Of a DNA stretch of 64,000 nt, positions 1 through 64,000 are shown piece after piece. The DNA lies in assembly GCA_037445065.1 (NCBI GenBank), contig JBBILD010000004.1:32001-96000 (forward strand), given 5' to 3'. The notes under the pieces are model-generated. The model saw only the letters and a program-made list of their open reading frames with translations. It had not been told where the DNA came from and did no database searches. Numbering within the stretch: the stretch's first letter is position 1; every line of letters starts with the position of its first letter. The translations under genes and the position numbers were made by a program. This DNA is from Myxococcales bacterium. GTDB lineage: Bacteria; Desulfobacterota; Binatia; HRBIN30.

Positions 1-348
1 ATAGGCGCCCGCCGGAAGTTCAATTCGATACTGCCCGTCTAGATCGGACTGGGTCTTCCGATTAGTCCCGACCACTTCGATCCCTGCCTCGATGATCGGC
101 AGCCGCGAGCGCGCGTCTCGGATCACGCCCGTGATCGTCCCCTTCGCTTCCTGCGCGGCTGGCTGGCCGGCACTTTCCATCGGCAGGGCGGAAACAACGG
201 TGGCCACGATGGCCGCCGCCACCCAACGGAGCAAAGTGGCGAGGGGGCGAAGGGGGCTGAGCGAGCGCTTGTCCTGATTTGTTGCAGCGGCACGCAGCGT
301 CGGAAGTGCACGGCCGAGAGTTTGTGCGTTCGTAGCTCGCTGAGTCAC
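1..348 (-). CDS. Probable TonB-dependent receptor, N-terminal part (signal peptide + carboxypeptidase-regulatory-like domain); runs off the window start
   Basis: Not in the ORF track. Manual minus-strand translation gives LLRWVAAAIVATVVSALPMESAGQPAAQEAKGTITGVIRDARSRLPIIEAGIEVVGTNRKTQSDLDGQYRIELPAGAY, typical of the N-terminal domain of TBDRs. In-frame GTG at 348, upstream stop at 358-360; tonB/exbBD nearby. Start uncertain. Confidence 0.75.
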   Translation of the reverse strand, partial: MTQRATNAQTLGRALPTLRAAATNQDKRSLSPLRPLATLLRWVAAAIVATVVSALPMESAGQPAAQEAKGTITGVIRDARSRLPIIEAGIEVVGTNRKTQSDLDGQYRIELPAGAY

Positions 349-382
349 GCCGCGCTTTCAAGCAAGCGACTGTTGGCGCGCG

Positions 383-465
383 GTTACAGCCAAATGAATT
401 CTTGGTGAAGCTCCTTGTCCGCAAAACTTCACCGAAGCTTTGCTGTGGTGTGACCCGCGCTTCAC
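383..465. promoter_or_regulatory. Two Pho-box-like 11-bp-periodic repeat arrays in the divergent intergenic region
   Basis: Minus strand: TTCAC (405-409), TTCAT (394-398), GTAAC (383-387). Plus strand: TTCAC 428, TTTGC 439, GTGAC 450, TTCAC 461. All spaced exactly 11 bp. Confidence 0.55.
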
Positions 466-722
466 GAGCGCCCGGTAATCTGCGGCGCCGATGGAACGAG
501 AACAACGCTTAGGTGCCGCTGGCCGGGGGATGGGAACGTGCTGGGGTACGCGGCGCCAGAAGGAGGTGACTGTATGCGGGCAACTGAGTTCGTTTGATGG
601 CAGACCATTGGTACGCGCGAGCGATGGGCAAAAGTCCAAGCGCGCAAGTTTGGAGCCGCCCGAAGCAGGAGAAGTGGGCGGTCGATCGGACAACACAACA
701 GCTTTGACGGAGGTTCGACAAC

Positions 723-2135
723 ATGAACGATTCAAGAAATACGAAGCGTAAGCAATGGGCCACGCGCCGGGCGGTCCGCACCGTTGCGGTGGGGATCGTC
801 GTGGGTGCAGTAGTGGGCCCCTCCAGTGCGCAGGACGCGCCAAAATGTGCGGCCGCAATTGGCAGAGAAGTACGTGCCTTAGGGAAGTTGGCCGCGCAGG
901 GTCAGGATAAGTGTCATGGCTTGGCGAATAAGTTCGCGGTGCCTGGGGGCTTCTGTAACGACGTCGAGGGAGTGCCGTTCACCGTCCTGGACGGTGGTCG
1001 GTTCGTGAAGGCCAAAGCGAAGAGCTTAGCCAAGTTGCACGGGCCCACGGGCAAATGCCCGTCCCCGGCTGCCGACGCGGTCTTGGATGTCTTGCCCGGT
1101 GGAAACCTCGTTAACAAGCTTCCGTCGGTTCAGGAGCTCGTGACTGAGCGAGCGAGCACGATCCTGGGCGCGGCGAATCTGAATGGAGACGTAGCCAAGA
1201 TCCGCTGTTTCAAGGCGATCTCGGCGACTCGGCGGACCGTTGCGGATAAAATGATGAGCAAAGCGGTCGCTTGCCAGAAGACGAAAACTCCCGGAAGCCC
1301 GCTCGACCCTACGTGCCTGGACGACATGTCGCTCGCGAACTTCCTTGCAGGTCGGGCGACTGCTTTGCAGACAGCGTGTACTGGACTCACGGGATCTGAT
1401 GTCGGGGCTTGCGACCCACTGCCGCAATGCGTCATTGAGGCGGCGCTGGCTGAGGGCAAGGCGCTGGCCAGCCAGGCGTATCCAGGGCAGAATTGCACGA
1501 AGGGAGCGCCGAGCCCTCAGGCCCGCACCGCTTCAGTCTCGATCTCAACTCCCACCGAACTCGGCGGGGTGACGGTGCTCATTCGTTACCCGCGCTTCGA
1601 TGCTGGTATCCCGGACAATGGCAGTGACATCCCGTCCACGACGCTGGATAACGTGGTGCCTGCCTTCACCGACGCGTTCGACCTTGACGACGGAGTCCGA
1701 GTGTCGGCTTTGGACAGCAATGGGATCCAATCCGGCCACGTGTTCGACGTAAAGTTCGATGTGTGTCGCCCGCTCGTTCCGGAGGGTCTGTGCAGCGTGA
1801 CGACGAGCCAGACGTGCACGGCTGGAAATCAGTGTCGGCCACCTGCCTGCCCGAGCTGCAAACCGGCGAACCAGTGCACCATTAGCAACGCGGCCTGTAC
1901 GAGCGACGCAGACTGCGGACCGGCGGGTGGAACTTGTGGCGAGAAATGTCTCCCGCAGGGGCGCTCGTGTAGTTTGAGTCAGTTTTTGAATTGCCAGACC
2001 GACCAGGATTGCCCCCTCACTGAGACGTGCCTCTCGCAACGGGCTCTCACTACCTGCACGGTCGAAGCCGCTGCCGACACCAGCGGGAATCCGGTGGAGG
2101 GGGTCAGTTGTAGCGTCGTGATCAGTGAACCGTAG
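723..2135 (+). CDS. Secreted Cys-rich protein with N-terminal helical Cys repeats and a C-terminal cohesin-like beta-sandwich interrupted by disulfide-rich repeats
   Basis: Signal peptide (VAVGIVVGAVVGPSSA-Q); GGAGG upstream; cohesin-like pattern LGGVTVLIRYP...GVRVSALD..GIQSGHVFDVKFD...CTVEAAADTSGNPVEG. Confidence 0.7.
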   Translation: MNDSRNTKRKQWATRRAVRTVAVGIVVGAVVGPSSAQDAPKCAAAIGREVRALGKLAAQGQDKCHGLANKFAVPGGFCNDVEGVPFTVLDGGRFVKAKAKSLAKLHGPTGKCPSPAADAVLDVLPGGNLVNKLPSVQELVTERASTILGAANLNGDVAKIRCFKAISATRRTVADKMMSKAVACQKTKTPGSPLDPTCLDDMSLANFLAGRATALQTACTGLTGSDVGACDPLPQCVIEAALAEGKALASQAYPGQNCTKGAPSPQARTASVSISTPTELGGVTVLIRYPRFDAGIPDNGSDIPSTTLDNVVPAFTDAFDLDDGVRVSALDSNGIQSGHVFDVKFDVCRPLVPEGLCSVTTSQTCTAGNQCRPPACPSCKPANQCTISNAACTSDADCGPAGGTCGEKCLPQGRSCSLSQFLNCQTDQDCPLTETCLSQRALTTCTVEAAADTSGNPVEGVSCSVVISEP

Positions 2136-2161
2136 CTTGTGTGAAAGAAGGAGAGAGAACC

Positions 2162-3886
2162 ATGAGACAATTCGAGAAGCGATGGATCTTCGTAGCAGCC
2201 ACACTGCTCACGTCCGCATGGGTGGGCCGGCCAGCAGGAGCTGCCTGCACTGGTGACCCGAACGGAGGCGGCATTTCGCTCGCCGACGTGTCGTTAGTTC
2301 TGACCTGCGTCAACAATCCTGGGGCGGCGGCCTGCGCCAGTGCGTGCGGCGGGCAGGGAGTGCTGGACTGCGCGGACGTCAACCTCGACGGGCAGTTGAA
2401 CATCAGTGACGCGGTGATTTTGCTCAACGAGACGAGTCCGGGTTGCAACCGTAACGTGGTGCCGATGTGCCAGAGTGCGGGACCGACCCTGCCCTGCGGC
2501 AGCACGATTGCGAGCGACATCACCAGTAATGTGACCTTGGCTGGGTGTGAGTATTTCTTGGATGGCACGGTCTTCGTGCAGCCCGGCTCAGTAGTAACCA
2601 TTCGCCCGGGTGCCGTAATCAAGGGAAGGAAGGTCTCTTCGGACGGCAGCCCGAGCGCTTTAGTTTTCCTGCGCGGCGACTGCGCGGATCTCGATCCGTT
2701 CACGGCGCGCATCAACGCGGCCGGTACGCCGAGCAGCCCAATCGTGTTCACCTCCGATCAGGCTCCGGGCCAGCGCGCCGCGGGTGATTGGGGGGGTGTG
2801 GCGTTCATGGGCTGTTCGGAAGTCAACTTGCCAGGCGGACAGGGAACTCCGGAAGGACTCGTGGGTGTGATTTTTGGTGGCGGGTCTACGCCACAATTGA
2901 ATGACACGAGCGGATTGGCACGTTACGTTCGGGCCGAATTCGCGGGCCGCGAACTCTCGCCCGACAACGAGTTGAATGTCTGGACGCAGAACGGACTCGG
3001 CAGCTGCACTCGCTTCGACTTTCTCCAAGCCCACATGGGGAAGGACGATGGCTTCGAGTGGTTCGGTGGAACGATCAACCAGAAGTACCTCGTGGCTACG
3101 GCGAATGCGGACGATCAGCTCGATTGGCAGCTCGGAACGGTTAGCAAAATTCAGTTTGCACTCGGTGCCCAGTTCGCGGGAAATCTCGATACTGCGGGAA
3201 GCCACGGGTATGAGTCGGACAACAACGAAAACAACTTCGCAGCCACGCCTGTTTCCGATCCGCGCTTCTGCAACGTAACGCTGATCGGCGCTGCTGGCCA
3301 AGCGGGTCATCCGGCGGGCGACTTCTTCGGCTTCTTCCACCGGCGCGGTACGGGCGGGCGGCTTGCCAACCAGTTGGTTGTCGGGTTCCAGGACGCTGCC
3401 GTTCAGCTCCGCGACGCGGCCACTGGCCAGCACGCTTGCTCCGGGACTTGCCTGGTGTCGGGCAATCCGCGTACGGATGGCGTGACCACCTGCGACGGGT
3501 CACCGTTTACCCTGGGAGGCACGGCGCCGATCTTGCGCCACTATAGCCTGGTCCTCTTCAACAACGGTACCGGCGGTACGGAACTCTGCCGCAACAAAAC
3601 CGGTTCCGGGAATACGGGTGCTGCTTGCAATTCCTGCGAGTACACGGCGCTGTTGCAAGCGGCGGGTGAGATCTCGACGAGTGATCCAGGTTTCAACACG
3701 GCGGGTCCGTTCCCCGCGCCGGGCGTGGTGGACCCACGGCCGACGAACCCTGTGCCAGGGGTCGACTGTGGTGCCCTCTTCAACGACCCGTTCTTCGACA
3801 ACGCGCCCTACGTCGGGGCATTCGATCCGAACGGTCCGAACTGGATGATTACTCCAGGCGGATGGATCAGCTTCGTGACGCAGTAA
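2162..3886 (+). CDS. Secreted protein: N-terminal dockerin-like Ca-binding module + beta-helix domain of the TBDR-associated surface protein type
   Basis: Signal peptide; GDPNGGGISLAD and DVNLDGQLNISD loops; family motifs PIVFTSD, GDWGG, YVRAEFAG, DDGFEWFGGT; ATG 2162 after an AG-rich RBS. Confidence 0.8.
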   Translation: MRQFEKRWIFVAATLLTSAWVGRPAGAACTGDPNGGGISLADVSLVLTCVNNPGAAACASACGGQGVLDCADVNLDGQLNISDAVILLNETSPGCNRNVVPMCQSAGPTLPCGSTIASDITSNVTLAGCEYFLDGTVFVQPGSVVTIRPGAVIKGRKVSSDGSPSALVFLRGDCADLDPFTARINAAGTPSSPIVFTSDQAPGQRAAGDWGGVAFMGCSEVNLPGGQGTPEGLVGVIFGGGSTPQLNDTSGLARYVRAEFAGRELSPDNELNVWTQNGLGSCTRFDFLQAHMGKDDGFEWFGGTINQKYLVATANADDQLDWQLGTVSKIQFALGAQFAGNLDTAGSHGYESDNNENNFAATPVSDPRFCNVTLIGAAGQAGHPAGDFFGFFHRRGTGGRLANQLVVGFQDAAVQLRDAATGQHACSGTCLVSGNPRTDGVTTCDGSPFTLGGTAPILRHYSLVLFNNGTGGTELCRNKTGSGNTGAACNSCEYTALLQAAGEISTSDPGFNTAGPFPAPGVVDPRPTNPVPGVDCGALFNDPFFDNAPYVGAFDPNGPNWMITPGGWISFVTQ

Positions 3887-3901
3887 GTAATGGTCGCACT
3901 C

Positions 3902-3954
3902 GGGCAGGGGCACGGCGACGACTCGCTCGCCGTGCCCCTGCCCAGTTTCTTTTT
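3902..3954 (+). terminator. Rho-independent terminator or mRNA-stabilising hairpin
   Basis: Perfect 17-bp stem (3902-3918 / 3927-3943) followed by AGTTTCTTTTT. Confidence 0.8.
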
Positions 3955-3967
3955 GGAGGAACGATCC

Positions 3968-4507
3968 GTGAAGAGATTCTTGGTGGGTTTCCTAAGCCTC
4001 TGCGTTGCAGTGGCTGCGTCGTATTGGGTGGGAGCCTCAGGAGCAGTGAAAGAAGGCCCCGCTCGGCCTCCGGCTGCGCAGGCCGCCCGCGGCCCGGAGG
4101 ACGTGCTGCGCCAAATGTTTGCGGCACTGCAGCAGGGGGATTTGCAGGCTTTGGAAGGACTGTTGGTTTCGGACCACGAGTATCAGGAACTGATTCTTCC
4201 TGGCTCCGTGCGTCCCGGAGAGCCCGCGATCCGGATGCCGACCGAGAAGGCGGAGTTTTACACACGGTTGCACCGCACGAAGAGCCAGTACGCGCTGGCG
4301 CATTTGATGAATTCGGTACGGCAGGCCGGGGCGGAGCTGAGCGCTGTGCGGTGGGAAGGATCGGTCAAGCATTACGCCACTTACACCTTGCTCCCTAGGC
4401 CCGTGTTGCTGGTTCATGGGCCAGAGGGAAGCGAGGAACTTCGGCCCGGACTGCTTGTAGAATTGAACGGCCGAGTACGCGTCCTTTCGTACTTCAGCGA
4501 TGACTGA
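3968..4507 (+). CDS. Hypothetical exported protein
   Basis: GGAGG RBS before GTG 3968; hydrophobic N-terminus; same direction as flanking genes. Confidence 0.7.
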   Translation: MKRFLVGFLSLCVAVAASYWVGASGAVKEGPARPPAAQAARGPEDVLRQMFAALQQGDLQALEGLLVSDHEYQELILPGSVRPGEPAIRMPTEKAEFYTRLHRTKSQYALAHLMNSVRQAGAELSAVRWEGSVKHYATYTLLPRPVLLVHGPEGSEELRPGLLVELNGRVRVLSYFSDD

Positions 4508-4542
4508 GAATCGGACCCGCGATCGGCGGGTGGGGCAGGATT

Positions 4543-4580
4543 TTCACGCACTGGTAACCATTTCGTCACTGCTGCGTAGC
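4543..4580 (+). promoter_or_regulatory. Pho-box-like array upstream of tonB
   Basis: TTCAC 4543, GTAAC 4554, GTCAC 4565, GTAGC 4576: four units at an 11-bp period. Confidence 0.6.
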
Positions 4581-4618
4581 CTTGGCATGTTAGTTTGGCC
4601 GCCAGTTTGGTTACCGTG

Positions 4619-5380
4619 ATGGAAGCGGCAGTGCAGATTTCCGGTTGGGGTGGCCTCGGTTTTCCAGAAGACCAGCAGCAGCAACAGCGCTGGTTGATTG
4701 CAGCGGTTGTCACCGTGACGCTCTATGCGCTGGCAGTGGTGCTGGTCTGGAGATTTGGCTCCGCACGGACGCCAGAGAAGAAAGAGCCGCCGCCAATCGA
4801 GGTAACGTTCCGGCAGGAGGTCCTGCCTCCTGCGCCGCCTGCTCCCGCGCCGGTCGTGGCACCGCCGCCGGCGGCAGCGCCGGTGGTGCCGAAGCATCTG
4901 AAGGTCCGCAAAGTCGAGCAGCCGCGCCCACCGAAGCCCCTCACGGCGCCGAAAGAAGTGCCGCAAGCCCCGCCGAAAGAAGCGGATCCAAGCGAAGACA
5001 AGGGCGTTGAGGTGGCTGGTGACGCGACCCTTGGCGGCGACCCGGCAGGACTGGAGGGAGGATTGGCGGGAGTGCAAGCGCCGGTGGAGCCGATTGCCCT
5101 ACCCGAAGATGCGGACCCGCCTGTGCCACTCCCCTCTAACCCAATCCCGGAGTACCCGGCACAGGCCAAAGCCGAGGGTAAGGGCGGTCTTGTCGTTCTC
5201 AAGGTGGTGATTGGAGCGGATGGGTTTGTGAAGGACGTGCAGGTGCTGCGCGGGGAGGAGCCGTTCGCGAGCGCGGCGATTCAGGCGGTGCGGCGGTGGA
5301 AGTACCAGCCAGCCCGATACAAGGAGCAGGCGATTACGGTGTACCGGATTATTCAGATTCCGTTCAAGCTGAAAGCTTGA
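4619..5380 (+). CDS. tonB: Energy transducer TonB
   Basis: N-terminal TM helix, Pro-rich linker, TonB_C motif PEYPAQAKAEG..G.VVLKVVIGADG...AVRRWKYQPA. Confidence 0.9.
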   Translation: MEAAVQISGWGGLGFPEDQQQQQRWLIAAVVTVTLYALAVVLVWRFGSARTPEKKEPPPIEVTFRQEVLPPAPPAPAPVVAPPPAAAPVVPKHLKVRKVEQPRPPKPLTAPKEVPQAPPKEADPSEDKGVEVAGDATLGGDPAGLEGGLAGVQAPVEPIALPEDADPPVPLPSNPIPEYPAQAKAEGKGGLVVLKVVIGADGFVKDVQVLRGEEPFASAAIQAVRRWKYQPARYKEQAITVYRIIQIPFKLKA

Positions 5381-5403
5381 GAGAGCACGGAGGAGAAAAC
5401 AAC

Positions 5404-6168
5404 ATGCAGTGGAATTGGCAAGAGATGTGGCAACACATGGGCCTGCCGGCTCTGATCGTGGCAGGCGTACTGGCGACGATGGGCTTCGCCTCGCTGTTGG
5501 TGGTCGTCGAGCGAATGGTGCTGTTTACTCGGGCGAAGTCCCAGCGCTCGCGCTTTCTGCAAGCGGTGGCCGAGGACTTAGCCGAGGGCCGCTTCGAGCG
5601 GGCCGCCGAGGTGGCGCAGTCTTACCCTGGATCACCCGTGGCACGGGTCATCGGGGCAGCGTTGCAAACCCACATCCACGCGCTTCGACATCACGGGGTA
5701 GGAAGCTTGTCGCCGGTGGAGAAGACGCAACGGCACATGGAGCGGTACATCGAGCAGTTGGGTGCAGAACTCCGGCGTGGCTTCGCGGTGCTCTCCGCGG
5801 TCGGTTCCACTGCTCCGTTTGTCGGTTTGCTAGGCACGGTGCTGGGGATCATCACTGCCTTTCAAGGGATCGCCGAGAGTGGTTCTGGCGGGCTCTCCGC
5901 GGTCTCCGCCGGAATCGCTGAAGCGCTGGTCGAGACGGCGTTGGGCCTAGTCGTCGCGATTCCTGCCGTGTTGGCGTTCAATTTCTTGACGACTCGCGCC
6001 AACGCCGAGGAGACCGCGGTGAAGAACGCCCTCGGGGAAATTTTAGACCGGCTGGAGGATTTGGAGGACGTCGGGCCCGTAGCGGTTGCGAGTGGCGCAA
6101 GCCCGGTGCGCCCCGATCGCCGGCCATCCTGGGAGTCTTATGCTGCGGCGGTGGAGGTCGCAGGGTGA
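5404..6168 (+). CDS. exbB: MotA/TolQ/ExbB proton channel protein
   Basis: STAPFVGLLGTVLGII and GIAEALVETALGLVVAIPA motifs. Confidence 0.9.
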   Translation: MQWNWQEMWQHMGLPALIVAGVLATMGFASLLVVVERMVLFTRAKSQRSRFLQAVAEDLAEGRFERAAEVAQSYPGSPVARVIGAALQTHIHALRHHGVGSLSPVEKTQRHMERYIEQLGAELRRGFAVLSAVGSTAPFVGLLGTVLGIITAFQGIAESGSGGLSAVSAGIAEALVETALGLVVAIPAVLAFNFLTTRANAEETAVKNALGEILDRLEDLEDVGPVAVASGASPVRPDRRPSWESYAAAVEVAG

Positions 6169-6626
6169 AACGCCGCAGCATCAAAGGCCACTTCACCGCG
6201 GTGGTACCAGAGATGAACGTGACCCCATTGGTGGATGTCGTCCTGGTGCTGCTCATTATCTTCATGGTGGTGGTGCCGCAGTTGCAACGCGATATCCCGG
6301 TGAATCTGCCATCGGTTCTCAATCCAGATCCGGATGTTCCACAGTCCGTGGAGCCGTTGGTGATCACGCTAGCGAGAGACCAAAGCTTCTTCGTGGGCGA
6401 ACGTCGCGTAAGCGAGGGAGAACTCCAGGACATCTTGCAAGAGACCCGTGTTGCCTCGCCGGAGCGGCGCGTGGTGTTGCGTGCCGATCGCGAGCTGCCC
6501 TGGCAGCACGTCCGTTCCTTCTTGGCCGTGGTGCAAGAAAGGGGCTTCCGCGGCTCTTCATTGATGGTCGGGGATCGCTCGCAACGAACCGGCGACGAGG
6601 CAAAGGAACGGGAGGAGGACCGCTGA
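6165..6626 (+). CDS. exbD: Biopolymer transporter ExbD/TolR
   Basis: EMNVTPLVDVVLVLLIIFMV motif; overlaps the exbB stop. Confidence 0.9.
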   Translation: MKRRSIKGHFTAVVPEMNVTPLVDVVLVLLIIFMVVVPQLQRDIPVNLPSVLNPDPDVPQSVEPLVITLARDQSFFVGERRVSEGELQDILQETRVASPERRVVLRADRELPWQHVRSFLAVVQERGFRGSSLMVGDRSQRTGDEAKEREEDR

Positions 6627-6627
6627 C

Positions 6628-7083
6628 ATGGCGATGACCGTTGGCTCCGGCGCATCGTCGGGTCGAGTACCTGAACCGAGCATGAACGTGACCCCGTTGG
6701 TGGATGTTGTGCTCGTGCTCCTCATCATTTTCATGGTGATCACACCTCTCATGAACAAGAACTTCTGGGTCCATACCCCGAAACAAGAAAAGGTCGAAGT
6801 GGAACAGATCTCGCCCGACAACGCACCGCTTGTTCTCCAAGTGCGCTCCGACCTTAGCCTCAACGTAAACGGGGCACCCGTGGAGCGCGGAGAGCTAGCC
6901 GGGCGCCTGCGGCGCATGTTCGCGGCTCGTGATGACCACGTGCTCTTCGTGGATGCGGCGGACGAAGTTCCGTATGGCCAGCTAGTCGCGATCTTGGACC
7001 AAGCCCGCGAAGGCGGTGCGGTGACAATCGCTCCGCTGACCACACCTTTAGCTTCGCACGGGGGAGCGCCAGGAGGGGGTTGA
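6628..7083 (+). CDS. exbD: Biopolymer transporter ExbD/TolR (second copy)
   Basis: MNVTPLVDVVLVLLIIFMVITP motif. Confidence 0.9.
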   Translation: MAMTVGSGASSGRVPEPSMNVTPLVDVVLVLLIIFMVITPLMNKNFWVHTPKQEKVEVEQISPDNAPLVLQVRSDLSLNVNGAPVERGELAGRLRRMFAARDDHVLFVDAADEVPYGQLVAILDQAREGGAVTIAPLTTPLASHGGAPGGG

Positions 7084-7086
7084 ACG

Positions 7087-7461
7087 ATGAATCGAGTTCA
7101 CGGCCCGGAACTCGGGCAGGTCAAGCGGATGCCCACGGCTTCGCGCGTGCTGGACTTCGGTCCGATCAAAATTGATCTCGACGCTTACGAAGTGGAAGTG
7201 TGCGGCGAGCCCGTAGGGTTGTATCTACGGGAGTTCCAGATCCTCGCGCTGCTGTGCCAGGAGCCACGGCGGGTGTGGACCCGCGAAGAAATCGTACGTG
7301 CGATTTGGGGGGAAGAGTCTGCCGTGGATGTGCGCACAGTGGACGTGCACATCCGCCGCTTGCGCCAACACATGGGAGGACTGCGGCGAGCGGGCGCAGC
7401 GGTGGTGACTGTTCGTGGAGTCGGGTACAAGTTCGACCCGCGCAAGCTGCGTGATCTTTGA
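7087..7461 (+). CDS. Stand-alone OmpR/PhoB-type winged-helix DNA-binding protein (no receiver domain)
   Basis: REFQIL, VWTREEI, RTVDVHIRRLR, TVRGVGYKF motifs; only 124 aa. Confidence 0.85.
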   Translation: MNRVHGPELGQVKRMPTASRVLDFGPIKIDLDAYEVEVCGEPVGLYLREFQILALLCQEPRRVWTREEIVRAIWGEESAVDVRTVDVHIRRLRQHMGGLRRAGAAVVTVRGVGYKFDPRKLRDL

Positions 7462-7819
7462 GGGCGCCGCGATTGTGGCGGGTGCTGGTCCGGGAGCACT
7501 GCGGTGCGATCGGGCGATGGTGGGATTCGCGGCGAGTGCTCGCCTCGAATCATACTGCAAAGGATCTGTTCGGAGGGGCGCACGACCGTCCGCCCCAGCG
7601 GTCTATGCGAACGGGCTGACTGGAAGCGCTCGCCTGTGTTCTTTGAGCCTCCCGTAATCCCGCTCCCGGTCCGGATGGGCTGTCGGGGCGTGTTTTCGGA
7701 AGCCGGCAAGGCCATCACACTCGAGGGCCTGCGAAAAAGTTAAGATTGCTGCCGCATGAGTGGGATCGCAGGGCCTCTGGTAGCCCTTTTTCTGCACGGT
7801 ACGAGGGAAGCCTCGAACT

Positions 7820-8080
7820 CTCCTTATTCACGGAGCCATGATGGTTGCCACCGATGCTTCCTGCGAAGGCATCGCTGAAAGAATTCCCGCGCCTAGCGCG
7901 AGCTGGGGGCTCCACCTTGCCTGACACTCGGGCGACCGCTCCATGGTTCGCACCGGTGCTGCCGATTGCAACGTGTGAGCCCTAACCAGGGCTGGCCACT
8001 CACCGGCGATCCAGCCGCGTTGTGCTGATGACCGGCTGGCCGATATCGGTGGAGAGCAGCTCGGCTCCCTGTTCACGGAG
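7820..8080 (-). other. Structured non-coding element bounded by imperfect 16-bp direct repeats; possible IS110-family non-coding remnant
   Basis: CTCCTTATTCACGGAG (7820-7835) and CTCCCTGTTCACGGAG (8065-8080); several internal hairpins; no credible ORF. Confidence 0.3.
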
Positions 8081-8291
8081 TCCGATCGAGCCCATCCGGC
8101 CCTGCTCCTGTACCCTGGTGTTTCGAGGGAACGCCGCTCGGGCCCGATCGGGAATGGATGGTTCGCCTGTCTCCCGCTCGACACGGAGCCGGTGGGCCTC
8201 ATGGTCTGCGGCTCCTCGGTGTGCCTACTTCCCCGAGACCCACGCTTCGCTTTGCGGCTGCGGGCGGCCGCTTCGGCCTCGATTTCGTCCG

Positions 8292-10175
8292 TCACTTCCA
8301 GTCGCCGGCGACCTCGTACGAGTCGTTGTTCGACAGGTCGGTGATGAACGAGCCGTTCGCCTGCATACGATAGATCTTCGGGCGCCCGTTCACGAACGGC
8401 CGGAACACGATGTAGTTTCCGTCGGGTGACCATATCGGATGTTCGTCGTCCGAACGGTCCGCCGTGGAGGTGAGCTGCACCGGGTCGGACCCGTCCACGT
8501 TGGCGACGAAGATGGCAAGTGAGCTGGTTCCCTCGGCGCTGCGCCCGGCGTAGACCAGCTTCGTGCCGTTAGGGGAAACCTCCCCGAGCTGCTCATAGGC
8601 CTCGTTTGTGGTGATGCGAACTACGCCCGAGCCGTCGGCGTTCATCCGGTAGATTTCCCCGAATCTGCTGTCCCGATTCGATGTGAAATAAATGTAATCG
8701 CCATCCGGGGAGAAGGCCGGGGAAGCGTCGGTCCAGTCTCCCGAGGTCAACTGCGTCACCTGCCCACTGCCAAGTTCGTAGCTGAACAGGTTTGTCCTTG
8801 TGAAGTCGTACTCCGCGTAAACGATTCTCGCGCCGTCGGGCGAGAACGTCGGGTAGTATTGGAAGTTTTGCGTTCGCAGGGCGGTGACGCCCGAGCCGTC
8901 CGCGTTCATGATGTGCAGCCGGCGGTCGCGCGTGAAGGCGATCTTCGTCTTGTCGTGGTTCCACTGCGGCCACTCGTCAAACCCGCTGCCGCTGGTCAGT
9001 TGAATCACGTCGCTGCCGTCTGCGTTCATGACGAAAATGTGGGAAACGTTCCGATCCGACCCAGGCCGGGAGGACTTGAACAGGATCTGTCCGGTGAGCA
9101 CCGGCGTGGGTAGGATCGTTCCTGTGATCGTGGGCGTGGCCGTGGCTGTCGGGCTCGGGGGCCGCGTCGGAGTGTTGGTGGGGGTCGTCGTTGGGGTGTG
9201 CGTGAGGCCGAGCGCGGAGGGAACGACGTCGGCGAGGCGCTGGTCAATCGCGACGAACTGTGTACCCGGCGCGCCGCCGGTGACGGTCGTGAACCTACGG
9301 CGAATGTCGACCGAAACCTTGTAAGTCCCCGGTCCCGCGCCGTAGGCGCTGACCGGGATCGAGAACGGCGAGGTCTTGTCGCCGTCGTCGCTGTTGAAGG
9401 CGGGAGTGAAACTTGGCGTAAAAATGGAGATGCGCTCGTTATCGCCCTCGTACTCCCAGGAGACCTGCGAGCCGTCCGGAGCGACCGTGATGCCGCCCGG
9501 AGCCGTGATGACCACCGAGGCGGTACCGATGGAGGTCACCGTCGTCACGGTGTAGGTGGCGCCGGGCACGTACGCGAGGCTGAGGTTGCTGCTTTGGTAT
9601 TGGGCAAAGAAGCGACTGTCAAACGTGGTCTGGCCGGTATACGGAATCGTCACCGTGCCCCCTGGTCCCGTCAGCGTAACCTCGGCCGTGCTCTCCGGCA
9701 CGCCGTCAACGGTGAGCAGGAGCGAGAAGAAAGAAAACTCGGACGTCGGCGACACGCTGTGCAGGTAGGCGCTGTTCGGGTGCCAAAAAATCCCGTTCGG
9801 AACTCCGAACGTCGGCGTTGCGGTGGGGCTTTCCACAGCCGAAGGAGTCGCCGTCGGCGTGCTCGTCGGACTCGGGCCGGGACTTCCCACCGGGCAACCA
9901 TTCAGGGCGTAGTTCACGGCGACGATGATTTCGTCAATGGTCACGGTGCCGTCGCCGCTGCGGTCCGCGCCGAGGCACGTCTCGGGCATCGCGGTTCCGA
10001 GCGCGATATTCACCGCCTTCACCAGCTCGTCAATCGTCACCTCGCCACTCCCGTCGCAGTCGCCCGCGCAGGTCTGTCCGCGGGCTACGATCGGCCCTGC
10101 GAACAGAACCATTGCGAGTAGCACGAACCAGAGCACGGAAAGCCGCACGGCGCGGCGCACCCTCACGCTTTGCAC
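8292..10175 (-). CDS. Secreted protein: N-terminal dockerin-like module, Pro/Thr linkers, C-terminal TolB-like (PD40) beta-propeller
   Basis: AAGGAGG RBS before GTG 10175; CAGDCDGSGEVTIDE...ADRSGDGTVTIDE...ALNGCP; repeated P.FSPDG / MNADGS units. Confidence 0.85.
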   Translation of the reverse strand: MQSVRVRRAVRLSVLWFVLLAMVLFAGPIVARGQTCAGDCDGSGEVTIDELVKAVNIALGTAMPETCLGADRSGDGTVTIDEIIVAVNYALNGCPVGSPGPSPTSTPTATPSAVESPTATPTFGVPNGIFWHPNSAYLHSVSPTSEFSFFSLLLTVDGVPESTAEVTLTGPGGTVTIPYTGQTTFDSRFFAQYQSSNLSLAYVPGATYTVTTVTSIGTASVVITAPGGITVAPDGSQVSWEYEGDNERISIFTPSFTPAFNSDDGDKTSPFSIPVSAYGAGPGTYKVSVDIRRRFTTVTGGAPGTQFVAIDQRLADVVPSALGLTHTPTTTPTNTPTRPPSPTATATPTITGTILPTPVLTGQILFKSSRPGSDRNVSHIFVMNADGSDVIQLTSGSGFDEWPQWNHDKTKIAFTRDRRLHIMNADGSGVTALRTQNFQYYPTFSPDGARIVYAEYDFTRTNLFSYELGSGQVTQLTSGDWTDASPAFSPDGDYIYFTSNRDSRFGEIYRMNADGSGVVRITTNEAYEQLGEVSPNGTKLVYAGRSAEGTSSLAIFVANVDGSDPVQLTSTADRSDDEHPIWSPDGNYIVFRPFVNGRPKIYRMQANGSFITDLSNNDSYEVAGDWK

Positions 10176-11452
10176 GGTCAGTCCCTCCTTGAACGGGCGC
10201 GCCGGCCACCCCGATTCGGGGATCAGGCGGTCCATTCGGGCGCGGCTAATTCGCACGGCAGAGCGAGGCTGTCAAGGCGCGCGTAGCGACGTTGCGGAGA
10301 GCTGGGTGTGTTTTCGCCGGCTGTTGCCGCCCCACGCGCGCATGAGTTTTCTCGGCAGTTACGTGCGGACAAGCGCGCGCCGACAGCGATCTGTCATCGA
10401 GAAGGAGACGTCGCGAATTCCAGGACAGCGCCCGAGTTCGGCGGCATCTGTGGTATCCATCGCAGACCTCTGCACTTCTTGCTCGATCCACCCGCCGAAT
10501 GCTCGTGCGGCGACCCACGAACGCTGTGGGCGCTTGCTGAACGAGCGGGTCGGTGCCGCATGCTTCCGCCACGTCCACCGGACAGGTTCTGGCTCCGGAA
10601 GGCCGACAACGGCGCTCGGAACGAAGCTAACGACCGCAACACTGCCCAAGTTCCGAGGGACACGGCCTGCTTTCATCCACGGCAAGCCGCCGAAAAGCGG
10701 TGAAAGGGTTCCTCGCTTAGAAGGGGAGAGCGGTTCGGAACGGGGGAATTCGTCGGGTGGTCCTCGCGACTGCTTCGGCGGCCGCTCGGCAATTTTTTCG
10801 ATGCGGCAGGAGTCATTCGGTTCACCCGGTTGCGCAGGATGGCATTGGCGTGCTTTTGCGAACGCGCAGCGACTGCGAGGGTGCGCACAGCTGCGACTTC
10901 GCTGTGTGGTGATCCATGAGCGCACGTCCAACGCATGGTGCCCAAATCGGAGCGGTAGCCTTCTGCGGATGCGGTGCACCCGACAACACAGCTTCAATCA
11001 GTGCCCCCGTCTGCGGGCGCGCCTTCGTGGCCCAAGTGATTGAGCGCGGGGGCCCCGCTCCACATGTCTTTGGGTGAACACTCAGCGTGCCGGCCTACTC
11101 GGTAGTGTGGCTATCTCAGGACGCAGGGTCGAGGACACTTCTCCGACAACGCATGCGGGTTTAAGGCTTCCACCGTGCCGACCTCGATTCGCGCGGTCAG
11201 GATTGCCTTGGGCGCCGCACAAAACAGCGCTTGTCTCCCTGACTGCCAGGGCAGTCGTGCTTCACGTGCTGGCGAGATGTTGCACAGCTCCTTCGCCAGT
11301 GGCGCTGCGGCTAGGTCGCCCAGAGGCATACGGCCCCAGGTCCCGGCGAAGGTCCCCCCCGGGTCCTGTTGTCCAGCTCGGCGTCACGGAACGGTGCGCG
11401 CGGGAATGGGTGAGGTTGCCTCAACAGCGGCGCGCGAGTAGGCAGGGGAGGC

Positions 11453-11977
11453 ATGTCGGATGCGTACTGGCTGCGTGCGTGGGGACCACCGGGCCGCCCG
11501 ACCGCGCACCCGAATTGTACGTGGATCCTGCCGGAGTTGATCGTCGGCGAGTACCCGCGCCCGGATGACGCCTTTTGGCTTCGCGCGCAGTTGGGTGTGC
11601 AGGCTGTGTTGAGCCTGCAGGACGACGGAGACCTTGCAGCCAAGGGGCTTTCCTGGACCGAATTGCTGCGCGCATACGCTGAGGTGGGCATCGTGGCGGA
11701 GCGGATCGCTGTCGCCGACGGCAACCCGGAGGCGTTGCTCGCGGAGCTCGACCGGGCAGTGCAGTGGCTGCAGGTGCACATCGCACGCGGATGGCGGGTT
11801 TACCTGCACTGCAATGCGGGGCTCAATCGCGCTCCGACGGTCGCGATCGCCTACTTGCACGCCGCGTGCGGCTTGCCGCTCGAGCAGGCGCGGCACAGGG
11901 TCACCTCGCTCCGAACCTGCGTACCGTTCGTTTCGGTTCTGGAGCGGCGCTACGGCACGGGCTCCGCAAAGAGGTAA
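11453..11977 (+). CDS. Dual-specificity phosphatase family protein
   Basis: Catalytic VYLHCNAGLNRA (HCx5R) motif. Confidence 0.85.
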   Translation: MSDAYWLRAWGPPGRPTAHPNCTWILPELIVGEYPRPDDAFWLRAQLGVQAVLSLQDDGDLAAKGLSWTELLRAYAEVGIVAERIAVADGNPEALLAELDRAVQWLQVHIARGWRVYLHCNAGLNRAPTVAIAYLHAACGLPLEQARHRVTSLRTCVPFVSVLERRYGTGSAKR

Positions 11978-13044
11978 ATCCGCGCCGCAGGCGCGCGCAG
12001 CCATACGGGCGCATCTTTGGCGAAGTTCTGCATCCCAGGGAGGCGCGCCACCCAGCGCACGGAGAGTTCTCCGCGGATTGCGGCGTACAGGAGAGTTTCG
12101 TGGCCGAGGTGCTCGACATGGACCGCGAGGGCTTCGACGGTGTTGGCTCCAGGTCCGCTGGCAAGTTCCAAATGCTCGGGCCGAATCCCTACGGTGAGGG
12201 TGGGGGGGATGTCTTCGTGGCCCGCAAGCCGCCAGTGGCGCGGCGCATTTGCGAGTAAGCGGTGCGGCCCGATGCGCAGGCAGACCCCCTCGGCACTGCC
12301 CTCGGCGTGCGCCGCGAAGAGGTTCATGGGTGGGTTGCCGATGAAGCCGGCAACAAACGCGTTGGCTGGGTTCTCGTACAGTTCCGCGGGCCGCTCGACT
12401 TGCTGCAGCCGCCCCCGATCGAGCACCGCCACACGGTGGCCGAGGGTCATCGCCTCGGTCTGATCGTGGGTGACGTAAATCATGGTCGTGCGCGTTCGCT
12501 CCTGGATACTGGCGATCTCCGCCCGCACGGTGACGCGCAACTTGGCGTCGAGGTTGGAAAGAGGCTCGTCGAGCAGCGACACCGACGGGTCGCGCACCAG
12601 CGCTCGCCCCATGGCGACGCGTTGCCTCTGGCCGCCGGAGAGTTCTCGCGGGTAGCGGTCGAGCAAGGCTTCGAGTTCGAGCAGCTTGGCGACTCGCTGC
12701 ACGCGCTCCTGGATCTCGGTTCGCCGCAGGCGGCGCATGCGCAAGGGAAAAGCGAGATTGTCGCGTACGGTGAGGAACGGGTACAGCGCGTATTCCTGGA
12801 AGACCATGGCCACGTTGCGTCGCTGCGGCGGCCAGTCGTTGACCAGCTCTTGATCCAAAAACAGCTTGCCTTCCGTTGCTTCCTCGAGGCCAGCCACGAT
12901 GCGCAGCAGGGTGGACTTCCCGCAACCCGAAGGCCCGACGACCACGAGCAGCTCGCCGTCTTCGACCGCCAGATCGATTCGATCGAGCGCGAGTGTGCCG
13001 TCAGGGAAGCGCTTGCTGACGCCCTCCAGCCGAACCCGAGCCAT
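11950..13044 (-). CDS. Sugar/glycerol-3-phosphate ABC transporter ATPase (MalK/UgpC family)
   Basis: GPSGCGKS, LSGGQRQRVAMGRA, DEPLSNLDAKLR, YVTHDQ; C-terminal TOBE-like region. Confidence 0.92.
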   Translation of the reverse strand: MARVRLEGVSKRFPDGTLALDRIDLAVEDGELLVVVGPSGCGKSTLLRIVAGLEEATEGKLFLDQELVNDWPPQRRNVAMVFQEYALYPFLTVRDNLAFPLRMRRLRRTEIQERVQRVAKLLELEALLDRYPRELSGGQRQRVAMGRALVRDPSVSLLDEPLSNLDAKLRVTVRAEIASIQERTRTTMIYVTHDQTEAMTLGHRVAVLDRGRLQQVERPAELYENPANAFVAGFIGNPPMNLFAAHAEGSAEGVCLRIGPHRLLANAPRHWRLAGHEDIPPTLTVGIRPEHLELASGPGANTVEALAVHVEHLGHETLLYAAIRGELSVRWVARLPGMQNFAKDAPVWLRAPAARIYLFAEPVP

Positions 13045-13081
13045 GCAAGGAGGCTACGGCTTGCAGCCTCGCGCGCATTCG

Positions 13082-14218
13082 TCAAGCCGAAGGTGCGGCC
13101 GACTGCGTGAGTTGCTGCAGGCGTTCGACTGCTTCCAGGTACTCCTGCACGAGGTCGTAAATCACTTCTTTGACCGTGCGCACTCGGTTGAGCCGGCCTA
13201 CGATTTGTCCGACCGGGTTGAACATCACCCGTTTCGACTTTTCAGCGTAGCGATGCGTTCGCGCCACGGCGTCAGCGGTCACCATGAACTGCAGCGGCAT
13301 GCCGAGCGGCTTCGGTGCGTCGGGCCGCTCCCACGCTTCGGTCCAATCGTTGCGCAGCATGCGGCACGGTTTGCCGGTGAAGGAGCGGGAACGTACCGTG
13401 TCTTGGCTGGTGGCTTGCAGGTAACACTCCATTTGCGCGGGTGGCACGTCTGCCTCCTGCACGGTGAGCCAGAGCGAGCCGGTCCACACTCCCTGCGCGC
13501 CCATGGCCAAGGCCGCAGCGATTTGCCGGCCTGTGCCGATGCCGCCGGCGGCGAGTACGGGCGTGGGTGCTACCGCGTCAATCACTTCTGGCCACAGCAC
13601 CACACTGCCGATTTCTCCCGTGTGGCCACCGCCCTCGGTTCCCTGCGCGACGATCAGGTCCACCCCGGCTTCTTTGTGGCGTAGGGCGTGTTTCGCGGAT
13701 CCGCACAGCGCTGCCACCCAGCGCCCAGTGGAATGGATTCGATCGATCACGTCACTGGGTGGTGTGCCGAGAGCGTTGGCGATCAAGCGCACTTTTTCAT
13801 GTCGCAGGGCAACTTCGACTTGTGGGGTTGCGGTGGCGGCAGTCCAGCCGAGGAGTTGTCCGACCGGTCGCTCACCCTCGGGGAGCTTGGGCACGCCGTG
13901 CTCAGCAAGAATGCAGTCGGCGAACTCGAAGTGCTCGCGCGGGATCATAGCCTTGAGTTGTTCTTCCAGTTTGACTGGATCGAGTTCGCCCATGCCTCGT
14001 ACTTGCCTGGAAATGACGATGTCCACGCCGTAGGGCTTGTCGCCGACATACTCGTCAATCCACTTGAGTTCCACCTCGAGCTGGTCTGGTGGAAATCCGA
14101 CTGCGCCGAGCACTCCGAAGCCGCCTGCCCGGCTCACCGCGGCCACCACGTCGCGGCAGTGGCTAAAGGCAAAAATCGGTAGTTCGATGCCCAACTGGTC
14201 GCAAATCGGCGTGCGCAT
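13082..14218 (-). CDS. Nitronate monooxygenase family flavin oxidoreductase
   Basis: AQGTEGGGHTG, VLAAGGIG, GAQGVWTGS motifs. Confidence 0.88.
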   Translation of the reverse strand: MRTPICDQLGIELPIFAFSHCRDVVAAVSRAGGFGVLGAVGFPPDQLEVELKWIDEYVGDKPYGVDIVISRQVRGMGELDPVKLEEQLKAMIPREHFEFADCILAEHGVPKLPEGERPVGQLLGWTAATATPQVEVALRHEKVRLIANALGTPPSDVIDRIHSTGRWVAALCGSAKHALRHKEAGVDLIVAQGTEGGGHTGEIGSVVLWPEVIDAVAPTPVLAAGGIGTGRQIAAALAMGAQGVWTGSLWLTVQEADVPPAQMECYLQATSQDTVRSRSFTGKPCRMLRNDWTEAWERPDAPKPLGMPLQFMVTADAVARTHRYAEKSKRVMFNPVGQIVGRLNRVRTVKEVIYDLVQEYLEAVERLQQLTQSAAPSA

Positions 14219-14230
14219 GCTCCCTCCTCG

Positions 14231-14254
14231 GTAAGTGAACAGTTGTTCACTTAC
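14231..14254. promoter_or_regulatory. Perfect palindrome, probable dimeric (TetR-like) repressor operator
   Basis: GTAAGTGAACA-GT-TGTTCACTTAC, directly upstream of the RBS of the nitronate monooxygenase gene. Confidence 0.65.
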
Positions 14255-15912
14255 TTGTATGCCACGCCTGCGTCAAGCGGTTGCCCAGCTTGAAAGAGCG
14301 CGTCTTCGCGCAGGAGCGGGAGAGCAGCCTGAACGATGGGATCGGCGGCAAAGTATCGTTGCACGCAACCCTGACAGAGGAAGTTGGCGGTGGCGAGGAA
14401 AGTCATGGCTTGATCCAGAAACAAGTAAGCGGTTGCCACTTTGCCCGAGCGGGGATCCACGGCGTCGAAGAAGCCGAAGTCCCCGTAAATCGGGAAGCGG
14501 CGGGCCATCTCCTGCAGGTTGGCCAGGGCTGCCGCGGGGTCAACCAAGAGGGCCAGGGCGGAGGCGTGCGGGGTCACCGCGCCCGGCTCGTAGCCGCGGG
14601 TTCCCAGCACGGGGATGCCATACTCGCGGTATTCTTCACCGTTTGGATCTAGGCACGGCGACTGGCCCCAAAACGGGCTGTGCAGCACCTCGTGGCTGTA
14701 GCGCTGCTGGACTTGCACGTGGGCGCGGGCGTTTGCACCCAGGCCGCGTGGTGCGAGCGTGACTTCGTCGAGCAGAAGAAGGGGCATCAGCGCCTCGAAC
14801 ATGCTTCCCCCCCAAGAGGGCACGTAGTGGATACCCTGCCAGTGGTAGTAGCCGAGATAGAGAGGGACGCTGTTGCGTTCTTCCACTCGCGGTTGCACCG
14901 GTGCTTGCCGTTGCCATTGGCAACCGGGCGGATAGGTGCGCACGGTGGCAAACCAGTGCTCGCGCGGGACATCTCCTTTGCCGATGGCGAGTAGGCTTCC
15001 AAGGCGGGCCTCGGTAAACCACATACCGTAGTGAAAGGGAGAAAACGTACGGGTGTGGACAAAGTAGCCGTGCCGCATCTGGTGGCGGGTGCGGTCGTAG
15101 AAGAAACTGTAGTCCTCGGCTTCGAGCAAGCGGCTGGCGCGCGTGCGGAGTTCTGGCATGGCGCTGCGGAGCACGATCAAGCCGGCAGTGAACCAAGAAG
15201 AGTCTACGAACGAAACCAGGTTGCTGGTGCGCTCCAGCGAAGTGGTGTCGTAGTAATTGAACAAGAAGCCCCGGTATGTTTCGAGTTGCTCGACGGTGTC
15301 GAGCACGCGGCGGGCAAGGTCGAGGGCTTCTTCTGGTCCGACCAGGCCGAGTTCGCGCGCCGCAACCAGCGAGGCCAAGAACAAGCCGATATTGGTGCTG
15401 CTCGCATAGTCCCCGATCTTGGCCTGTTCGACAGAGTAGAGCGGTCCGAACCAGCGCAGGTGGTCAATGGGGAGAGCGTGCTCGCGGTCGCGCATGGCGG
15501 CAAGGCCGCGCCACGTGTCGCGCAACAGTTGGAGGGCAAACTCGCGCGCTTCCGCGGGGAGGCGGATCGCTTCCGGCGGGCGCTCGGGCCAGCCGGCCAG
15601 GCGCGCCCGCAAGGCACGGCTGAGACCCGGCTTGCCCCCATGCGCCTTCTCCCATGCCTCTTTGCGCCGGGCGCGCACTTGCTCGCGCAGGGCCGGGCCG
15701 GCCATGTCCACCCGGATTTCCCCGATCGGACAGCGCTGCAAGAGACGTTGCTGTGCAGGATCGCCTGCAACAGGAGGCGTCACCGCGGCCGGCTCGGCTT
15801 TCGTCTCCGCGGCTCCAACCAGCAATGGTAGGAGCAGCGAGCTTGCCAGCAGAATACGCCTCAAACGTGGTGCCGGCGCCTTCCCCTCGACCCTACCCCG
15901 CCAAGCTCGCAT
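14251..15912 (-). CDS. Secreted DUF3131/'glucoamylase'-family glycoside hydrolase (beta-1,2-glucan-active clan-like)
   Basis: SSTNIGL, GFLFNYYD, VDSSW, EARL, SWGGSMFEALMP, GFFDAVD, LDQAM motifs; signal peptide; start uncertain. Confidence 0.75.
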   Translation of the reverse strand: MRAWRGRVEGKAPAPRLRRILLASSLLLPLLVGAAETKAEPAAVTPPVAGDPAQQRLLQRCPIGEIRVDMAGPALREQVRARRKEAWEKAHGGKPGLSRALRARLAGWPERPPEAIRLPAEAREFALQLLRDTWRGLAAMRDREHALPIDHLRWFGPLYSVEQAKIGDYASSTNIGLFLASLVAARELGLVGPEEALDLARRVLDTVEQLETYRGFLFNYYDTTSLERTSNLVSFVDSSWFTAGLIVLRSAMPELRTRASRLLEAEDYSFFYDRTRHQMRHGYFVHTRTFSPFHYGMWFTEARLGSLLAIGKGDVPREHWFATVRTYPPGCQWQRQAPVQPRVEERNSVPLYLGYYHWQGIHYVPSWGGSMFEALMPLLLLDEVTLAPRGLGANARAHVQVQQRYSHEVLHSPFWGQSPCLDPNGEEYREYGIPVLGTRGYEPGAVTPHASALALLVDPAAALANLQEMARRFPIYGDFGFFDAVDPRSGKVATAYLFLDQAMTFLATANFLCQGCVQRYFAADPIVQAALPLLREDALFQAGQPLDAGVAYK

Positions 15913-15999
15913 CCGCGCCGAGCCTCTAGCAGCATCGCCGACTGCGGCAACATGGGGACTCCGTAGCCGCTTGCCGGGCGGCTGTGGTAGCAAAGGCGC

Positions 16000-16854
16000 A
16001 TGCGATCGATCGGGTTGATCCTTAAGCACGGGCAGCCGCGCGCTTACGAAGTCGGCCGCACCGTCATCGAATGGCTGCAAGCGCGCGGCTGCGAAGTGTG
16101 GGTGGAGCGGGATGCGGCCGCTCACCTGCCCAAAGCGCGCGTCGCGGGGCGCGAAGAAATGGCCGGCATGGTGGAGCTATTCTTGGTACTTGGCGGTGAC
16201 GGCACCTTGCTCAGCGTGGCTCGTTTGCTGGTGACGCGCGAGGTCCCCATTCTCGGCATCAACCTAGGCGGCCTCGGGTTTTTGACCGCGGTCACGGTGG
16301 AGGAGGCGCTACCGATGCTCGAACGCGTGCTGCGCGGCGAGCTGCGGGCGGACCGCCGGATGATGCTCGAGGTGCGCTGGCGGCGAGGCGAGGAGACGCT
16401 GGCGCAACGCTTGGCTCTCAATGACGCGGTGATCAACAAGGGTGCGCTATCGCGCATGGTGGACTTGCGGGCCACGGTGGATGATCAGGAACTGTGCGTG
16501 TACAAGGCGGATGGGTTGATCGTGACCACGCCGACCGGCTCCACCGCTTACTCGCTTTCTGCGGGGGGTCCGATCGTGCACCCGGCCGTGGACGTGCTGG
16601 TGCTTTCGCCCATCTGCCCACACACCTTGACCAACCGGCCCATTGTGTTGCCGGAAACCAGTGTGGTGCGGGTGGCGATGGTGGCAGCAGGGGAGGACGT
16701 GGTGCTCACCATTGACGGACAGGAAGGCTTCCCGTTGCAAGTGGGCGACAGCGTCGAGGTGCGCCAAGCTCGTACCCGTGCCCCCCTCGTGCAACTGCCG
16801 GAGCGCAGTTACTTTGAGGTGTTGCGAAGCAAGCTCCGCTGGGGAGAGCGCTGA
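16000..16854 (+). CDS. nadK: NAD(+) kinase
   Basis: LGGDGTLL, ALNDAV, DGLIVTTPTGSTAYSLSAGGP; adjacent to recN. Confidence 0.95.
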   Translation: MRSIGLILKHGQPRAYEVGRTVIEWLQARGCEVWVERDAAAHLPKARVAGREEMAGMVELFLVLGGDGTLLSVARLLVTREVPILGINLGGLGFLTAVTVEEALPMLERVLRGELRADRRMMLEVRWRRGEETLAQRLALNDAVINKGALSRMVDLRATVDDQELCVYKADGLIVTTPTGSTAYSLSAGGPIVHPAVDVLVLSPICPHTLTNRPIVLPETSVVRVAMVAAGEDVVLTIDGQEGFPLQVGDSVEVRQARTRAPLVQLPERSYFEVLRSKLRWGER

Positions 16855-16869
16855 GCGCGGAACAGGAAC

Positions 16870-18570
16870 ATGCTGCGGGCGTTGCGCATCCGCCAAATGG
16901 CGGTGATCGACGAAGCAGAGCTGGACTTCGAGCCTGGGTTCAACGTTCTGACCGGGGAAACCGGAGCAGGCAAGAGCATCATTACCCGTGCCATCTTGTT
17001 GCTCTGTGGAGCGCGCGGCAGTGCGGAGTTGGTGCGCGCCGATGCGGAAGAGGCCGTGGTCGAGGCGTTGTTCGAATGCCCGGGAGAGGAGGAACGGCTC
17101 GCGGCGCTTGGCTTTCGTGCCGCGGATGAAATCGTGGTCCGCCGGACCCTGCAGCGCAGCGGAAAGGGACGCATTTGGGTCAATGGTGAGCTGGCGAGCG
17201 CGACTCAGCTCGCCCAACTGGTGGGCCGCTGGATCCACTTGTACGGGCAGCACGAGCAAACGGACCTGTTGCGCAACGAGGCGCACCTGGGCTTGCTCGA
17301 CGAATTCGCCGGGTTCAGGGCGGAACGAGCGCAAATGGAGGAACACTACCGCGCCTTGCGCTCGGCCTGGCAGCGCTTGCAAGAGGCACGCACAGATGTG
17401 GAGCGAATCCGCAGCCAGGCGGAACTGCTGCGCTTTCAGTTGCAGGAACTCGAACAGGCGGCAGTGGAAGCAGGCGAGGAGGAAGCGCTCTTGGCAACGC
17501 GCAGTCGCTTGCGCCACGCGGAGCGCCTCGGGCGCGTGTGTGTGGGTGGCGAAGAACGGCTGCACAGCGGCGAGGAGGCGGTAAGCTCCGTGCTCTCCAA
17601 ACTCGAGCACGAGCTTGCCGAGGTCTCTGCCCTGATGCCCGAACTTGGGGGGGTGCGCGCGCTGATCGAGCAAGCTCGCTCGTGGCTCGAGGAGGCGGCC
17701 TGGCAGTTGCGGCGGGCGGGGGAGAGTGTGCGCGCCGACCCAGAGCGGCTTGCCGAGGTGGAGGAGCGGCTGGCGCTGATCGCACGCCTCAAGCGCAAGT
17801 ACGGTTGCGCGGCGGACGAGTTGCCGCAGCGCCGTGCCGAGGTCGCCCGCCAGCTCGCCTTGCTGGACGACGACGAGCACGAGTTGGCTGCCTTGGAGCG
17901 GCGCGTGCAGGAGGTCGCGGCGCAAGCGTGGGGCTTTGCCCGCGCGCTTTCCGAGAAGCGGCGCGCGGCGGCACGCAAACTCGAAGAACTCATGCAGCGG
18001 GAACTCCGCGTCTTGGGCATGCGGGATGCCCAGTTCCAAGTGTGCTTTACACAAAGCGCCAGCGACGGGCCGCAGCGGGATGCCCGCGACAGCCAAGCAG
18101 CGGAGGGCTTCGGCTTGTCCCCCACCGGCGCGGATCGTGTGGAGTTGTTTTGGTCGGCCAATCGAGGCGAGGCACCCCGCCCGCTGGCGCGGGTGGCTTC
18201 GGGCGGGGAACTGTCGCGCATCATGCTCGCCTTGAAGACGCTGGCGGCAGGAGACGAGGCGGTGACCTTCTGGTTCGATGAAGTGGACGCCGGGATCGGA
18301 GGCACCACGGCCACTGCAGTAGGGAAGCGCTTGCGCTCCCTCGGGAAGACGCACCAAGTGCTGTGTATCACCCACTTGCCGCAAATCGCGGCGCTGGCCG
18401 ACCATCACCTGGCGGTGGAGAAACGCAAGCAAGGAAACCGCGTCGTTTCGCGAGCCCGCGTGGTCGAAGGCCAAGAGCGGGTGCGCGAGTTGGCCCGCAT
18501 GCTGGGTAGCGTGAGCGAGGAAACCGAGCGCTATGCGCGCGGCTTGCTGCGCGCCTTGGATGAGAGCTGA
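16870..18570 (+). CDS. recN: DNA repair protein RecN
   Basis: LTGETGAGKS, ASGGELSRIMLA, FDEVDAGIGG, QVLCITHLPQIAA. Confidence 0.96.
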   Translation: MLRALRIRQMAVIDEAELDFEPGFNVLTGETGAGKSIITRAILLLCGARGSAELVRADAEEAVVEALFECPGEEERLAALGFRAADEIVVRRTLQRSGKGRIWVNGELASATQLAQLVGRWIHLYGQHEQTDLLRNEAHLGLLDEFAGFRAERAQMEEHYRALRSAWQRLQEARTDVERIRSQAELLRFQLQELEQAAVEAGEEEALLATRSRLRHAERLGRVCVGGEERLHSGEEAVSSVLSKLEHELAEVSALMPELGGVRALIEQARSWLEEAAWQLRRAGESVRADPERLAEVEERLALIARLKRKYGCAADELPQRRAEVARQLALLDDDEHELAALERRVQEVAAQAWGFARALSEKRRAAARKLEELMQRELRVLGMRDAQFQVCFTQSASDGPQRDARDSQAAEGFGLSPTGADRVELFWSANRGEAPRPLARVASGGELSRIMLALKTLAAGDEAVTFWFDEVDAGIGGTTATAVGKRLRSLGKTHQVLCITHLPQIAALADHHLAVEKRKQGNRVVSRARVVEGQERVRELARMLGSVSEETERYARGLLRALDES

Positions 18571-18886
18571 AAGGACGACGCCCCCTGCCTGTCACCGCGC
18601 GGGTGGCAAGTAAGCGGCTGTATGCCTCCTCCCTCGGGGCCGGGAGCATGCAAAGCGGCCGCGGCAAGCGGGGATCACCGCTCGCGGGCAGCGTGGCGAT
18701 CCCCCGGGGGACGGGCCCCTCTGCCTGCGTCCTGCCGTCGCGAGTTCCGGTTTTGCGCTTTGCTTAGATCGGAAGAGCACAATTTTGCGGGCAACAACGT
18801 AGCATCGGCCGCGATTTCAGGCGGAGGCGTGCCGATCGGCAAGGGAGGCACGCAGCCAAAAAATCCGGGAAGGTGAAAAAGGAGGG

Positions 18887-19714
18887 GTGACGATGGTTGG
18901 CGCTGGAAGAAAGGTGGCGGGACTCCTCGCGGTGGCAGGGTTCATTGCCTGGGGTCGGGTGGTGCAGGGCGCGGAGATGAGCGAGGCGATTCGCTCGTTC
19001 AAGAATTTCACGCGCGACGCGGCTACGGTCGAGCAAGGCCGGCTCCGCTTGGAAGTGCAGGGTGTCAAGATTCAAGACAAAGAGAAGACTCGCCTCAATC
19101 TCATCGGATTCCGGATCAAGGCCGACGAGATCAGCGCCGGGGCCTTTACCTTGTTGGGCAGCTACGGCCTATCGAAGAACTCGGAGATTGGTTTCTCGCT
19201 GCCCGGTTACATTGAAAGCCGTACGGTCAGCGGGCAGAAAACCACAAAGGAAGACATGGGTGACGTCACGTTGTACGGCAAGTTCACCCAGGGTGTGAAC
19301 GACAACCTCAAGTGGGCGGCCGGCGTGGAAGTGCGCGTGCCCTCGGGCAGCAAGTCGAAGGAATTCGGCACCGATGAGGTCGGCCTCAACCCCTTTCTTT
19401 CCGCACGGTACGTCTACAAAGCCTTCGGGATGGGCGGCCATGTGGGGTACGAGTTCACCACGGGTGACGTGCCGGACGTCTTTAACTGGAGCTTCGAACT
19501 CTTCCTGCGTGGCAGCAGCTTTTACACCATCCGCCACGAGTTGACGGGGCGGGTCTTCCACCAGGGCGGTTTCCGCAACCACGATTTGACCCTGTGGCCG
19601 GGTGTGGACTTGCATTTCGCCGACAACTTCACGATCCGTCCCACCGGGATGGTGGGGGGCACCGATATCGCCCTGGATTACGGAATTGGCTTAGGCCTCG
19701 CTTACATTTTCTGA
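18887..19714 (+). CDS. Putative outer-membrane beta-barrel ('transporter' family)
   Basis: Signal peptide, alternating beta-strand pattern, MGDVTLYGK motif, C-terminal Phe (GLAYIF). Confidence 0.7.
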   Translation: MTMVGAGRKVAGLLAVAGFIAWGRVVQGAEMSEAIRSFKNFTRDAATVEQGRLRLEVQGVKIQDKEKTRLNLIGFRIKADEISAGAFTLLGSYGLSKNSEIGFSLPGYIESRTVSGQKTTKEDMGDVTLYGKFTQGVNDNLKWAAGVEVRVPSGSKSKEFGTDEVGLNPFLSARYVYKAFGMGGHVGYEFTTGDVPDVFNWSFELFLRGSSFYTIRHELTGRVFHQGGFRNHDLTLWPGVDLHFADNFTIRPTGMVGGTDIALDYGIGLGLAYIF

Positions 19715-20470
19715 ACGCAAGCCGCGGCGCAGTGCGTCGTGGTAGCGGACCGCGCTGAGGCAGAGGCCGTGCGCGGGAGCGGTAGGCCCGGCGTGGGTGC
19801 GGTCGCGGCGTTCGAGGATCATCGCTAGGGCCTGCGGCTCGAGCTGGCCGCGGCCGACCTCGACGAGTGTGCCGACGATGTTGCGCACCATGTGGCGCAC
19901 GAAGGCGTTGGCCTCGATGCGGTACAGGATCATGTCTCCTTGTCTCTCGACCTCGCTGCGCACCACCCGCCGCACCGCGTGCGCAGCTTCGCAGCCGGCG
20001 GCTTGGAAGGAGGCGAAATCGTGCTCTCCGACCAACGTAGCGGCGGCGGCCTGCATGGCGCGCTCGTCCAGGGGGTAAAAGACGTGCCAGGAAAAACGCC
20101 GCCAAAACGGCGAGGGCACGCGCCGATTCCAAATGCGGTAGAGGTAGGTGCGGCTTGTCGCGTCACGCCGCGGGTCGAACGAATCCGCCACCTGTTCTGC
20201 CTTGGTGACCGCGATATCGTGCGGTAGCACCGCATTGAGGGCTCGGAGCAGCGACTCAGTCGGCCAGGCGCGCTCGAGTACGAAGCTCACCACTTGTCCA
20301 CTGGCGTGCACTCCGGCATCCGTACGGCCGGCAGCGGCCACCCGAACCTCTTGCCCGCAAAGTTTGCGCAGGGCCGCCTCCATTTCACCTTGGATTGTCG
20401 GACCGTGCGGCTGCACCTGCCAGCCGAGGTAACGCGTGCCTTCGTACTCGACGAGCAGCTTGTAGCGCAT
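19691..20470 (-). CDS. truA: tRNA pseudouridine(38-40) synthase
   Basis: GWQVQ, AGRTDAGVHA, HDFASF, MVRNIVG, TAPAHGL. Confidence 0.96.
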   Translation of the reverse strand: MRYKLLVEYEGTRYLGWQVQPHGPTIQGEMEAALRKLCGQEVRVAAAGRTDAGVHASGQVVSFVLERAWPTESLLRALNAVLPHDIAVTKAEQVADSFDPRRDATSRTYLYRIWNRRVPSPFWRRFSWHVFYPLDERAMQAAAATLVGEHDFASFQAAGCEAAHAVRRVVRSEVERQGDMILYRIEANAFVRHMVRNIVGTLVEVGRGQLEPQALAMILERRDRTHAGPTAPAHGLCLSAVRYHDALRRGLRSENVSEA

Positions 20471-20473
20471 GGC

Positions 20474-21493
20474 TCAGGCTTGGCTGCGCAACAGCACCTC
20501 GGCGATTTGCACCGCGTTGACCGCGGACCCCTTGCGCGTGTTGTCGAGCACGAGCCAGGCGTCGAGCGCGCCGCGCTCGAGGTCCAGCCGCAGCCGCCCA
20601 GCGTGCGTTGCGTCGCTGCCCATCACGTCGGCGGGGGAGGGGCAGACAAGCGGCTCGTCTTCGACCAACAGCCCGGGTGCGGCGCGCAGGTGCTCCCGGA
20701 GGCCTTCCAGCGCTGCGCCAGGTTCGAACTCGACGTGGACCGCGACCGCAGTTCCGTAAAACAGCGGCACTTGCACGCGGGTCAGGAACAGGGGCAGCGA
20801 AGGCTGGCGCAGCACGCGCCGCAGTGCCGCTACCGACCGCTCCTCTGCCTCGGTGGTGCCGTCTGCGCGCATTTCCCCCACGCAAGGAAAGAGATTGAAG
20901 GCCACGCGTTCGGGGAACAACTCGTTGTCTTCCGGCTCGCGCCCATTGAGAAGTTCGTACACTTCTTGCTCGAGGATTTTGAGCCCACGCCGCCCGCGCA
21001 CCGAGACCGGATCGAAGGCAGTGGCCACCACGCTGCGCAGAGAGCCACGCTGGCGCAGCGGCTCGAGGAACACCGCGAGCGCAATGGTCACGGGATCGGG
21101 GCTCGCGACAATGCGGCTCGCCGGCGGCTGGCGCAGCTCGCCGGCATTGACCTCGGGAACCACCACGATCACGTCTTCCCGGGCACTCCACGCTCTGCTG
21201 GTGTCAATGACCCAAGCGCCCGCCGCGGCGGCTTTTTCCGCCCACTGCTTGCTGACTTCTTCCCCCGCCGCGAGAAAAACAAAGTCGAAGCCGGTAAGAG
21301 AAGTGTTTTCGTGCAAGGGCTCGACCAGCACTTCGCTGTCTTCCCGAGTCACTTCTTTGCCGACCGACTCCGCGCTGGCCCAGGCCTGTAGGCGACTGGC
21401 CGGAAACCCCCGTTGCTCGAGCGCACGAACGATTTCTTCACCGACCACACCGGTGGCTCCAATTACTGCCACCGCGTATGCGCTTTTTTTCAT
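20474..21493 (-). CDS. asd: Aspartate-semialdehyde dehydrogenase family protein (Usg-like; catalytic Cys apparently absent)
   Basis: [33 protein letters not shown]; lies between leuB and truA. Confidence 0.8.
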
Positions 21494-22599
21494 AGGTTTC
21501 CTTGCCGCAGGGCACGCACCACTTCGTCTCCCATGGCGCGGCAGCCCACCACCTTCGTTCCGGGCTGCTGGATGTCCGCCGTGCGGAACCCTTGCGCGAG
21601 CACTGCCTCGACCGCGCGTTCGATCGCCGAGGCAACCTCAGCTTGTCCGAGCGAGTAGCGGAGCAACAAGGCGGCAGACAGAATGGCAGCCAGGGGGTTG
21701 GCGCGGTCTTGCCCGGCAATGTCCGGAGCACTGCCGTGAATGGGCTCGTACAGGCCGCGCGGGTACCCCGCTCGGTTTTTTGCCGCCCCCAGCGATGCGG
21801 AGGGCAACAGCCCCATGGAACCGGCGAGCATGGAGGCCTCGTCGGTCAAGATGTCCCCGAAGAGGTTCTCTGTGGCAATGACGTCGAAATCGCGCGGGCG
21901 GCGGATCAGGTGCATGGCCATCGCATCTACCAGCACGTCTTCGTAGGCCACATCCGGGTAGTCGCGCCGGACTTCGTGCGCCACTTCGCGCCACAGCCGC
22001 GACGAAGACAGCACGTTTGCCTTGTCCACCGAGCTGACCTTTTTCCGCCGCTGGCGTGCCAATTCGAAAGCGGAACGCATCAGGCGCGCGATCTCTTGCT
22101 CGGTGTAGATCATGGTGTCGAGCGCCTCGCGGCCGTGCGGGCCTTGCCGCCGCTCGCTCGGCTTGCCGAAGTAGACGCCCCCCGTCAGTTCGCGAACCAC
22201 GACTAGGTCCACGCCGCGCAATACCTCCGGCTTGAGCGTGGAGGCATCGAGCAAGCTTTCCAGAGCGCGCACAGGGCGGAGGTTGGCGAAGAGGTCGAGG
22301 GCTTTGCGCAAGCCGAGCAGCGCTTGCTCAGGCCGCACTGCCGCTTGCGGGTCGTCCCACTTGGGGCCGCCGACAGCGCCGAGCAAAATCGCGTCGGCCG
22401 CTTGCGCCGCCGCGAGCGCCTGCTGCGGAAGCGCCGTGCCAAAGCGATCAATGGCTGCCCCACCGACCACCGCTTGTTCGAATTCGACGGGCAAGGCGAA
22501 ACGTTCGCTCGCCACGTCGAGCACTCGCTGTGCTTGCTCCACCACCTCCGGGCCAATTCCGTCGCCCGGTAACAACAACACCCGAAACCGCTCTCCCAT
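21490..22599 (-). CDS. leuB: 3-isopropylmalate dehydrogenase
   Basis: [41 protein letters not shown]. Confidence 0.97.
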
Positions 22600-22608
22600 G
22601 GAATCTCC

Positions 22609-24159
22609 TCAAGGCTCTTCGCCTCGGATCTGGCGCAGGCGTGCCTGGCGGTGGCACAACTTGTTCAGTGCGTTCAGGTACGCCAGGGCGCTGGCATGCA
22701 CGATATCGGTGTGGGCTCCCTGTCCGGTCGCCGTAGCGCCGTCGAGGCTGATCAGGCAGGAGACCTCGCCCATGGCGTCGGTGCCTCCGGTGATGGCCTT
22801 CACTGCGTATCGCTCGAGTTTCGGGGAAAGACCGGTGGCCTCGCCGATTGCCTTGAAGCAAGCGTCCACCATCCCGTCTCCGGTGGCGGTGGCCACTCGC
22901 TCGCGGCCGTTCGAACGCACGCGCACGCGAGCACGCGGCTCGCTCCCGGTTGCAGCACCCACCTCGAGTTCGAGCAGCTCGAAAATATCCGGCCCCCGCA
23001 CCGCTTCTTCGGTGACAATGGCGAGCAAGTCCTCGTCGTAGACAAACTTCTTGCGGTCGGCGAGTTCCTTGAACTTGGCGAAGGCCTTGTTCATGTCCAC
23101 GTTGTACAAGTCCACACCGAGTTGCTTCAGCCGTTCCGCGAAGGCGTGCCGGCCCGAGTGCTTCCCCAGCACGAGTTTGTTGCTGGGCAGCCCGACCGAT
23201 TCAGGCCGCATGATTTCGTAAGTGAGTTTGTCTTTGAGCACGCCGTCTTGATGGATCCCGGCTTCGTGCGCGAAGGCGTTGTCACCCACGATCGGCTTGT
23301 TGGCAGGAACGACCAAGCCAGTTACCTGGGAGAGCAAGCGGCTCGCCGGGTAGATTTGCTCGGTCACGATGTTCGTGCGCAGGCCGAAGAAATCGCGCCG
23401 GGTGTGCAAAGCCATGACCACCTCTTCGAGCGAGGTGTTGCCAGCGCGCTCGCCGATGCCGTTGACCGTGCATTCCACCTGCCGCGCTCCGTTGCGCACG
23501 GCAGCCAGCGAGTTCGCCACTGCCATCCCCAGATCGTTGTGGCAGTGCACGCTCCAACGCACCCGCTCGCTCCCCGGGGTGTGTTCGATCAAGTACCGGA
23601 AGAGAGCCCCGAACTCCTCCGGCACGGCATAGCCGGTGGTGTCCGGCACGTTGATGACCCGTGCTCCGGCGCGGATCACTTCCGCGAACACTTGTACCAG
23701 GTAATCGCGGTCCGAACGCGACGCGTCTTCTGCGGAAAATTCGACATAATCTAGATACTTGCGGCAGAACTCCACCGCCCAGCAGGCCGCATCCATCACT
23801 TCTTGGCGGCTCATCATGAGCTTGCGCTCGAGGTGCAAGTCGGAGGTGGCGATGAAGACATGAATCCCAGGATTGCGGGCCTTCTCCACCGCGCGAATCG
23901 CTTGCACCATGTCGTTTTCGCGCGTCCGCGCCAGGCTCAGGACCACCGGACGGGTGACCGTTTGCGCCACCCGCTGCACGGCTTCGAAGTCGCCCGGCGA
24001 GGAAGCCGCAAAACCGGCCTCGATGACATCCACTCCCAGCCGCTCGAGCTGGCGCGCGATGAGGACCTTTTCCTCCACATTCATGCTCGCACCCGGCGAC
24101 TGCTCTCCGTCGCGCAAGGTGGTGTCGAAGATGTACACGACGTTTGGATCGTTCTGCAT
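22609..24159 (-). CDS. leuA: 2-isopropylmalate synthase
   Basis: [42 protein letters not shown] 24159 with GGAGG RBS. Confidence 0.96.
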
Positions 24160-24226
24160 GTTGTTTCCTCCCTTCTCCGCGTCTTTCGAACCGAAAGGGG
24201 CCTTCGGGGGGAGTCGCCCGTGGCCC

Positions 24227-24267
24227 AAACAAAAACGCCACGGACGGCTCGATTCCGCCCGTGGCGT
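24227..24267 (-). terminator. Attenuator terminator of the leu operon leader
   Basis: Minus strand ACGCCACGGGCGG-AATCGAG-CCGTCCGTGGCGT followed by TTTTGTTT. Confidence 0.85.
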
Positions 24268-24287
24268 CCTGCGGTTCCGCGCTGGAC

Positions 24288-24377
24288 TTACGTCCCCGCA
24301 CACACCCCGGGCGGGCAGCGAAGCAACAGGCTAAGCAGCCCGAGCGCACCGAGCAGTGTGTTGCGAGCAACGAACAT
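24288..24377 (-). CDS. leuL: leu operon leader peptide (29 aa, 8 Leu)
   Basis: GGAGG RBS; MFVARNTLLGALGLLSLLLRCPPGVCAGT*; sits just upstream of the terminator and leuA. Confidence 0.8.
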   Translation of the reverse strand: MFVARNTLLGALGLLSLLLRCPPGVCAGT

Positions 24378-24484
24378 TGCCTCCGGAACTAATCGAGCCT
24401 GGGGGCAGTGTCAAGCGCAGATTTGCGTCCGCGCACGGCGAGGGCGAGCCCCGGCCCGCCGCGCCCAGGAAGGCGGCCGCGGGC

Positions 24485-24952
24485 TCAGGCATCCAGCCCG
24501 CCCTTCACAAGGGCGAGGGCGCGCGCCACTGCTTCTCGCGGGGTTGCGGCGTGGGCGATGTCGCTTACCCCCTCCCAGGCTCGGCACGCAACCACAGGCC
24601 TGCCGAGGACGCGCGCGAGGTGGATCTCCGAGGCCGTCCCGTGCTCGCCCGCAAGCGCAATCACTGCGTCACCGCTGGCGACGACGAGAATGTTGCGCCC
24701 ATGACCCAGCCCGGTCGGCACCGCGATGTCCACCCAGGGATTGGCGGCCGCTCGCTGGTAGCCGGGTAAGATTCCGACCGTAGTCCCACCTGCACGCTTG
24801 GCGCCGCGGCACGCACCTGCCATGACCCCGCCGAGCCCGCCACAAACCAGCACTGCGCCGCGGCGCGCCAGCTCGGCGCCCACTTCTTCGGCGAGTGCCT
24901 CCACCTCTCCACTACACGCTCCGCCGCCGATCACGGCGACTTGCACCTGCAT
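24485..24952 (-). CDS. TIGR00725 family (LOG/DprA-like Rossmann fold) protein
   Basis: VAVIGG, CGGLGGVM, TVGILPG, PTGLGHGRN, GTASEI. Confidence 0.88.
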   Translation of the reverse strand: MQVQVAVIGGGACSGEVEALAEEVGAELARRGAVLVCGGLGGVMAGACRGAKRAGGTTVGILPGYQRAAANPWVDIAVPTGLGHGRNILVVASGDAVIALAGEHGTASEIHLARVLGRPVVACRAWEGVSDIAHAATPREAVARALALVKGGLDA

Positions 24953-25443
24953 CGCTGCACCTCCTTCGCGATTCGTGATCCTCCTGGCCGCCTTCCGCAA
25001 AAAGGATGCGGTGACCGTAGCGATCAGCGGAATCGAAAGGGACGACCGGGACAAAGGCAGCAGGACGATGGACAAGGCAGCCCGAAGTCCGGGCAACTCG
25101 CGCTCTAACGGCGGCACGGAAGGGTTGAGCCACGGTGACCCCAGGGGAAAGTCTGGGCCCTCGTGCCGCGACAAGCGCAAGCAAGGTTCGAAGTGGGCCC
25201 TCCCCCGGGCCTTGTGCGAACCATCGTTGGAGGACCGAGATGTGAGTGCGACCGCGGTTGCACGGGAGCGTACCGCCGAGGGTTGCCTGGTCGCTGTTCG
25301 TGATTCGCCTGTGCTGGCCAAAAGGCTCCTGGGTGCCGTGCGCGCTTGGCCAAAAACGATCGCCTGCGCGCCTCCGCCTCTGGCGGCTTCTTAGGGGCCG
25401 TCTGGTTGGGACCTAGGGGGTTCGCGCATGAATCCGCGGCGCA

Positions 25444-26184
25444 CTAACCGCGCCCCCTCGGGAGTATGGTCACGGTGTCCTGGGGGGGCGAATTGACGAA
25501 TCGCGCCGCGCGTATGCGGCCGATGCTATGCAGGCCGGCCCACAGGAGGAGACCAGCGAGCAGAAGAATCGCCCGTCCGCCAAGGGCCGGTGCAGGAAGC
25601 GCTGGGGTGAAGCTGAGATCGTCAAAGCCTTCTGGTTCTGTGGTCGTTTGAAACAAGGCGTAGCGAAACGGCACTCCGCCAAGATTCACCACGAGCGTGT
25701 CCGCCGGGGCGCTGGTCGCATTGTCGAAGCCCGCAGCAATGCCGATCACTTGAAACTCGTTCGGGTTGGCCGTTGGCCTCAACGCAAGCAAGCGCACCAC
25801 TTCGGCCGATTCGGGAAAGAAGTGATCGGTTCGCAGGCTGACTTCGGTGACCGGCGCACTGAACCCGATCAGCAAATCGTTGAGCCCCGCAAGATGCGCG
25901 GTGACAAAATTCGGAGGAGACACGGCGTTTGCGGGTTGCGCAAAGACGTCGAACTGGGGATCCGGACTTGCCAAGGTGACCGTGCCACCAAGCGTCACTG
26001 TGTTTGGGATGTTCCCGGTGGTGAACGTGACTCCCTGCGCCACGAGCGCATTCCCTGGCTGCGTCCCCGCCGTAAGGGTGTCGAAGTGGATCGTCACCGC
26101 GAAAACCTGCCCGCTAAGCGCGGCCAGACTGCAGGCGGCCAGGAGACAGCGGGCCGCTGCCAGCCCCCAAAACCTCGTGCCCAT
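25444..26184 (-). CDS. Secreted protein with IPTL-CTERM-like C-terminal sorting signal
   Basis: Signal peptide; C-terminal APALGGRAILLLAGLLLWAG followed by basic residues. Confidence 0.7.
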   Translation of the reverse strand: MGTRFWGLAAARCLLAACSLAALSGQVFAVTIHFDTLTAGTQPGNALVAQGVTFTTGNIPNTVTLGGTVTLASPDPQFDVFAQPANAVSPPNFVTAHLAGLNDLLIGFSAPVTEVSLRTDHFFPESAEVVRLLALRPTANPNEFQVIGIAAGFDNATSAPADTLVVNLGGVPFRYALFQTTTEPEGFDDLSFTPALPAPALGGRAILLLAGLLLWAGLHSIGRIRAARFVNSPPQDTVTILPRGRG

Positions 26185-26584
26185 TGCCCGCCCTCCTTTC
26201 GCAGAGCCAAGAAAGCCTACCACGAACGGGTGGTGGCTTTCAAGTGGAAAGGCGCTGGGCTTTTCGACTACTGAATTGCCACGAAGGGCAAGAGAGGGGT
26301 TTCGAGGACTCTGACTGAGTGTTTCCGGCCGCGATCGCTCACTGCGCGTGTCGGCGCGGCGGTGCGCACCGGCAGCGCTCGCTGGGTGACCACTCGTTCT
26401 GATCCCCGCATACCCTCCAGCAGGAAGCTCCCGCGGTTTGCAACCCCGTGCGAGCGTGGCTGCCTGCGCGTTTGGGGCTTAGTCGTGCTTGGGCCCATCC
26501 GCAGCGGGAGGCTTTGGGTGCAGGTGAAGCCACACCGGTGTGCCTTGGCTTGCGCTTCTGTTGGCAACAAGGGAGAGATTGGGC

Positions 26585-27082
26585 ATGACTCCGTTACGAG
26601 TTGCTCTACAGTTTGGGTCGGGAAGCCACGGCCAAACCTTTGCCGAGCTACCGGCCGAGCTACGTGACCGCATCGCTGCTCGCTTCAACGAGGACAACCG
26701 GTTTTTCCCCGGGCACTTAGGGCTCCGGGTTGTTGACTTGCGCCAAGGCTACGCGCGGCTCGAGGTAGAGAATCGCCAGCACTTGATGCAGCCAGCTGGG
26801 GTGATGCACGGCGGGGCGAGTTTTGGCCTGGCAGACACCGCGGTGGCGGCAGCGCTCGCCACCTTGTATCCCGAGGGCACGTTGCTGCTCACCATCGAGA
26901 TGAAAATCAATTACTTGGAACCCATCCCGGCAGGAGTCGTCACCGCGGAGGCGTTCGTCTTGCGCGCCAGTAAGCGCAGCGCATACGCCGAGGTGGATAT
27001 CTGGGCAGCCGGGAAGCTCGCCGCACGCGCATCCACCACGTATATGATCCGGGCGGCCAACGAACGCGGAGCACCGAGCTAG
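26585..27082 (+). CDS. PaaI family thioesterase
   Basis: GVMHGGASFGLADTA, TIEMKINYLEP; start uncertain. Confidence 0.88.
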   Translation: MTPLRVALQFGSGSHGQTFAELPAELRDRIAARFNEDNRFFPGHLGLRVVDLRQGYARLEVENRQHLMQPAGVMHGGASFGLADTAVAAALATLYPEGTLLLTIEMKINYLEPIPAGVVTAEAFVLRASKRSAYAEVDIWAAGKLAARASTTYMIRAANERGAPS

Positions 27083-27170
27083 CGAGTGCGAGCAGCAGTG
27101 AATTTTACGCACTGCGTCGGCGTCCATGGCTGGCACCGAAACAGACGGTGTGGGAACGAGGAAAGGACTC

Positions 27171-27311
27171 ATGGACGGGAAACTGACTCTGTACGACGTG
27201 GTGCGCGTGATTCAGGACCTCGCTCGCTCGGACCACGAAGTGGTTGCGGTGTTGTGGCACATGCTGCGAACGCGCAAGTTGCGCTTCGCGCGCCCGCTGC
27301 TCTCCTGGTAA
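27171..27311 (+). CDS. Small hypothetical protein (46 aa)
   Basis: GAGGAAAGGA RBS before ATG; MDGKLTLYDVVRVIQDLARSDHEVVAVLWHMLRTRKLRF, amphipathic helices. Confidence 0.6.
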   Translation: MDGKLTLYDVVRVIQDLARSDHEVVAVLWHMLRTRKLRFARPLLSW

Positions 27312-27358
27312 ACGCTTCTGCTTGGAAGGGGAACGGGCGGCTGCTACGGCTGGCGACC

Positions 27359-27943
27359 GTGTGCTCGCGAAGGCTGTGGTTGGCGCTTGCCCTGGCATGT
27401 GCGGCTCCGCTCCTCAGCCTACCTGTGCGCGCGGGCGCCCTGGTGGTGGTGCAGCGCGATTTCGCGCAGCTAGTGTCAGGCGCCGAACAAGTGGTGGAAG
27501 GCACAGTGGTGGCGGTCGAAGAGGCACCCGACGCAAGCGGGATTCAGCGCACGCTCGTGACCCTGGCGGATCTGCTGGTCTTGAAAGGGCAGGTGGCTGG
27601 GGACCGTTTTGTGCTCGACGTCGCCGGCGGCGAGAAGGGCGGCCTGCGTTCTTCCGTCCTCGATCTTCCGGAGCTGCGTTTGGGTGAGCGTTACGTGCTG
27701 TTCGTAGCGGCCAATGGGCGGGCCGTGTTTCCGGTGGTGGGAGTGTGGCAAGGTGTGTTTCGCGTCGTGCGAGATGACGAGCGGCAAGCCGAGGTCGTGA
27801 CCACGTACGACGGCAGCGCGGTGACCGGACGCGCCGGCAGGAATCTCCTCCGCCGCAGGCAGCCTCGTGGCGGTGAGAAAGCCGTCTCCGTGCAAGAGTT
27901 TCGTAACTGGGTGTTGGAGGAGGCGTCATCGCCAAGCCGATGA
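27359..27943 (+). CDS. Secreted hypothetical protein coupled to the downstream metalloprotease
   Basis: Signal peptide; LVSGAEQVVEGTV and GERYVLF motifs; ATGA overlap with next gene; start uncertain. Confidence 0.7.
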   Translation: MCSRRLWLALALACAAPLLSLPVRAGALVVVQRDFAQLVSGAEQVVEGTVVAVEEAPDASGIQRTLVTLADLLVLKGQVAGDRFVLDVAGGEKGGLRSSVLDLPELRLGERYVLFVAANGRAVFPVVGVWQGVFRVVRDDERQAEVVTTYDGSAVTGRAGRNLLRRRQPRGGEKAVSVQEFRNWVLEEASSPSR

Positions 27944-28836
27944 AATCTTGGCAGGGATCCCTCTTCCTGGTGCTGCTGTTGGCGAGCGCCTCACCGAGCG
28001 AAGCGTGGGACTGCATCCGCACGCGCCGGGGGGATGCTGCGAGTCCGTGCGTGCGCTGGCGCAGCTCGCCCGTGGTGGTGCGTTCGTTTTTGGGGAGCCC
28101 ACCGCGCTCACTGGCCAATGGCACACGGACGTGGGACGACAATGCGGTGCTGGCAGCCGAGGAGTGGAACGGCCTCGGCGGCCCGGTCCGCATCTCGCTC
28201 GAGATCGGTGGCACGTTCCGCTCGCCCTGTGGTGCACAAGGGCCCCGGCATGCCTGTGACAACACGGGGCCAGCAGGAGACAATCCCATCCTGTTCGCCA
28301 ACGACTTCTGCGGGCGTGATTTTGGCGACATCATCCAGCTTACCAACAACTGCTTCCGCCCAGATACAGGCGAGATGATTGCGGCGCCGGTGTTCATCAA
28401 CGCCGGAGTTCTGTGGAATGCCTATGATGGGCCCATCCGCTTCGACCTCTCCACTGGCACCCCCGTACCTGTCTACGACATCCGACGCGTGTTGCTGCAC
28501 GAACTCGGGCATGTGTTGGGCCTTGCTCATCCGGACGAAGCGGTGCCGCCGCAGCAGGTCACTGCCATCATGAATTCCCGGGTCAGTGGCATTGACCGCC
28601 TGCAGCCGGACGACATCAACGGGTACTTTTCCATCTATGGCAGTGGCCCTCCCGGCCCTGCCCCCTCGCCTTCCCAAGGCTGCATGCTGGTGGCCCCGTC
28701 CGGGCAGCTTCCGGCCCCCTTGTGGATCCTTCTTTTCCTCGCTGGACTGCGACTCAGGCGCTCCGCCGGGATGAAGAAAACCGGGACCACGGGGAAAGTC
28801 CAAAGCCAAGGGCCCTCTGCCTGCCGGTCGCTTTAG
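27940..28836 (+). CDS. Matrixin (M10-like) zinc metalloprotease with MYXO-CTERM-like tail
   Basis: HELGHVLGLAH zinc motif, AIM Met-turn, DDING; tail SQGC + hydrophobic helix + RLRR. Confidence 0.85.
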   Translation: MKSWQGSLFLVLLLASASPSEAWDCIRTRRGDAASPCVRWRSSPVVVRSFLGSPPRSLANGTRTWDDNAVLAAEEWNGLGGPVRISLEIGGTFRSPCGAQGPRHACDNTGPAGDNPILFANDFCGRDFGDIIQLTNNCFRPDTGEMIAAPVFINAGVLWNAYDGPIRFDLSTGTPVPVYDIRRVLLHELGHVLGLAHPDEAVPPQQVTAIMNSRVSGIDRLQPDDINGYFSIYGSGPPGPAPSPSQGCMLVAPSGQLPAPLWILLFLAGLRLRRSAGMKKTGTTGKVQSQGPSACRSL

Positions 28837-29693
28837 CCGAGGTACGCGATCAGCCCGCTGCCGGTGGCAATGACGGCGGCGCCGGCGATGCGGTAGCGAC
28901 TTTCACCTTCGTGCAGCACGAGACGCGCTAGGAGGACTCCGAACACGATGCTGCTTTGGCGCAAGCCGAGCACATAGCTCGCCGGAGCGCTCGCCAGGGC
29001 CCACAAGATAAGGAGATACGAAAAGCCCCCGAGTGCTCCGGTAAGAACCATGCGGGTGGAGTTTGCCGTCCACGCGGCTCGCAGGCGTGCAAATGCGGAG
29101 CGTCTGAGCAGCACGGCGATCACGCAGGCCTCACCCAAGCCGAGGAAATACAAGAAGACGATCGGGTGCAGGGCGCGCACCCCTTGTTTGTCGATCACCG
29201 TGAACAAGGCGACAAAGCACGCGGTCAGCAGCGCATAGCGGGTCACCGGGCTGGTCAGCGTGGCGAGCCATCCGTGGCGACGAAGCGAGGGAAGCTGCAG
29301 GAGCAGTGCTCCGCTTCCTGCGAGCAACACTCCGGCAAGACCCGCACTGCTGATCGGCTCGCGTACCACCAGCCCATCCCACAACGCGAGCAACACCGGG
29401 GCAGTGCGGCTGAGCGGGTAGGCGACCGAGAAGTCGCCCGCATCGTAGGCCTTGAGCAGGTATACAGCGTAGGCAGCGTGGGAGAGGGCAGAGAGGGCGA
29501 TCCAGGGAATGGCGGCCGCTGGGAGCCCGTGCCGATGAAGAAACCACGCAGCAAGGGGCCCGTACAGCACCGCCATGACCATGCCTTGGCCGAGGAAGAA
29601 AGCCCAGCGGTCCGCGCTCCCCTTGTTGAACAGGTTCCAGAGTGCGTGCAGAAAGGAGGAACACAAGACCGCGGCTAAGGCATCGCCCGCCAT
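28833..29693 (-). CDS. EamA/DMT family transporter
   Basis: HALWN, GDFSVAYPLSR, LRQSSIVFG; many TM segments. Confidence 0.88.
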   Translation of the reverse strand: MAGDALAAVLCSSFLHALWNLFNKGSADRWAFFLGQGMVMAVLYGPLAAWFLHRHGLPAAAIPWIALSALSHAAYAVYLLKAYDAGDFSVAYPLSRTAPVLLALWDGLVVREPISSAGLAGVLLAGSGALLLQLPSLRRHGWLATLTSPVTRYALLTACFVALFTVIDKQGVRALHPIVFLYFLGLGEACVIAVLLRRSAFARLRAAWTANSTRMVLTGALGGFSYLLILWALASAPASYVLGLRQSSIVFGVLLARLVLHEGESRYRIAGAAVIATGSGLIAYLG

Positions 29694-29745
29694 GGCGCCC
29701 TGCTAAGCTGGCAAGCCGCGTCTTGCAATGGAAGGGAGCGAGCCG

Positions 29746-30192
29746 ATGAAGGACGCACAAAACCAAGGGCGGCAGGGGGCACCGCCGGTCGTTCGGATCA
29801 CGGCGCTGGACCACTTCGTGTTGCGCGTGCGCGAACTCGAACCTGCGCTCGAGTTTTATCGCGACACGCTCGGCCTGCCGGTGCGTTTTCTCGAAGAATA
29901 CGAGGCCGGGCAGCGCCCGTTCGTGTCGGTGTGCATCGGGGACCAACTCCTGGATCTGGTGCCGGACTCCACCTTTTCGTCTGCGCAACCGGATCGCAGC
30001 AGCGGCTTCCTGCATTTTTGCGTGCGGATCGCCGAGCGCTTGGAAGACGTCGTGCCGCGGCTCAAAGAACGCGGGGTTGCTTTGCTCGAGGAAACCCCCG
30101 TACTGCGCATGGGTGCTGCCGGTATGGGACGCTCGCTCTACGTGCGCGATCCAGACGGCTACGTGGTGGAACTCAAGGAGGACAGAGCGTGA
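29746..30192 (+). CDS. VOC/glyoxalase family protein
   Basis: LDHFVLRV, FYRDTLG, HFC, YVRDPDGYVVEL. Confidence 0.9.
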   Translation: MKDAQNQGRQGAPPVVRITALDHFVLRVRELEPALEFYRDTLGLPVRFLEEYEAGQRPFVSVCIGDQLLDLVPDSTFSSAQPDRSSGFLHFCVRIAERLEDVVPRLKERGVALLEETPVLRMGAAGMGRSLYVRDPDGYVVELKEDRA

Positions 30193-31556
30193 GGCTGGCG
30201 CGCGTCAGTCTTTGGGTGTTGCTTTGCTGCGCCGCCGCTGGATCCGCTCAGCCTGCCCCGAAGCCATTGGCAGACGAAGCCTCGGACCTGCTCCGCCAAT
30301 ATTTGCGAATCGATACGACCAACCCACCGGGAACCGAACTGCCAGCCGCCCAGTTCTGGTACGAACACTTCCGAGCCAACGGCATCGAATCCTATTTGTT
30401 CGAGCCTGTTCCCGGCCGAGCAGGCGTGTGGGCCCGCCTGCCGGGCAAAAAGCGCGGCGCTTTGGTGTTGCTCCATCACCTGGATGTTGTGCCCGCGCGT
30501 GCCGAGGACTGGAGGCACCCGCCGTTTGCCGCCGTGGAGGACAACGGCTTCATTTACGGGCGCGGTGCCCTTGATGCCAAGGGCTTGGGCACGGTGCAAG
30601 CGCTCGCCCTTCTGACCTTGCGCCGGCAGGGCATAGTTCCGCCGCGCGACATGATTTTCTTGGCGACCCCGGATGAAGAGACCGGCGGGCGGCTGGGCGC
30701 GGGCTGGTTCGTGGAACAGCGACTGAGCGAACTCGGGCCGATTGCATTCGTGCTGAACGAAGGGGGACACATTCGCCCTGCTGCTTCGGGTCGACTGGCC
30801 TTCGAAGTTGCAGTATCCGAAAAAGTCCCTTTGTGGCTTCGCTTGACGGCGACCGGCAAAGCAGGGCACGGCTCGGTTCCTCCCCCTGACACTGCCGTGA
30901 CCCGCTTGATTGACGCTTTGGCCCGTCTCCAGCACCGGCCGCGAACCTGGCGCGTTGTCGAACCGGTGCAGGCGTACTTTGCAGCACTGGCCCCGCTCCA
31001 GGTCGGGACGCAACGCGAAGCATTCCTGGACTTGCGCCGCGCACTGCAGGACGACGAGTTTCGCGCCCAATTCCTGCTCGACCCGACCCAATCTGCACTG
31101 GTGCACGACACCTGCACGCCGACGGTGCTGGCGGCGAGCGAAAAGACGAACGTAATCCCAGCTACTGCCAGCGCTGAGGTGGACTGTCGCTTGCTCCCGA
31201 ACACGGATGCAGACCAGTTTTTGGAGGAACTACAGGGGCTCCTGAAGGAATCCGGCGTGCACGTGGAGGTCCTGTTGCGCTTTGCACCGTCGGCGTCGCC
31301 CGCCGACACTGAGCTGTTCCACGCTCTTCAGTCGGTGGCGGAGCGCGAGGGAGGAGTTGTGGTGCCGAGCGTGCTGGCGGGCTTCACCGACAGCCATTAC
31401 TTCCGCGAGCGCGGCATTCCCACGTACGGCTTTGCTCCGTTCGTGCTCACCGATGCGGAACGGCGTACGGTGCACGGCGCGAACGAGCGGATCAGCGTGG
31501 ACAATCTGCGCGCCGGTACCGAGCGCTTGGTGGCGCTCATTCGGGCTCTACCGTGA
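30189..31556 (+). CDS. M20/M25/M40 family metallopeptidase, secreted
   Basis: HHLDVVP, YGRGALDAKG, DEE, GFTD, HGANERI; GTGA overlap with upstream gene. Confidence 0.9.
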   Translation: MRLARVSLWVLLCCAAAGSAQPAPKPLADEASDLLRQYLRIDTTNPPGTELPAAQFWYEHFRANGIESYLFEPVPGRAGVWARLPGKKRGALVLLHHLDVVPARAEDWRHPPFAAVEDNGFIYGRGALDAKGLGTVQALALLTLRRQGIVPPRDMIFLATPDEETGGRLGAGWFVEQRLSELGPIAFVLNEGGHIRPAASGRLAFEVAVSEKVPLWLRLTATGKAGHGSVPPPDTAVTRLIDALARLQHRPRTWRVVEPVQAYFAALAPLQVGTQREAFLDLRRALQDDEFRAQFLLDPTQSALVHDTCTPTVLAASEKTNVIPATASAEVDCRLLPNTDADQFLEELQGLLKESGVHVEVLLRFAPSASPADTELFHALQSVAEREGGVVVPSVLAGFTDSHYFRERGIPTYGFAPFVLTDAERRTVHGANERISVDNLRAGTERLVALIRALP

Positions 31557-32585
31557 GCCGTCCGTCGTCGAGCGGCCGACACGGCTCTGCGAGCGCTCGC
31601 CGCGACCATCGCTCTTTCGCAGTTCACGCAGGGCTTCGATCCACGCTGCGCACAGCAGCGGGAAGAGAATCTCGTGGTGGCCGGTGATGTGGTAACCGCG
31701 CCCATCGGGCTGGGTAGGACGTTGCAGGACGTTCATTTGCGGCCGGTAGTGGCGCAGAAAATCCAAGTTGACGGTCAGCAGCTTGCGGGTGCGGTAGCCG
31801 AGGTTGCGCGCCAAGCTCACTGCTTTGACAAAGACCTCGGGGAGGATCACCGCCGAGCCCAGGAGGAGAAACGCACCTCCCTCCAGGGATGCGGCCAGGC
31901 GCACCAACGTGTGAAAGTCAGCCAGGCTGGCGCGTCCGATCGCGGCTCCGTCCGCACTGGGGTGCATGTGAACAATATCGGTCCCGATGGCCACGTGCAC
32001 CGTGATGGGAATCTCGTAGCGGTGTGCGGCAACGAAGATGCTGTTCTCGCGGTAGGGAAGCTTGGCCGAGGCCATGGCGCGCGCCAGCGCACTTCCGAGT
32101 CCCTCGCCCGCCGCCGCCTGCGCGGCGGCACGGTTGAGAAACTCGGCTGTCTCGCGCGCCATGCCGAAGCGGCCGTCCAACAAGTGCGCGGCGACGTCTT
32201 CGGAAGTGCGGCCCGCAAACGCCAGTTCGAAGTCATGCACCATGGCTGCGCCGTTGACCGCCAAGCCGTCAATCAGCCCGCGCCGCATGAGATCCACGAT
32301 CACGGGGCCGAGGCCGACTTTGATCGGGTGCGCTCCCATGCCGAGCAAGATACATTTCCCGGCGTGGTGCCGGCGAGCCAGTTCGCGTGCGATCGTGCGC
32401 AGATCGGCAGCAGCCAGAAACGAAGGCAGGGAGTCGAGAAAGGACCGTAGCGACTGCCCCACCCGGTACGGCCGCGCCAGCCCATCCACCTGTACCAGAG
32501 AGGGGCGCCGCGACAACGGGAACGTGCGCACCCGCGACAAGTCTATATCCGGAAGAGTTTTTGCGCGCCGCCGTTTTGCGGTCAT
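31548..32585 (-). CDS. Deoxyhypusine-synthase-like protein
   Basis: GAHPIKVG, HDFE, TSEDV, GTDIVHMHP, GSAVILPEVFVK, GHHE; coupled to gmhA. Confidence 0.75.
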   Translation of the reverse strand: MTAKRRRAKTLPDIDLSRVRTFPLSRRPSLVQVDGLARPYRVGQSLRSFLDSLPSFLAAADLRTIARELARRHHAGKCILLGMGAHPIKVGLGPVIVDLMRRGLIDGLAVNGAAMVHDFELAFAGRTSEDVAAHLLDGRFGMARETAEFLNRAAAQAAAGEGLGSALARAMASAKLPYRENSIFVAAHRYEIPITVHVAIGTDIVHMHPSADGAAIGRASLADFHTLVRLAASLEGGAFLLLGSAVILPEVFVKAVSLARNLGYRTRKLLTVNLDFLRHYRPQMNVLQRPTQPDGRGYHITGHHEILFPLLCAAWIEALRELRKSDGRGERSQSRVGRSTTDGSR

Positions 32586-33166
32586 CAAGCTGGCTCCGGG
32601 AACAAGCGCGATTCGACCAAGTCGCACAAGGTATGGGCGACGACGATGTGCGTTTCTTGGATGCGGGCCGTCTCCCGCGTGGCGCTCGCGCAGAGGACCA
32701 AGTCCGCAAGCTGGGCCAGCTTGCCACCGTCACCGCCAGTGAGAGCGATCGAGTAGATCCCCATGGCCCGGCACTGCCGTACCGCGCGCAACACGTTTGC
32801 CGCATTGCCACTGGTGGAGATGGCCAGCGCCACATCGCCGTTCTTGCCGAGCGCCCGCACTTGTTTGGCGAACACGTCGGCAAAGCTGTAGTCGTTGGCG
32901 ATACTGGTCAGAGCCGAGGTGTCGGTCGTGAGGGCAATGGCGGCCAGTGGCGGACGCTCGCGTACGAACCGGTTGACCAACTCGGCGGCGATGTGCTGAG
33001 CGTCGGCGGCGCTTCCTCCGTTGCCGAACACGAGCAGTTTGTTGCCCGCGCGCAGGGCATCTGCAATGCGTTCGGCCGCTTCCACCAACCGCCGCGCGTT
33101 GTCGCGCAGAAAGGCGCGTTTGACGCGGATGCTTTCCGCAAAAATCTCTCGCACGCGGGCTTGCAC
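32585..33166 (-). CDS. gmhA: D-sedoheptulose 7-phosphate isomerase
   Basis: GNGGSAADAQH, ANDY, ISTSGN, RIQETH. Confidence 0.95.
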   Translation of the reverse strand: MQARVREIFAESIRVKRAFLRDNARRLVEAAERIADALRAGNKLLVFGNGGSAADAQHIAAELVNRFVRERPPLAAIALTTDTSALTSIANDYSFADVFAKQVRALGKNGDVALAISTSGNAANVLRAVRQCRAMGIYSIALTGGDGGKLAQLADLVLCASATRETARIQETHIVVAHTLCDLVESRLFPEPA

Positions 33167-33250
33167 GGCGCGCTGCTATAGCGCAGCCTGCCGGGCAGAA
33201 CCAAGCTGGGTAGCCAGAGCGCGAGAAACTACGAAGTGAGGGAACGCAGC

Positions 33251-34447
33251 ATGCGTGTTGGAGCGGGAAGAGCCGTGCTGGTTGGTTTGCTCCTTCATGT
33301 GGGTTGGCCGCAGCGCAGCGTGGCTGACTCTGTCTGTGTTTTCGACTGCGACCGGAGCGGGGAGCTCAGTAGCGAGGAACTCGCCCGGGCGCGGGCAGCG
33401 TTGTTCGACCCGCAGGTGACTGCGGACTGCGGGGACAGACCAGTTCAAAGCGAGCCGCGTGTAGCGGAATTGGTGGAGGCAGTGGCCACGGCCGTACTGG
33501 AGCAGCCGCTGTGCGGGGCCGGGGCCCGCAGCCGTTGGGTACGCTTGCCCCCGCTCGCTTCCGGGCCGCGGCAAGAGGTGGGCGTGGCCGCGTTGCGCGG
33601 GGAGATTTTTGTGGTGGGTGGGATCACGCCAACTGGAGTCGGGGTCACCCTGGTGGAGGCGTTCGACCCCGAGGCGAATCGGTGGCGGCGGGTGGTGGAT
33701 CTCCCGCGGCCGGTGCATCACGTAGCCGTAGCCAGCGACAATGCGGCTTTGTACGTGGTCGGCGGGTTTGCGGCTCCAGGGTTTCGCCCGGTGGCGGATG
33801 TGTACCGTTACGACCCCGATGCGAATCTGTGGCAAACCCTGCCTCCGCTGCCGCGCGCGCTCGGTGCAGCCGCGGCGGCGATTTGCTCCGCGCGCCTTCA
33901 TGTTGTCGGGGGAAGTTCGGGCAGCGGGTCGGTGGCTGACCATTTCGTGTACGATCTGGTGCGCGGGGAGTGGTCGAGTGCGGCAGCGCTGCCGGTGGCG
34001 GTGAATCACCTGGCCGCAGTGGCGTGGGAAGGAACACTGTACGTTGTCGGCGGCCGCCGCGACGGCAGTGGCCTACAAAATCACGCTGGGTTTTACCGGT
34101 ATGACGCTGAGCAGGACCAATGGTTGCCTGAGCCGCCCCTGCCGACGGCGCGCAGCGGGCACGCTGCCGCCGTGCTGGGTAACTGGCTTGCGGTGTTCGG
34201 AGGCGAGGTCGCGCTCGTGCATCCTCCTGAGCTCGTGTACCCGCACGTCGAGGTGTACGACTTTCTCTCGGGGAGGTGGCTCTCGGACTTGCCCATGCCG
34301 GTTCCGCGCCATGGATTCGGTGCGGCGGAGCTGGGCGGCCGTTTGTACCTGCCAGGAGGTGCAACCCGCGCTGGTTTGGGAGAAACGGCTTGGGCCGACG
34401 CCTGGGAGGTCGAGGCGGAAAGTTTTGCGCAGGTGACTGTTGATTGA
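33251..34447 (+). CDS. Secreted Kelch-repeat protein with degenerate N-terminal dockerin-like loop
   Basis: CVFDCDRSGELSSEEL; about six Kelch repeats (VVGG...YD...W). Confidence 0.82.
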   Translation: MRVGAGRAVLVGLLLHVGWPQRSVADSVCVFDCDRSGELSSEELARARAALFDPQVTADCGDRPVQSEPRVAELVEAVATAVLEQPLCGAGARSRWVRLPPLASGPRQEVGVAALRGEIFVVGGITPTGVGVTLVEAFDPEANRWRRVVDLPRPVHHVAVASDNAALYVVGGFAAPGFRPVADVYRYDPDANLWQTLPPLPRALGAAAAAICSARLHVVGGSSGSGSVADHFVYDLVRGEWSSAAALPVAVNHLAAVAWEGTLYVVGGRRDGSGLQNHAGFYRYDAEQDQWLPEPPLPTARSGHAAAVLGNWLAVFGGEVALVHPPELVYPHVEVYDFLSGRWLSDLPMPVPRHGFGAAELGGRLYLPGGATRAGLGETAWADAWEVEAESFAQVTVD

Positions 34448-34513
34448 AAGCGCCACCGTGACCCCTTGCCGCAGTTCAGGGGAAGGGCTGACTCTTCGTT
34501 GTTGGGCGCAAAC

Positions 34514-35731
34514 TCAGCGAGAAGCTCGCGGCTTTGCTTTCTTGCTGGAGCGCGCAGGGTTCGCCGCCTTTTGCCGTGCGCCCGGTTTTTGGGATGCAGC
34601 AGCCACCCGCATGACCTTCGCGCCTCGAGGTGGGGCCGGAGCAAGCCTGTTTTTTGCTTTCCCCTGTGCCGCCGGGGCGCTCGGGCGGCACACAGTACGC
34701 CTGCCCCGGCGGGAGCAACGCTTCGTCGGAGGTGGGAGCGCGATCCGGCGCAATGCCGCCAGTTCGGACTGGGTCAGCGACGCGTAGGCGCGTTCGACCC
34801 GTGGTTTGGTTCCATCCGGCACGCGGATTGTGTAGCCGCCGGGAGGCACCACACCGCGGATCAGCGCCGGATTGAGTTCCTTCACCTCTTCGAGACTTGT
34901 CCCGGCCCAACGCGCCACCGTGGAAAGCGGCATCGGATCGGCAATGGAAACGAGGTCGTAGCTCAGGCTCTCTTTGCGTGGGGGAGAGAAGCCGTAGGCT
35001 TCGGGATGGGAGGCGATTTGCAGAGCAGCGAGGAAGCCGGGCACGTAGTCCCGAGTTTCGCGGAACAAGTAGCCGCGTTCGCTCAGCTCCCAAAAGTCTC
35101 CCGCATCCGAGGTGTTCAGCAGCCGTGCGATCCGGTTTTCTCCGGTGTTGTACGCTGCCAGACTCAGATGCCAGTCGTTGAACATCCCGTACAGGTCCTT
35201 CAGGTACTGCGCGGCTGCTTTGGTGGATTTGATCGGATCGCGCCGCTCGTCCACGAACGAATCAATCCGCAAGCCGTAACGGCGTCCCGTATCCGGGATA
35301 AATTGCCACAGCCCGACTGCGCGTGCGGGCGACACGGCGTGTGGCTGGAAGCCGCTTTCGATCAAGGGCAGGTACGCCAGCTCGGTCGGCACGCCCTCTT
35401 TGCGCAAGATGGATTCGATCCGTGGCAGGTAGCGGCCGCTGCGTTCGAGGGCGCGGCCGTAAAATCCTCGCAGCTCGGTTTGGAACTTACTGACAAAATC
35501 ATTCACCCGCGGGTGGTCGAAGCGCAACCCTAAGTGATCACCCTGGCGGCGCTTCCCTAGTTTCCCTCCCAAACCGTACTGCTCGGGCAGGGTCAGAGGC
35601 GGAGCAGTCTTTGCAGTTTGCCATTGCCACCAGTGCTTCTCTTCGTCCGCGGGGCGCCGGAATGCACTGCAACCGCTGACGATCGCACACCCGAGAACCA
35701 CAACGATGATCGCCGGCGTTGTTCTTCGCAC
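34514..35731 (-). CDS. Lytic transglycosylase lipoprotein (MltD-like)
   Basis: Lipobox VSGC; IESGF, AVGLWQF, AAYNTG, ETRDYVP, LNPAL. Confidence 0.9.
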   Translation of the reverse strand: MRRTTPAIIVVVLGCAIVSGCSAFRRPADEEKHWWQWQTAKTAPPLTLPEQYGLGGKLGKRRQGDHLGLRFDHPRVNDFVSKFQTELRGFYGRALERSGRYLPRIESILRKEGVPTELAYLPLIESGFQPHAVSPARAVGLWQFIPDTGRRYGLRIDSFVDERRDPIKSTKAAAQYLKDLYGMFNDWHLSLAAYNTGENRIARLLNTSDAGDFWELSERGYLFRETRDYVPGFLAALQIASHPEAYGFSPPRKESLSYDLVSIADPMPLSTVARWAGTSLEEVKELNPALIRGVVPPGGYTIRVPDGTKPRVERAYASLTQSELAALRRIALPPPTKRCSRRGRRTVCRPSAPAAQGKAKNRLAPAPPRGAKVMRVAAASQKPGARQKAANPARSSKKAKPRASR

Positions 35732-36157
35732 CGAACGTCCTCCCCGTCCTCCTTTTTCGAGCAGCGCGCCGGCGACGCAGGTCGGAGCCGCCGGGGTGCA
35801 AACGGTCTTACACTGCCTTCAACCTCCCGCCCGGGTCATGTCGGCACCCGCCAGCAGCGAGCCACAAGCCTGCAGCGGGAAGACTGCAGAGAAAAACGCA
35901 TCCGTTTTTTGCCGCTCCCGCTGCGGCCGCACCCAAGCGAAACCACACATCATTCCGCACAACCTACAACCAAATGTGCGGCCGCTCGTATCACGCATGG
36001 CACCTTGGATCAACCCAAAGTCGTGCCTTTGCAGAGCCCAGGTTTGGCTGGTTTGTTGTTGCACCGGGATGCCGGCGAGGGGGGAGGTGGTGGAACGGAA
36101 GCAAGAGCCGGCCGTTCTGCCCGCGAGAACACGGGCGGGGTTTGCGCGCGAACGAAA

Positions 36158-36331
36158 TCAGCTACCGCGGCTCAGCTTCTCGATCAAAGCGCGGGTCAAC
36201 GCTTCCTCGTCTTGCAGTTGTTTCTTGAAGTCGCGCGTTGCTGCCTTGTGGATCTCATGCGACAGCTCGAGCGCGTGACGTTCGAGCAACCGGATGAGAA
36301 ACTGCCTTTCTTTTTCTTCGAGTTGCATCAT
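36158..36331 (-). CDS. Small helical hypothetical protein (57 aa)
   Basis: MMQLEEKERQFLIRLLERHALELSHEIHK...; natural-looking composition at the 3' end of a shadow ORF. Confidence 0.6.
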   Translation of the reverse strand: MMQLEEKERQFLIRLLERHALELSHEIHKAATRDFKKQLQDEEALTRALIEKLSRGS

Positions 36332-36387
36332 GCGTGCATCCGATCCGTAGCTTCGTCTATCCGAAGTCGAGGGAAACTGTAAAGCGC

Positions 36388-37476
36388 TCAGGCGCGGGCG
36401 CTTTGACCCGGAGAGGTCTCCAGGTGGGCGCCCTGTACCCGCACGCGCGGGCGATACGAGGCATCGCGCATCAGGTAGAAGACCCCGCCGCTCAAGGTGG
36501 GAGCCTCCGCAACCCAGAAACCCAGCGCGGCCGAGAGGATCGAAGACTCGGCACCGATGCGGTGTGCGAGCAAAAGGGCTTGCACGATTTCGCGCACCCC
36601 CTCGCCCGCAATCGTAAACGGACTCATCACGGTGGCGAAGATTTGAATCGTGGAGGCGAACGCCACTTCCCAAAACGCCGCGTGGTGCGCCCCGACCGCG
36701 ATGGCGGTAAAGAAATACGTGACCGCCGTGAAGAAATGCACGCCAAGGCTCAACAGCGCTGCCGCGATCAGTAGCCATGGCTGGCCGCGGTAGGCAGCAG
36801 CGGCCTGATGGAGGCGGGTGAGAAACCCGCCGATTCTCCCGCTCCGCTGCAGGGGCAGGCGTTCGAGCAAGGTGCCGAAGAGGACAGGATGGAGCAGGAC
36901 GAGGAAGAAAGCGCAGGTAACAATGAGCGCCAGCGGGATGGTGACCACTCCCACGATTGCTGCCCGCTCTCCGAGCAGCGAGTGGCCGAGCGGGAAGGTA
37001 ACGAGGAAGCACAGAAAGATCCCAATGAGCCCCATCCCTTTTTCCAACACCGTGGCTGCCGCCGCCTCCACGGTGCGGCCCGAGTAGCGGGCAGCGTCGT
37101 AAAGCTTGTAGCCATCGAGGCCGATGGTCGAGGGCAGAAACGTACCGAGGAAGCGCCCGATGAGGAAGGTGGTGACGATGTGCCAGGCGGGGAAGAAAAT
37201 GCCCTGGCCGCGGAGCAGCACTGCCCAGCGCGTCATGGAGCAGGCCACCCCACAAGCGCGAACCACAAACGCAATGAGCGAGAAGCGCCAAAAGACGTCC
37301 CACTCGATGCGCGGCAAGTAATCCAAAATAGCTTGCAAGGCGACCACGCGCGCGCCGTCCGAAGTGCGCACAGGGTGCTGCAGTAACAGGTAAAACGCAC
37401 CCGCGGTAACGGCGAGTTTGAGGGTAAACGACAGGACGCTACGCCAGCGAGGGCGAGTGCTGGCGGGGGCCGTCAC
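36388..37476 (-). CDS. Lysylphosphatidylglycerol-synthase TM / flippase-like (UPF0104) membrane protein
   Basis: RWAVLL, FLPSTIGLD, GEGVRE; multiple TM helices. Confidence 0.82.
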   Translation of the reverse strand: MTAPASTRPRWRSVLSFTLKLAVTAGAFYLLLQHPVRTSDGARVVALQAILDYLPRIEWDVFWRFSLIAFVVRACGVACSMTRWAVLLRGQGIFFPAWHIVTTFLIGRFLGTFLPSTIGLDGYKLYDAARYSGRTVEAAAATVLEKGMGLIGIFLCFLVTFPLGHSLLGERAAIVGVVTIPLALIVTCAFFLVLLHPVLFGTLLERLPLQRSGRIGGFLTRLHQAAAAYRGQPWLLIAAALLSLGVHFFTAVTYFFTAIAVGAHHAAFWEVAFASTIQIFATVMSPFTIAGEGVREIVQALLLAHRIGAESSILSAALGFWVAEAPTLSGGVFYLMRDASYRPRVRVQGAHLETSPGQSARA

Positions 37477-38129
37477 GGCGCACCCCCCCGCTTTTGTTCC
37501 AGTTGGCGGACGCGGAATTCGATTTTACGAAGTCGTTCTTCGATGTCTCGCCAGCGTGCTTGGTCGTCTCCCGCGCCGCTTCCTCCCGTGGCCTCCGCTT
37601 CCTGCTGCGCGGAGGGGGCGGAGGCGCGGCTCTCTAAGGCTTCCAAGCGTTGTTCCAAGGAGCGGATGCGCTCCGTCTGGGCAGGCGGTGCGGCCGCTTC
37701 GCCGATCGGGTTTGCGGTGCCCGTGCCCAGCACAAGCAGGTTTGCTGGATCGCGAACGATCATTTCTAGCCTGCCGCGGAACTCGCGAATCTTGCCGCTC
37801 ACGCGAATCGTTTTGCCGGGGTAAACCTGTTCTGCGTCGGCGGGAAAGCGGTGCAGCAACCCTTCGACCAGGGAGACTTGCAAAGTATGGGGTGCTTGGC
37901 CGATTTGGAGTTCGACCACGTTGCCGCGCCGTCGTGCGGTTTGTACGGGAGCTTCGACCGTCACCTCACGGCCCGTATAAAACCCAGCCACGCTGGGGTC
38001 GATGAGAGGCGGTTGCGCAAGGGCCGGCTGCGTTCCCAGCCCATGAGATTGGAGGAGGACGGCTGTACCCACGATCCGCACCGCCCTCAGCAGGCGGTGA
38101 CCGCGCGTCGGGCTAGAGCTTGAACTCAC
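37473..38129 (-). CDS. Exported protein with OB-fold-like domain and C-terminal coiled coil
   Basis: GREVTVE, YPGKTIRVSGKIREFRGRLEM; GAGGAGG RBS before GTG 38129; start uncertain. Confidence 0.65.
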   Translation of the reverse strand: MSSSSSPTRGHRLLRAVRIVGTAVLLQSHGLGTQPALAQPPLIDPSVAGFYTGREVTVEAPVQTARRRGNVVELQIGQAPHTLQVSLVEGLLHRFPADAEQVYPGKTIRVSGKIREFRGRLEMIVRDPANLLVLGTGTANPIGEAAAPPAQTERIRSLEQRLEALESRASAPSAQQEAEATGGSGAGDDQARWRDIEERLRKIEFRVRQLEQKRGGAP

Positions 38130-38280
38130 GTTCTCCCTCCTCGTCATTGGCGGGTGGCGCAAGCTCATTGAGCTTGCGGAAGACGACCTCGATGAGTTTA
38201 TCCAGCCGCCGGTATTCGCCAGAACGAGCCGCGGCACGAGCGACACTGACTGCCAGCCGGAGTTTTTCGTCTCTGGTCAT
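38113..38280 (-). CDS. Small hypothetical protein (55 aa), not in the ORF track
   Basis: AGGAGG RBS; MTRDEKLRLAVSVARAAARSGEYRRLDKLIEVVFRKLNELAPPANDEEGEREFKL*. Confidence 0.65.
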   Translation of the reverse strand: MTRDEKLRLAVSVARAAARSGEYRRLDKLIEVVFRKLNELAPPANDEEGEREFKL

Positions 38281-38451
38281 CGGCAACGAACCTCCTAATC
38301 CCGGCGGGCCTTATAGCGAGCGTTGCCGAGCTTGTCGCGAAAGCCCAGCGTTTGCCTGTGCCGAGCGCCAGTGGTAGGGTCGTTGTACCTTCGCCAGGAG
38401 GGTCGGTCGAGGTCGAGCCGGTGGGGGTGCGAAGCCGAAAGGAGCAGCGCA

Positions 38452-38628
38452 ATGGCAGGCGGTAGGACATTCAAACGAGATCAAAAGCGGCGCAAAGAGA
38501 TGGAGCGAAAACTCCGCCAAGAAGAAAAAATGCGCAAGCGCCTGCAGCGGCGAGAGGAAAAGAAACTCGGAATCGTCAAACAGGAAGAGGAAATTCCGCT
38601 CCCTACGCCTCCAGTGGAAGTGTCCTGA
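38452..38628 (+). CDS. Small highly charged protein (58 aa)
   Basis: AAGGAG RBS; K/R/E-rich helix MAGGRTFKRDQKRRKEMERKLRQEEK. Confidence 0.65.
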   Translation: MAGGRTFKRDQKRRKEMERKLRQEEKMRKRLQRREEKKLGIVKQEEEIPLPTPPVEVS

Positions 38629-38710
38629 AAACTGCCCGCGGTAGGTTGCGGAAACTGGACTCGAGCGCGCTGGCAGGGCAGTTGTTCTGAGGAGGGTGAC
38701 CCGGCGCTGG

Positions 38711-39874
38711 CTAGCGAATCTCGTAGTGGTACCCGACGTCAACGCGGCCGATTTTTGCGCACTCCGCGCCGGGTAGCCCCGCTACGCAACCGGGCGGGCA
38801 ACAACCCTCGCCGATACAATCCGCCTTGTTGTCGGTTTGCGTAGTACGCTGCCGCAGGTGCTCGAGAAGTGTTGGGTCAATGGCATCGTCGCCAGCATCG
38901 AGTACGACGCTGCCCCCGACGCATTCGTCCGTGGTTCCCGGGATGCGAAAGCCGTCTTGCGTTCCAGGTGAGCGCCAGAAGGGATCGTCAGCAAAATCAT
39001 CGGGCCCAGCCACTTCCGAGGGCTGGTAGCCGTCGCGGTTCAAATTGAAGTTCGAATCGAAGCCAACTGTGGTCGGGTCCACGAGAATACCCGGCAGGCG
39101 GTTGGCAACAAAGATGTTGTTGCGCACGAAGAAGTTGACAGACGGCAGCAGGTTGTCGCCGACCACGAGCCCACCGCCGCGATTGCCGTATACCGTGTGG
39201 TTGATCACCTGCACCCCGTCGCTACCCACGCAAAAAACCCCTGCTCCGTTGTTGTTGAACACGAGGTTGTTCCACAGGCGTACCCCTGCGGAGCGAACCA
39301 CCCGCAGGCCGTCGCGCTGATTGTCGGTGGCGATGAAGTCGCGCACAGTGACGTTGTTGCTGTCACGGATTTCAATGCCGGCTACCACGCCGCCTCGGAC
39401 CGTAAAGCCGCTCAGGGTGAGGTCGCTTACCCCCTGCAAGGTGATCGCCGCGGCCTGATTTCCCGCATTGATCACGACGTTGCCTGCAGGCAGACCGGTG
39501 ATCGCACCGGACGTGTCGGCGAGGATCGTGAGCGGTCCTGCGAGGTCTGCCGCAGTGATGGTCAGTGCGGGGTATACCCCAGCCGGCACCGCAACCACTG
39601 AACCCGGAGGGGCACTCCGGATCACTGCCAGCAAATCGGTTCCACCTGGCGTGGGTTGCACCTGCACCGCGGTCGCTGTGGGGATCGGAGTGGGTGGGAC
39701 GGGCGGAGATGTCGGCGTGAAGGTGGGCTCACCCGGGCGCAAGGTGCGCGTGGGCGTGCGCGTCGCCGTGCCGCTCGGCCCGCCTCCTCCGTCGCCCCCG
39801 CCACCGCAGCCAGCGGCAAGCAGCCCCGCGACTGCTGCGGCCAGAAGTCCGATCCCGTATCGTCGTCCTCGCAT
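38711..39874 (-). CDS. Lipoprotein with right-handed parallel beta-helix (pectin lyase-like) domain
   Basis: Lipobox LAAGC, Pro/Thr linker, beta-helix repeats (NNLVFNN, NHTVYGN, NNIFVAN). Confidence 0.85.
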   Translation of the reverse strand: MRGRRYGIGLLAAAVAGLLAAGCGGGGDGGGGPSGTATRTPTRTLRPGEPTFTPTSPPVPPTPIPTATAVQVQPTPGGTDLLAVIRSAPPGSVVAVPAGVYPALTITAADLAGPLTILADTSGAITGLPAGNVVINAGNQAAAITLQGVSDLTLSGFTVRGGVVAGIEIRDSNNVTVRDFIATDNQRDGLRVVRSAGVRLWNNLVFNNNGAGVFCVGSDGVQVINHTVYGNRGGGLVVGDNLLPSVNFFVRNNIFVANRLPGILVDPTTVGFDSNFNLNRDGYQPSEVAGPDDFADDPFWRSPGTQDGFRIPGTTDECVGGSVVLDAGDDAIDPTLLEHLRQRTTQTDNKADCIGEGCCPPGCVAGLPGAECAKIGRVDVGYHYEIR

Positions 39875-40329
39875 GGTTGCCTCGCCGAGACGGAGCCTTT
39901 TAGCCACAGCGTGTTGGTAATGTCCAATGGCCTTTGTGCCCGCGTGCGAGCGCGGGCTTGAGGCGACGCGCTGTTCGGTAGGACAACTATGGCGCACGCC
40001 GCGCCGCGGGGCCACCTCAGGTCAGCCCGATTGGGCGCGGAAGCGCACAGGTGCCGGCGCCCTGTGTGCCCCGCCAAGGGCAGAACCCATTGAGCGGAGA
40101 ACGAGGCGCTCGTGTGCGCGAACCCTGCCGAACGGCAGGCGGGCGGTTGGCGGGAGGAAAATCAAAGTAGAGTGAAGGCGGGGACGCGATCTCGTTGCTG
40201 GTGGTTGTGGGCTCGATCTCGCCGCAGGCGCCAGGGTCCGCAGAGCGGCGCCGGGTTTGCGCCACCACATGCTGCCGGAGGTAGCCCCTGTGTCTGCGCT
40301 CCACGTCAAGTGCCGTGGCCTGTGCCGAG

Positions 40330-40512
40330 GCGTTGATCAGGAAGACCCTGATGATCGCGGAGAAGAAGTTCCGGCGCCTGAACGCGCCGGAGATGTTGAA
40401 GGAAGTCTGGGAAGGCAAGCAGTTCGTCAATCGAGTCGCTGAGAAGAAGGCAAGCAATGTCAGAGGAAGCCTTGCTGCCTGATTTCGTTGACACAACTGT
40501 TGACATGACCTC
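40330..40512 (+). mobile_element. IS256-family remnant (transposase C-terminus + right end)
   Basis: ALIRKTLMIAEKKFRRLNAPEMLKEVWEG...AA* (stop 40480-40482) followed by ACACAACTGTTGACATGACCTC, resembling an IS256 right end. Confidence 0.7.
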
Positions 40513-41028
40513 TCCACGAGGCGTCACGATGCGGATCAAACCGGGGCCGGAGAAAGCCGGAAGCATCCATGGGATATACAGCTGTTCGACTGCTCGCCGC
40601 CGAGACCAGGAGAACCTGAATGTCGCAGCTAGAGGAGGCGACGGGCGCAGCGATTGAGAGCCCCGCAGCTTTTCTAGCACTCGCTCTCTCGGTGCTCGCA
40701 CCCATCGTCCGCAGAATCGCCGACCCCAAAGACCATCCAGGCGCAAGGGAGGTGAGCTGTTTAACCCGACCGACGTCGGCACTCAGCGCCCCGCCAGGCG
40801 AATCGCCGACTCCCGCGTCGTAAGCACGACGGCCTTTCTGTGGTATGAGCACGGAAGGCGCGGGTACCACCAGCACCTGGCTCGCTTTAGCGCTCTTGAC
40901 CCCAGGCGCGTAACCGATTCCTTCGTGTTCGTCGACACACGCCACACCACGCTCGCATAGCGAGTCCGCGACGAGGACTGTCTCAAGCGACACCGTGCCA
41001 GGTCCACTGAACTCTGAACACGTCCCTC

Positions 41029-41115
41029 GCTGAACACCATGAAGCCGTGGATGCCCACCGCCTCCCGAGTCGAGTCGCGCCGCGTCGCAGCCGCCCCTGA
41101 TCATGACCGTTAGCT
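41029..41115 (+). other. Degenerate attC-like site
   Basis: GCTGAAC...CATGA at the 5' side; CCTGATCATGACC-GTTAGCT (41109-41115) at the 3' side; 5' half weak. Confidence 0.45.
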
Positions 41116-41152
41116 GGACAGAATCACCGATGAGCCCGAGGATCGGCGGAAG

Positions 41153-41554
41153 CTATCGCTCGCGGAGCAGGCTCGAGAAGCCGCGCGGGTCTACGACGGG
41201 AAACGGTGCGTTGGAACCCAATTTCAGCAGGTCACGATCGCACGTCACCAAAACGTTGGCCTCAGCGGATGCGGCAGAAGCGAGCACCCACCCGTCGTCG
41301 GGATCTCGAACCACGATGTCCGCGGCCTTCTCAGGCTTGGGCACGACTTCATGCTCACGCAACAGGTCCTCGATCGCATCGATCGTCTTGGTCGGGAGCT
41401 TGATCCGGGTCCGAAGAACGCGCCGGAGTTCCTTCTGGACGACCTCTCCGGGTACCAGCGTGTGCTCGGCCAGGACGTGCCGAAACACATCGGCACAGAA
41501 GCCCCGGGTGGCCAAGGCGCTCACGAGGACATTCGTGTCCAGGAACACCCTCAC
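41153..41554 (-). CDS. PIN-domain toxin (TIGR00305-like)
   Basis: VFLDTNVLVSA, RDPDDGWVL, LVTCDRDLL. Confidence 0.92.
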   Translation of the reverse strand: MRVFLDTNVLVSALATRGFCADVFRHVLAEHTLVPGEVVQKELRRVLRTRIKLPTKTIDAIEDLLREHEVVPKPEKAADIVVRDPDDGWVLASAASAEANVLVTCDRDLLKLGSNAPFPVVDPRGFSSLLRER

Positions 41555-41769
41555 GAGACGTCTTGAGTCACGTCCTCATCGGTGAGGTATCCGCGGGCTT
41601 CTGCAAAAGGTAGGACCTGACGGCGCAGCTGTTCGAAGCGGAGGAGACTCAGTGAACGGCGCAGGGCTCGCCGCACGAGGTCGCTTTTGGTGCGGCCGGT
41701 TTGACGACAGAGCTGGTCGAGGAGTTTCTCCGTTTCAGGGTCCAAGCGAATGGTGACGACTTTGCGCAT
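41551..41769 (-). CDS. Ribbon-helix-helix (CopG-like) antitoxin
   Basis: VTIRLD, TKSDLVRRAL, GYLTDEDV; GTGA overlap with toxin. Confidence 0.9.
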   Translation of the reverse strand: MRKVVTIRLDPETEKLLDQLCRQTGRTKSDLVRRALRRSLSLLRFEQLRRQVLPFAEARGYLTDEDVTQDVS

Positions 41770-41809
41770 GGATTACCGCGGACTACGCTCAGGCTCGAGT
41801 CGCAAGTGC

Positions 41810-41906
41810 CGGCGAACCACCGGATTCAGGCGACGGCGGGCCGGCGCGAAGCTGCTGGAAGTCGCGTCGGGAGCTCGCCGGCCGGGCCTCGTGCGGAGCG
41901 TTAGGA
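41810..41906 (+). other. attC-like integron recombination site
   Basis: CGGCGAAC-CACCG-GATTCAG...imperfect palindrome...GCGGAGC-GTTAGGA, about 97 bp. Confidence 0.6.
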
Positions 41907-42149
41907 AGTCGCCGGCGAACAGTCGTACTTGGTTCAGGTGGAGATGATGCTTCCCTATGTGATCACAGCGACCCTCTGCCTCGCACGGTTCGCAGTTGTG
42001 GCGACAGCGATCTGGGCCCGATCCCGCATTATGGGTCGTGCGGCTGGATATCTAACGAGCCGGATCGTGTCGACGCGGCGGTACACTGGTTGGGACGCGG
42101 GTCTTGTGTTCTGCTCTTTGTCGGACTCGTTGTCGCGTTCGCGGGATAC

Positions 42150-42804
42150 GCAATTGCCAGTCCTCCTTGGGAACCTTCCTCCCCTTACGCTTCTGATCCA
42201 TGCGCCGAAGATCGTCGTCGCTCGGCTTCTCGATTCCCGCTTCTTTGGCGAGCTTCAAGAGGTACTGCCGCCAGGTCTTCTGCGAGACCTTGTGCACCAT
42301 GGATTCCATCGCCGCATTTGCCTCGAGCATCGTGGAGTCCACGGGCAGGGTCTTTCCCCGCAGGATGTCCTCCGCCCCCGGCGTGATCTCCAGCACCATC
42401 TGAAACCCTTGCACGAACACCGTCAGGGGCAGACGTCCCCGGACGTAGGTCCTGCCCGAGTGATCTGGAGCATCGCGGGCAGTTGCCAGTCCCAGAAACT
42501 CTCGCGCCGACAGGCTCTCTGAACTCTTCCATGCGATCGCCCTCTGGGGACGACAGCCCTGCGAAGAAGCCCACGAACAGCATGCGAAAATATACACCCG
42601 ACGGGATACCCGGTCGGCCGAGATCGTCGGCATCGTACGGCTCACACAGGGCCTCGATCCGGCGGTCAACGTCCGCATCGGCCAGAAGCACGTTCCGCTT
42701 GCTGTAAAACACGTGCGCACGGGATGGTGGCAGATCTTTCGCCCCCACGAACAACTCGGTCTGCCACAACATCCGGGCGGTGGGTGAGGTGTTGTAACAG
42801 GCTG
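42150..42804 (-). pseudogene. Frameshifted, truncated IS1182/IS5-like transposase
   Basis: GRPGIPSGVYFRML in one frame; REFLGL..PDHS, VDSTMLEANAAM, YLLKLAKEAGIEKP, DLRRMDQKRK in another. Confidence 0.8.
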
Positions 42805-42866
42805 GCCGGGCACTCGGTGCGGAACGTGCCTGACGAACGGCAAGAGAGTCTTGCCGCTGTGCCTGA

Positions 42867-44666
42867 GTGAGAGTAAGCGAACCGCCGATGTCGTGGCGCT
42901 TGTTCTGGGATGACGTGCGCAAGCTGGGCCCGTTCCTCCGCTTTGGTTCCGCACTGCGGCGTTGCGGGCCGGATGGCAGGGAAACGCTCGGCACGTTGGC
43001 GCGAGAGCAAGCTGCGCGCCTGGGAGAGAAGCCGTTTTTGCACTTCGAGCGCGAGACGGTGAGCTTTGCCGGCTACAACGCGCAGGTAAACTGCTGGACC
43101 TCGGTGCTGCGCACCGCAGGTGTGCTGCAACACGAGCCGGTGGCCATCATGATGGAAAACAGCCCTGCCTTCCTTTTTGCGCAGGGCGCCGCCGCCAAGC
43201 GCGGTGCGATCGCGGCGCTCATCAACACGCATTTGCGCGGCCAGCCGCTCGAACACGTATTGCGCGCCTCCGGGGCTCGGCATGTGCTGACCGACGAGGC
43301 GTGCCTGCCGGCGCTGGTCGAACTGCCCGGAGCCGCCGCCTTCACGGTGTGGTCCTTGGGCGACCCTGCCACACTGCCCCCGCATGTCGAGCCGCTCGAG
43401 CAGGCGGTAGCACAAGCCGAAGAGAAGGAACCGGATCTTCCCGATGTGCGCGGCCGTGATGTGTTCTTGTACATTTACACGTCTGGCACCACTGGTCTGC
43501 CGAAAGCAGCGATTATTCGTCACGCTCGATTCATGCTCGCGGGGCTGGGCCTCTCGGCGTTGTTGGGCTTGCGGGCGGACGACGTGATTTACGCACCGCT
43601 GCCCCTGTACCACGGCGAGAGCAACTTTGTTGGCTTCAGCGTGGCTGCCCGCTTGGGTGGCGGGTTTGCCTCGCGCCGGCGTTTTAGCGCTAGCGCCTTT
43701 CTTGCCGACGTGCGCCGGCACGGGGCCACCGCCTTTGTATATGTGGGTGAGCTGTGCCGGTACCTCTTGCGCCAGCCGCCCACGCCGCAGGATCGCGAGC
43801 ACCGCTTGCGCTTGGCAGTGGGAGCAGGGCTGCGGGCCGACATTTGGGTCCAGTTCCAGGAGCGGTTCGGAATCCAGCGGATCGTGGAGATGTACGGCGC
43901 CACCGAAGGAAACATCAGCCTCATCAATCTGGAGGGGAAAGTCGGTTCGGTGGGGCGCGCCCACCCGTTTCAGCACCACAACCTCAAGCTGGCCCGTTAC
44001 GATGTGGTGCAAGGCGACCTGGTGCGGCAGCCCAGCGGGCGACTGATCGAATGCGAAGTAGGCGAGGTGGGCGAGTTGCTCGGGCGGATTTCCAAGCGGA
44101 ATATGATGCCGTACGATGGCTACACCGACCGCGAGGCGACCGCCAAAAAAATCGTGCGCAACGCCTTTGCCACGGGCGATGCTTGGTTTCGTAGCGGCGA
44201 CCTGCTGCGCCGCGACGAGGATTATTTCTACTACTTCGTTGATCGGGTGGGCGATACCTTTCGCTGGAAGGGGGAGAACGTTTCGACCCAGGAAGTTTCG
44301 ATGGTGCTGGATCGCACGCCCGGGGTGAGCGAGTCCAACGTGTACGGTGTTCCGATTCCGGGGCGTGAAGGCCGTGCCGGCATGGCGGCGTTGGTTCTGT
44401 ATCCGGGCGCGGAGTTCGACGGGCGGGAGTTGTACCGCGTGGCGGAGGAGCTGCCGACGTACGCGCGTCCGCTGTTCGTGCGGATCGTGGCGGAGATGGA
44501 TGTCACCGGTACTCTCAAACAGCGCAAGCTCGAACTGCAGCGCCAAGGCTACGATCCGAGCGCCATTTCGGATCCTCTGTACGTGCGCGACGATGAAGCC
44601 CGTGCTTACGTGCCGCTGACGCCCGAGACCTACCGCCAGATCGTGGCTGGCGAGCGCAAACTCTAA
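42867..44666 (+). CDS. Long-chain acyl-CoA synthetase (FATP/FadD6-like)
   Basis: YIYTSGTTGLPKAA, YVGELCRY, YGATEGN, DRVGDTFRWKGENVST, EGRAGMA; start may be ATG 42888. Confidence 0.93.
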   Translation: MRVSEPPMSWRLFWDDVRKLGPFLRFGSALRRCGPDGRETLGTLAREQAARLGEKPFLHFERETVSFAGYNAQVNCWTSVLRTAGVLQHEPVAIMMENSPAFLFAQGAAAKRGAIAALINTHLRGQPLEHVLRASGARHVLTDEACLPALVELPGAAAFTVWSLGDPATLPPHVEPLEQAVAQAEEKEPDLPDVRGRDVFLYIYTSGTTGLPKAAIIRHARFMLAGLGLSALLGLRADDVIYAPLPLYHGESNFVGFSVAARLGGGFASRRRFSASAFLADVRRHGATAFVYVGELCRYLLRQPPTPQDREHRLRLAVGAGLRADIWVQFQERFGIQRIVEMYGATEGNISLINLEGKVGSVGRAHPFQHHNLKLARYDVVQGDLVRQPSGRLIECEVGEVGELLGRISKRNMMPYDGYTDREATAKKIVRNAFATGDAWFRSGDLLRRDEDYFYYFVDRVGDTFRWKGENVSTQEVSMVLDRTPGVSESNVYGVPIPGREGRAGMAALVLYPGAEFDGRELYRVAEELPTYARPLFVRIVAEMDVTGTLKQRKLELQRQGYDPSAISDPLYVRDDEARAYVPLTPETYRQIVAGERKL

Positions 44667-44785
44667 AGCGTGCCCGCGCCACCTTGCCGATCTGCGCCGG
44701 ATACGGGCGGCTTGCATCTGGGTTCTCCCGGAGCATTGCCCGCACGGAGTCCACGGGCTAGCGTGGCGCAAGCGGAGGACTGGCT

Positions 44786-45061
44786 ATGAAGGTCATTTTG
44801 GGTGCCCTCATTGCGATGTGCCTGCTCGTAACCCCGCTCGACGTGCGCGCCGAGGAAGGGGGTGCGGGCCAACCGGTAGTGCCCGCGCAAGAGAGTGGCG
44901 CAACTGGGGCTGAGAACATGCAAGGTTGCATGCCGGGTGGCGGTTGCTGCGGGGCGTGCCAGGCCGTGCAAGCAGAAGCCAAAAAGGCTGAGGGAGAGGC
45001 GCAGCCGGCTCAGGCGGTGGGCGGTTGCCCGTGCGGGCGAAAGCAAGAAAAAACCATGTGA
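44786..45061 (+). CDS. Small secreted Cys-rich protein
   Basis: GGAGGA RBS; signal peptide; CMPGGGCCGAC and GGCPCG. Confidence 0.7.
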   Translation: MKVILGALIAMCLLVTPLDVRAEEGGAGQPVVPAQESGATGAENMQGCMPGGGCCGACQAVQAEAKKAEGEAQPAQAVGGCPCGRKQEKTM

Positions 45062-45077
45062 CACTGCTGGCAGTGGT

Positions 45078-46133
45078 TCACCACGGGCGCGGCAAGAAGC
45101 GCTCCCAGGGTTGCGGCGTGGATCGCGGCGCCGTGACCGTGGCCGGCGCCGGCAGGGCGTGAACGCGGAGTGTGCCACCCGCGCTCTCTGTGCTCGGCAG
45201 CTCGAACGCGGGGAGCACGAGCGAAGGTTCGACCAAATCGGAAAAGCGTTTGATCTGCCAGAAACGCAGCCACCACTCGTCTGCGCTCCACAACCCGCGC
45301 GGCTCGGCTGCGGTACGGAAGATAGAAAAGAGTGGAACGACATCCCCCGCCCAAACTGCAGGCTGGCGGGGTAGGCGCACCAACGCGGCAAGCGTTCCGG
45401 GGGTCGGGCCCCTGGCCTCCGCGAGGATCAACGACCCGTCGCCGAAGAGGTCAATGGCCATGGGGAACGTCGCCACCGGCTTGCCTGCCGAGAAATCTAC
45501 CCACTGCCAGTTCGTGACTTGCCGTAGGACTTCCGCGGCATAGCCTGGCCGCTCTCGCTGCAAGGCAAAGTCGAACTCGGCACGCGAGGCAACCACACGC
45601 GCCTGGGGGAACGAGGTCAAGTAGCCGGTGCGAACCGCTCGAAGGTTGGTCTGCACGATCCACCGTACTGCTTGGGGGCGAATTCCTGCTTTTTGCAACT
45701 GCTGGAGGAGCGGCTCCGCAACACTCACGCGGATCGGCGGGGCTTCGAGCAAAGGCAGCACTTGCGGCCAGATTCGTTCTTGCGGCGTGGCCTCGCTCAC
45801 GCCACTGTCCAGCAAAATCACGCCCTCGCGGGGATGCTGCAGCGCGAGCACCACAGCGGCAAGCGCCCGCGAGCGGGTGATGTGGCCCCCGTGCACCACC
45901 AGAGCCTCGGGGACCTCGAGGTGTGCGGTGACGAATGCGTGCGCGTGTAGCCCGGGGACCCCACGGTACGGTTGCGGCCAGTTATGCAGGGTGGGGGGGA
46001 TGTACGGTAAGCGGCGCGGCGGTGGTTCGCAGGCGGCAGCACTGCAGAGGGCGAGGAGCAGGCCGGCACAACAGGACGCGCGAACCCGCTGATCTAGGTT
46101 CCAGCCCCGTTGCTGCCAGCCGCGCGCAGACAT
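45078..46133 (-). CDS. Metallo-beta-lactamase-fold (AHL-lactonase-like) lipoprotein with degenerate metal site
   Basis: HPREGVILLDSG, DLFGDGSL, AGD; HxHxDH replaced by NLRAVR. Confidence 0.7.
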   Translation of the reverse strand: MSARGWQQRGWNLDQRVRASCCAGLLLALCSAAACEPPPRRLPYIPPTLHNWPQPYRGVPGLHAHAFVTAHLEVPEALVVHGGHITRSRALAAVVLALQHPREGVILLDSGVSEATPQERIWPQVLPLLEAPPIRVSVAEPLLQQLQKAGIRPQAVRWIVQTNLRAVRTGYLTSFPQARVVASRAEFDFALQRERPGYAAEVLRQVTNWQWVDFSAGKPVATFPMAIDLFGDGSLILAEARGPTPGTLAALVRLPRQPAVWAGDVVPLFSIFRTAAEPRGLWSADEWWLRFWQIKRFSDLVEPSLVLPAFELPSTESAGGTLRVHALPAPATVTAPRSTPQPWERFLPRPW

Positions 46134-46139
46134 GCGCGA

Positions 46140-46826
46140 TCAAACGGCCCCTGATTTCGAGGCGTGGGGTTGTGCGCGTAGCGGCCGTAGCCATTCTTCG
46201 AAACGGTCCGCGGTGAGCTGGTCGAGATGGGCCAGGAACGCCACGTTTGGCGGGAACGAGCACAACCGTGTGAACTCGTTCGGAATCGCGACCACTGCCA
46301 AGCCATTGGCGCGTGCGGCTCGCACACCGCGCGGTGAGTCCTCGACCACCAGCACCTCCGCCGGCGCAAGCCCGAGTCGCTCGAGTGCCACGCGATACGC
46401 GTCCGGTGCAGGTTTGGCACGCGGGTAATCCTCCCGTGCCACCAGTGCAGAGAAAAACGGGCGCAGCTCGAATCGTTCGACGATGTAGTCTACGTCCTCG
46501 CGAGCGGAATTGGTCGCCAAGCCGAGCTTGGCCACGGCTGCGAGTCCTTCGAGCGCCTTGCGCGCACCCGGCATGAGTCGGGCCTCGCGCAGGAGCAGCT
46601 CGCGGTAAAGCGGAGCCTTGGCGGCACGTAGCTCCGCGGGCGAAAGCGGCAAGCGGTAGCGCTCGACGGCGTATTCGGGCCCGTGTCCGGCGCAAATCCA
46701 GTGTTCGGCGTACTCTTGGCGGCCAACGCTCACGCCGTAGCGAGCGAGCACGGTGTTGTATGCCCGGTAGTGGAGTGCTTCCGAATCGAGCAAGACACCG
46801 TCGAGGTCGAAGACAACGCCGGGCAT
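46140..46826 (-). CDS. HAD-IA family phosphatase
   Basis: FDLDGVLLDSE, KPAPD, VEDSPRG. Confidence 0.9.
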   Translation of the reverse strand: MPGVVFDLDGVLLDSEALHYRAYNTVLARYGVSVGRQEYAEHWICAGHGPEYAVERYRLPLSPAELRAAKAPLYRELLLREARLMPGARKALEGLAAVAKLGLATNSAREDVDYIVERFELRPFFSALVAREDYPRAKPAPDAYRVALERLGLAPAEVLVVEDSPRGVRAARANGLAVVAIPNEFTRLCSFPPNVAFLAHLDQLTADRFEEWLRPLRAQPHASKSGAV

Positions 46827-46845
46827 AGCGTGCGACCGTGCTGCG

Positions 46846-47424
46846 CTAGCGCTCGACCACGCGCACGGATTCGATCACAACGGCTTCTTTGGGCACCGCT
46901 TCGTGCATGCCCACGCGCTGGGTGGGGACCTGGGCAATCTTCAACACGACGTCCATTCCGTCCACCACTTTGCCGAACACCGCGTAGCCGTAGCCCTGCG
47001 GGGTTTCGTCGCGATGATCGAGAAACGCGTTGTCCACGACGTTGATGAAAAATTGCGAGGTGGCACTGTCCACCACCGCAGTCCGGGCCATCGCGATAGT
47101 GCCTTTGAGATTCTTGAGTCCGTTTTTCGCTTCGTTGCGCACCGGCGGTTTGGTGGGTTTCGGCTTCAGGTCCTTGTCGTATCCCCCGCCTTGGATCATG
47201 AAATTGGGGATCACGCGATGGAACACGGTACCGTCGTAAAACTTGTCGTTCACGTAGGAGAGAAAATTCTTCACAGTCTCGGGAGCTTGGTCGTCGAACA
47301 GTTCGATCTTGATCTCGCCGAGCGAGGTTTTCATGAGCACCATCGTATGTTTCCCTTCCGCGGCCATTCCACTGGCGGGAAGGACGAGCCATGCAAGCCA
47401 AAACACCCATCGCCACGCAGACAT
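46846..47424 (-). CDS. ppiA: Periplasmic cyclophilin-type peptidyl-prolyl isomerase
   Basis: FHRVIPNFMIQGGG, GTIAMART, SATSQFFIN, YAVFGKV; signal peptide; GAGGAGG RBS. Confidence 0.93.
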   Translation of the reverse strand: MSAWRWVFWLAWLVLPASGMAAEGKHTMVLMKTSLGEIKIELFDDQAPETVKNFLSYVNDKFYDGTVFHRVIPNFMIQGGGYDKDLKPKPTKPPVRNEAKNGLKNLKGTIAMARTAVVDSATSQFFINVVDNAFLDHRDETPQGYGYAVFGKVVDGMDVVLKIAQVPTQRVGMHEAVPKEAVVIESVRVVER

Positions 47425-47509
47425 CGCGCACTTCCTCCTCTCGAACGGCTGCCGCTCGCACATAGCACGAGACGCGGGGTGAGCAACGCACTGGGGCGGA
47501 GGGAAAGAC

Positions 47510-48463
47510 ATGGCGGAACGGGTGAGTGATCTGGCTGTCGAAGTCCGTGGCCTCACGCGCGTCTTCGACTCCTTCGTGGCGGTGGACCACATTGACCTTT
47601 CCGTAGCGCGTGGCTCGGTTTTTGGTTTCCTCGGACCGAACGGCGCGGGCAAATCCACCACCATCCGCATGTTGTGCGGCATTCTCCAGCCCACCTCAGG
47701 GGAGGGGCGTGTCGGCGGCTTCGACATCGTGCGCGAGAGCGAGCGGCTGAAGAGCCACATCGGCTACATGTCGCAGAAGTTTTCTCTGTACGAGGATCTG
47801 ACGGTTCGAGAAAACCTGGAATTTTTTGCCGGGGTGTATGGTCTGGTTGGTTCGCGCCGGCGGCAGCGCATTTCCTGGGCGCTCGAAATGGCCGGGCTCA
47901 CCGGCCGGGAACAGGCCATGACCCGCGACCTGGCTGCTGGTTGGCGGCAGCGCCTCGCGCTCGGCTGCGCGGTGTTGCACGAGCCCCCGATCTTGTTTCT
48001 GGACGAACCGACTTCCGGTGTGGATCCGCTGTCGCGGCGGCGCTTCTGGGAGATGATCGCCGACTTGGCGGGGCGGGGGGTGACGGTGTTCGTCACCACC
48101 CATTACATGGACGAGGCCGAACACTGCGACCAGCTCGCGCTCATCTTCGCAGGCCGCGTGGTGGCCTGCGGTAGCCCGGCGGAACTCAAGCGCGAGCATG
48201 TGCCGCACGCCATGCTGGAAGTGGCCGTAGAGCCGCTTATGCCAGCGTATGCGCTGCTCAAAGAGGTTCCCGGCGTGCTCGGGGTGGCACTCTTCGGGGA
48301 TCGCCTCCATGTCACGGTCCCCGACCGCACGTTGATGCAGGCGGAACTCAGGCGGGTGCTGGCGGCGCAGCATTTCACGGTACAGAGCATCGAGCCCATC
48401 GAACCAGCTCTGGAAGATGCCTTCGTGGCCATTATCGAAGCGCGCAGCGAGGCTCCGGCATGA
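47510..48463 (+). CDS. ABC-2 type exporter ATPase (YbhF-like)
   Basis: GPNGAGKS, YMSQKFSLY, LDEPTSGVDP, TTHYMDEAE. Confidence 0.92.
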   Translation: MAERVSDLAVEVRGLTRVFDSFVAVDHIDLSVARGSVFGFLGPNGAGKSTTIRMLCGILQPTSGEGRVGGFDIVRESERLKSHIGYMSQKFSLYEDLTVRENLEFFAGVYGLVGSRRRQRISWALEMAGLTGREQAMTRDLAAGWRQRLALGCAVLHEPPILFLDEPTSGVDPLSRRRFWEMIADLAGRGVTVFVTTHYMDEAEHCDQLALIFAGRVVACGSPAELKREHVPHAMLEVAVEPLMPAYALLKEVPGVLGVALFGDRLHVTVPDRTLMQAELRRVLAAQHFTVQSIEPIEPALEDAFVAIIEARSEAPA

Positions 48464-49608
48464 GTGCCTCCCCCCGCAGACGAGTTTCCTGGCGTACCAT
48501 CCGTGCCATCTTGCGGCGCGAGTTCACGGACGTGCTGCGCGACCGGCGCAGTTTGCTGCTCACCTTCTTGTGGCCCATCAGCATGCTTCTCCTGTACGGG
48601 TACGGGATCCGGTACGACGTCAACAACGTCCCCTTGACGGTGCTCGATTACGACCGCAGCGCGGAGAGCCGCTTGCTGGTCGAGCAAATGGTGAGTTCTG
48701 GCTACTTTCGCCTGGTTCGCGCCGTGTCTAGCTATGAGGAGCTTGAACGCGACCTGGTGACCGACGCCAGCCGTGCCGCGGTGGTGATCCCGAGCGATTT
48801 TTCGCGGCGCTTGCGCGCGCGGGAACCGGTAGCCGTGCAGACCCTTGTGGATGGTTCGGACGCGAACACGGCCACCATCGCGCAGAGCTACGTACTAGCC
48901 ATCGTCGGGGGGTTTTCCGCGGGGGTACAAGTAGAAGGCCGGAGGCTCGGAGAAGCCGGACCGCCGATCTCGGTGCGCAGTCGAGTCTGGTACAACCCGG
49001 AACTGGAGAGTGTGAACTTCATCGTTCCGGGCATCATCGCCGTCATCATGATGATCGTGGGCGCGATTCTCACCGCCCTCAGCATCGTGAAAGAAAAGGA
49101 GCGCGGCACGATCGAGCAAATCCTGGTCTCACCCATCCGACCGCTCGAGATGATGATTGGCAAGATCGTTCCCTATGTGATCATCGCGCTGCTGGATCTG
49201 ATGGTCGTGGTGGCGGCGGGGTACGTGATTTTTGGCGTGCCGATTCGCGGCAGTTTACTCCATTTGGGTCTGCTCGCCGTGCTCTACTTGACTGCAGCGC
49301 TCGGCACCGGGGTGTTCGTTTCCACGCTGGCCGACACGATGCAGTCGGCCATGCTGGCCGCCATCTTCATTTCGCTATTGCCTTCGATCCTGCTTTCCGG
49401 CTTCGTGTTTCCCCTCGAGCACATGCCGGTGGGCATTCGCTTCCTGTCGTATTTCTTTCCCGGCCGCTACTTCGTGACGGCCATTCGCGGCGTGTACCTG
49501 AAGGGGGTGGGCTTGGAAGTGCTGTGGCCGGAAGCAGTGATGCTGGCGTTGTTCTCTGCCGGCATCGTGTGGGTGAGTGCGTGGCGGTTCCAGGAAAAGC
49601 TCGGATGA
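48460..49608 (+). CDS. ABC-2 exporter permease (YbhS-like)
   Basis: VDGSD, WYNPEL, EKERGTIEQ, LSGF. Confidence 0.9.
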   Translation: MSASPRRRVSWRTIRAILRREFTDVLRDRRSLLLTFLWPISMLLLYGYGIRYDVNNVPLTVLDYDRSAESRLLVEQMVSSGYFRLVRAVSSYEELERDLVTDASRAAVVIPSDFSRRLRAREPVAVQTLVDGSDANTATIAQSYVLAIVGGFSAGVQVEGRRLGEAGPPISVRSRVWYNPELESVNFIVPGIIAVIMMIVGAILTALSIVKEKERGTIEQILVSPIRPLEMMIGKIVPYVIIALLDLMVVVAAGYVIFGVPIRGSLLHLGLLAVLYLTAALGTGVFVSTLADTMQSAMLAAIFISLLPSILLSGFVFPLEHMPVGIRFLSYFFPGRYFVTAIRGVYLKGVGLEVLWPEAVMLALFSAGIVWVSAWRFQEKLG

Positions 49609-50741
49609 AAGAGTCTGCACTGCGCATTGCCCATATTGTGTGGAAGGAGCTGCTGCAGATCAGCCGCGACCGGCGCATGTTTTCCCTCGTCCTCATGATG
49701 CCGGTGATCGAGCTGTTCATCTTTGGCTATGTGGTGGCCACGGATATTACCGACATTGCGCTGGCCGTGTGCGACTACGATCGCACCGCACCGAGCCGAG
49801 GCTACGTGGAGCACTTGGTGCGCAGCGGGTACTTTCGCATCGGTGCTGGATGCGAGCAGGTGAGCGACGCGAACCGCTTGTTGGATCGAGGGGTGGTCAA
49901 GCTGGTGCTGATCGTTCCGCCTGACTTCTCGGAACGACTGCGGCGCCAGCAGACGGCGGAGGTGTCGGCTCTGATTGACGGTAGCAACTCCAACATCGCC
50001 ATGATTGCTGCCGCGTATTTGGAACAAATCACGCTCACCGAATCGGTGCGGGTGCGCTTTCCGGATCGCGAGGTGGGTGCGCGCAGCGTGACCCATCCTA
50101 TGGTCTCGGTGGAGCCGAGGGTGTGGTTCAATCCAGAGCTGCGCAGTGTCCGCTACATGGTCCCGGCCATCATTTGCGTCTTGCTGATGGAATCCCTGGT
50201 TGTGCTCACGGCCATTGCCATCGTGCGCGAGAAGGAGCGGGGCACGATGGAGCAGTTGATCGTCACCCCCATCCGACCCGGTGAACTCATCTTGGGCAAA
50301 GCCATCCCCTTCATTGCCATCGGTTACATCAACATGGGGGCGGTCATGCTTGCAGGCCGTTACTGGTTTGGGGTCGAAATGGTTGGCTCGCTGCCCCTTC
50401 TCCTCGCGCTGAGCTTTCTCTTTATTCTCACATGCCTCGGGATGGGACTTCTGGTCTCCTCTTTGTCGAATACGCAGCAGCAGGCGTCCATGCTGGGGCA
50501 ATTCATGCTGCTGCCCAACTTGTTTTTCTCCGGCTTCATTTTCCCGATCTCGAGCATGCCGGAAGCCATTCAGTACCTCACCCACGTGATCCCACTCCGG
50601 TACTACATCACCATCGTGCGCGGGATCTTTCTAAAGAATGCAGGCTGGCCGGAACTGTGGGACGAAAGCGTGATTCTACTCGTGTTCGGCATCGCCATCC
50701 TGACCCTGGCGAGCCTCACCTTCCGCAAGCGCCTGGGCTGA
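49605..50741 (+). CDS. ABC-2 exporter permease (YbhR-like)
   Basis: KELLQISRD, WFNPEL, REKERGTMEQL; ATGA overlap with upstream gene. Confidence 0.9.
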   Translation: MKESALRIAHIVWKELLQISRDRRMFSLVLMMPVIELFIFGYVVATDITDIALAVCDYDRTAPSRGYVEHLVRSGYFRIGAGCEQVSDANRLLDRGVVKLVLIVPPDFSERLRRQQTAEVSALIDGSNSNIAMIAAAYLEQITLTESVRVRFPDREVGARSVTHPMVSVEPRVWFNPELRSVRYMVPAIICVLLMESLVVLTAIAIVREKERGTMEQLIVTPIRPGELILGKAIPFIAIGYINMGAVMLAGRYWFGVEMVGSLPLLLALSFLFILTCLGMGLLVSSLSNTQQQASMLGQFMLLPNLFFSGFIFPISSMPEAIQYLTHVIPLRYYITIVRGIFLKNAGWPELWDESVILLVFGIAILTLASLTFRKRLG

Positions 50742-51249
50742 AGCGGAGATCAGTCCGGCTGACAGCTCTCGACCCCCGCCAATCGGAAAGGGCGGCAGCG
50801 GTCTTGCCGGTCGGGCAACGCGGCGCGGACCGGCCTGCGAAAGCGTGGCAAGGCCGAAGGACAGCGTCCGGGCGACTGGGCCGGCGCGCCGCCATCACAG
50901 GCGTGCGTGGGCGCAGCAGGGGGCGATGGTGGAGGCGGTGCAAACCTGGAGGTTCCGCGAGCAGGTCCTTGTCGGCCGTTGCGCGACGGGTGTGCCACGT
51001 ATGTTCGAGGGGCGGATTGCGCCGTTTGCAGCCGGGAAGAGCGAACTGGGGCAGCGCGGCGGTGGAGCTCCGCTCGAGGCTTTGTCCGTTCGTGCCCGGT
51101 GCGGGCGGCATTGGCCACCCCACCGATCCGATGAACCCGGTGGAAGCGCGAACTTGCTGAGACTATAGCCTGTATGGTAGGCGCGCAGATGCTGGCCGTG
51201 GTACCGGGTGCGGCGAATCGGGGCGAGACAACCAACGGGCGGCGTGCAA

Positions 51250-51550
51250 ATGGATGAACAGCCGGAACAACCGGGCACCGTGCCGTGTCCGTTCTGCAAG
51301 GAGCCGGTTCTCTTTGGTGCGATCAAATGCAAGCACTGCGGAAGCGATTTGGCCGCTGCAAAGAAATCAGATCTCGCGGCCGGTTGTTTGGGGCTCCTTC
51401 GTGGGCCTATGGTACAAGGGCCATTGGGCAGCCGGCTTTGCGTGGCTCGTTATGGCAATGCTCTTTGCCCTCGGTTCCGGGGGTTGGCTTTTACCCTTCT
51501 TCTGGATCGGCATGGCCGTACATGCCGCTCTTGCCAAACCGAAGGGTTGA
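51250..51550 (+). pseudogene. Frameshifted zinc-ribbon + membrane protein
   Basis: CPFC...CKHCG then LAAGCLGLL; continues in another frame as VGLWYKGHWAAGFAWLVM...PKG*. Confidence 0.55.
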
Positions 51551-52125
51551 TTCGGTCGGCAGAACCCCAAACCTGGGTTGCGGTAGTAGCCCGCGTGAGC
51601 CGGTACATTCGATGATCAAGCGCGCCGCTGCGAGCGGTGATTCGGTCTTCCAGGTGAACCGGCCGAAGGGGTCGTTCGCCCGCTCGCAACGAGGCAACCG
51701 AAGTTCGCGTCATGGCCGCGCGGACTGTGTGTCGGCCATGCGCAAGCAGCCGTAAGGTATGGGCAGTCCGAGCGGCCCCGAACGTGCGTCGGTGCGGTGC
51801 CTCGCAGCACCTGTGTGCAGGCACCGGCGACCTGGGCAAACTTGGCCGCCTTGAAATTGCCAAGAACACCTGCGGCCCCCGGGGGGCCCGGCGCGGCACC
51901 CCTTTGGAACATCCGGACAAGAACCGGGAAGCGTTCCGCCGCCAAAAATGGTCTCGGCTTGAGTGTCGCCGACCACCTAGGAAGGCGTAGGCACACGGTT
52001 TCCCCTGGCGTCGCAGCGGCGACCGAATCCGATCGGACAAGGTGTCTGCCGCTGTGGCTCCACCCGGAGAAACCCGGCCTGAGCTTCGGGTCGGGGCTGC
52101 GTGCCCCAAAAAAAATTCAAGAGTT

Positions 52126-52154
52126 GGGAACTTTTTGTTCCGTTTCAGCGTTTA
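52126..52154 (+). promoter_or_regulatory. ECF sigma-type promoter (copy 1)
   Basis: GGGAACTTTTT-N10-AGCGTTTA with upstream A-tract; same motif at 56672 and 59052. Confidence 0.8.
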
Positions 52155-52199
52155 ATAGGGCGAAAGAAACCCCGCAGCAGGGGAACGAAGGAGGCTTGG

Positions 52200-52793
52200 A
52201 TGCGAGGAAGGTTATGGTTGCTTTCGATCGCGGCGGGCGTGATGCTGGCGAGCCAAGCGAGCGCTGCCGTCTACTCGGTGGATCCCGAACACACCAGTGT
52301 CACCTTTACCGTCCGGCACTTGCTGACCAAGGTCAAAGGAAGGTTCGACCGCTTCGAAGGCCGCATTGTTTTTGACCCAGCCAAGCCGGAGGCCACGGTG
52401 GTCACCGGCTCGATCGATGTGGCCAGTATCAATACGAACGTCGAGGAGCGCGACAAGGACCTGCGCTCGCCGCGTTTTTTCGACGCCGACAAGTTTCCCA
52501 AGATCCGGTTTCGCTCGCTTAAAGTGACCGACCTGAGCGCCGACAAGAAGAGCGGCAAAATGCATGGCCTGCTGACCATTCGAGACGTCGAGCGTCCGGT
52601 CGTGCTGGATGTGAGTTATCTCGGTGAGGTCAAGGACCCGTGGGGAAACGTGCGCGCGGCATTTACCGCGTCCACCATGATCAACCGGAAGGACTTCGGC
52701 CTCACCTGGAACGAAGTGCTCGAGACCGGAGGCGTGCTGGTCGGTGACGAGATCAAAATTGAACTGGACGTGGAAGGGCTGCGCCAGGATTGA
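52200..52793 (+). CDS. yceI: YceI family periplasmic protein
   Basis: YSVDPEHTSVTF, RDKDLRS..FFD, DPWGN, INRKDFGL. Confidence 0.92.
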   Translation: MRGRLWLLSIAAGVMLASQASAAVYSVDPEHTSVTFTVRHLLTKVKGRFDRFEGRIVFDPAKPEATVVTGSIDVASINTNVEERDKDLRSPRFFDADKFPKIRFRSLKVTDLSADKKSGKMHGLLTIRDVERPVVLDVSYLGEVKDPWGNVRAAFTASTMINRKDFGLTWNEVLETGGVLVGDEIKIELDVEGLRQD

Positions 52794-53009
52794 GCCATGA
52801 GGCACACGAAACGCACTGTGCGTGCGGTGCCACGCGGCGGACCCCCCCCCCCCAGGCTGGCGGTACGGGGTCCCGATCCAGCGTGGCCTGATGGCCGGCA
52901 AACGTGCGCTGCCACCCAAGAACGGGCGCCGCCCTGCCGCTGACCGTAGCGATGGGGAGGAATGGTAGCGAACTCGTAGGAAGCAAAGCGAAGAACGGAG
53001 GGACTTTTG

Positions 53010-53303
53010 ATGAACCGGGAATCGAAGACAGCGAAAGTGTTGCTGGCCTCGGCGGTCGCTGGGCTGCTGGCGGCGGGAAGCTTGGCCACGCCAGCGCGGG
53101 CTGCCGAAGAAGGCAAAGTCAAATGTTACGGCGTAAACGCTTGCAAGGGGCAAGGAGCTTGCGGCGGGAAAGGTCACTCCTGTGCGGGCAAAAACGCCTG
53201 CAAGGGTCAGGGCTACCTGGAGATGAGCAAAGACGAGTGCCTCAAGAAGGGTGGGCGGCTCACCGAGGAAGCGGAGCAAAAGCCGGCTGGGAAATCGAGC
53301 TGA
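53010..53303 (+). CDS. Bufferin-type (BufA2-like) periplasmic Cys-rich RiPP precursor
   Basis: Signal peptide; KCYGVNACKGQGAC...HSCAGKNACKGQG...CLKKGG; directly upstream of DUF692. Confidence 0.85.
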   Translation: MNRESKTAKVLLASAVAGLLAAGSLATPARAAEEGKVKCYGVNACKGQGACGGKGHSCAGKNACKGQGYLEMSKDECLKKGGRLTEEAEQKPAGKSS

Positions 53304-53316
53304 ACGGCGGCTCTCG

Positions 53317-54171
53317 ATGGGTAGTTGGCCGAACTTGGGCTTTGGGGTCGGTTTGCGGCCGGTCCATTACGACTCGGTGATCGACGCGCCCCGCCAAGTA
53401 GACTGGTTCGAGGTGATCACGGAAAACTATCTGGACACCTCGGGCCGCCCGCTCTGGGTGCTGGAGCGGGTGCGCCGCGACTACCCGATTGCCCTGCACG
53501 GCGTTGGACTCTCGATCGGTTCTGTGGATCCGTTGGACCACGCCTACCTGCGCCGCTTGCGCTCCTTGGTACGGCGCATCGATCCTGTGCTGGTGACCGA
53601 CCATCTGTGCTGGACCGGCGTGGATGGACATCACCTCTTCGACCTGCTTCCCCTGCCGTACACCGAAGAAGCCTTGAAGCATGTCGCCGCCCGAGTCCGC
53701 GCCGTGCAGGAGATCCTCGGCCGCCGCATTTTGCTCGAAAACCCCTCGACCTACATCGCATTTCGACACTCGACGATGCGGGAATGGGAGTTCTTGGCTG
53801 CGGTCGCAGCGGAAGCGGACTGCGGCATCCTGCTCGACGTCAACAACGTTTACGTGAGTGCCTTTAATCACGGCTTCGACCCGCAGGAGTACATGGACGC
53901 CATCCCGCCTGAACGAGTCGGGCAGTTTCACCTCGCCGGATACACCGACATGGAGGACTACCTGTTCGACACCCACAGTTGCCCGGTTTCCGGGGGAGTG
54001 TGGGAACTGTACGCGCACGCCGTGCGCCGCTTCGGGCCGGTGTCCACGATTGTCGAGTGGGACGCCGACATTCCACCGTTCTCCGTCGTGGTCGGCGAAG
54101 CCAGGCAAGCGAAGACGATCGCGCAGAGGGTGTATGGCAGTGAAGAGCAACGCGCCGCCGACGCTGCGTGA
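53317..54171 (+). CDS. DUF692 multinuclear non-heme iron oxidase (MNIO, BufB-like)
   Basis: GVGLR, WFEVITENY, HGVGLSIGS, DHLCW, LENPSTY, LLDVNNVYV, HLAG, DTH, EWD. Confidence 0.95.
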   Translation: MGSWPNLGFGVGLRPVHYDSVIDAPRQVDWFEVITENYLDTSGRPLWVLERVRRDYPIALHGVGLSIGSVDPLDHAYLRRLRSLVRRIDPVLVTDHLCWTGVDGHHLFDLLPLPYTEEALKHVAARVRAVQEILGRRILLENPSTYIAFRHSTMREWEFLAAVAAEADCGILLDVNNVYVSAFNHGFDPQEYMDAIPPERVGQFHLAGYTDMEDYLFDTHSCPVSGGVWELYAHAVRRFGPVSTIVEWDADIPPFSVVVGEARQAKTIAQRVYGSEEQRAADAA

Positions 54172-55000
54172 GTTGCAGCGGTGGATGTGCGCGGTGATCC
54201 GCGCGCCGCAGCCAGCCGACAGGAAGCGCTCGCCACGAGCGGACTGTAGCGCGTACGTGCTTCCTGCGGCTCCTCAAGCCGCGGCAGTGCGCCTCCAAGT
54301 TTATATCGGTGGATACCCAGCGCGTATCCGCGAGTCGCTCGAGGAAAGCTTCCCAGCCGTAGCCAAAGTCCTCGGCCCGCGGCATTGGACCCGCTTGGTC
54401 GAGCGGTACACCCGTTGGGCGCCGCAGCCTTCGTACAACCTGAATCACGCTGGGGCGCTGTTGCCGAAGTTGCTGCGCACCGACCCGCTTGCCCTGGAGT
54501 TCCCGTTTCTTCCCGACTTGGCGCGGCTCGAATGGCAAGTTGTCAAGGCGTTTCATGCCCGCGCGATGCGGCCACTATCTGCCAGTGCCGTGGCGCAGTG
54601 GTCGAGCGAGCAGTGGGAGCGCGCGGTCATCCGCTTCCAGCCGGCAGTGTCGGTTGTGGAGTCGGATTGGCCGGTCCGTAAAATCTGGTGGAGCGCGCTG
54701 CAGGGCAAGCTGCGCGGCCGAATGCCGCGGAGTCGCCAGCGCAATTACGCCCTGGTGTGGAGGGCAGGTTTCCGCGTGCGCTGCGACGCAATCTCGGCTG
54801 GAGAGGCGCAAGCACTGGGGTTGCTGCTTCGCCGCTGTACCCTAGGGGAGCTGAGTCGGCACCTGCAGGGTCGCGTCGCGCCCTCGGAAGTGACGAGGTG
54901 GTTCTCGTCCTGGATGGCGGCGGGAATGATCGTGGGATGTACAGCAAATGGGCTTGGCGAGCAGGCGGCCGCCTTGGAGAAGGGGACATGCAAGCGGTAG
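54134..55000 (+). CDS. DUF2063 / HvfC-BufC family MNIO partner protein
   Basis: RLQVY, ESLEESFP, LPDLARLEW; follows DUF692. Confidence 0.85.
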   Translation: MAVKSNAPPTLRELQRWMCAVIRAPQPADRKRSPRADCSAYVLPAAPQAAAVRLQVYIGGYPARIRESLEESFPAVAKVLGPRHWTRLVERYTRWAPQPSYNLNHAGALLPKLLRTDPLALEFPFLPDLARLEWQVVKAFHARAMRPLSASAVAQWSSEQWERAVIRFQPAVSVVESDWPVRKIWWSALQGKLRGRMPRSRQRNYALVWRAGFRVRCDAISAGEAQALGLLLRRCTLGELSRHLQGRVAPSEVTRWFSSWMAAGMIVGCTANGLGEQAAALEKGTCKR

Positions 55001-55731
55001 CTGCACAACCCCGATCTCAGGCAGCCATTCCAGTCGGCGCGTGCAACGCGCTGGGTCCACCACGAACGCGCAGAGACGGTCTTCGAACCAGCCTGCACGG
55101 CCTCCGGCGTGAGCGCGAACTATGGTCGACCCCAGATGGCAACGGTGTTAAGCGAGCACGCGTGTCCAAGGGAGCTGGCGCTGAGCGGCCGCACTTCGAA
55201 CGTACCGCGCTACCTCACATGGAGTCAGTTTACAGTACGGCGGTGTACTTGTGCGGCAATCCGGACGAGGCAGCAGACCTCATGCAAGACACTTTCCTGC
55301 GCGCCTATCGGGCTTGGGACCAGTTTCAGCCGGGCACGAATTGCAAGGCCTGGCTTCTCAAGATCTTGTACAACACGTTTTGCAGTCAGTGGCGTCTGGC
55401 GCGCCGAAGCCCTCCCGTGGTTGCCCTGGAAGCGGCTGCCTCGGAGCAGGGACTCGCGGGAGAATCGGGTGGGTCGGCGGATGATCCGGAGAGTTTGCTG
55501 ACTGCGGGGTCGTTCGGGGAAGACATCCGCTCCGCCTTGCAGACATTACCGGAAGAGTATCGTCAGGTTGTTGTGCTCGTGGATATCGAGGAGCTGAGCT
55601 ATGGCGAAGCCGCCGAGGTCTTGCAGTGCCCAGTTGGCACGGTGCGCTCGCGGCTCGCGCGAGCGCGCACGGCTTTGCGCAAAACGTTGCTCGCTGCCAG
55701 GGAACGGAAGGGACGTTTTCGCTCGGGGTGA
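54988..55731 (+). CDS. ECF RNA polymerase sigma factor
   Basis: DLMQDTFLRAY, AWLLKILYN, LPEEYR, ELSYGEAA, GTVRSRLARAR; start may be further downstream (about 55160). Confidence 0.9.
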   Translation: MQAVAAQPRSQAAIPVGACNALGPPRTRRDGLRTSLHGLRRERELWSTPDGNGVKRARVSKGAGAERPHFERTALPHMESVYSTAVYLCGNPDEAADLMQDTFLRAYRAWDQFQPGTNCKAWLLKILYNTFCSQWRLARRSPPVVALEAAASEQGLAGESGGSADDPESLLTAGSFGEDIRSALQTLPEEYRQVVVLVDIEELSYGEAAEVLQCPVGTVRSRLARARTALRKTLLAARERKGRFRSG

Positions 55732-55733
55732 CC

Positions 55734-56516
55734 ATGGACTGCCGCGCGTACCAGGAATGTGTTGCCGCTCACGTGGACGGGGCGCTCGACCCGCAAGAAC
55801 GGGACGAGGCGGAAGCTCACGTTCGTGCGTGCTCGGCCTGCGCAGAGCTGCGTGCCGAACAGGAAGAGATGAAAGCAACTCTGCGCGCGAGTGCGGCCCG
55901 CTACCCACTGCCCCCAGAAGTGCGAACCCGCGCGTTGCGCGCCCTCGATGTCGCCGCAGGTGTGCCGGTGGAGCCGCGCAGGCCCGGTTTCCTTCGACAG
56001 CGGCGCACCACTTGGCTCGCCCTCGTCGGTGCGGCTGCAGCACTGTTCGCGCTGGTCATTGCTAGACTCGTGACGGCCCCGGGAGATCCGTTGCTGTCTG
56101 CACTGGCCGAAGATGTGCGGAGCGCCAACGCGGGGCGATTGCACCTCGAGGTTCGCTCGCGCGACGTGGAGGAACTCCGCGCTTACTACCGGCAGGCCGG
56201 GTTCGAGTTCGAGCACACGGTGGGGGACTTTCGCGACGCGGGCTGGTCGGTCGTGGGAGCTACTGTGGGGCGGATCGGCAAGGTGCGGACCACACTCACG
56301 CTCTACGAGAGCAGCACCGGTAAAATCATTTGCCGCCGTTTTCTGGTGGGCACGCTGCCATTGCCACCGGGCGGCGAACGATTCGGGGATTACGCCGTGT
56401 ATTCCGTGGGCGACGTCACGATCGTCATCCACCGCATTGGGGATGTGCTGTGCGTCCTTGCCTCGACGATCCCTCGCGCTGAGTTCTTGCGGAACGTCGC
56501 CGGGGTGGACCTCTGA
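55734..56516 (+). CDS. zf-HC2 transmembrane anti-sigma factor
   Basis: MDC...HVRACSAC (HxxxCxxC), one TM helix, C-terminal extracytoplasmic domain. Confidence 0.88.
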   Translation: MDCRAYQECVAAHVDGALDPQERDEAEAHVRACSACAELRAEQEEMKATLRASAARYPLPPEVRTRALRALDVAAGVPVEPRRPGFLRQRRTTWLALVGAAAALFALVIARLVTAPGDPLLSALAEDVRSANAGRLHLEVRSRDVEELRAYYRQAGFEFEHTVGDFRDAGWSVVGATVGRIGKVRTTLTLYESSTGKIICRRFLVGTLPLPPGGERFGDYAVYSVGDVTIVIHRIGDVLCVLASTIPRAEFLRNVAGVDL

Positions 56517-56671
56517 GCTGGCGCGGCCGTTGGGGTTCTCCGTGCAGGGCAAGGCTGGGAATGGGTTGGGATCGGCCCTGGGTAGCGGCCATGGAGCGGC
56601 GTCGTTTGGAGTCGCATTCCCCCTGTCCGTGGGGTTGATCCGAAGCCGCGTGAAAAAAAATTTCTTTTTTC

Positions 56672-56700
56672 GGGAACTTTTTGCCCCGCCAAAGCGTTTA
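56672..56700 (+). promoter_or_regulatory. ECF sigma-type promoter (copy 2)
   Basis: GGGAACTTTTT-N10-AGCGTTTA with upstream A/T tract. Confidence 0.8.
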
Positions 56701-56815
56701 TATAGGCGTGTTGCGGATACGGCGATGGTGGTTCGGCAGGGAGGCGGCAGCCAGGGCCTCCGCTCGTCCTTCGCGACGACTGTGCGCGGACGGCGCCCCG
56801 CTCGCCGCTGCCACC

Positions 56816-57790
56816 GTGGCGCCGAACGCAAAAGCCAGGAGGCTGCAAGGGAGCAAGGCGCTGCGCGCTTGCGCATGGGGAACGGTAATTTTGCTGATGG
56901 CGCCTGCCGTGCGGGCATTCGATGTGTCGCGCCGGAAAATCCCGCTGGAGGAAATCGTCTCGGGTGGTCCGCCGAAAGACGGGATTCCCGCATTGCGAAG
57001 CCCGAAGTTCGTCCCGGTCGAAAAGGCAACCTTCCTCGCTCGCGACGACGAAGTTGTGGGACTGGTCGTGCAAGGGGAAGCGAGAGCCTATCCGATTCGG
57101 ATCCTCAATTGGCACGAGGTGGTGAACGATCAGATCGCGGGCAGGCCCGTGGCGATCACCTACTGCCCGCTGACTGGCAGTGCGGTCGTGTTCGATCGGC
57201 GCGTAGGCGAGAACGTTCTCACCTTCGGCGTGTCGGGCAAGCTCTACCAAAGCAACGTTTTGATGTACGACCACCAGACCGAAAGCCTGTGGTCGCAGCT
57301 CGCGCAAGAGGCCGTTACCGGGGAACGAATGGGGACCCGACTGCAAGCGGTCGCAGCAGAAGTGACTTCTTGGGAGGACTGGCGCTCCCGGCACCCGAAA
57401 ACCTTAGTGCTTTCACACGAGACTGGCTTTGCCCGCGATTACGGGCGCGATCCGTACCGCTGGTATCACGAGTCACCAGAAGTCATGTTCCCGGTCACGC
57501 GAGTAGACCCCCGCTTGCATGCCAAAGAATGGGTTCTCGGGATCGAGATCGGTGGTGCCGCGCGCGCTTACCCACTGCCGTCGCTGTCGAGGCACAGCCG
57601 TCTCGATGACGAGCTGGGAGGGGTTCGCATCCGTATAGAGTATGAGCCGCGTACCCGGCGCGCGGCCGTACGACGCCCCGACACGAGCGAGCCCCTCCCA
57701 TCTGTGCTTGCGTACTGGTTCGCGTGGGCGGCCTTTCACCCGCGAACCGAAGTATGGACTCCCAAACCGGCCGCGCCAAACCAGCCGTAA
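56816..57790 (+). CDS. DUF3179 domain protein, secreted
   Basis: GGPPKDGIPAL, RAYP, WHEVVND, TYCPLTGS, GVSGKLY.SN.LMYD..TESLWSQ, YWFAW; start uncertain. Confidence 0.9.
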   Translation: MAPNAKARRLQGSKALRACAWGTVILLMAPAVRAFDVSRRKIPLEEIVSGGPPKDGIPALRSPKFVPVEKATFLARDDEVVGLVVQGEARAYPIRILNWHEVVNDQIAGRPVAITYCPLTGSAVVFDRRVGENVLTFGVSGKLYQSNVLMYDHQTESLWSQLAQEAVTGERMGTRLQAVAAEVTSWEDWRSRHPKTLVLSHETGFARDYGRDPYRWYHESPEVMFPVTRVDPRLHAKEWVLGIEIGGAARAYPLPSLSRHSRLDDELGGVRIRIEYEPRTRRAAVRRPDTSEPLPSVLAYWFAWAAFHPRTEVWTPKPAAPNQP

Positions 57791-58207
57791 ATTGCGAGCA
57801 AACGATGCGGTTCACGACGACTTGCCTTGCTCGAGCCGAGTGCGGCGCCCTTGCAGGTCAAACGGTCGCACGGGGCACGCGGCGAGTTGGGTTGGCGAGG
57901 AACCACGAGCACTGCCGATGATCACGAGCCCCTGCGCACGATCCCACAGAGATGGTCGTGACCGTGCGGGTCGGCGGTCGGCGTCGCGAAAACGCTACGG
58001 GCTTGGTTTCTGGGCAGAAATTCTAGGGCGAAACTCAGCGTTCCTGCTCTTTTGCGTGGCGGGAGTACGACCAGCGACTCGCTCCCATTTCGCGGCGGCA
58101 AGGCAAGTGGCGCCGGTTGTTGGCCTGGCTTCGGTTCATCACCGCAGGGCCCAGGCTGGCGGCGCAGTGCAGCGAGTTCCGAGAAAACAAAGAGTCGAGG
58201 AGCACCG

Positions 58208-58576
58208 ATGAGTTTTGCCGCTCACTTGCTGGCCCAACCTCTTTGGGTGGTGGTTTGGGTTTCCTGGCTGGGGACGATGAACGCGGTGAGCATCTTTTTT
58301 CTCCGTCATCGCGAGGCACGCTGGGTTCTCGCAGCTTTTGCGAGCGCGGCCGTCTTCATGCACGTTTTGTTCGCCGTGAACGGGTTTAACCGCTTGCTCG
58401 GCCTGGCCCATCTCGTGTTCTGGACTCCCCTTTTGGTTTACCTTTGGAACGCGCTCGGCCGAATTGCCGCCACCTCGGGCTACGGAGTGTGGCTCCGCCT
58501 CCTGTTCGCCAGCAACGCCATTTCTTTGCTTTTCGATTTCACCGACGTCGTCCGTTATTTGCTCGGCGAGCGTTGA
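58208..58576 (+). CDS. Small multi-pass membrane protein
   Basis: GAGGAG RBS; about four TM helices; RLLGLAHLVFWTPL. Confidence 0.75.
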   Translation: MSFAAHLLAQPLWVVVWVSWLGTMNAVSIFFLRHREARWVLAAFASAAVFMHVLFAVNGFNRLLGLAHLVFWTPLLVYLWNALGRIAATSGYGVWLRLLFASNAISLLFDFTDVVRYLLGER

Positions 58577-59051
58577 GCGGGGCCGCTGTGCACAGGAGCA
58601 ACCCGCACTGCCGTAGGGCACCGTTATTCAGCCACTGGCGAGGCATAGTCGCACGTGAAGTCTCAGCGGCTCGCGGGCTTTGCGGGTCTGGAAATCTGGC
58701 GCCGTGCGCGACGCGGCGAATGGCTGAGCGGCCGACGCGGTGTCGCATCCTTGCCGACGGAGTAGCGGGAGGGAGGCGGGTAGCGCTGGGCCGTCCTGCG
58801 GGCTTGCGTGTGTTGTGGCCGTGCCCAGCAAGCCATTCGCCGAATCGCCTCCAGGAAGTCCGGCGTTGCTCGGGACGGGAACGTCTCGAGGTCACTGTGC
58901 AGGTGCGGCCAACGAATGCGTCGAGCCGCCCGGCCAGAGGTGGCCCACTTCTCCCGGCACGACCCTCCGTGTTCCGGGGCGGTGTGCTGGCAATTCGGCG
59001 CAACCCACTCGGGGCCCGTCCCGAGCTGCGGAGAAGGAAACGAAAAAAAGC

Positions 59052-59080
59052 GGGAACTTTTTCGCGAGGAAAAGCGTTTA
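59052..59080 (+). promoter_or_regulatory. ECF sigma-type promoter (copy 3)
   Basis: GGGAACTTTTT-N10-AGCGTTTA with upstream A-tract. Confidence 0.8.
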
Positions 59081-59137
59081 AAGGGTTGGTTTCGGATTTT
59101 TCGCAGCGCTCGAGAGCGCGGGAAGGAGACGGGAAAG

Positions 59138-59587
59138 ATGAAGGAGTTGGTACTTTCCGTGGCGATCGCCTTCACAGGCGTCGCCTTGGCGGCGACGGCG
59201 CTCAAGCAGCCTGAATCGAAGGGGAAGTTCGTTGTGATTTTGCAGGCGGGACGCGAGTCGCATGAAGGACTGGCACGCGCGGTCCATGCCCTGCTGTACA
59301 CCATGGAACTCAAGGAGCACGGGCATGAAGTGGTGCTGGTGCTCGACGGCGCTGGTACGGAGTGGGCGGAGGAGTGGACGAGAGCGGAGTCCACTCACAA
59401 GCTCACGCCGGTCTACCGCAAGCTGCGCAAAATGGGGATCACCGAGGTCATTTGCGACTTTTGCGCTGGCGCCTTCCATGTGAAGGAAGCGCTCAAAGAG
59501 CGCAACGCGCCGTTGCTGGCCGAGTACGAAGGTCACCCGAGTGTGGCCAAGTGGGCTGACCGCGGGTACCAGTTGATCGTCCTCTGA
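59138..59587 (+). CDS. DsrE/DsrF-like family protein with signal peptide and CxxC
   Basis: RAVHALLY..EL, LDGAGTEW, ICDFCAGAF, GHPS. Confidence 0.82.
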   Translation: MKELVLSVAIAFTGVALAATALKQPESKGKFVVILQAGRESHEGLARAVHALLYTMELKEHGHEVVLVLDGAGTEWAEEWTRAESTHKLTPVYRKLRKMGITEVICDFCAGAFHVKEALKERNAPLLAEYEGHPSVAKWADRGYQLIVL

Positions 59588-59719
59588 GGGCGCTCGGTGT
59601 CGGGTAAGCATAGGTGCGGGCGTCGCTCGTGTGGGATCTGGCGCTGTATGCAGGCGAGGCTCCTAGGATGCCGGGTTTTCTTGGGTCGTTGACTCCGTTC
59701 TTGCAAGGAGGATTCGCAC

Positions 59720-60556
59720 ATGAGAAAGACGGTCCTCGGGTTGTTTGGGTTCGTTCTGATCCAACTCTGTCGGAACTCCCCGAGCCACGCACAGGTGGTG
59801 CTGTTTTTCGAAGGGATCGGCGCCGAAAGTGGTGTGACGGTACCAGGGGCGACAACGTTTTCGTTCATGGGGTCGAACTGGTCGGGCGGCGTGGTGGCAA
59901 CCGAAGGCATCAGGTCTTTGTACGCTTCTGGGCGGTTTTCTTACGAAGTCCGCGAGGGGCCGGCGCAAGTCGTGTTCGAGAATCCCGTGGACTCTGTAAG
60001 TTTCTTTTACGTCCACGGCCTTGGGTTTTCATCCGGAACGGCCAGGGCCTTCGATGACGCTGGAAGTGTCATCGCCTCGGTGAACAGCCGGGAGGCCACC
60101 TTCTTCGGGGATCCGAACAACGTCGTGGTGCTGGATCCGCAGGAACCGATTCGGCGCATCGAATTTTCTGCTGGCGTTATTGACGACTTTCGTTTCGTGC
60201 CGATCGGTGCGCAGCCGCCAGCAACGGGGACACCGACGGATACGAGCATCCCTTTGGCTTCTCCCACCCCCGAGCCTCCTGCCACGGCTACGGAGGTGCC
60301 CCCGGAAACGCCTACGGTGACGTACACGGCCTCACCCGCCGCGACCTCAACGCCGACGCCGAGCCCAGCGCCCTGCACCGGCGATTGCGACGGCAACGGC
60401 GAAGTCACGGTGGATGAAATCGTTCGCGGGGTAAACATTGCTCTGGGCAACTTCGCTTTGTCGGAGTGCCCAGTCTTCGATCCGAACCAAGACGGGGAGG
60501 TAACCATCGAGGAGCTGATTCAGGCTGTGAACGTGGCACTCAACGGCTGCGTGTGA
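59720..60556 (+). CDS. Secreted protein with Pro/Thr linker and C-terminal dockerin-like module
   Basis: AAGGAGG RBS; CTGDCDGNGEVTVDE...FDPNQDGEVTIEELIQAVNVALNGC. Confidence 0.85.
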   Translation: MRKTVLGLFGFVLIQLCRNSPSHAQVVLFFEGIGAESGVTVPGATTFSFMGSNWSGGVVATEGIRSLYASGRFSYEVREGPAQVVFENPVDSVSFFYVHGLGFSSGTARAFDDAGSVIASVNSREATFFGDPNNVVVLDPQEPIRRIEFSAGVIDDFRFVPIGAQPPATGTPTDTSIPLASPTPEPPATATEVPPETPTVTYTASPAATSTPTPSPAPCTGDCDGNGEVTVDEIVRGVNIALGNFALSECPVFDPNQDGEVTIEELIQAVNVALNGCV

Positions 60557-60888
60557 AGCGCGCGGACTGTGCTGCCGGTGAGGAACGCGGATCGTTGCGC
60601 CGTCGCACGCGCCGCCTCGCCCGCACTGCCTGCAGTGGGCTTCGCGCGTTTTTGCCCTGTTGTGCGCATCCGGGGCAAGATGCGCACACATCTGTGCCAA
60701 AATTGGCCTGGGTGAGAAGCGGTGTTCCTGTCGAGCTTTTGTGCTTCCGCTGCGCTTTTCGCCCGACGACGCAACGACGAGGCGAGGTGGCCAGCCGGAG
60801 GGAACGGTCGCAGAGGTTCACGGAGGTCCGTCGAGAAGCCGCTCATAGTCCAGGGTTCTCTGCGCAGACTTCGCGGTCCCCGGGATTT

Positions 60889-61149
60889 TTACACTCCACC
60901 GCTCAAAGCCTGTACGATTTGCACCTCGTCGGTCGGGCAGAGGGGCGCATCGAGTGCGAACACCTGCACCCCGTTGACGAAGAAGCGAATGTGCTTGCGA
61001 ATTTCGTTTTGCTCGTCGACCACGCGGAAGCGAATCCCAGGGTACTGGCGGTCGAGGTCGGTGAGCAGTTCGGCGAGGTTCGCGCCGCTGCCCTCCACCT
61101 CTCGCTTGCGCGTGTAAGAACGCAACGGGCTGGGAATCCGTACCCTCAT
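60889..61149 (-). CDS. MoaD/ThiS family ubiquitin-like protein (ends GGV)
   Basis: VRIPSPLRSYT, LDRQYPGI, FVNG, ALSGGV*. Confidence 0.88.
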   Translation of the reverse strand: MRVRIPSPLRSYTRKREVEGSGANLAELLTDLDRQYPGIRFRVVDEQNEIRKHIRFFVNGVQVFALDAPLCPTDEVQIVQALSGGV

Positions 61150-62318
61150 GGAGCGATGGTCTCTGCTTCGACCGCGTAGACCTCTGGAAGGTCGCGCGCC
61201 ACGCACCTCCAGTGCTCGCCTTCGTTGCGACTTGCCCACACCTCTCCTTGCGTGGTGCCGAAGTAGACGCCCACAGGATCGCCCGCGTCCGTGCACATTG
61301 CCTGGCGTTTGACCGTCCACCACGCATGGCGCGGCGGTAGCCCGGAGTCGAGCCGGCGCCAGGTCTTCCCGCCGTTTCGGCTTCTGTAGACTGCGGGCCT
61401 GCCGCCCGGGCTTGTTCGCGGCCATACGTCACTGGCGTCCATCGGGAACACCCACAGCGTGTCGGCGTTGCGCGGATGCACGGCGAGCGGGAAGCCGATG
61501 TCACCGACCTTGTGCGGCATCGCTTTGCCGATCCGGACCCATTTCTTCCCAGGGCGGTCGAGGCGGTAAATGCCACAGTGGTTTTGCTGGTAAAGCCGGT
61601 CCGGGTCGCTCGGGCAGATGCGTACACAGTGGGGGTCGTGAAAGGCGAGGTTGGCAGGGTCGAGCTGCTCGACCACTTCGAGGCCGCGCACGAGCGGCCG
61701 CCAGTGGCGACCCCTGTCGGTGGATTCGTGCACTCCGCCGCTCGACATGGCGACGTAAAGGTGGGCCGGGTCGCGCGGGTCCACGATGATCGAATGCAGC
61801 TTGGGCCCGTTCGGAGTCCCGTCTTGCTCATTGCCCATCCACAGCCGGTACTCCGGATGATCGTTGAGTCCGCTCACCGGTTCCCACGTGTCTCCCGCGT
61901 CCTCGCTGCGGAACAGTCCTTGGGGCGATGTTCCCGCGTACCAGACACCCGGCTCGCTGGGATGCCCCGGCGTGAGCCAGAACGTATGGTCCACGACTCG
62001 CCCCTTTTCTCCCACCGCCGCGGGCGGAAAGGCTGGCGGCCGCGTTGCTTCCCGCCATGTTCTGCCACGATCGTGCGAGCGGAAGATGGTCGGCCCCAGA
62101 TGACCGGTGCGGGCGGCAGCGAGCATCGTGCGATGGTCCCGCGGATCGAGCACGAGATGGTGGACGATGTGCCCGAGGAACACCGGGCCGCGGAGCTGCC
62201 AGGCCCGCCGAGTGCGATCCGACTGGAGCACGAACGCCCCTTTTCGCGTGGCGACCAGGAGCAGGGTTCCGCCGCTGCTCGTCCCTCGACGCTTCCGAAC
62301 CTGCCGCGGTTGCGACAT
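61146..62318 (-). CDS. BNR/Asp-box beta-propeller protein (sialidase/glycosyl-hydrolase-like)
   Basis: Repeated S.D.G.TW Asp-boxes; LYQQNHCG; ATGA overlap with the MoaD-like gene. Confidence 0.88.
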   Translation of the reverse strand: MSQPRQVRKRRGTSSGGTLLLVATRKGAFVLQSDRTRRAWQLRGPVFLGHIVHHLVLDPRDHRTMLAAARTGHLGPTIFRSHDRGRTWREATRPPAFPPAAVGEKGRVVDHTFWLTPGHPSEPGVWYAGTSPQGLFRSEDAGDTWEPVSGLNDHPEYRLWMGNEQDGTPNGPKLHSIIVDPRDPAHLYVAMSSGGVHESTDRGRHWRPLVRGLEVVEQLDPANLAFHDPHCVRICPSDPDRLYQQNHCGIYRLDRPGKKWVRIGKAMPHKVGDIGFPLAVHPRNADTLWVFPMDASDVWPRTSPGGRPAVYRSRNGGKTWRRLDSGLPPRHAWWTVKRQAMCTDAGDPVGVYFGTTQGEVWASRNEGEHWRCVARDLPEVYAVEAETIAP

Positions 62319-62573
62319 GACTCCCGGCCTCCTCCGCCGGAAGCGTACCCCTATCACTGGCTGTTCCGGACCGGCAAGCGCAGATTTGTTGCTGCTGGGC
62401 GAAGAATCGCTGCGACACTGGGTCCTGGCGTGCCACAAGGGGACACATCCGTGGCTCGAGCGAGTCCGACGTCGGCAGGGGTACGCTGTCGCGGAGGGGC
62501 GGTCCGCCTCCTCGTGCTGCGGTGTTTGCAGGGATCTTTGGTACGGGCGCAGGTCGCGCCCCGGAAACGCAGC

Positions 62574-64000
62574 TCAGGTCGCAGCCGCTTCTGCCTCCCG
62601 CCACAGCTTCCGTAAGTGGTGGGCGGTGGCGGAGTGTTTGGCTTTGCGCAGGAGGTCGTGCGGGGTTCCCATGGCCACTACACGGCCGCCGTGCTGGCCG
62701 CCCCCGGGCCCGAGATCGATGATCCAGTCGGCCTCTTTGATGATGTCCAAGTTGTGTTCGATGGTGACCACAGTGTGTCCTTTGTCCACCAGGCGATGCA
62801 GGAGGTCGATCAGGCGCTCGATGTCGGCGAAGTGCAGCCCAGTGGTGGGCTCGTCGAGCACGTAAAGGGTGTGACTGCGCGCGGGTTTGGCCAGTTCGTA
62901 GGCGAGCTTGAGGCGCTGTGCCTCGCCGCCGGAAAGCGTGTTGCTCGGTTGCCCGAGGGTGAGATACCCGAGGCCGATGTCGCGCATCAGGGCGAGGGGT
63001 GGGCCGATTGCAGGCAAGTCGCGGAAAAACTCCGCCGCCTCCTCGATGGTCATGGCGAGGATGTCGGCGATGTTCTTGTCCCGGTACCGTACGACCAGCG
63101 TTTCCTCGTTGTAGCGGCGCCCGTTGCACACTTCGCAGACCACGAACACGTCCGGCAGGAAGCTCATTTCCTTGCGCAGCAAGCCCTGGCCCGCGCAGTT
63201 CGTGCAGCGCCCTCCCTGCACATTGAACGAAAAGCGGCCTGCCGTGTAGCCACGGGTGCGGGCTTCGGCTGAGCGAGCGAAGAGCTTGCGGATTTCGTCC
63301 CACACTCCCACGTACGAGGCAGGGACCGAGCGAGGCGTGCGGCCAATGGGAGTTTGGTCCACCTCGACCACGCGCTCGACGCCCTCCGCCTCGATCTCCC
63401 GGTACGCCCCGGGCCGCGGCGCGACCAAGCCGAGTTGGCGGCGCAGGCCGCAATACAGGACGTCACGCACCAGTGTGGACTTGCCCGAGCCGGACACGCC
63501 GGTGACGCAGGTCCAAGCGCCGAGCGGGATTTCCACGTCAATGTTTTGCAGGTTGTTGGCACTTGCGCCGCGCACCCAAATGCGCGGGGCTGTAGACACG
63601 TTGCGCAGCGGGCCTAAGCGGCGGCGGGGCGCCCCCAAGAACTTTCCGGTGAGCGAGTCGGGGTGGTGTTTGAGTTCGGCGGGGGGTGCAACAGCGACCA
63701 GATGGCCGCCGTGCGCTCCCGCGCCGGGGCCAAGATCTACGACTAGATCCGCTGCTTCGATGGTGGCCTCGTCATGCTCTACCACCACCACGGTGTTGCC
63801 GCGGTCGCGCAATTGCACCAGTGCGTCCAGCAGCTTCGAGTTGTCGCTCGGATGCAGGCCAATGGTGGGCTCGTCGAGGATGTAACAAACGCCGCGCAAG
63901 TTGGAGCCGAGTTGGGCGGCAAGACGGATGCGCTGTGCCTCGCCCCCGGAGAGGGTGTCGGCGCTACGGTCCAGAGTGAGATACCCGAGCCCCACCTCTT
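62574..64000 (-). CDS. uvrA: Excinuclease ABC subunit A (3' part; runs off the window end)
   Basis: [41 protein letters not shown], Zn-finger CxxC pairs, DEPTTGLH. Confidence 0.96.

Follow-up and report, generated by a model that had tools for sequence, protein, structure and literature searches.

The window analysed here is a stretch of 64,000 nt, positions 32,001-96,000 of the forward strand of contig JBBILD010000004.1 (GCA_037445065.1; Binatia; HRBIN30). At its start, a gene for a TonB-dependent receptor (TBDR) is divergent from a + strand run coding for proteins of 470, 581 and 205 aa, tonB-exbB-exbD-exbD and a wHTH protein (Table 1), and every gene named in the original prediction was found in its place in the list of open reading frames (ORFs). 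The tonB-exbB-exbD-exbD run was recovered with TonB_C, MotA_ExbB and two ExbD matches; the real start of exbB is probably downstream of its overlap with tonB. Two further genes of the system lie just beyond the window edge, downstream of the TBDR gene, and their products (313 and 219 aa) each consist of a dockerin-like module and a cohesin-like domain.

Table 1. Positions of the genes and sites of the uptake locus within the window.
Feature	Position	Strand	Content
TBDR N-terminus	1..348	-	Signal peptide and beginning of CarboxypepD_reg domain
PHO-box-like site, TBDR side	383..411	-	Three units with 11-bp phasing, pointing to the TBDR gene
Second conserved intergenic block	427..466	+	CTTCACC ... 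GTGACC-N4-CTTCACG; invariant parts in 4/4 aligned genomes
470-aa exported protein	723..2135	+	Signal peptide, helical N-domain, cohesin-like C-terminus
581-aa PF28492 beta-helix protein	2141..3886	+	Signal peptide, dockerin-like module, beta-helix
205-aa protein	3890..4507	+	N-terminal hydrophobic segment; no known family
Second PHO-box-like triple repeat	4541..4569	+	26 bp upstream of the tonB ORF
tonB	4595..5380	+	TonB_C, 64 bits
exbB	5296..6168	+	MotA_ExbB, 109.9 bits; coordinates of the listed ORF
exbD, first copy	6165..6626	+	ExbD, 76.9 bits
exbD, second copy	6628..7083	+	ExbD, 68.3 bits
124-aa stand-alone OmpR/PhoB-family wHTH	7087..7461	+	Trans_reg_C, 84.4 bits

The receptor and its beta-helix partner

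Positions 1-348 had been read as part of a TBDR, and extending the contig bore this out. The full ORF encodes 971 aa (G000:C4:29433-32348, the 29433-32000 part lying upstream of the window) with CarboxypepD_reg (51.2 bits), Plug (35.2 bits) and TonB_dep_Rec barrel (89.0 bits) domains; its top NCBIfam match, TIGR01782 TonB-Xanth-Caul, scored 235.7 bits, under the cut-off of 310. The 581-aa protein is assigned to PF28492 (“Beta_helix_4”) by precomputed Pfam annotation of its homologs, the nearest of which is 96% identical, and by the name of its Atlas cluster; it is the sole PF28492 core of this genome. Its beta-helix (about aa 115-581) was modelled with high confidence (pLDDT 92.1), and the closest solved folds were the pectate lyase Pel9A (best Foldseek match, 1ru4, E=1.0e-3), alginate epimerases and tailspikes, all of them weak matches (E of at least 1e-3, TM 0.2-0.3).

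In a cross-phylum set of 76 loci (Bacteroidota, Acidobacteriota, Gemmatimonadota, Ignavibacteria, Binatia and others), a TBDR relative adjoins the PF28492 gene in 64, and nine of the 12 others have less than 700 bp of contig upstream. This is the same phenomenon as the proximity reported, in the available passages of a preprint by Price and Arkin (2023), for BT4055/BT4056, a proposed TBDT-lid pair among non-SusC transporters that is kept in 621 genera; the lid is a pectin-lyase-superfamily lipoprotein, proposed to lie on the TBDT's outer side and related to Fjoh_0546 and ElpS (10.1101/2023.03.17.533168). The pair of a TBDR and a PF28492 beta-helix protein is already known, and the novelty does not lie in the core system, although the author of the original prediction was not aware of a described system of this kind.

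Two more examples are found in the available parts of published studies. First, ElpS (CC0170) of Caulobacter crescentus is a ~50-kDa extracellular partner encoded beside its receptor, the TBDR CC0171; it is an outer-membrane lipoprotein made under phosphate starvation, its release is aided by a T2SS encoded next door, and Le Blastier et al. (2010) note that many bacteria have kept the pair (PMC2996285). Second, the phoBR operon (“PUSIV”) of Flavobacterium johnsoniae includes the TBDT Fjoh_0545, which has Plug, CarboxypepD_reg-like and OMP_b-brl_3 domains; after it comes the “FII” pectin-lyase-fold lipoprotein Fjoh_0546, a pectate-lyase-like exoprotein, and Pi depletion strongly induces both (PMC8115612). 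As far as these passages go, the window locus has the same architecture of a TBDR and a pectate-lyase-like partner, the 581-aa protein being putatively linked to ElpS, BT4056 and Fjoh_0546 by family name, architecture and gene context.

Probable link to phosphate

The PHO-box-like site on the TBDR side reads GTTAC / ATGAA / GTGAA on the + strand and is kept in an alignment with three relatives; such a site is also found upstream of the TBDR gene in the more distant loci L113, L114, L106, L107, L013 and L016. The neighbouring intergenic block, with GTGACC and TTCACG invariant, may act on the + strand operon, as its operator or as a promoter element. The second triple repeat (TTTTCAC..GGTAAC..CGTCAC on the + strand, 20.0 bits) has equivalents upstream of tonB in L110, L111, L112, L114 and L013.

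When the 3.79-Mb genome was scanned with a weight matrix built on the TBDR-upstream site of four genomes, five matches reached the threshold of 16 bits. One of the two best is the site upstream of tonB and the other (C8:95926) lies 60 bp upstream of oprP-pstSCAB-phoU-phoB-phoR. Triple boxes phased at 11 bp precede the TBDR gene, tonB and the pst operon of the same genome. The number of matches was not above that in shuffled genomes (4, 5, 7, 8 and 1), and the PHO-box reading rests on the positions of the matches and their conservation, not on their number. The pst operon and the uptake locus are on different contigs in this genome, where the PhoB gene is C8:103985-104752. Four of five relatives have a PstS-family gene no more than about 5 kb from the locus; in L010 the pst genes directly follow the wHTH ortholog (wHTH-oprP-pstS-pstC-pstA), and the stretch from the wHTH gene to oprP contains a box of 15.2 bits.

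The 124-aa protein had been called a PhoB-type wHTH. The wHTH part held, and the PhoB label stands for family-level resemblance only: Trans_reg_C is its only domain, a receiver domain is absent, and its best NCBIfam match, PhoB (83.7 bits), covers only the C-terminal 100 positions and does not reach the cut-off of 296.2. PhoB was also the best NCBIfam match of the flanking response regulator in five of the nine Bacteroidota loci scanned, at 197.6-227.4 bits (under the cut-offs of 270 and 296.2), and four of these five loci also have a PhoR/PnpS-like kinase. The order in L027, L043, L047 and L052, i.e. TBDR, PF28492, PhoB-like regulator and PhoR-like kinase, matches that of the Fjoh_0545/0546 region as far as the latter is described in the source. 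The phosphorus link that had been proposed is supported in silico by the boxes common to the pst operon and by the pst genes near the locus in relatives, and we infer from such sequence features that the locus is probably under phosphate-starvation control.

Alternatively, the beta-helix protein could be an enzyme or glycan binder of a mini-cellulosome capturing an acidic polysaccharide for uptake, with phosphorus not being the target. The nearest folds named above fit this idea, as do the CBM96 domains found in a relative's cohesin-like protein (L106:16237-18306, 51 bits) and in one of the 128 scanned members of the cohesin-like family described below; in the available passages of their paper, Lidbury et al. 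also consider that FI-FIII might bind glycans (PMC8115612). However, these fold matches are weak, no catalytic residues were identified in the 581-aa protein, and no locus protein matched a glycoside hydrolase or lyase family in Pfam or NCBIfam. Moreover, the PHO-box-like sites are common to the pst operon, which adjoins the locus in relatives, and the Caulobacter and Flavobacterium proteins of like architecture answer phosphate starvation in the passages cited. We consider polysaccharide uptake unlikely.

Dockerin-like and cohesin-like parts

As predicted, the N-terminal part of the 581-aa protein is dockerin-like, with a module of two repeats (aa 37-96, nt 2249-2428). The matches of this module to the PDB dockerin 2y3n_B (E=0.021) and to Pfam Dockerin_1 (E=0.069, 13.8 bits for a cut-off of 22.9) are sub-threshold, and PF00404 is annotated on seven listed homologs. 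The module is kept in all 51 aligned homologs, with D39, D49, D79 and D90 among the invariant residues. A conserved lipobox was not found in the same alignment, also as predicted, whereas 8 of the 12 non-Binatia PF28492 homologs examined have a canonical one. Judging from these alignments, the dockerin-like module would take the place of the lipid anchor of the beta-helix partner in Binatia, which appears new.

The 470-aa protein, for which only 12 homologs were found, has a helical, Cys-containing N-domain with no function assigned and a C-terminal beta-sandwich (aa 264-470, nt 1512-2135, close to the nt 1521-2130 predicted as cohesin-like) into which a Cys-rich stretch is inserted (about aa 346-442). 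Its best Foldseek match was 2xdh (E=0.024), a non-cellulosomal cohesin of Archaeoglobus fulgidus. In a second structure comparison (VIA), ranks 1-24 for aa 264-470 were cohesin entries throughout, with a Z of 8.9 (rmsd 3.2 Å over 107 aligned residues); a Z of 8-9 is close to the level that this tool rates common, and the query is a low-confidence AF2 model (pLDDT 53.9). The C-terminus is thus predicted, from a low-confidence model, to have a cohesin-like fold. Even with the limit relaxed to E<=10, Pfam Cohesin gave no match to the locus domains, though it finds other proteins of the genome, and hhalign between the locus domains and the canonical cohesins of the genome gave a probability of 0.3%.

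The domains of the 470-, 313- and 219-aa proteins are related to one another (phmmer E 1e-7 to 2e-3) and were found nowhere else in the genome; such genes form arrays of 3-10, three here and up to ten in relatives, where five of the encoded proteins have a canonical lipobox. A search of 1.84 billion proteins at E<=0.001 put 949 representatives in the family, which has conserved Cys pairs. Among its best 150 members, the domain ends at most 15 residues short of the C-terminus in 140 and occurs in 2-3 tandem copies in 31. Of these 150, P0255 has two cohesin-like copies and one canonical cohesin in the same protein, and P0299, P0365 and P0380 also match, in the same region, an HMM of the genome's Pfam-positive cohesins (E 2e-7 to 6e-4). 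A DUF4215/myxo Cys-rich repeat precedes the domain in 64 of the 128 members scanned.

As in cohesin-dockerin systems such as 2xdh and the cohesin-dockerin complex 2y3n, the locus combines a two-repeat Ca-binding module with a jelly-roll domain of ~130 residues, and there are tandem copies, “adaptor” proteins with both modules and lipoprotein-anchored members. Unlike known cohesins, the locus domain fails Pfam Cohesin, has conserved Cys pairs and usually follows a DUF4215/myxo Cys-rich repeat. Also unlike in these systems, the host is diderm and the context is TBDR nutrient uptake, not polysaccharide-degrading enzymes. In 2009, Peer and colleagues reportedly found cohesins and dockerins of the non-cellulosomal type to be widespread among genomes.

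The domain was found in 38 of 121 Binatia-class genomes, including all 23 whose PF28492 match includes the N-terminal dockerin-like module; in 22 of these 23 it lies on the same contig, within ~6 kb of the PF28492 gene. In contrast, eight of the nine genomes whose sole PF28492 match is without this module are also without the domain. Similarly, across the 76 loci the domain occurs in 4/4 dockerin-bearing and in 0/72 non-dockerin PF28492 loci. Synteny was found in related genomes: of 11 distinct Binatia loci, 10 have a cohesin-like gene directly ahead of PF28492, and the gene order is kept in no fewer than six Binatia families (f1, f3, f4, f9, f12, f13). Six of eight inspected loci with the domain and without PF28492 encode a ~290-aa secreted protein that ends in a similar dockerin-like module, and in L098 a TBDR was confirmed next to it. 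On these comparative grounds, the idea of a cohesin-dockerin pairing gains support. Against it, 14 of the 38 domain-bearing genomes gave no PF28492 match at E<=1e-20.

The cohesin and dockerin likenesses could still be chance, or generic beta-sandwich and EF-hand-like similarities between mere neighbours, given that the family-level scores of both modules are under curated thresholds in this pair and that the 470-aa model is of low confidence. Yet the gene order is kept across these families, the domain accompanies dockerin-like modules in two different protein contexts, and the structural matches are consistently to cohesins, which makes a chance resemblance very improbable.

Candidate docking of the partner at the cell surface

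A complex predicted between the C-terminus of the 470-aa protein and the N-terminus of the 581-aa protein scored 0.39, against 0.00 for the best of three controls, with at least 96% contact agreement between runs and a partner pLDDT of at least 60. Of 157 solved complexes, 116 reached the benchmark mark, as did 2 of 215 mismatched pairs; only 18 of the 157 did so with scores of 0.60 or below, where our complex lies, and both passing mismatches also fell in this range. The pass may stem from resemblance to solved cohesin-dockerin complexes. The pairing originally proposed has comparative support from co-occurrence, and the modelled complex lends weak support to putative binding between the cohesin-like C-terminus and the dockerin-like module.

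With a probability of roughly 0.55, we favour a Pho-linked ElpS-type uptake module whose partner docks, via its dockerin-like module, on the cohesin-like domains of the locus. The TBDR would work with a surface-exposed, pectate-lyase-like PF28492 partner, whose probable role is the capture or presentation of a substrate containing phosphorus. Transport would be powered by a dedicated TonB-ExbB-ExbD2 set, PHO-box-like operators common to the pst operon would turn the locus on, and the small protein encoded at the operon end would be a stand-alone PhoB-like DNA-binding protein. In most phyla, a lipid anchor or T9SS tail would hold the partner; Binatia would have replaced this anchor with the two-repeat, Ca-binding dockerin-like module, and the locus would have gained divergent cohesin-like proteins, some of them lipoproteins in relatives. 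We infer that these domains most likely bind the dockerin-like modules, holding the beta-helix partner at the cell surface by the receptor; the cohesin-like proteins would possibly be held to each other likewise.

A less probable reading, which nevertheless deserves weight, keeps the same uptake core and places the docking site elsewhere. The module could be a generic Binatia export or anchoring tag, a Ca-stabilised N-terminal cap, or a ligand of the 766-aa lipoprotein of contig C11 (LGGC lipobox), which has three canonical Pfam cohesins (46.4, 29.5 and 25.4 bits); in that case, the beta-sandwiches of the 470-, 313- and 219-aa proteins would have another function, for example in substrate binding, in receptor contact or as a sorting signal. 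Since this genome has canonical cohesins elsewhere (another is at C4:196604) and dockerin-like modules in at least 52 ORFs, the partner need not be the neighbour. The failure of the locus domains against Pfam Cohesin, their position near the C-terminus, as for a sorting or anchoring domain, and the weak complex support also point this way. Against it, the cohesin-like domain is found at this locus alone in the genome and tracks the dockerin-bearing PF28492 (23/23 versus 1/9 without the module), its tandem copies and its occurrence with a canonical cohesin are scaffoldin-like rather than typical of a sorting signal, and its top structural matches are all cohesins.

Docking on neighbouring domains would set the locus apart from the described pairs, as far as the available passages of the sources allow comparison. 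Unlike ElpS, the 581-aa protein is without a conserved lipobox and has a dockerin-like module, and cohesin-like genes and tonB-exbBD stand alongside it instead of a T2SS (PMC2996285), while PHO-box-like sites and pst linkage accompany the shared architecture. The Flavobacterium proteins are lipoproteins or have T9SS tails, without cohesin or dockerin parts in the passages concerned (PMC8115612). In the preprint, the lid is taken to be a lipoprotein, and its export in non-Bacteroidota is raised as a question; a dockerin-like tether with cohesin-like neighbours, as suggested by the Binatia form, is absent from its available passages (10.1101/2023.03.17.533168). This variant, with its dockerin-like module and cohesin-like neighbours, appears to be new.

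The 205-aa protein gave no match in Pfam and NCBIfam searches and only unnamed clusters in the Atlas. Its gene has a conserved position directly downstream of PF28492 genes, with relatives in 10 of the 76 loci and also in L106 and L108-L114.

Gene content of the locus and its beta-helix partner

By combining ORF listings with family scans, we found all the genes that the original prediction had named in this locus (see the table). The genome is 3.79 Mb in 46 contigs and the closest protein relatives of the locus are labelled Candidatus Binatia; all the Binatia records returned are metagenome-assembled genomes, with no cultured representative among them. The guess that positions 1-348 encode a TonB-dependent receptor (TBDR) proved right, the full 971-aa ORF having CarboxypepD_reg, Plug (PF07715, 35.2 bits for a cut-off of 23.9) and TonB-dependent barrel (PF00593, 89.0 bits for a cut-off of 27) domains. 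Neither a family nor a convincing fold match was found for the 205-aa protein (Pfam, NCBIfam, Atlas) or for the N-terminal half of the 470-aa protein (Pfam, NCBIfam, structure comparison). This half is helical, with regularly spaced cysteines (C-x-x-x-I...K-C motifs), and the same type of N-terminus was seen in proteins directly upstream of PF28492 genes in two other loci. Such upstream proteins vary greatly in length, with ORFs of 553-953 aa in relatives against 470 aa here, and the added length contains numerous further Cys-rich repeats.

Features of the locus and of related loci (coordinates without prefix are window positions; G000 is the genome of the window and C4, C8 and C11 are its contigs; L numbers are loci fetched from other genomes or contigs)
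Feature	Location	Strand	Description
TBDR, N-terminus	1-348	-	start of the 971-aa ORF, which runs to C4:29433
470-aa exported protein	723-2135	+	ORF
N-terminal half of the 470-aa protein	723-1511		residues 1-263
581-aa PF28492 beta-helix protein	2141-3886	+	ORF
205-aa protein	3890-4507	+	ORF
tonB, exbB, two exbD	4595-7083	+	ORFs and family scans
124-aa winged-helix protein (wHTH)	7087-7461	+	Trans_reg_C winged helix only; too short for a receiver domain
Stretch after the wHTH gene	7462-8291		about 830 bp without a convincing ORF
654-aa protein	8292-10256	-	dockerin-like module and PD40 beta-propeller
313-aa protein	C4:28475-29416		outside the window, downstream of the TBDR; N-terminal dockerin-like, C-terminal cohesin-like
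219-aa protein	C4:27769-28428		outside the window, downstream of the TBDR; N-terminal dockerin-like, C-terminal cohesin-like
Box upstream of the TBDR	383-411		weight matrix, source site
Box upstream of tonB	4541-4569		inside the 87 bp that precede tonB; weight matrix, among the two best non-source sites
Box upstream of the pst operon	C8:95926-95954		60 bp ahead of oprP, which opens the run oprP-pstS-pstC-pstA-pstB-phoU-phoB-phoR; weight matrix, among the two best non-source sites
PhoB candidate	C8:104042-104719		267.2 bits
PstC-like permease, same genome	C8:98524-100749		741 aa
PstC-like permease, L010	L010:17973-20213	+	746 aa
766-aa lipoprotein	L003:688-2988	-	on G000:C11
765-aa protein	L005:607-2904	-	G000:C4:~195710-198007
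Proteins upstream of PF28492 with an N-terminus of the type seen in the 470-aa protein	L013:7143-10001, L114:4906-7494
Lipoprotein cohesin-like proteins	L106:12387, L114:11475, L114:12817, L113:2558, last gene of L098

Relatives of the 581-aa protein number more than 2,215, and all 120 homologs listed for it, one of them 96% identical, carry a precomputed PF28492 domain. Its nearest Atlas clusters are 100% PF28492 and are named Beta_helix_4, “pectate-lyase like beta helix”. Its AlphaFold (AF2) model is a right-handed beta-helix (pLDDT 92.1, pTM 0.89), for which the best Foldseek rows were all beta-helix proteins, with the pectate lyase Pel9A on top (E=1.0e-3, probability 0.99) followed by tailspikes and alginate epimerases. 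No other PF28492 core was found in the genome. Among 76 PF28492 loci taken from one-genome-per-species contigs, a relative of the window TBDR adjoins the PF28492 gene in 64 (phmmer E 1e-19 to 0), mostly directly upstream on the same strand; in the window it is the divergent neighbour. Nine of the 12 loci without a TBDR match have less than 700 bp of contig upstream. The phyla concerned include Bacteroidota, Acidobacteriota, Gemmatimonadota, Ignavibacteria, Fibrobacterota and Binatia.

The system had been thought undescribed, which does not hold for its core, since TBDR/beta-helix pairs are already known. First, according to PMC2996285, the Caulobacter TBDR CC0171 adjoins ElpS (CC0170), a phosphate-starvation outer-membrane lipoprotein whose release is aided by a T2SS. 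Second, PMC8115612 places a TBDT (Fjoh_0545: pf07715, pf13715, pf14905) and a protein of pectin-lyase fold (Fjoh_0546, “FII”) in the phoBR operon of Flavobacterium johnsoniae, and counts both among the strongest Pi-depletion-induced genes and exoproteins. Third, BT4055/BT4056 are proposed to form a TBDT with a surface “lid”, in a proximity conserved in 621 genera (bioRxiv 10.1101/2023.03.17.533168). The TBDR/ElpS-type pair is among the most widespread and least understood phosphate-starvation systems. The window locus matches the architecture of these three pairs, to which it is linked by architecture, family name and literature, and by this analogy the 581-aa protein would be a homolog of ElpS, BT4056 and Fjoh_0546. 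F. johnsoniae does not occur by name among the 120 PF28492 proteins listed for L047, a Flavobacteriales member. We estimate at about 0.85 the probability that the locus encodes a Pho-linked, ElpS-type system of TBDR and beta-helix partner.

Probable links to phosphate regulation

The divergent intergenic region contains, in the window and in three relatives, the invariant pattern GTTAC-N6-(G/A)TGAA-N6-GTGAA, that is three units with 11-bp phasing. This phasing is used by OmpR/PhoB-family proteins, and the E. coli box is CTGTCAT-N4-CTGTCAT. By scanning the whole 3.79-Mb genome with a weight matrix made from four TBDR-upstream sites, we found five places at or above the threshold of 16 bits, including the source site at the window TBDR, and the two best others precede tonB and the pst operon. 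These three boxes have the same orientation towards the downstream gene. Because five sites are not above the counts in shuffled genomes (4, 5, 7, 8 and 1), the argument for PHO boxes rests on position and conservation. The box upstream of tonB recurs in L110, L111, L112, L114 and L013, and those upstream of the TBDR recur in L113, L114, L106, L107, L013 and L016, none of these loci having been used for the matrix. The exact pattern GTGAA-N6-GTGAA was uninformative, with 6 matches for 3.2 expected. We infer that the triple-unit sites are probably the PHO boxes of this organism, and as predicted boxes they offer a first entry point to the study of Pho regulation in Binatia.

The pst genes themselves also lie close to the locus in relatives, a PstS-family gene being within about 5 kb in four out of five (G041, G023, G050 and G068, not G014). 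L010, with a PF28492 protein of 82% identity, has a Porin_O_P gene, pstS, pstC and pstA directly behind the wHTH gene, and a 15.2-bit box between the wHTH gene and oprP. In the genome of the window the pst operon is on another contig (C8); given that oprP-pstS-pstC-pstA occupies the position behind the wHTH gene in L010, the locus seems to have been parted from the pst operon by rearrangement. The PstC-like permeases of both genomes are unusually long, and the L010 protein has a WD40/beta-propeller-like region (about aa 170-415) before BPD_transp_1. Among Bacteroidota, the TBDR and PF28492 genes are followed in four loci (L027, L043, L047 and L052) by a response regulator and then by a PhoR/PnpS-like kinase, and the best NCBIfam match of these four regulators is PhoB, at 197.6-226.5 bits, under the cut-offs. 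L040, also from Bacteroidota, has a PhoB-like regulator alone, and in L031 PHO4, PhoU_div and a Metallophos gene lie just upstream. The phosphorus link originally suggested is thus backed in silico, by boxes at the locus and at the pst operon and by pst adjacency in relatives. As for the “PhoB-type” wHTH, its resemblance to PhoB (TIGR02154) stands at the family level, over profile positions 128-226, with a score of 83.7 bits for a cut-off of 296.2 and no receiver. This protein may, as a conjecture, bind the locus boxes; the genome has its own PhoB candidate on C8.

The dockerin-like module and the cohesin-like family

Beyond Binatia the beta-helix partner is mostly a lipoprotein: canonical lipoboxes, often followed by an acidic stretch, were present in 8 of the 12 non-Binatia PF28492 homologs examined, and T9SS tails were seen on some other homologs. 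By aligning 51 sequences, the 581-aa protein and its closest relatives, we found no conserved lipobox, which is excluded by the variable residue before the first cysteine (T, Q, V, L, P or I). The absence of a lipobox, as first proposed, was therefore confirmed, and the variable residue would be consistent with a signal peptidase I site. In all 51 sequences the signal peptide is followed by CGD-x-N...D / CGD-x-N-x-DG...D, a module of two Ca-binding loop-helix repeats with D39, D49, D79 and D90 invariant. In the 581-aa protein, repeat 1 is D39-P-N-G-G-G-I-S-L-A-D49, with Gly at position 5, and repeat 2 is the canonical D79-V-N-L-D-G-Q-L-N-I-S-D90. Residues 37-96 align to the dockerin 2y3n_B (E=0.021). 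Pfam Dockerin_1 (PF00404) scored 13.8 bits on this N-terminus, 13.0 on the 313-aa and 15.0 on the 219-aa protein, below the gathering threshold of 22.9, and is precomputed on seven of the homologs listed for the 581-aa protein. The genome has at least 52 dockerin-like ORFs, and 13 Dockerin_1 matches at E<=0.01, 7 of them over the cut-off. One of these ORFs is the 654-aa protein of the window, in which a Pro/Thr linker joins an N-terminal two-repeat module (CAGDCDGSGEVTIDEL...) to a TolB-like PD40 beta-propeller (PD40 88.5 bits; TIGR02800 146.9 bits, under cut-off). A lipobox in the 219-aa protein (LSLGC) was dropped since it is not kept in the L110 ortholog.

The 470-aa protein has just 12 relatives, and the cohesin fold proposed for it found support in structure comparison. 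With residues 264-470 of its model, which is of poor quality overall (pLDDT 53.9), Foldseek placed the non-cellulosomal cohesin 2xdh on top (E=0.024), and VIA aligned 107 residues to 2xdh at 3.2 A rmsd and Z 8.9, a Z near 8 being borderline by the tool's own note. Ranks 1-24 of VIA were cohesins throughout, and unrelated folds had Z<=5.6 save one pilin row (Z 6.7). On the other side, Pfam Cohesin (PF00963) gave no match on the isolated domain at E<=10 and, at the same E across the genome, matched 7 places, none within this locus. Comparing the locus domains with the canonical cohesins of the genome by hhalign gave a probability of 0.3%, which is uninformative because both alignments are shallow. 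The 313- and 219-aa proteins, whose N-terminal dockerin-like modules also have two repeats, have C-termini related to that of the 470-aa protein (phmmer E 1e-7 to 2e-3), and these three are the only proteins of the genome with the domain.

By searching 1.84 billion proteins with a profile of 13 such domains, we obtained 949 representative proteins, 636 of them at E<=1e-10. Among the best 150 family members, the domain is at the very C-terminus in 140, is present in two or three tandem copies in 31 and comes with a dockerin-like module in 22 (N-terminal in 21); a DUF4215/myxo Cys-rich repeat precedes it in 64 of 128 scanned members. One protein (P0255) has a canonical cohesin alongside two copies, and in three others (P0299, P0365 and P0380) the cohesin-like region also matches an HMM of the genome's Pfam-positive cohesins (E 2e-7 to 6e-4 within this set). 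Supported at the level of fold and weakly by sequence, the domain would represent a divergent cohesin family.

The domain also follows the dockerin-like module across genomes. Of the 76 PF28492 loci, only the four with the N-terminal module (L010, L012, L013 and L016) have it, and the remaining 72 do not. In 121 Binatia-class genomes, 38 have the cohesin-like domain and 32 have PF28492. All 23 whose PF28492 match includes the module have the domain, at a distance of up to about 6 kb on the contig that carries PF28492 in 22 of them and on other contigs in the fragmented assembly G112; conversely, eight of the nine genomes whose only PF28492 match is without the module have no cohesin-like domain. 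These genomes cover six families (f1, f3, f4, f9, f12 and f13), and the counts are not independent, the genomes being kin. Arrays comprise three cohesin-like genes here, 5-6 in G014 and G068 and 10 in G117, with one directly upstream of PF28492 in 10 of 11 distinct Binatia loci (exception: L016). Five of the relatives' cohesin-like proteins are clear lipoproteins (lipobox, Gly-rich linker), and others, with an N-terminal dockerin-like module, resemble cellulosomal adaptor scaffoldins.

The pairing recurs in a second context. Fourteen genomes have the cohesin-like domain without PF28492, and in 6 of 8 such loci inspected another secreted protein, of ~290 aa and encoded beside cohesin-like proteins, terminates in a dockerin-like module of the subtype found in the 581-aa protein. 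In this locus type (L098, L099, L100, L103 and L104, from G107, G040, G022, G099 and G058, respectively), the ~290-aa protein has no known family and adjoins two proteins ending in the cohesin-like domain. In L098, one of the two is a lipoprotein, and a TBDR was confirmed. An apparent TBDR-cohesin fusion there (1665-aa stop-to-stop ORF, Plug and barrel) was rejected, since part of the ORF is a wrong frame that lacks stops owing to the high GC content, and the cohesin-like domain is encoded by a separate lipoprotein gene that starts ~680 aa before the ORF end. In L105 (G006), a single 755-aa protein carries the two modules as a fusion.

Candidate docking sites and the Binatia variant

The proposed docking of the beta-helix partner onto its neighbour was modelled with residues 262-470 of the 470-aa protein, residues 30-108 of the 581-aa protein and three controls. 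The predicted complex scored 0.39, the best control 0.00, with at least 96% of contacts shared between runs and a partner pLDDT of at least 60. Among 157 solved complexes 116 passed the mark for this score, against 2 among 215 mismatched pairs, and passes at or below 0.60 comprise 18 of the 157 solved complexes and both mismatches. The prediction lends weak support to this putative pairing, and the pass may stem from likeness to solved cohesin-dockerin complexes.

Alternatively, the neighbouring cohesin-like domains would not be the docking site of the 581-aa module, as suggested by the many dockerin-like ORFs of the genome and by its canonical cohesins elsewhere, chiefly the 766-aa lipoprotein of contig C11. 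This scaffoldin-like protein of a diderm combines three canonical Pfam Cohesin modules (89.6 bits in total) with a lipobox (LGGC) and a long Pro/Thr linker, and the numerous dockerin-like proteins may dock onto it. It is conceivable that both arrangements coexist in a hierarchy, the C11 lipoprotein binding the 313- and 219-aa proteins through their generic dockerins and the cohesin-like domains of these two adaptors in turn binding the beta-helix partner. We consider docking of the partner onto a cohesin-like domain encoded in the locus plausible at slightly less than even odds, and we lean a little towards the full statement of ElpS-type core plus such docking. Some 100 kb past the window end, on the same contig, the 765-aa protein has one Pfam-positive cohesin (28 bits), an N-terminal half rich in repeats and an acidic, Asp-rich segment close to its C-terminal end.

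What appears to be new is the Binatia variant, in which the lipid anchor has given way to a dockerin-like tag and divergent cohesin-like domains form arrays at a Pho-linked TBDR locus; we found no description of it in a literature search judged from its result listings. We tentatively propose, while holding it rather doubtful, that in Binatia a cellulosome-like surface assembly, induced by phosphate starvation, forms around the TBDR. Lipoprotein-anchored and adaptor proteins with a divergent cohesin (3-10 genes per locus) would capture substrate-binding proteins with a dockerin tag, the ElpS-like beta-helix protein and, at other loci, the unrelated ~290-aa protein, replacing the lipid anchor of every other lineage. 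If true, cohesin-dockerin pairs would for the first time have a functional context in diderm nutrient uptake, and the question of the “lids” preprint, namely how TBDT partners stay at the surface outside Bacteroidota, would be answered. The Binatia form offers a natural experiment, the same partner bearing a protein-protein tag instead of a lipid with the presumed receptor modules alongside. Should the modules bind, it would follow that the partner needs a surface tether for its function, cohesin-dockerin biology would extend from polysaccharide degradation by Gram-positive anaerobes to diderm nutrient uptake, and the divergent family of 949 representative sequences would gain a function.

Finally, the Atlas cluster at rank 15 (feature score 0.85) is dominated by Gemmatimonadota and contains 779-aa PF28492 proteins, 16% of which also have Pfam Cohesin; here the beta-helix partner may have been fused to a cohesin independently, which we note as a lead only.
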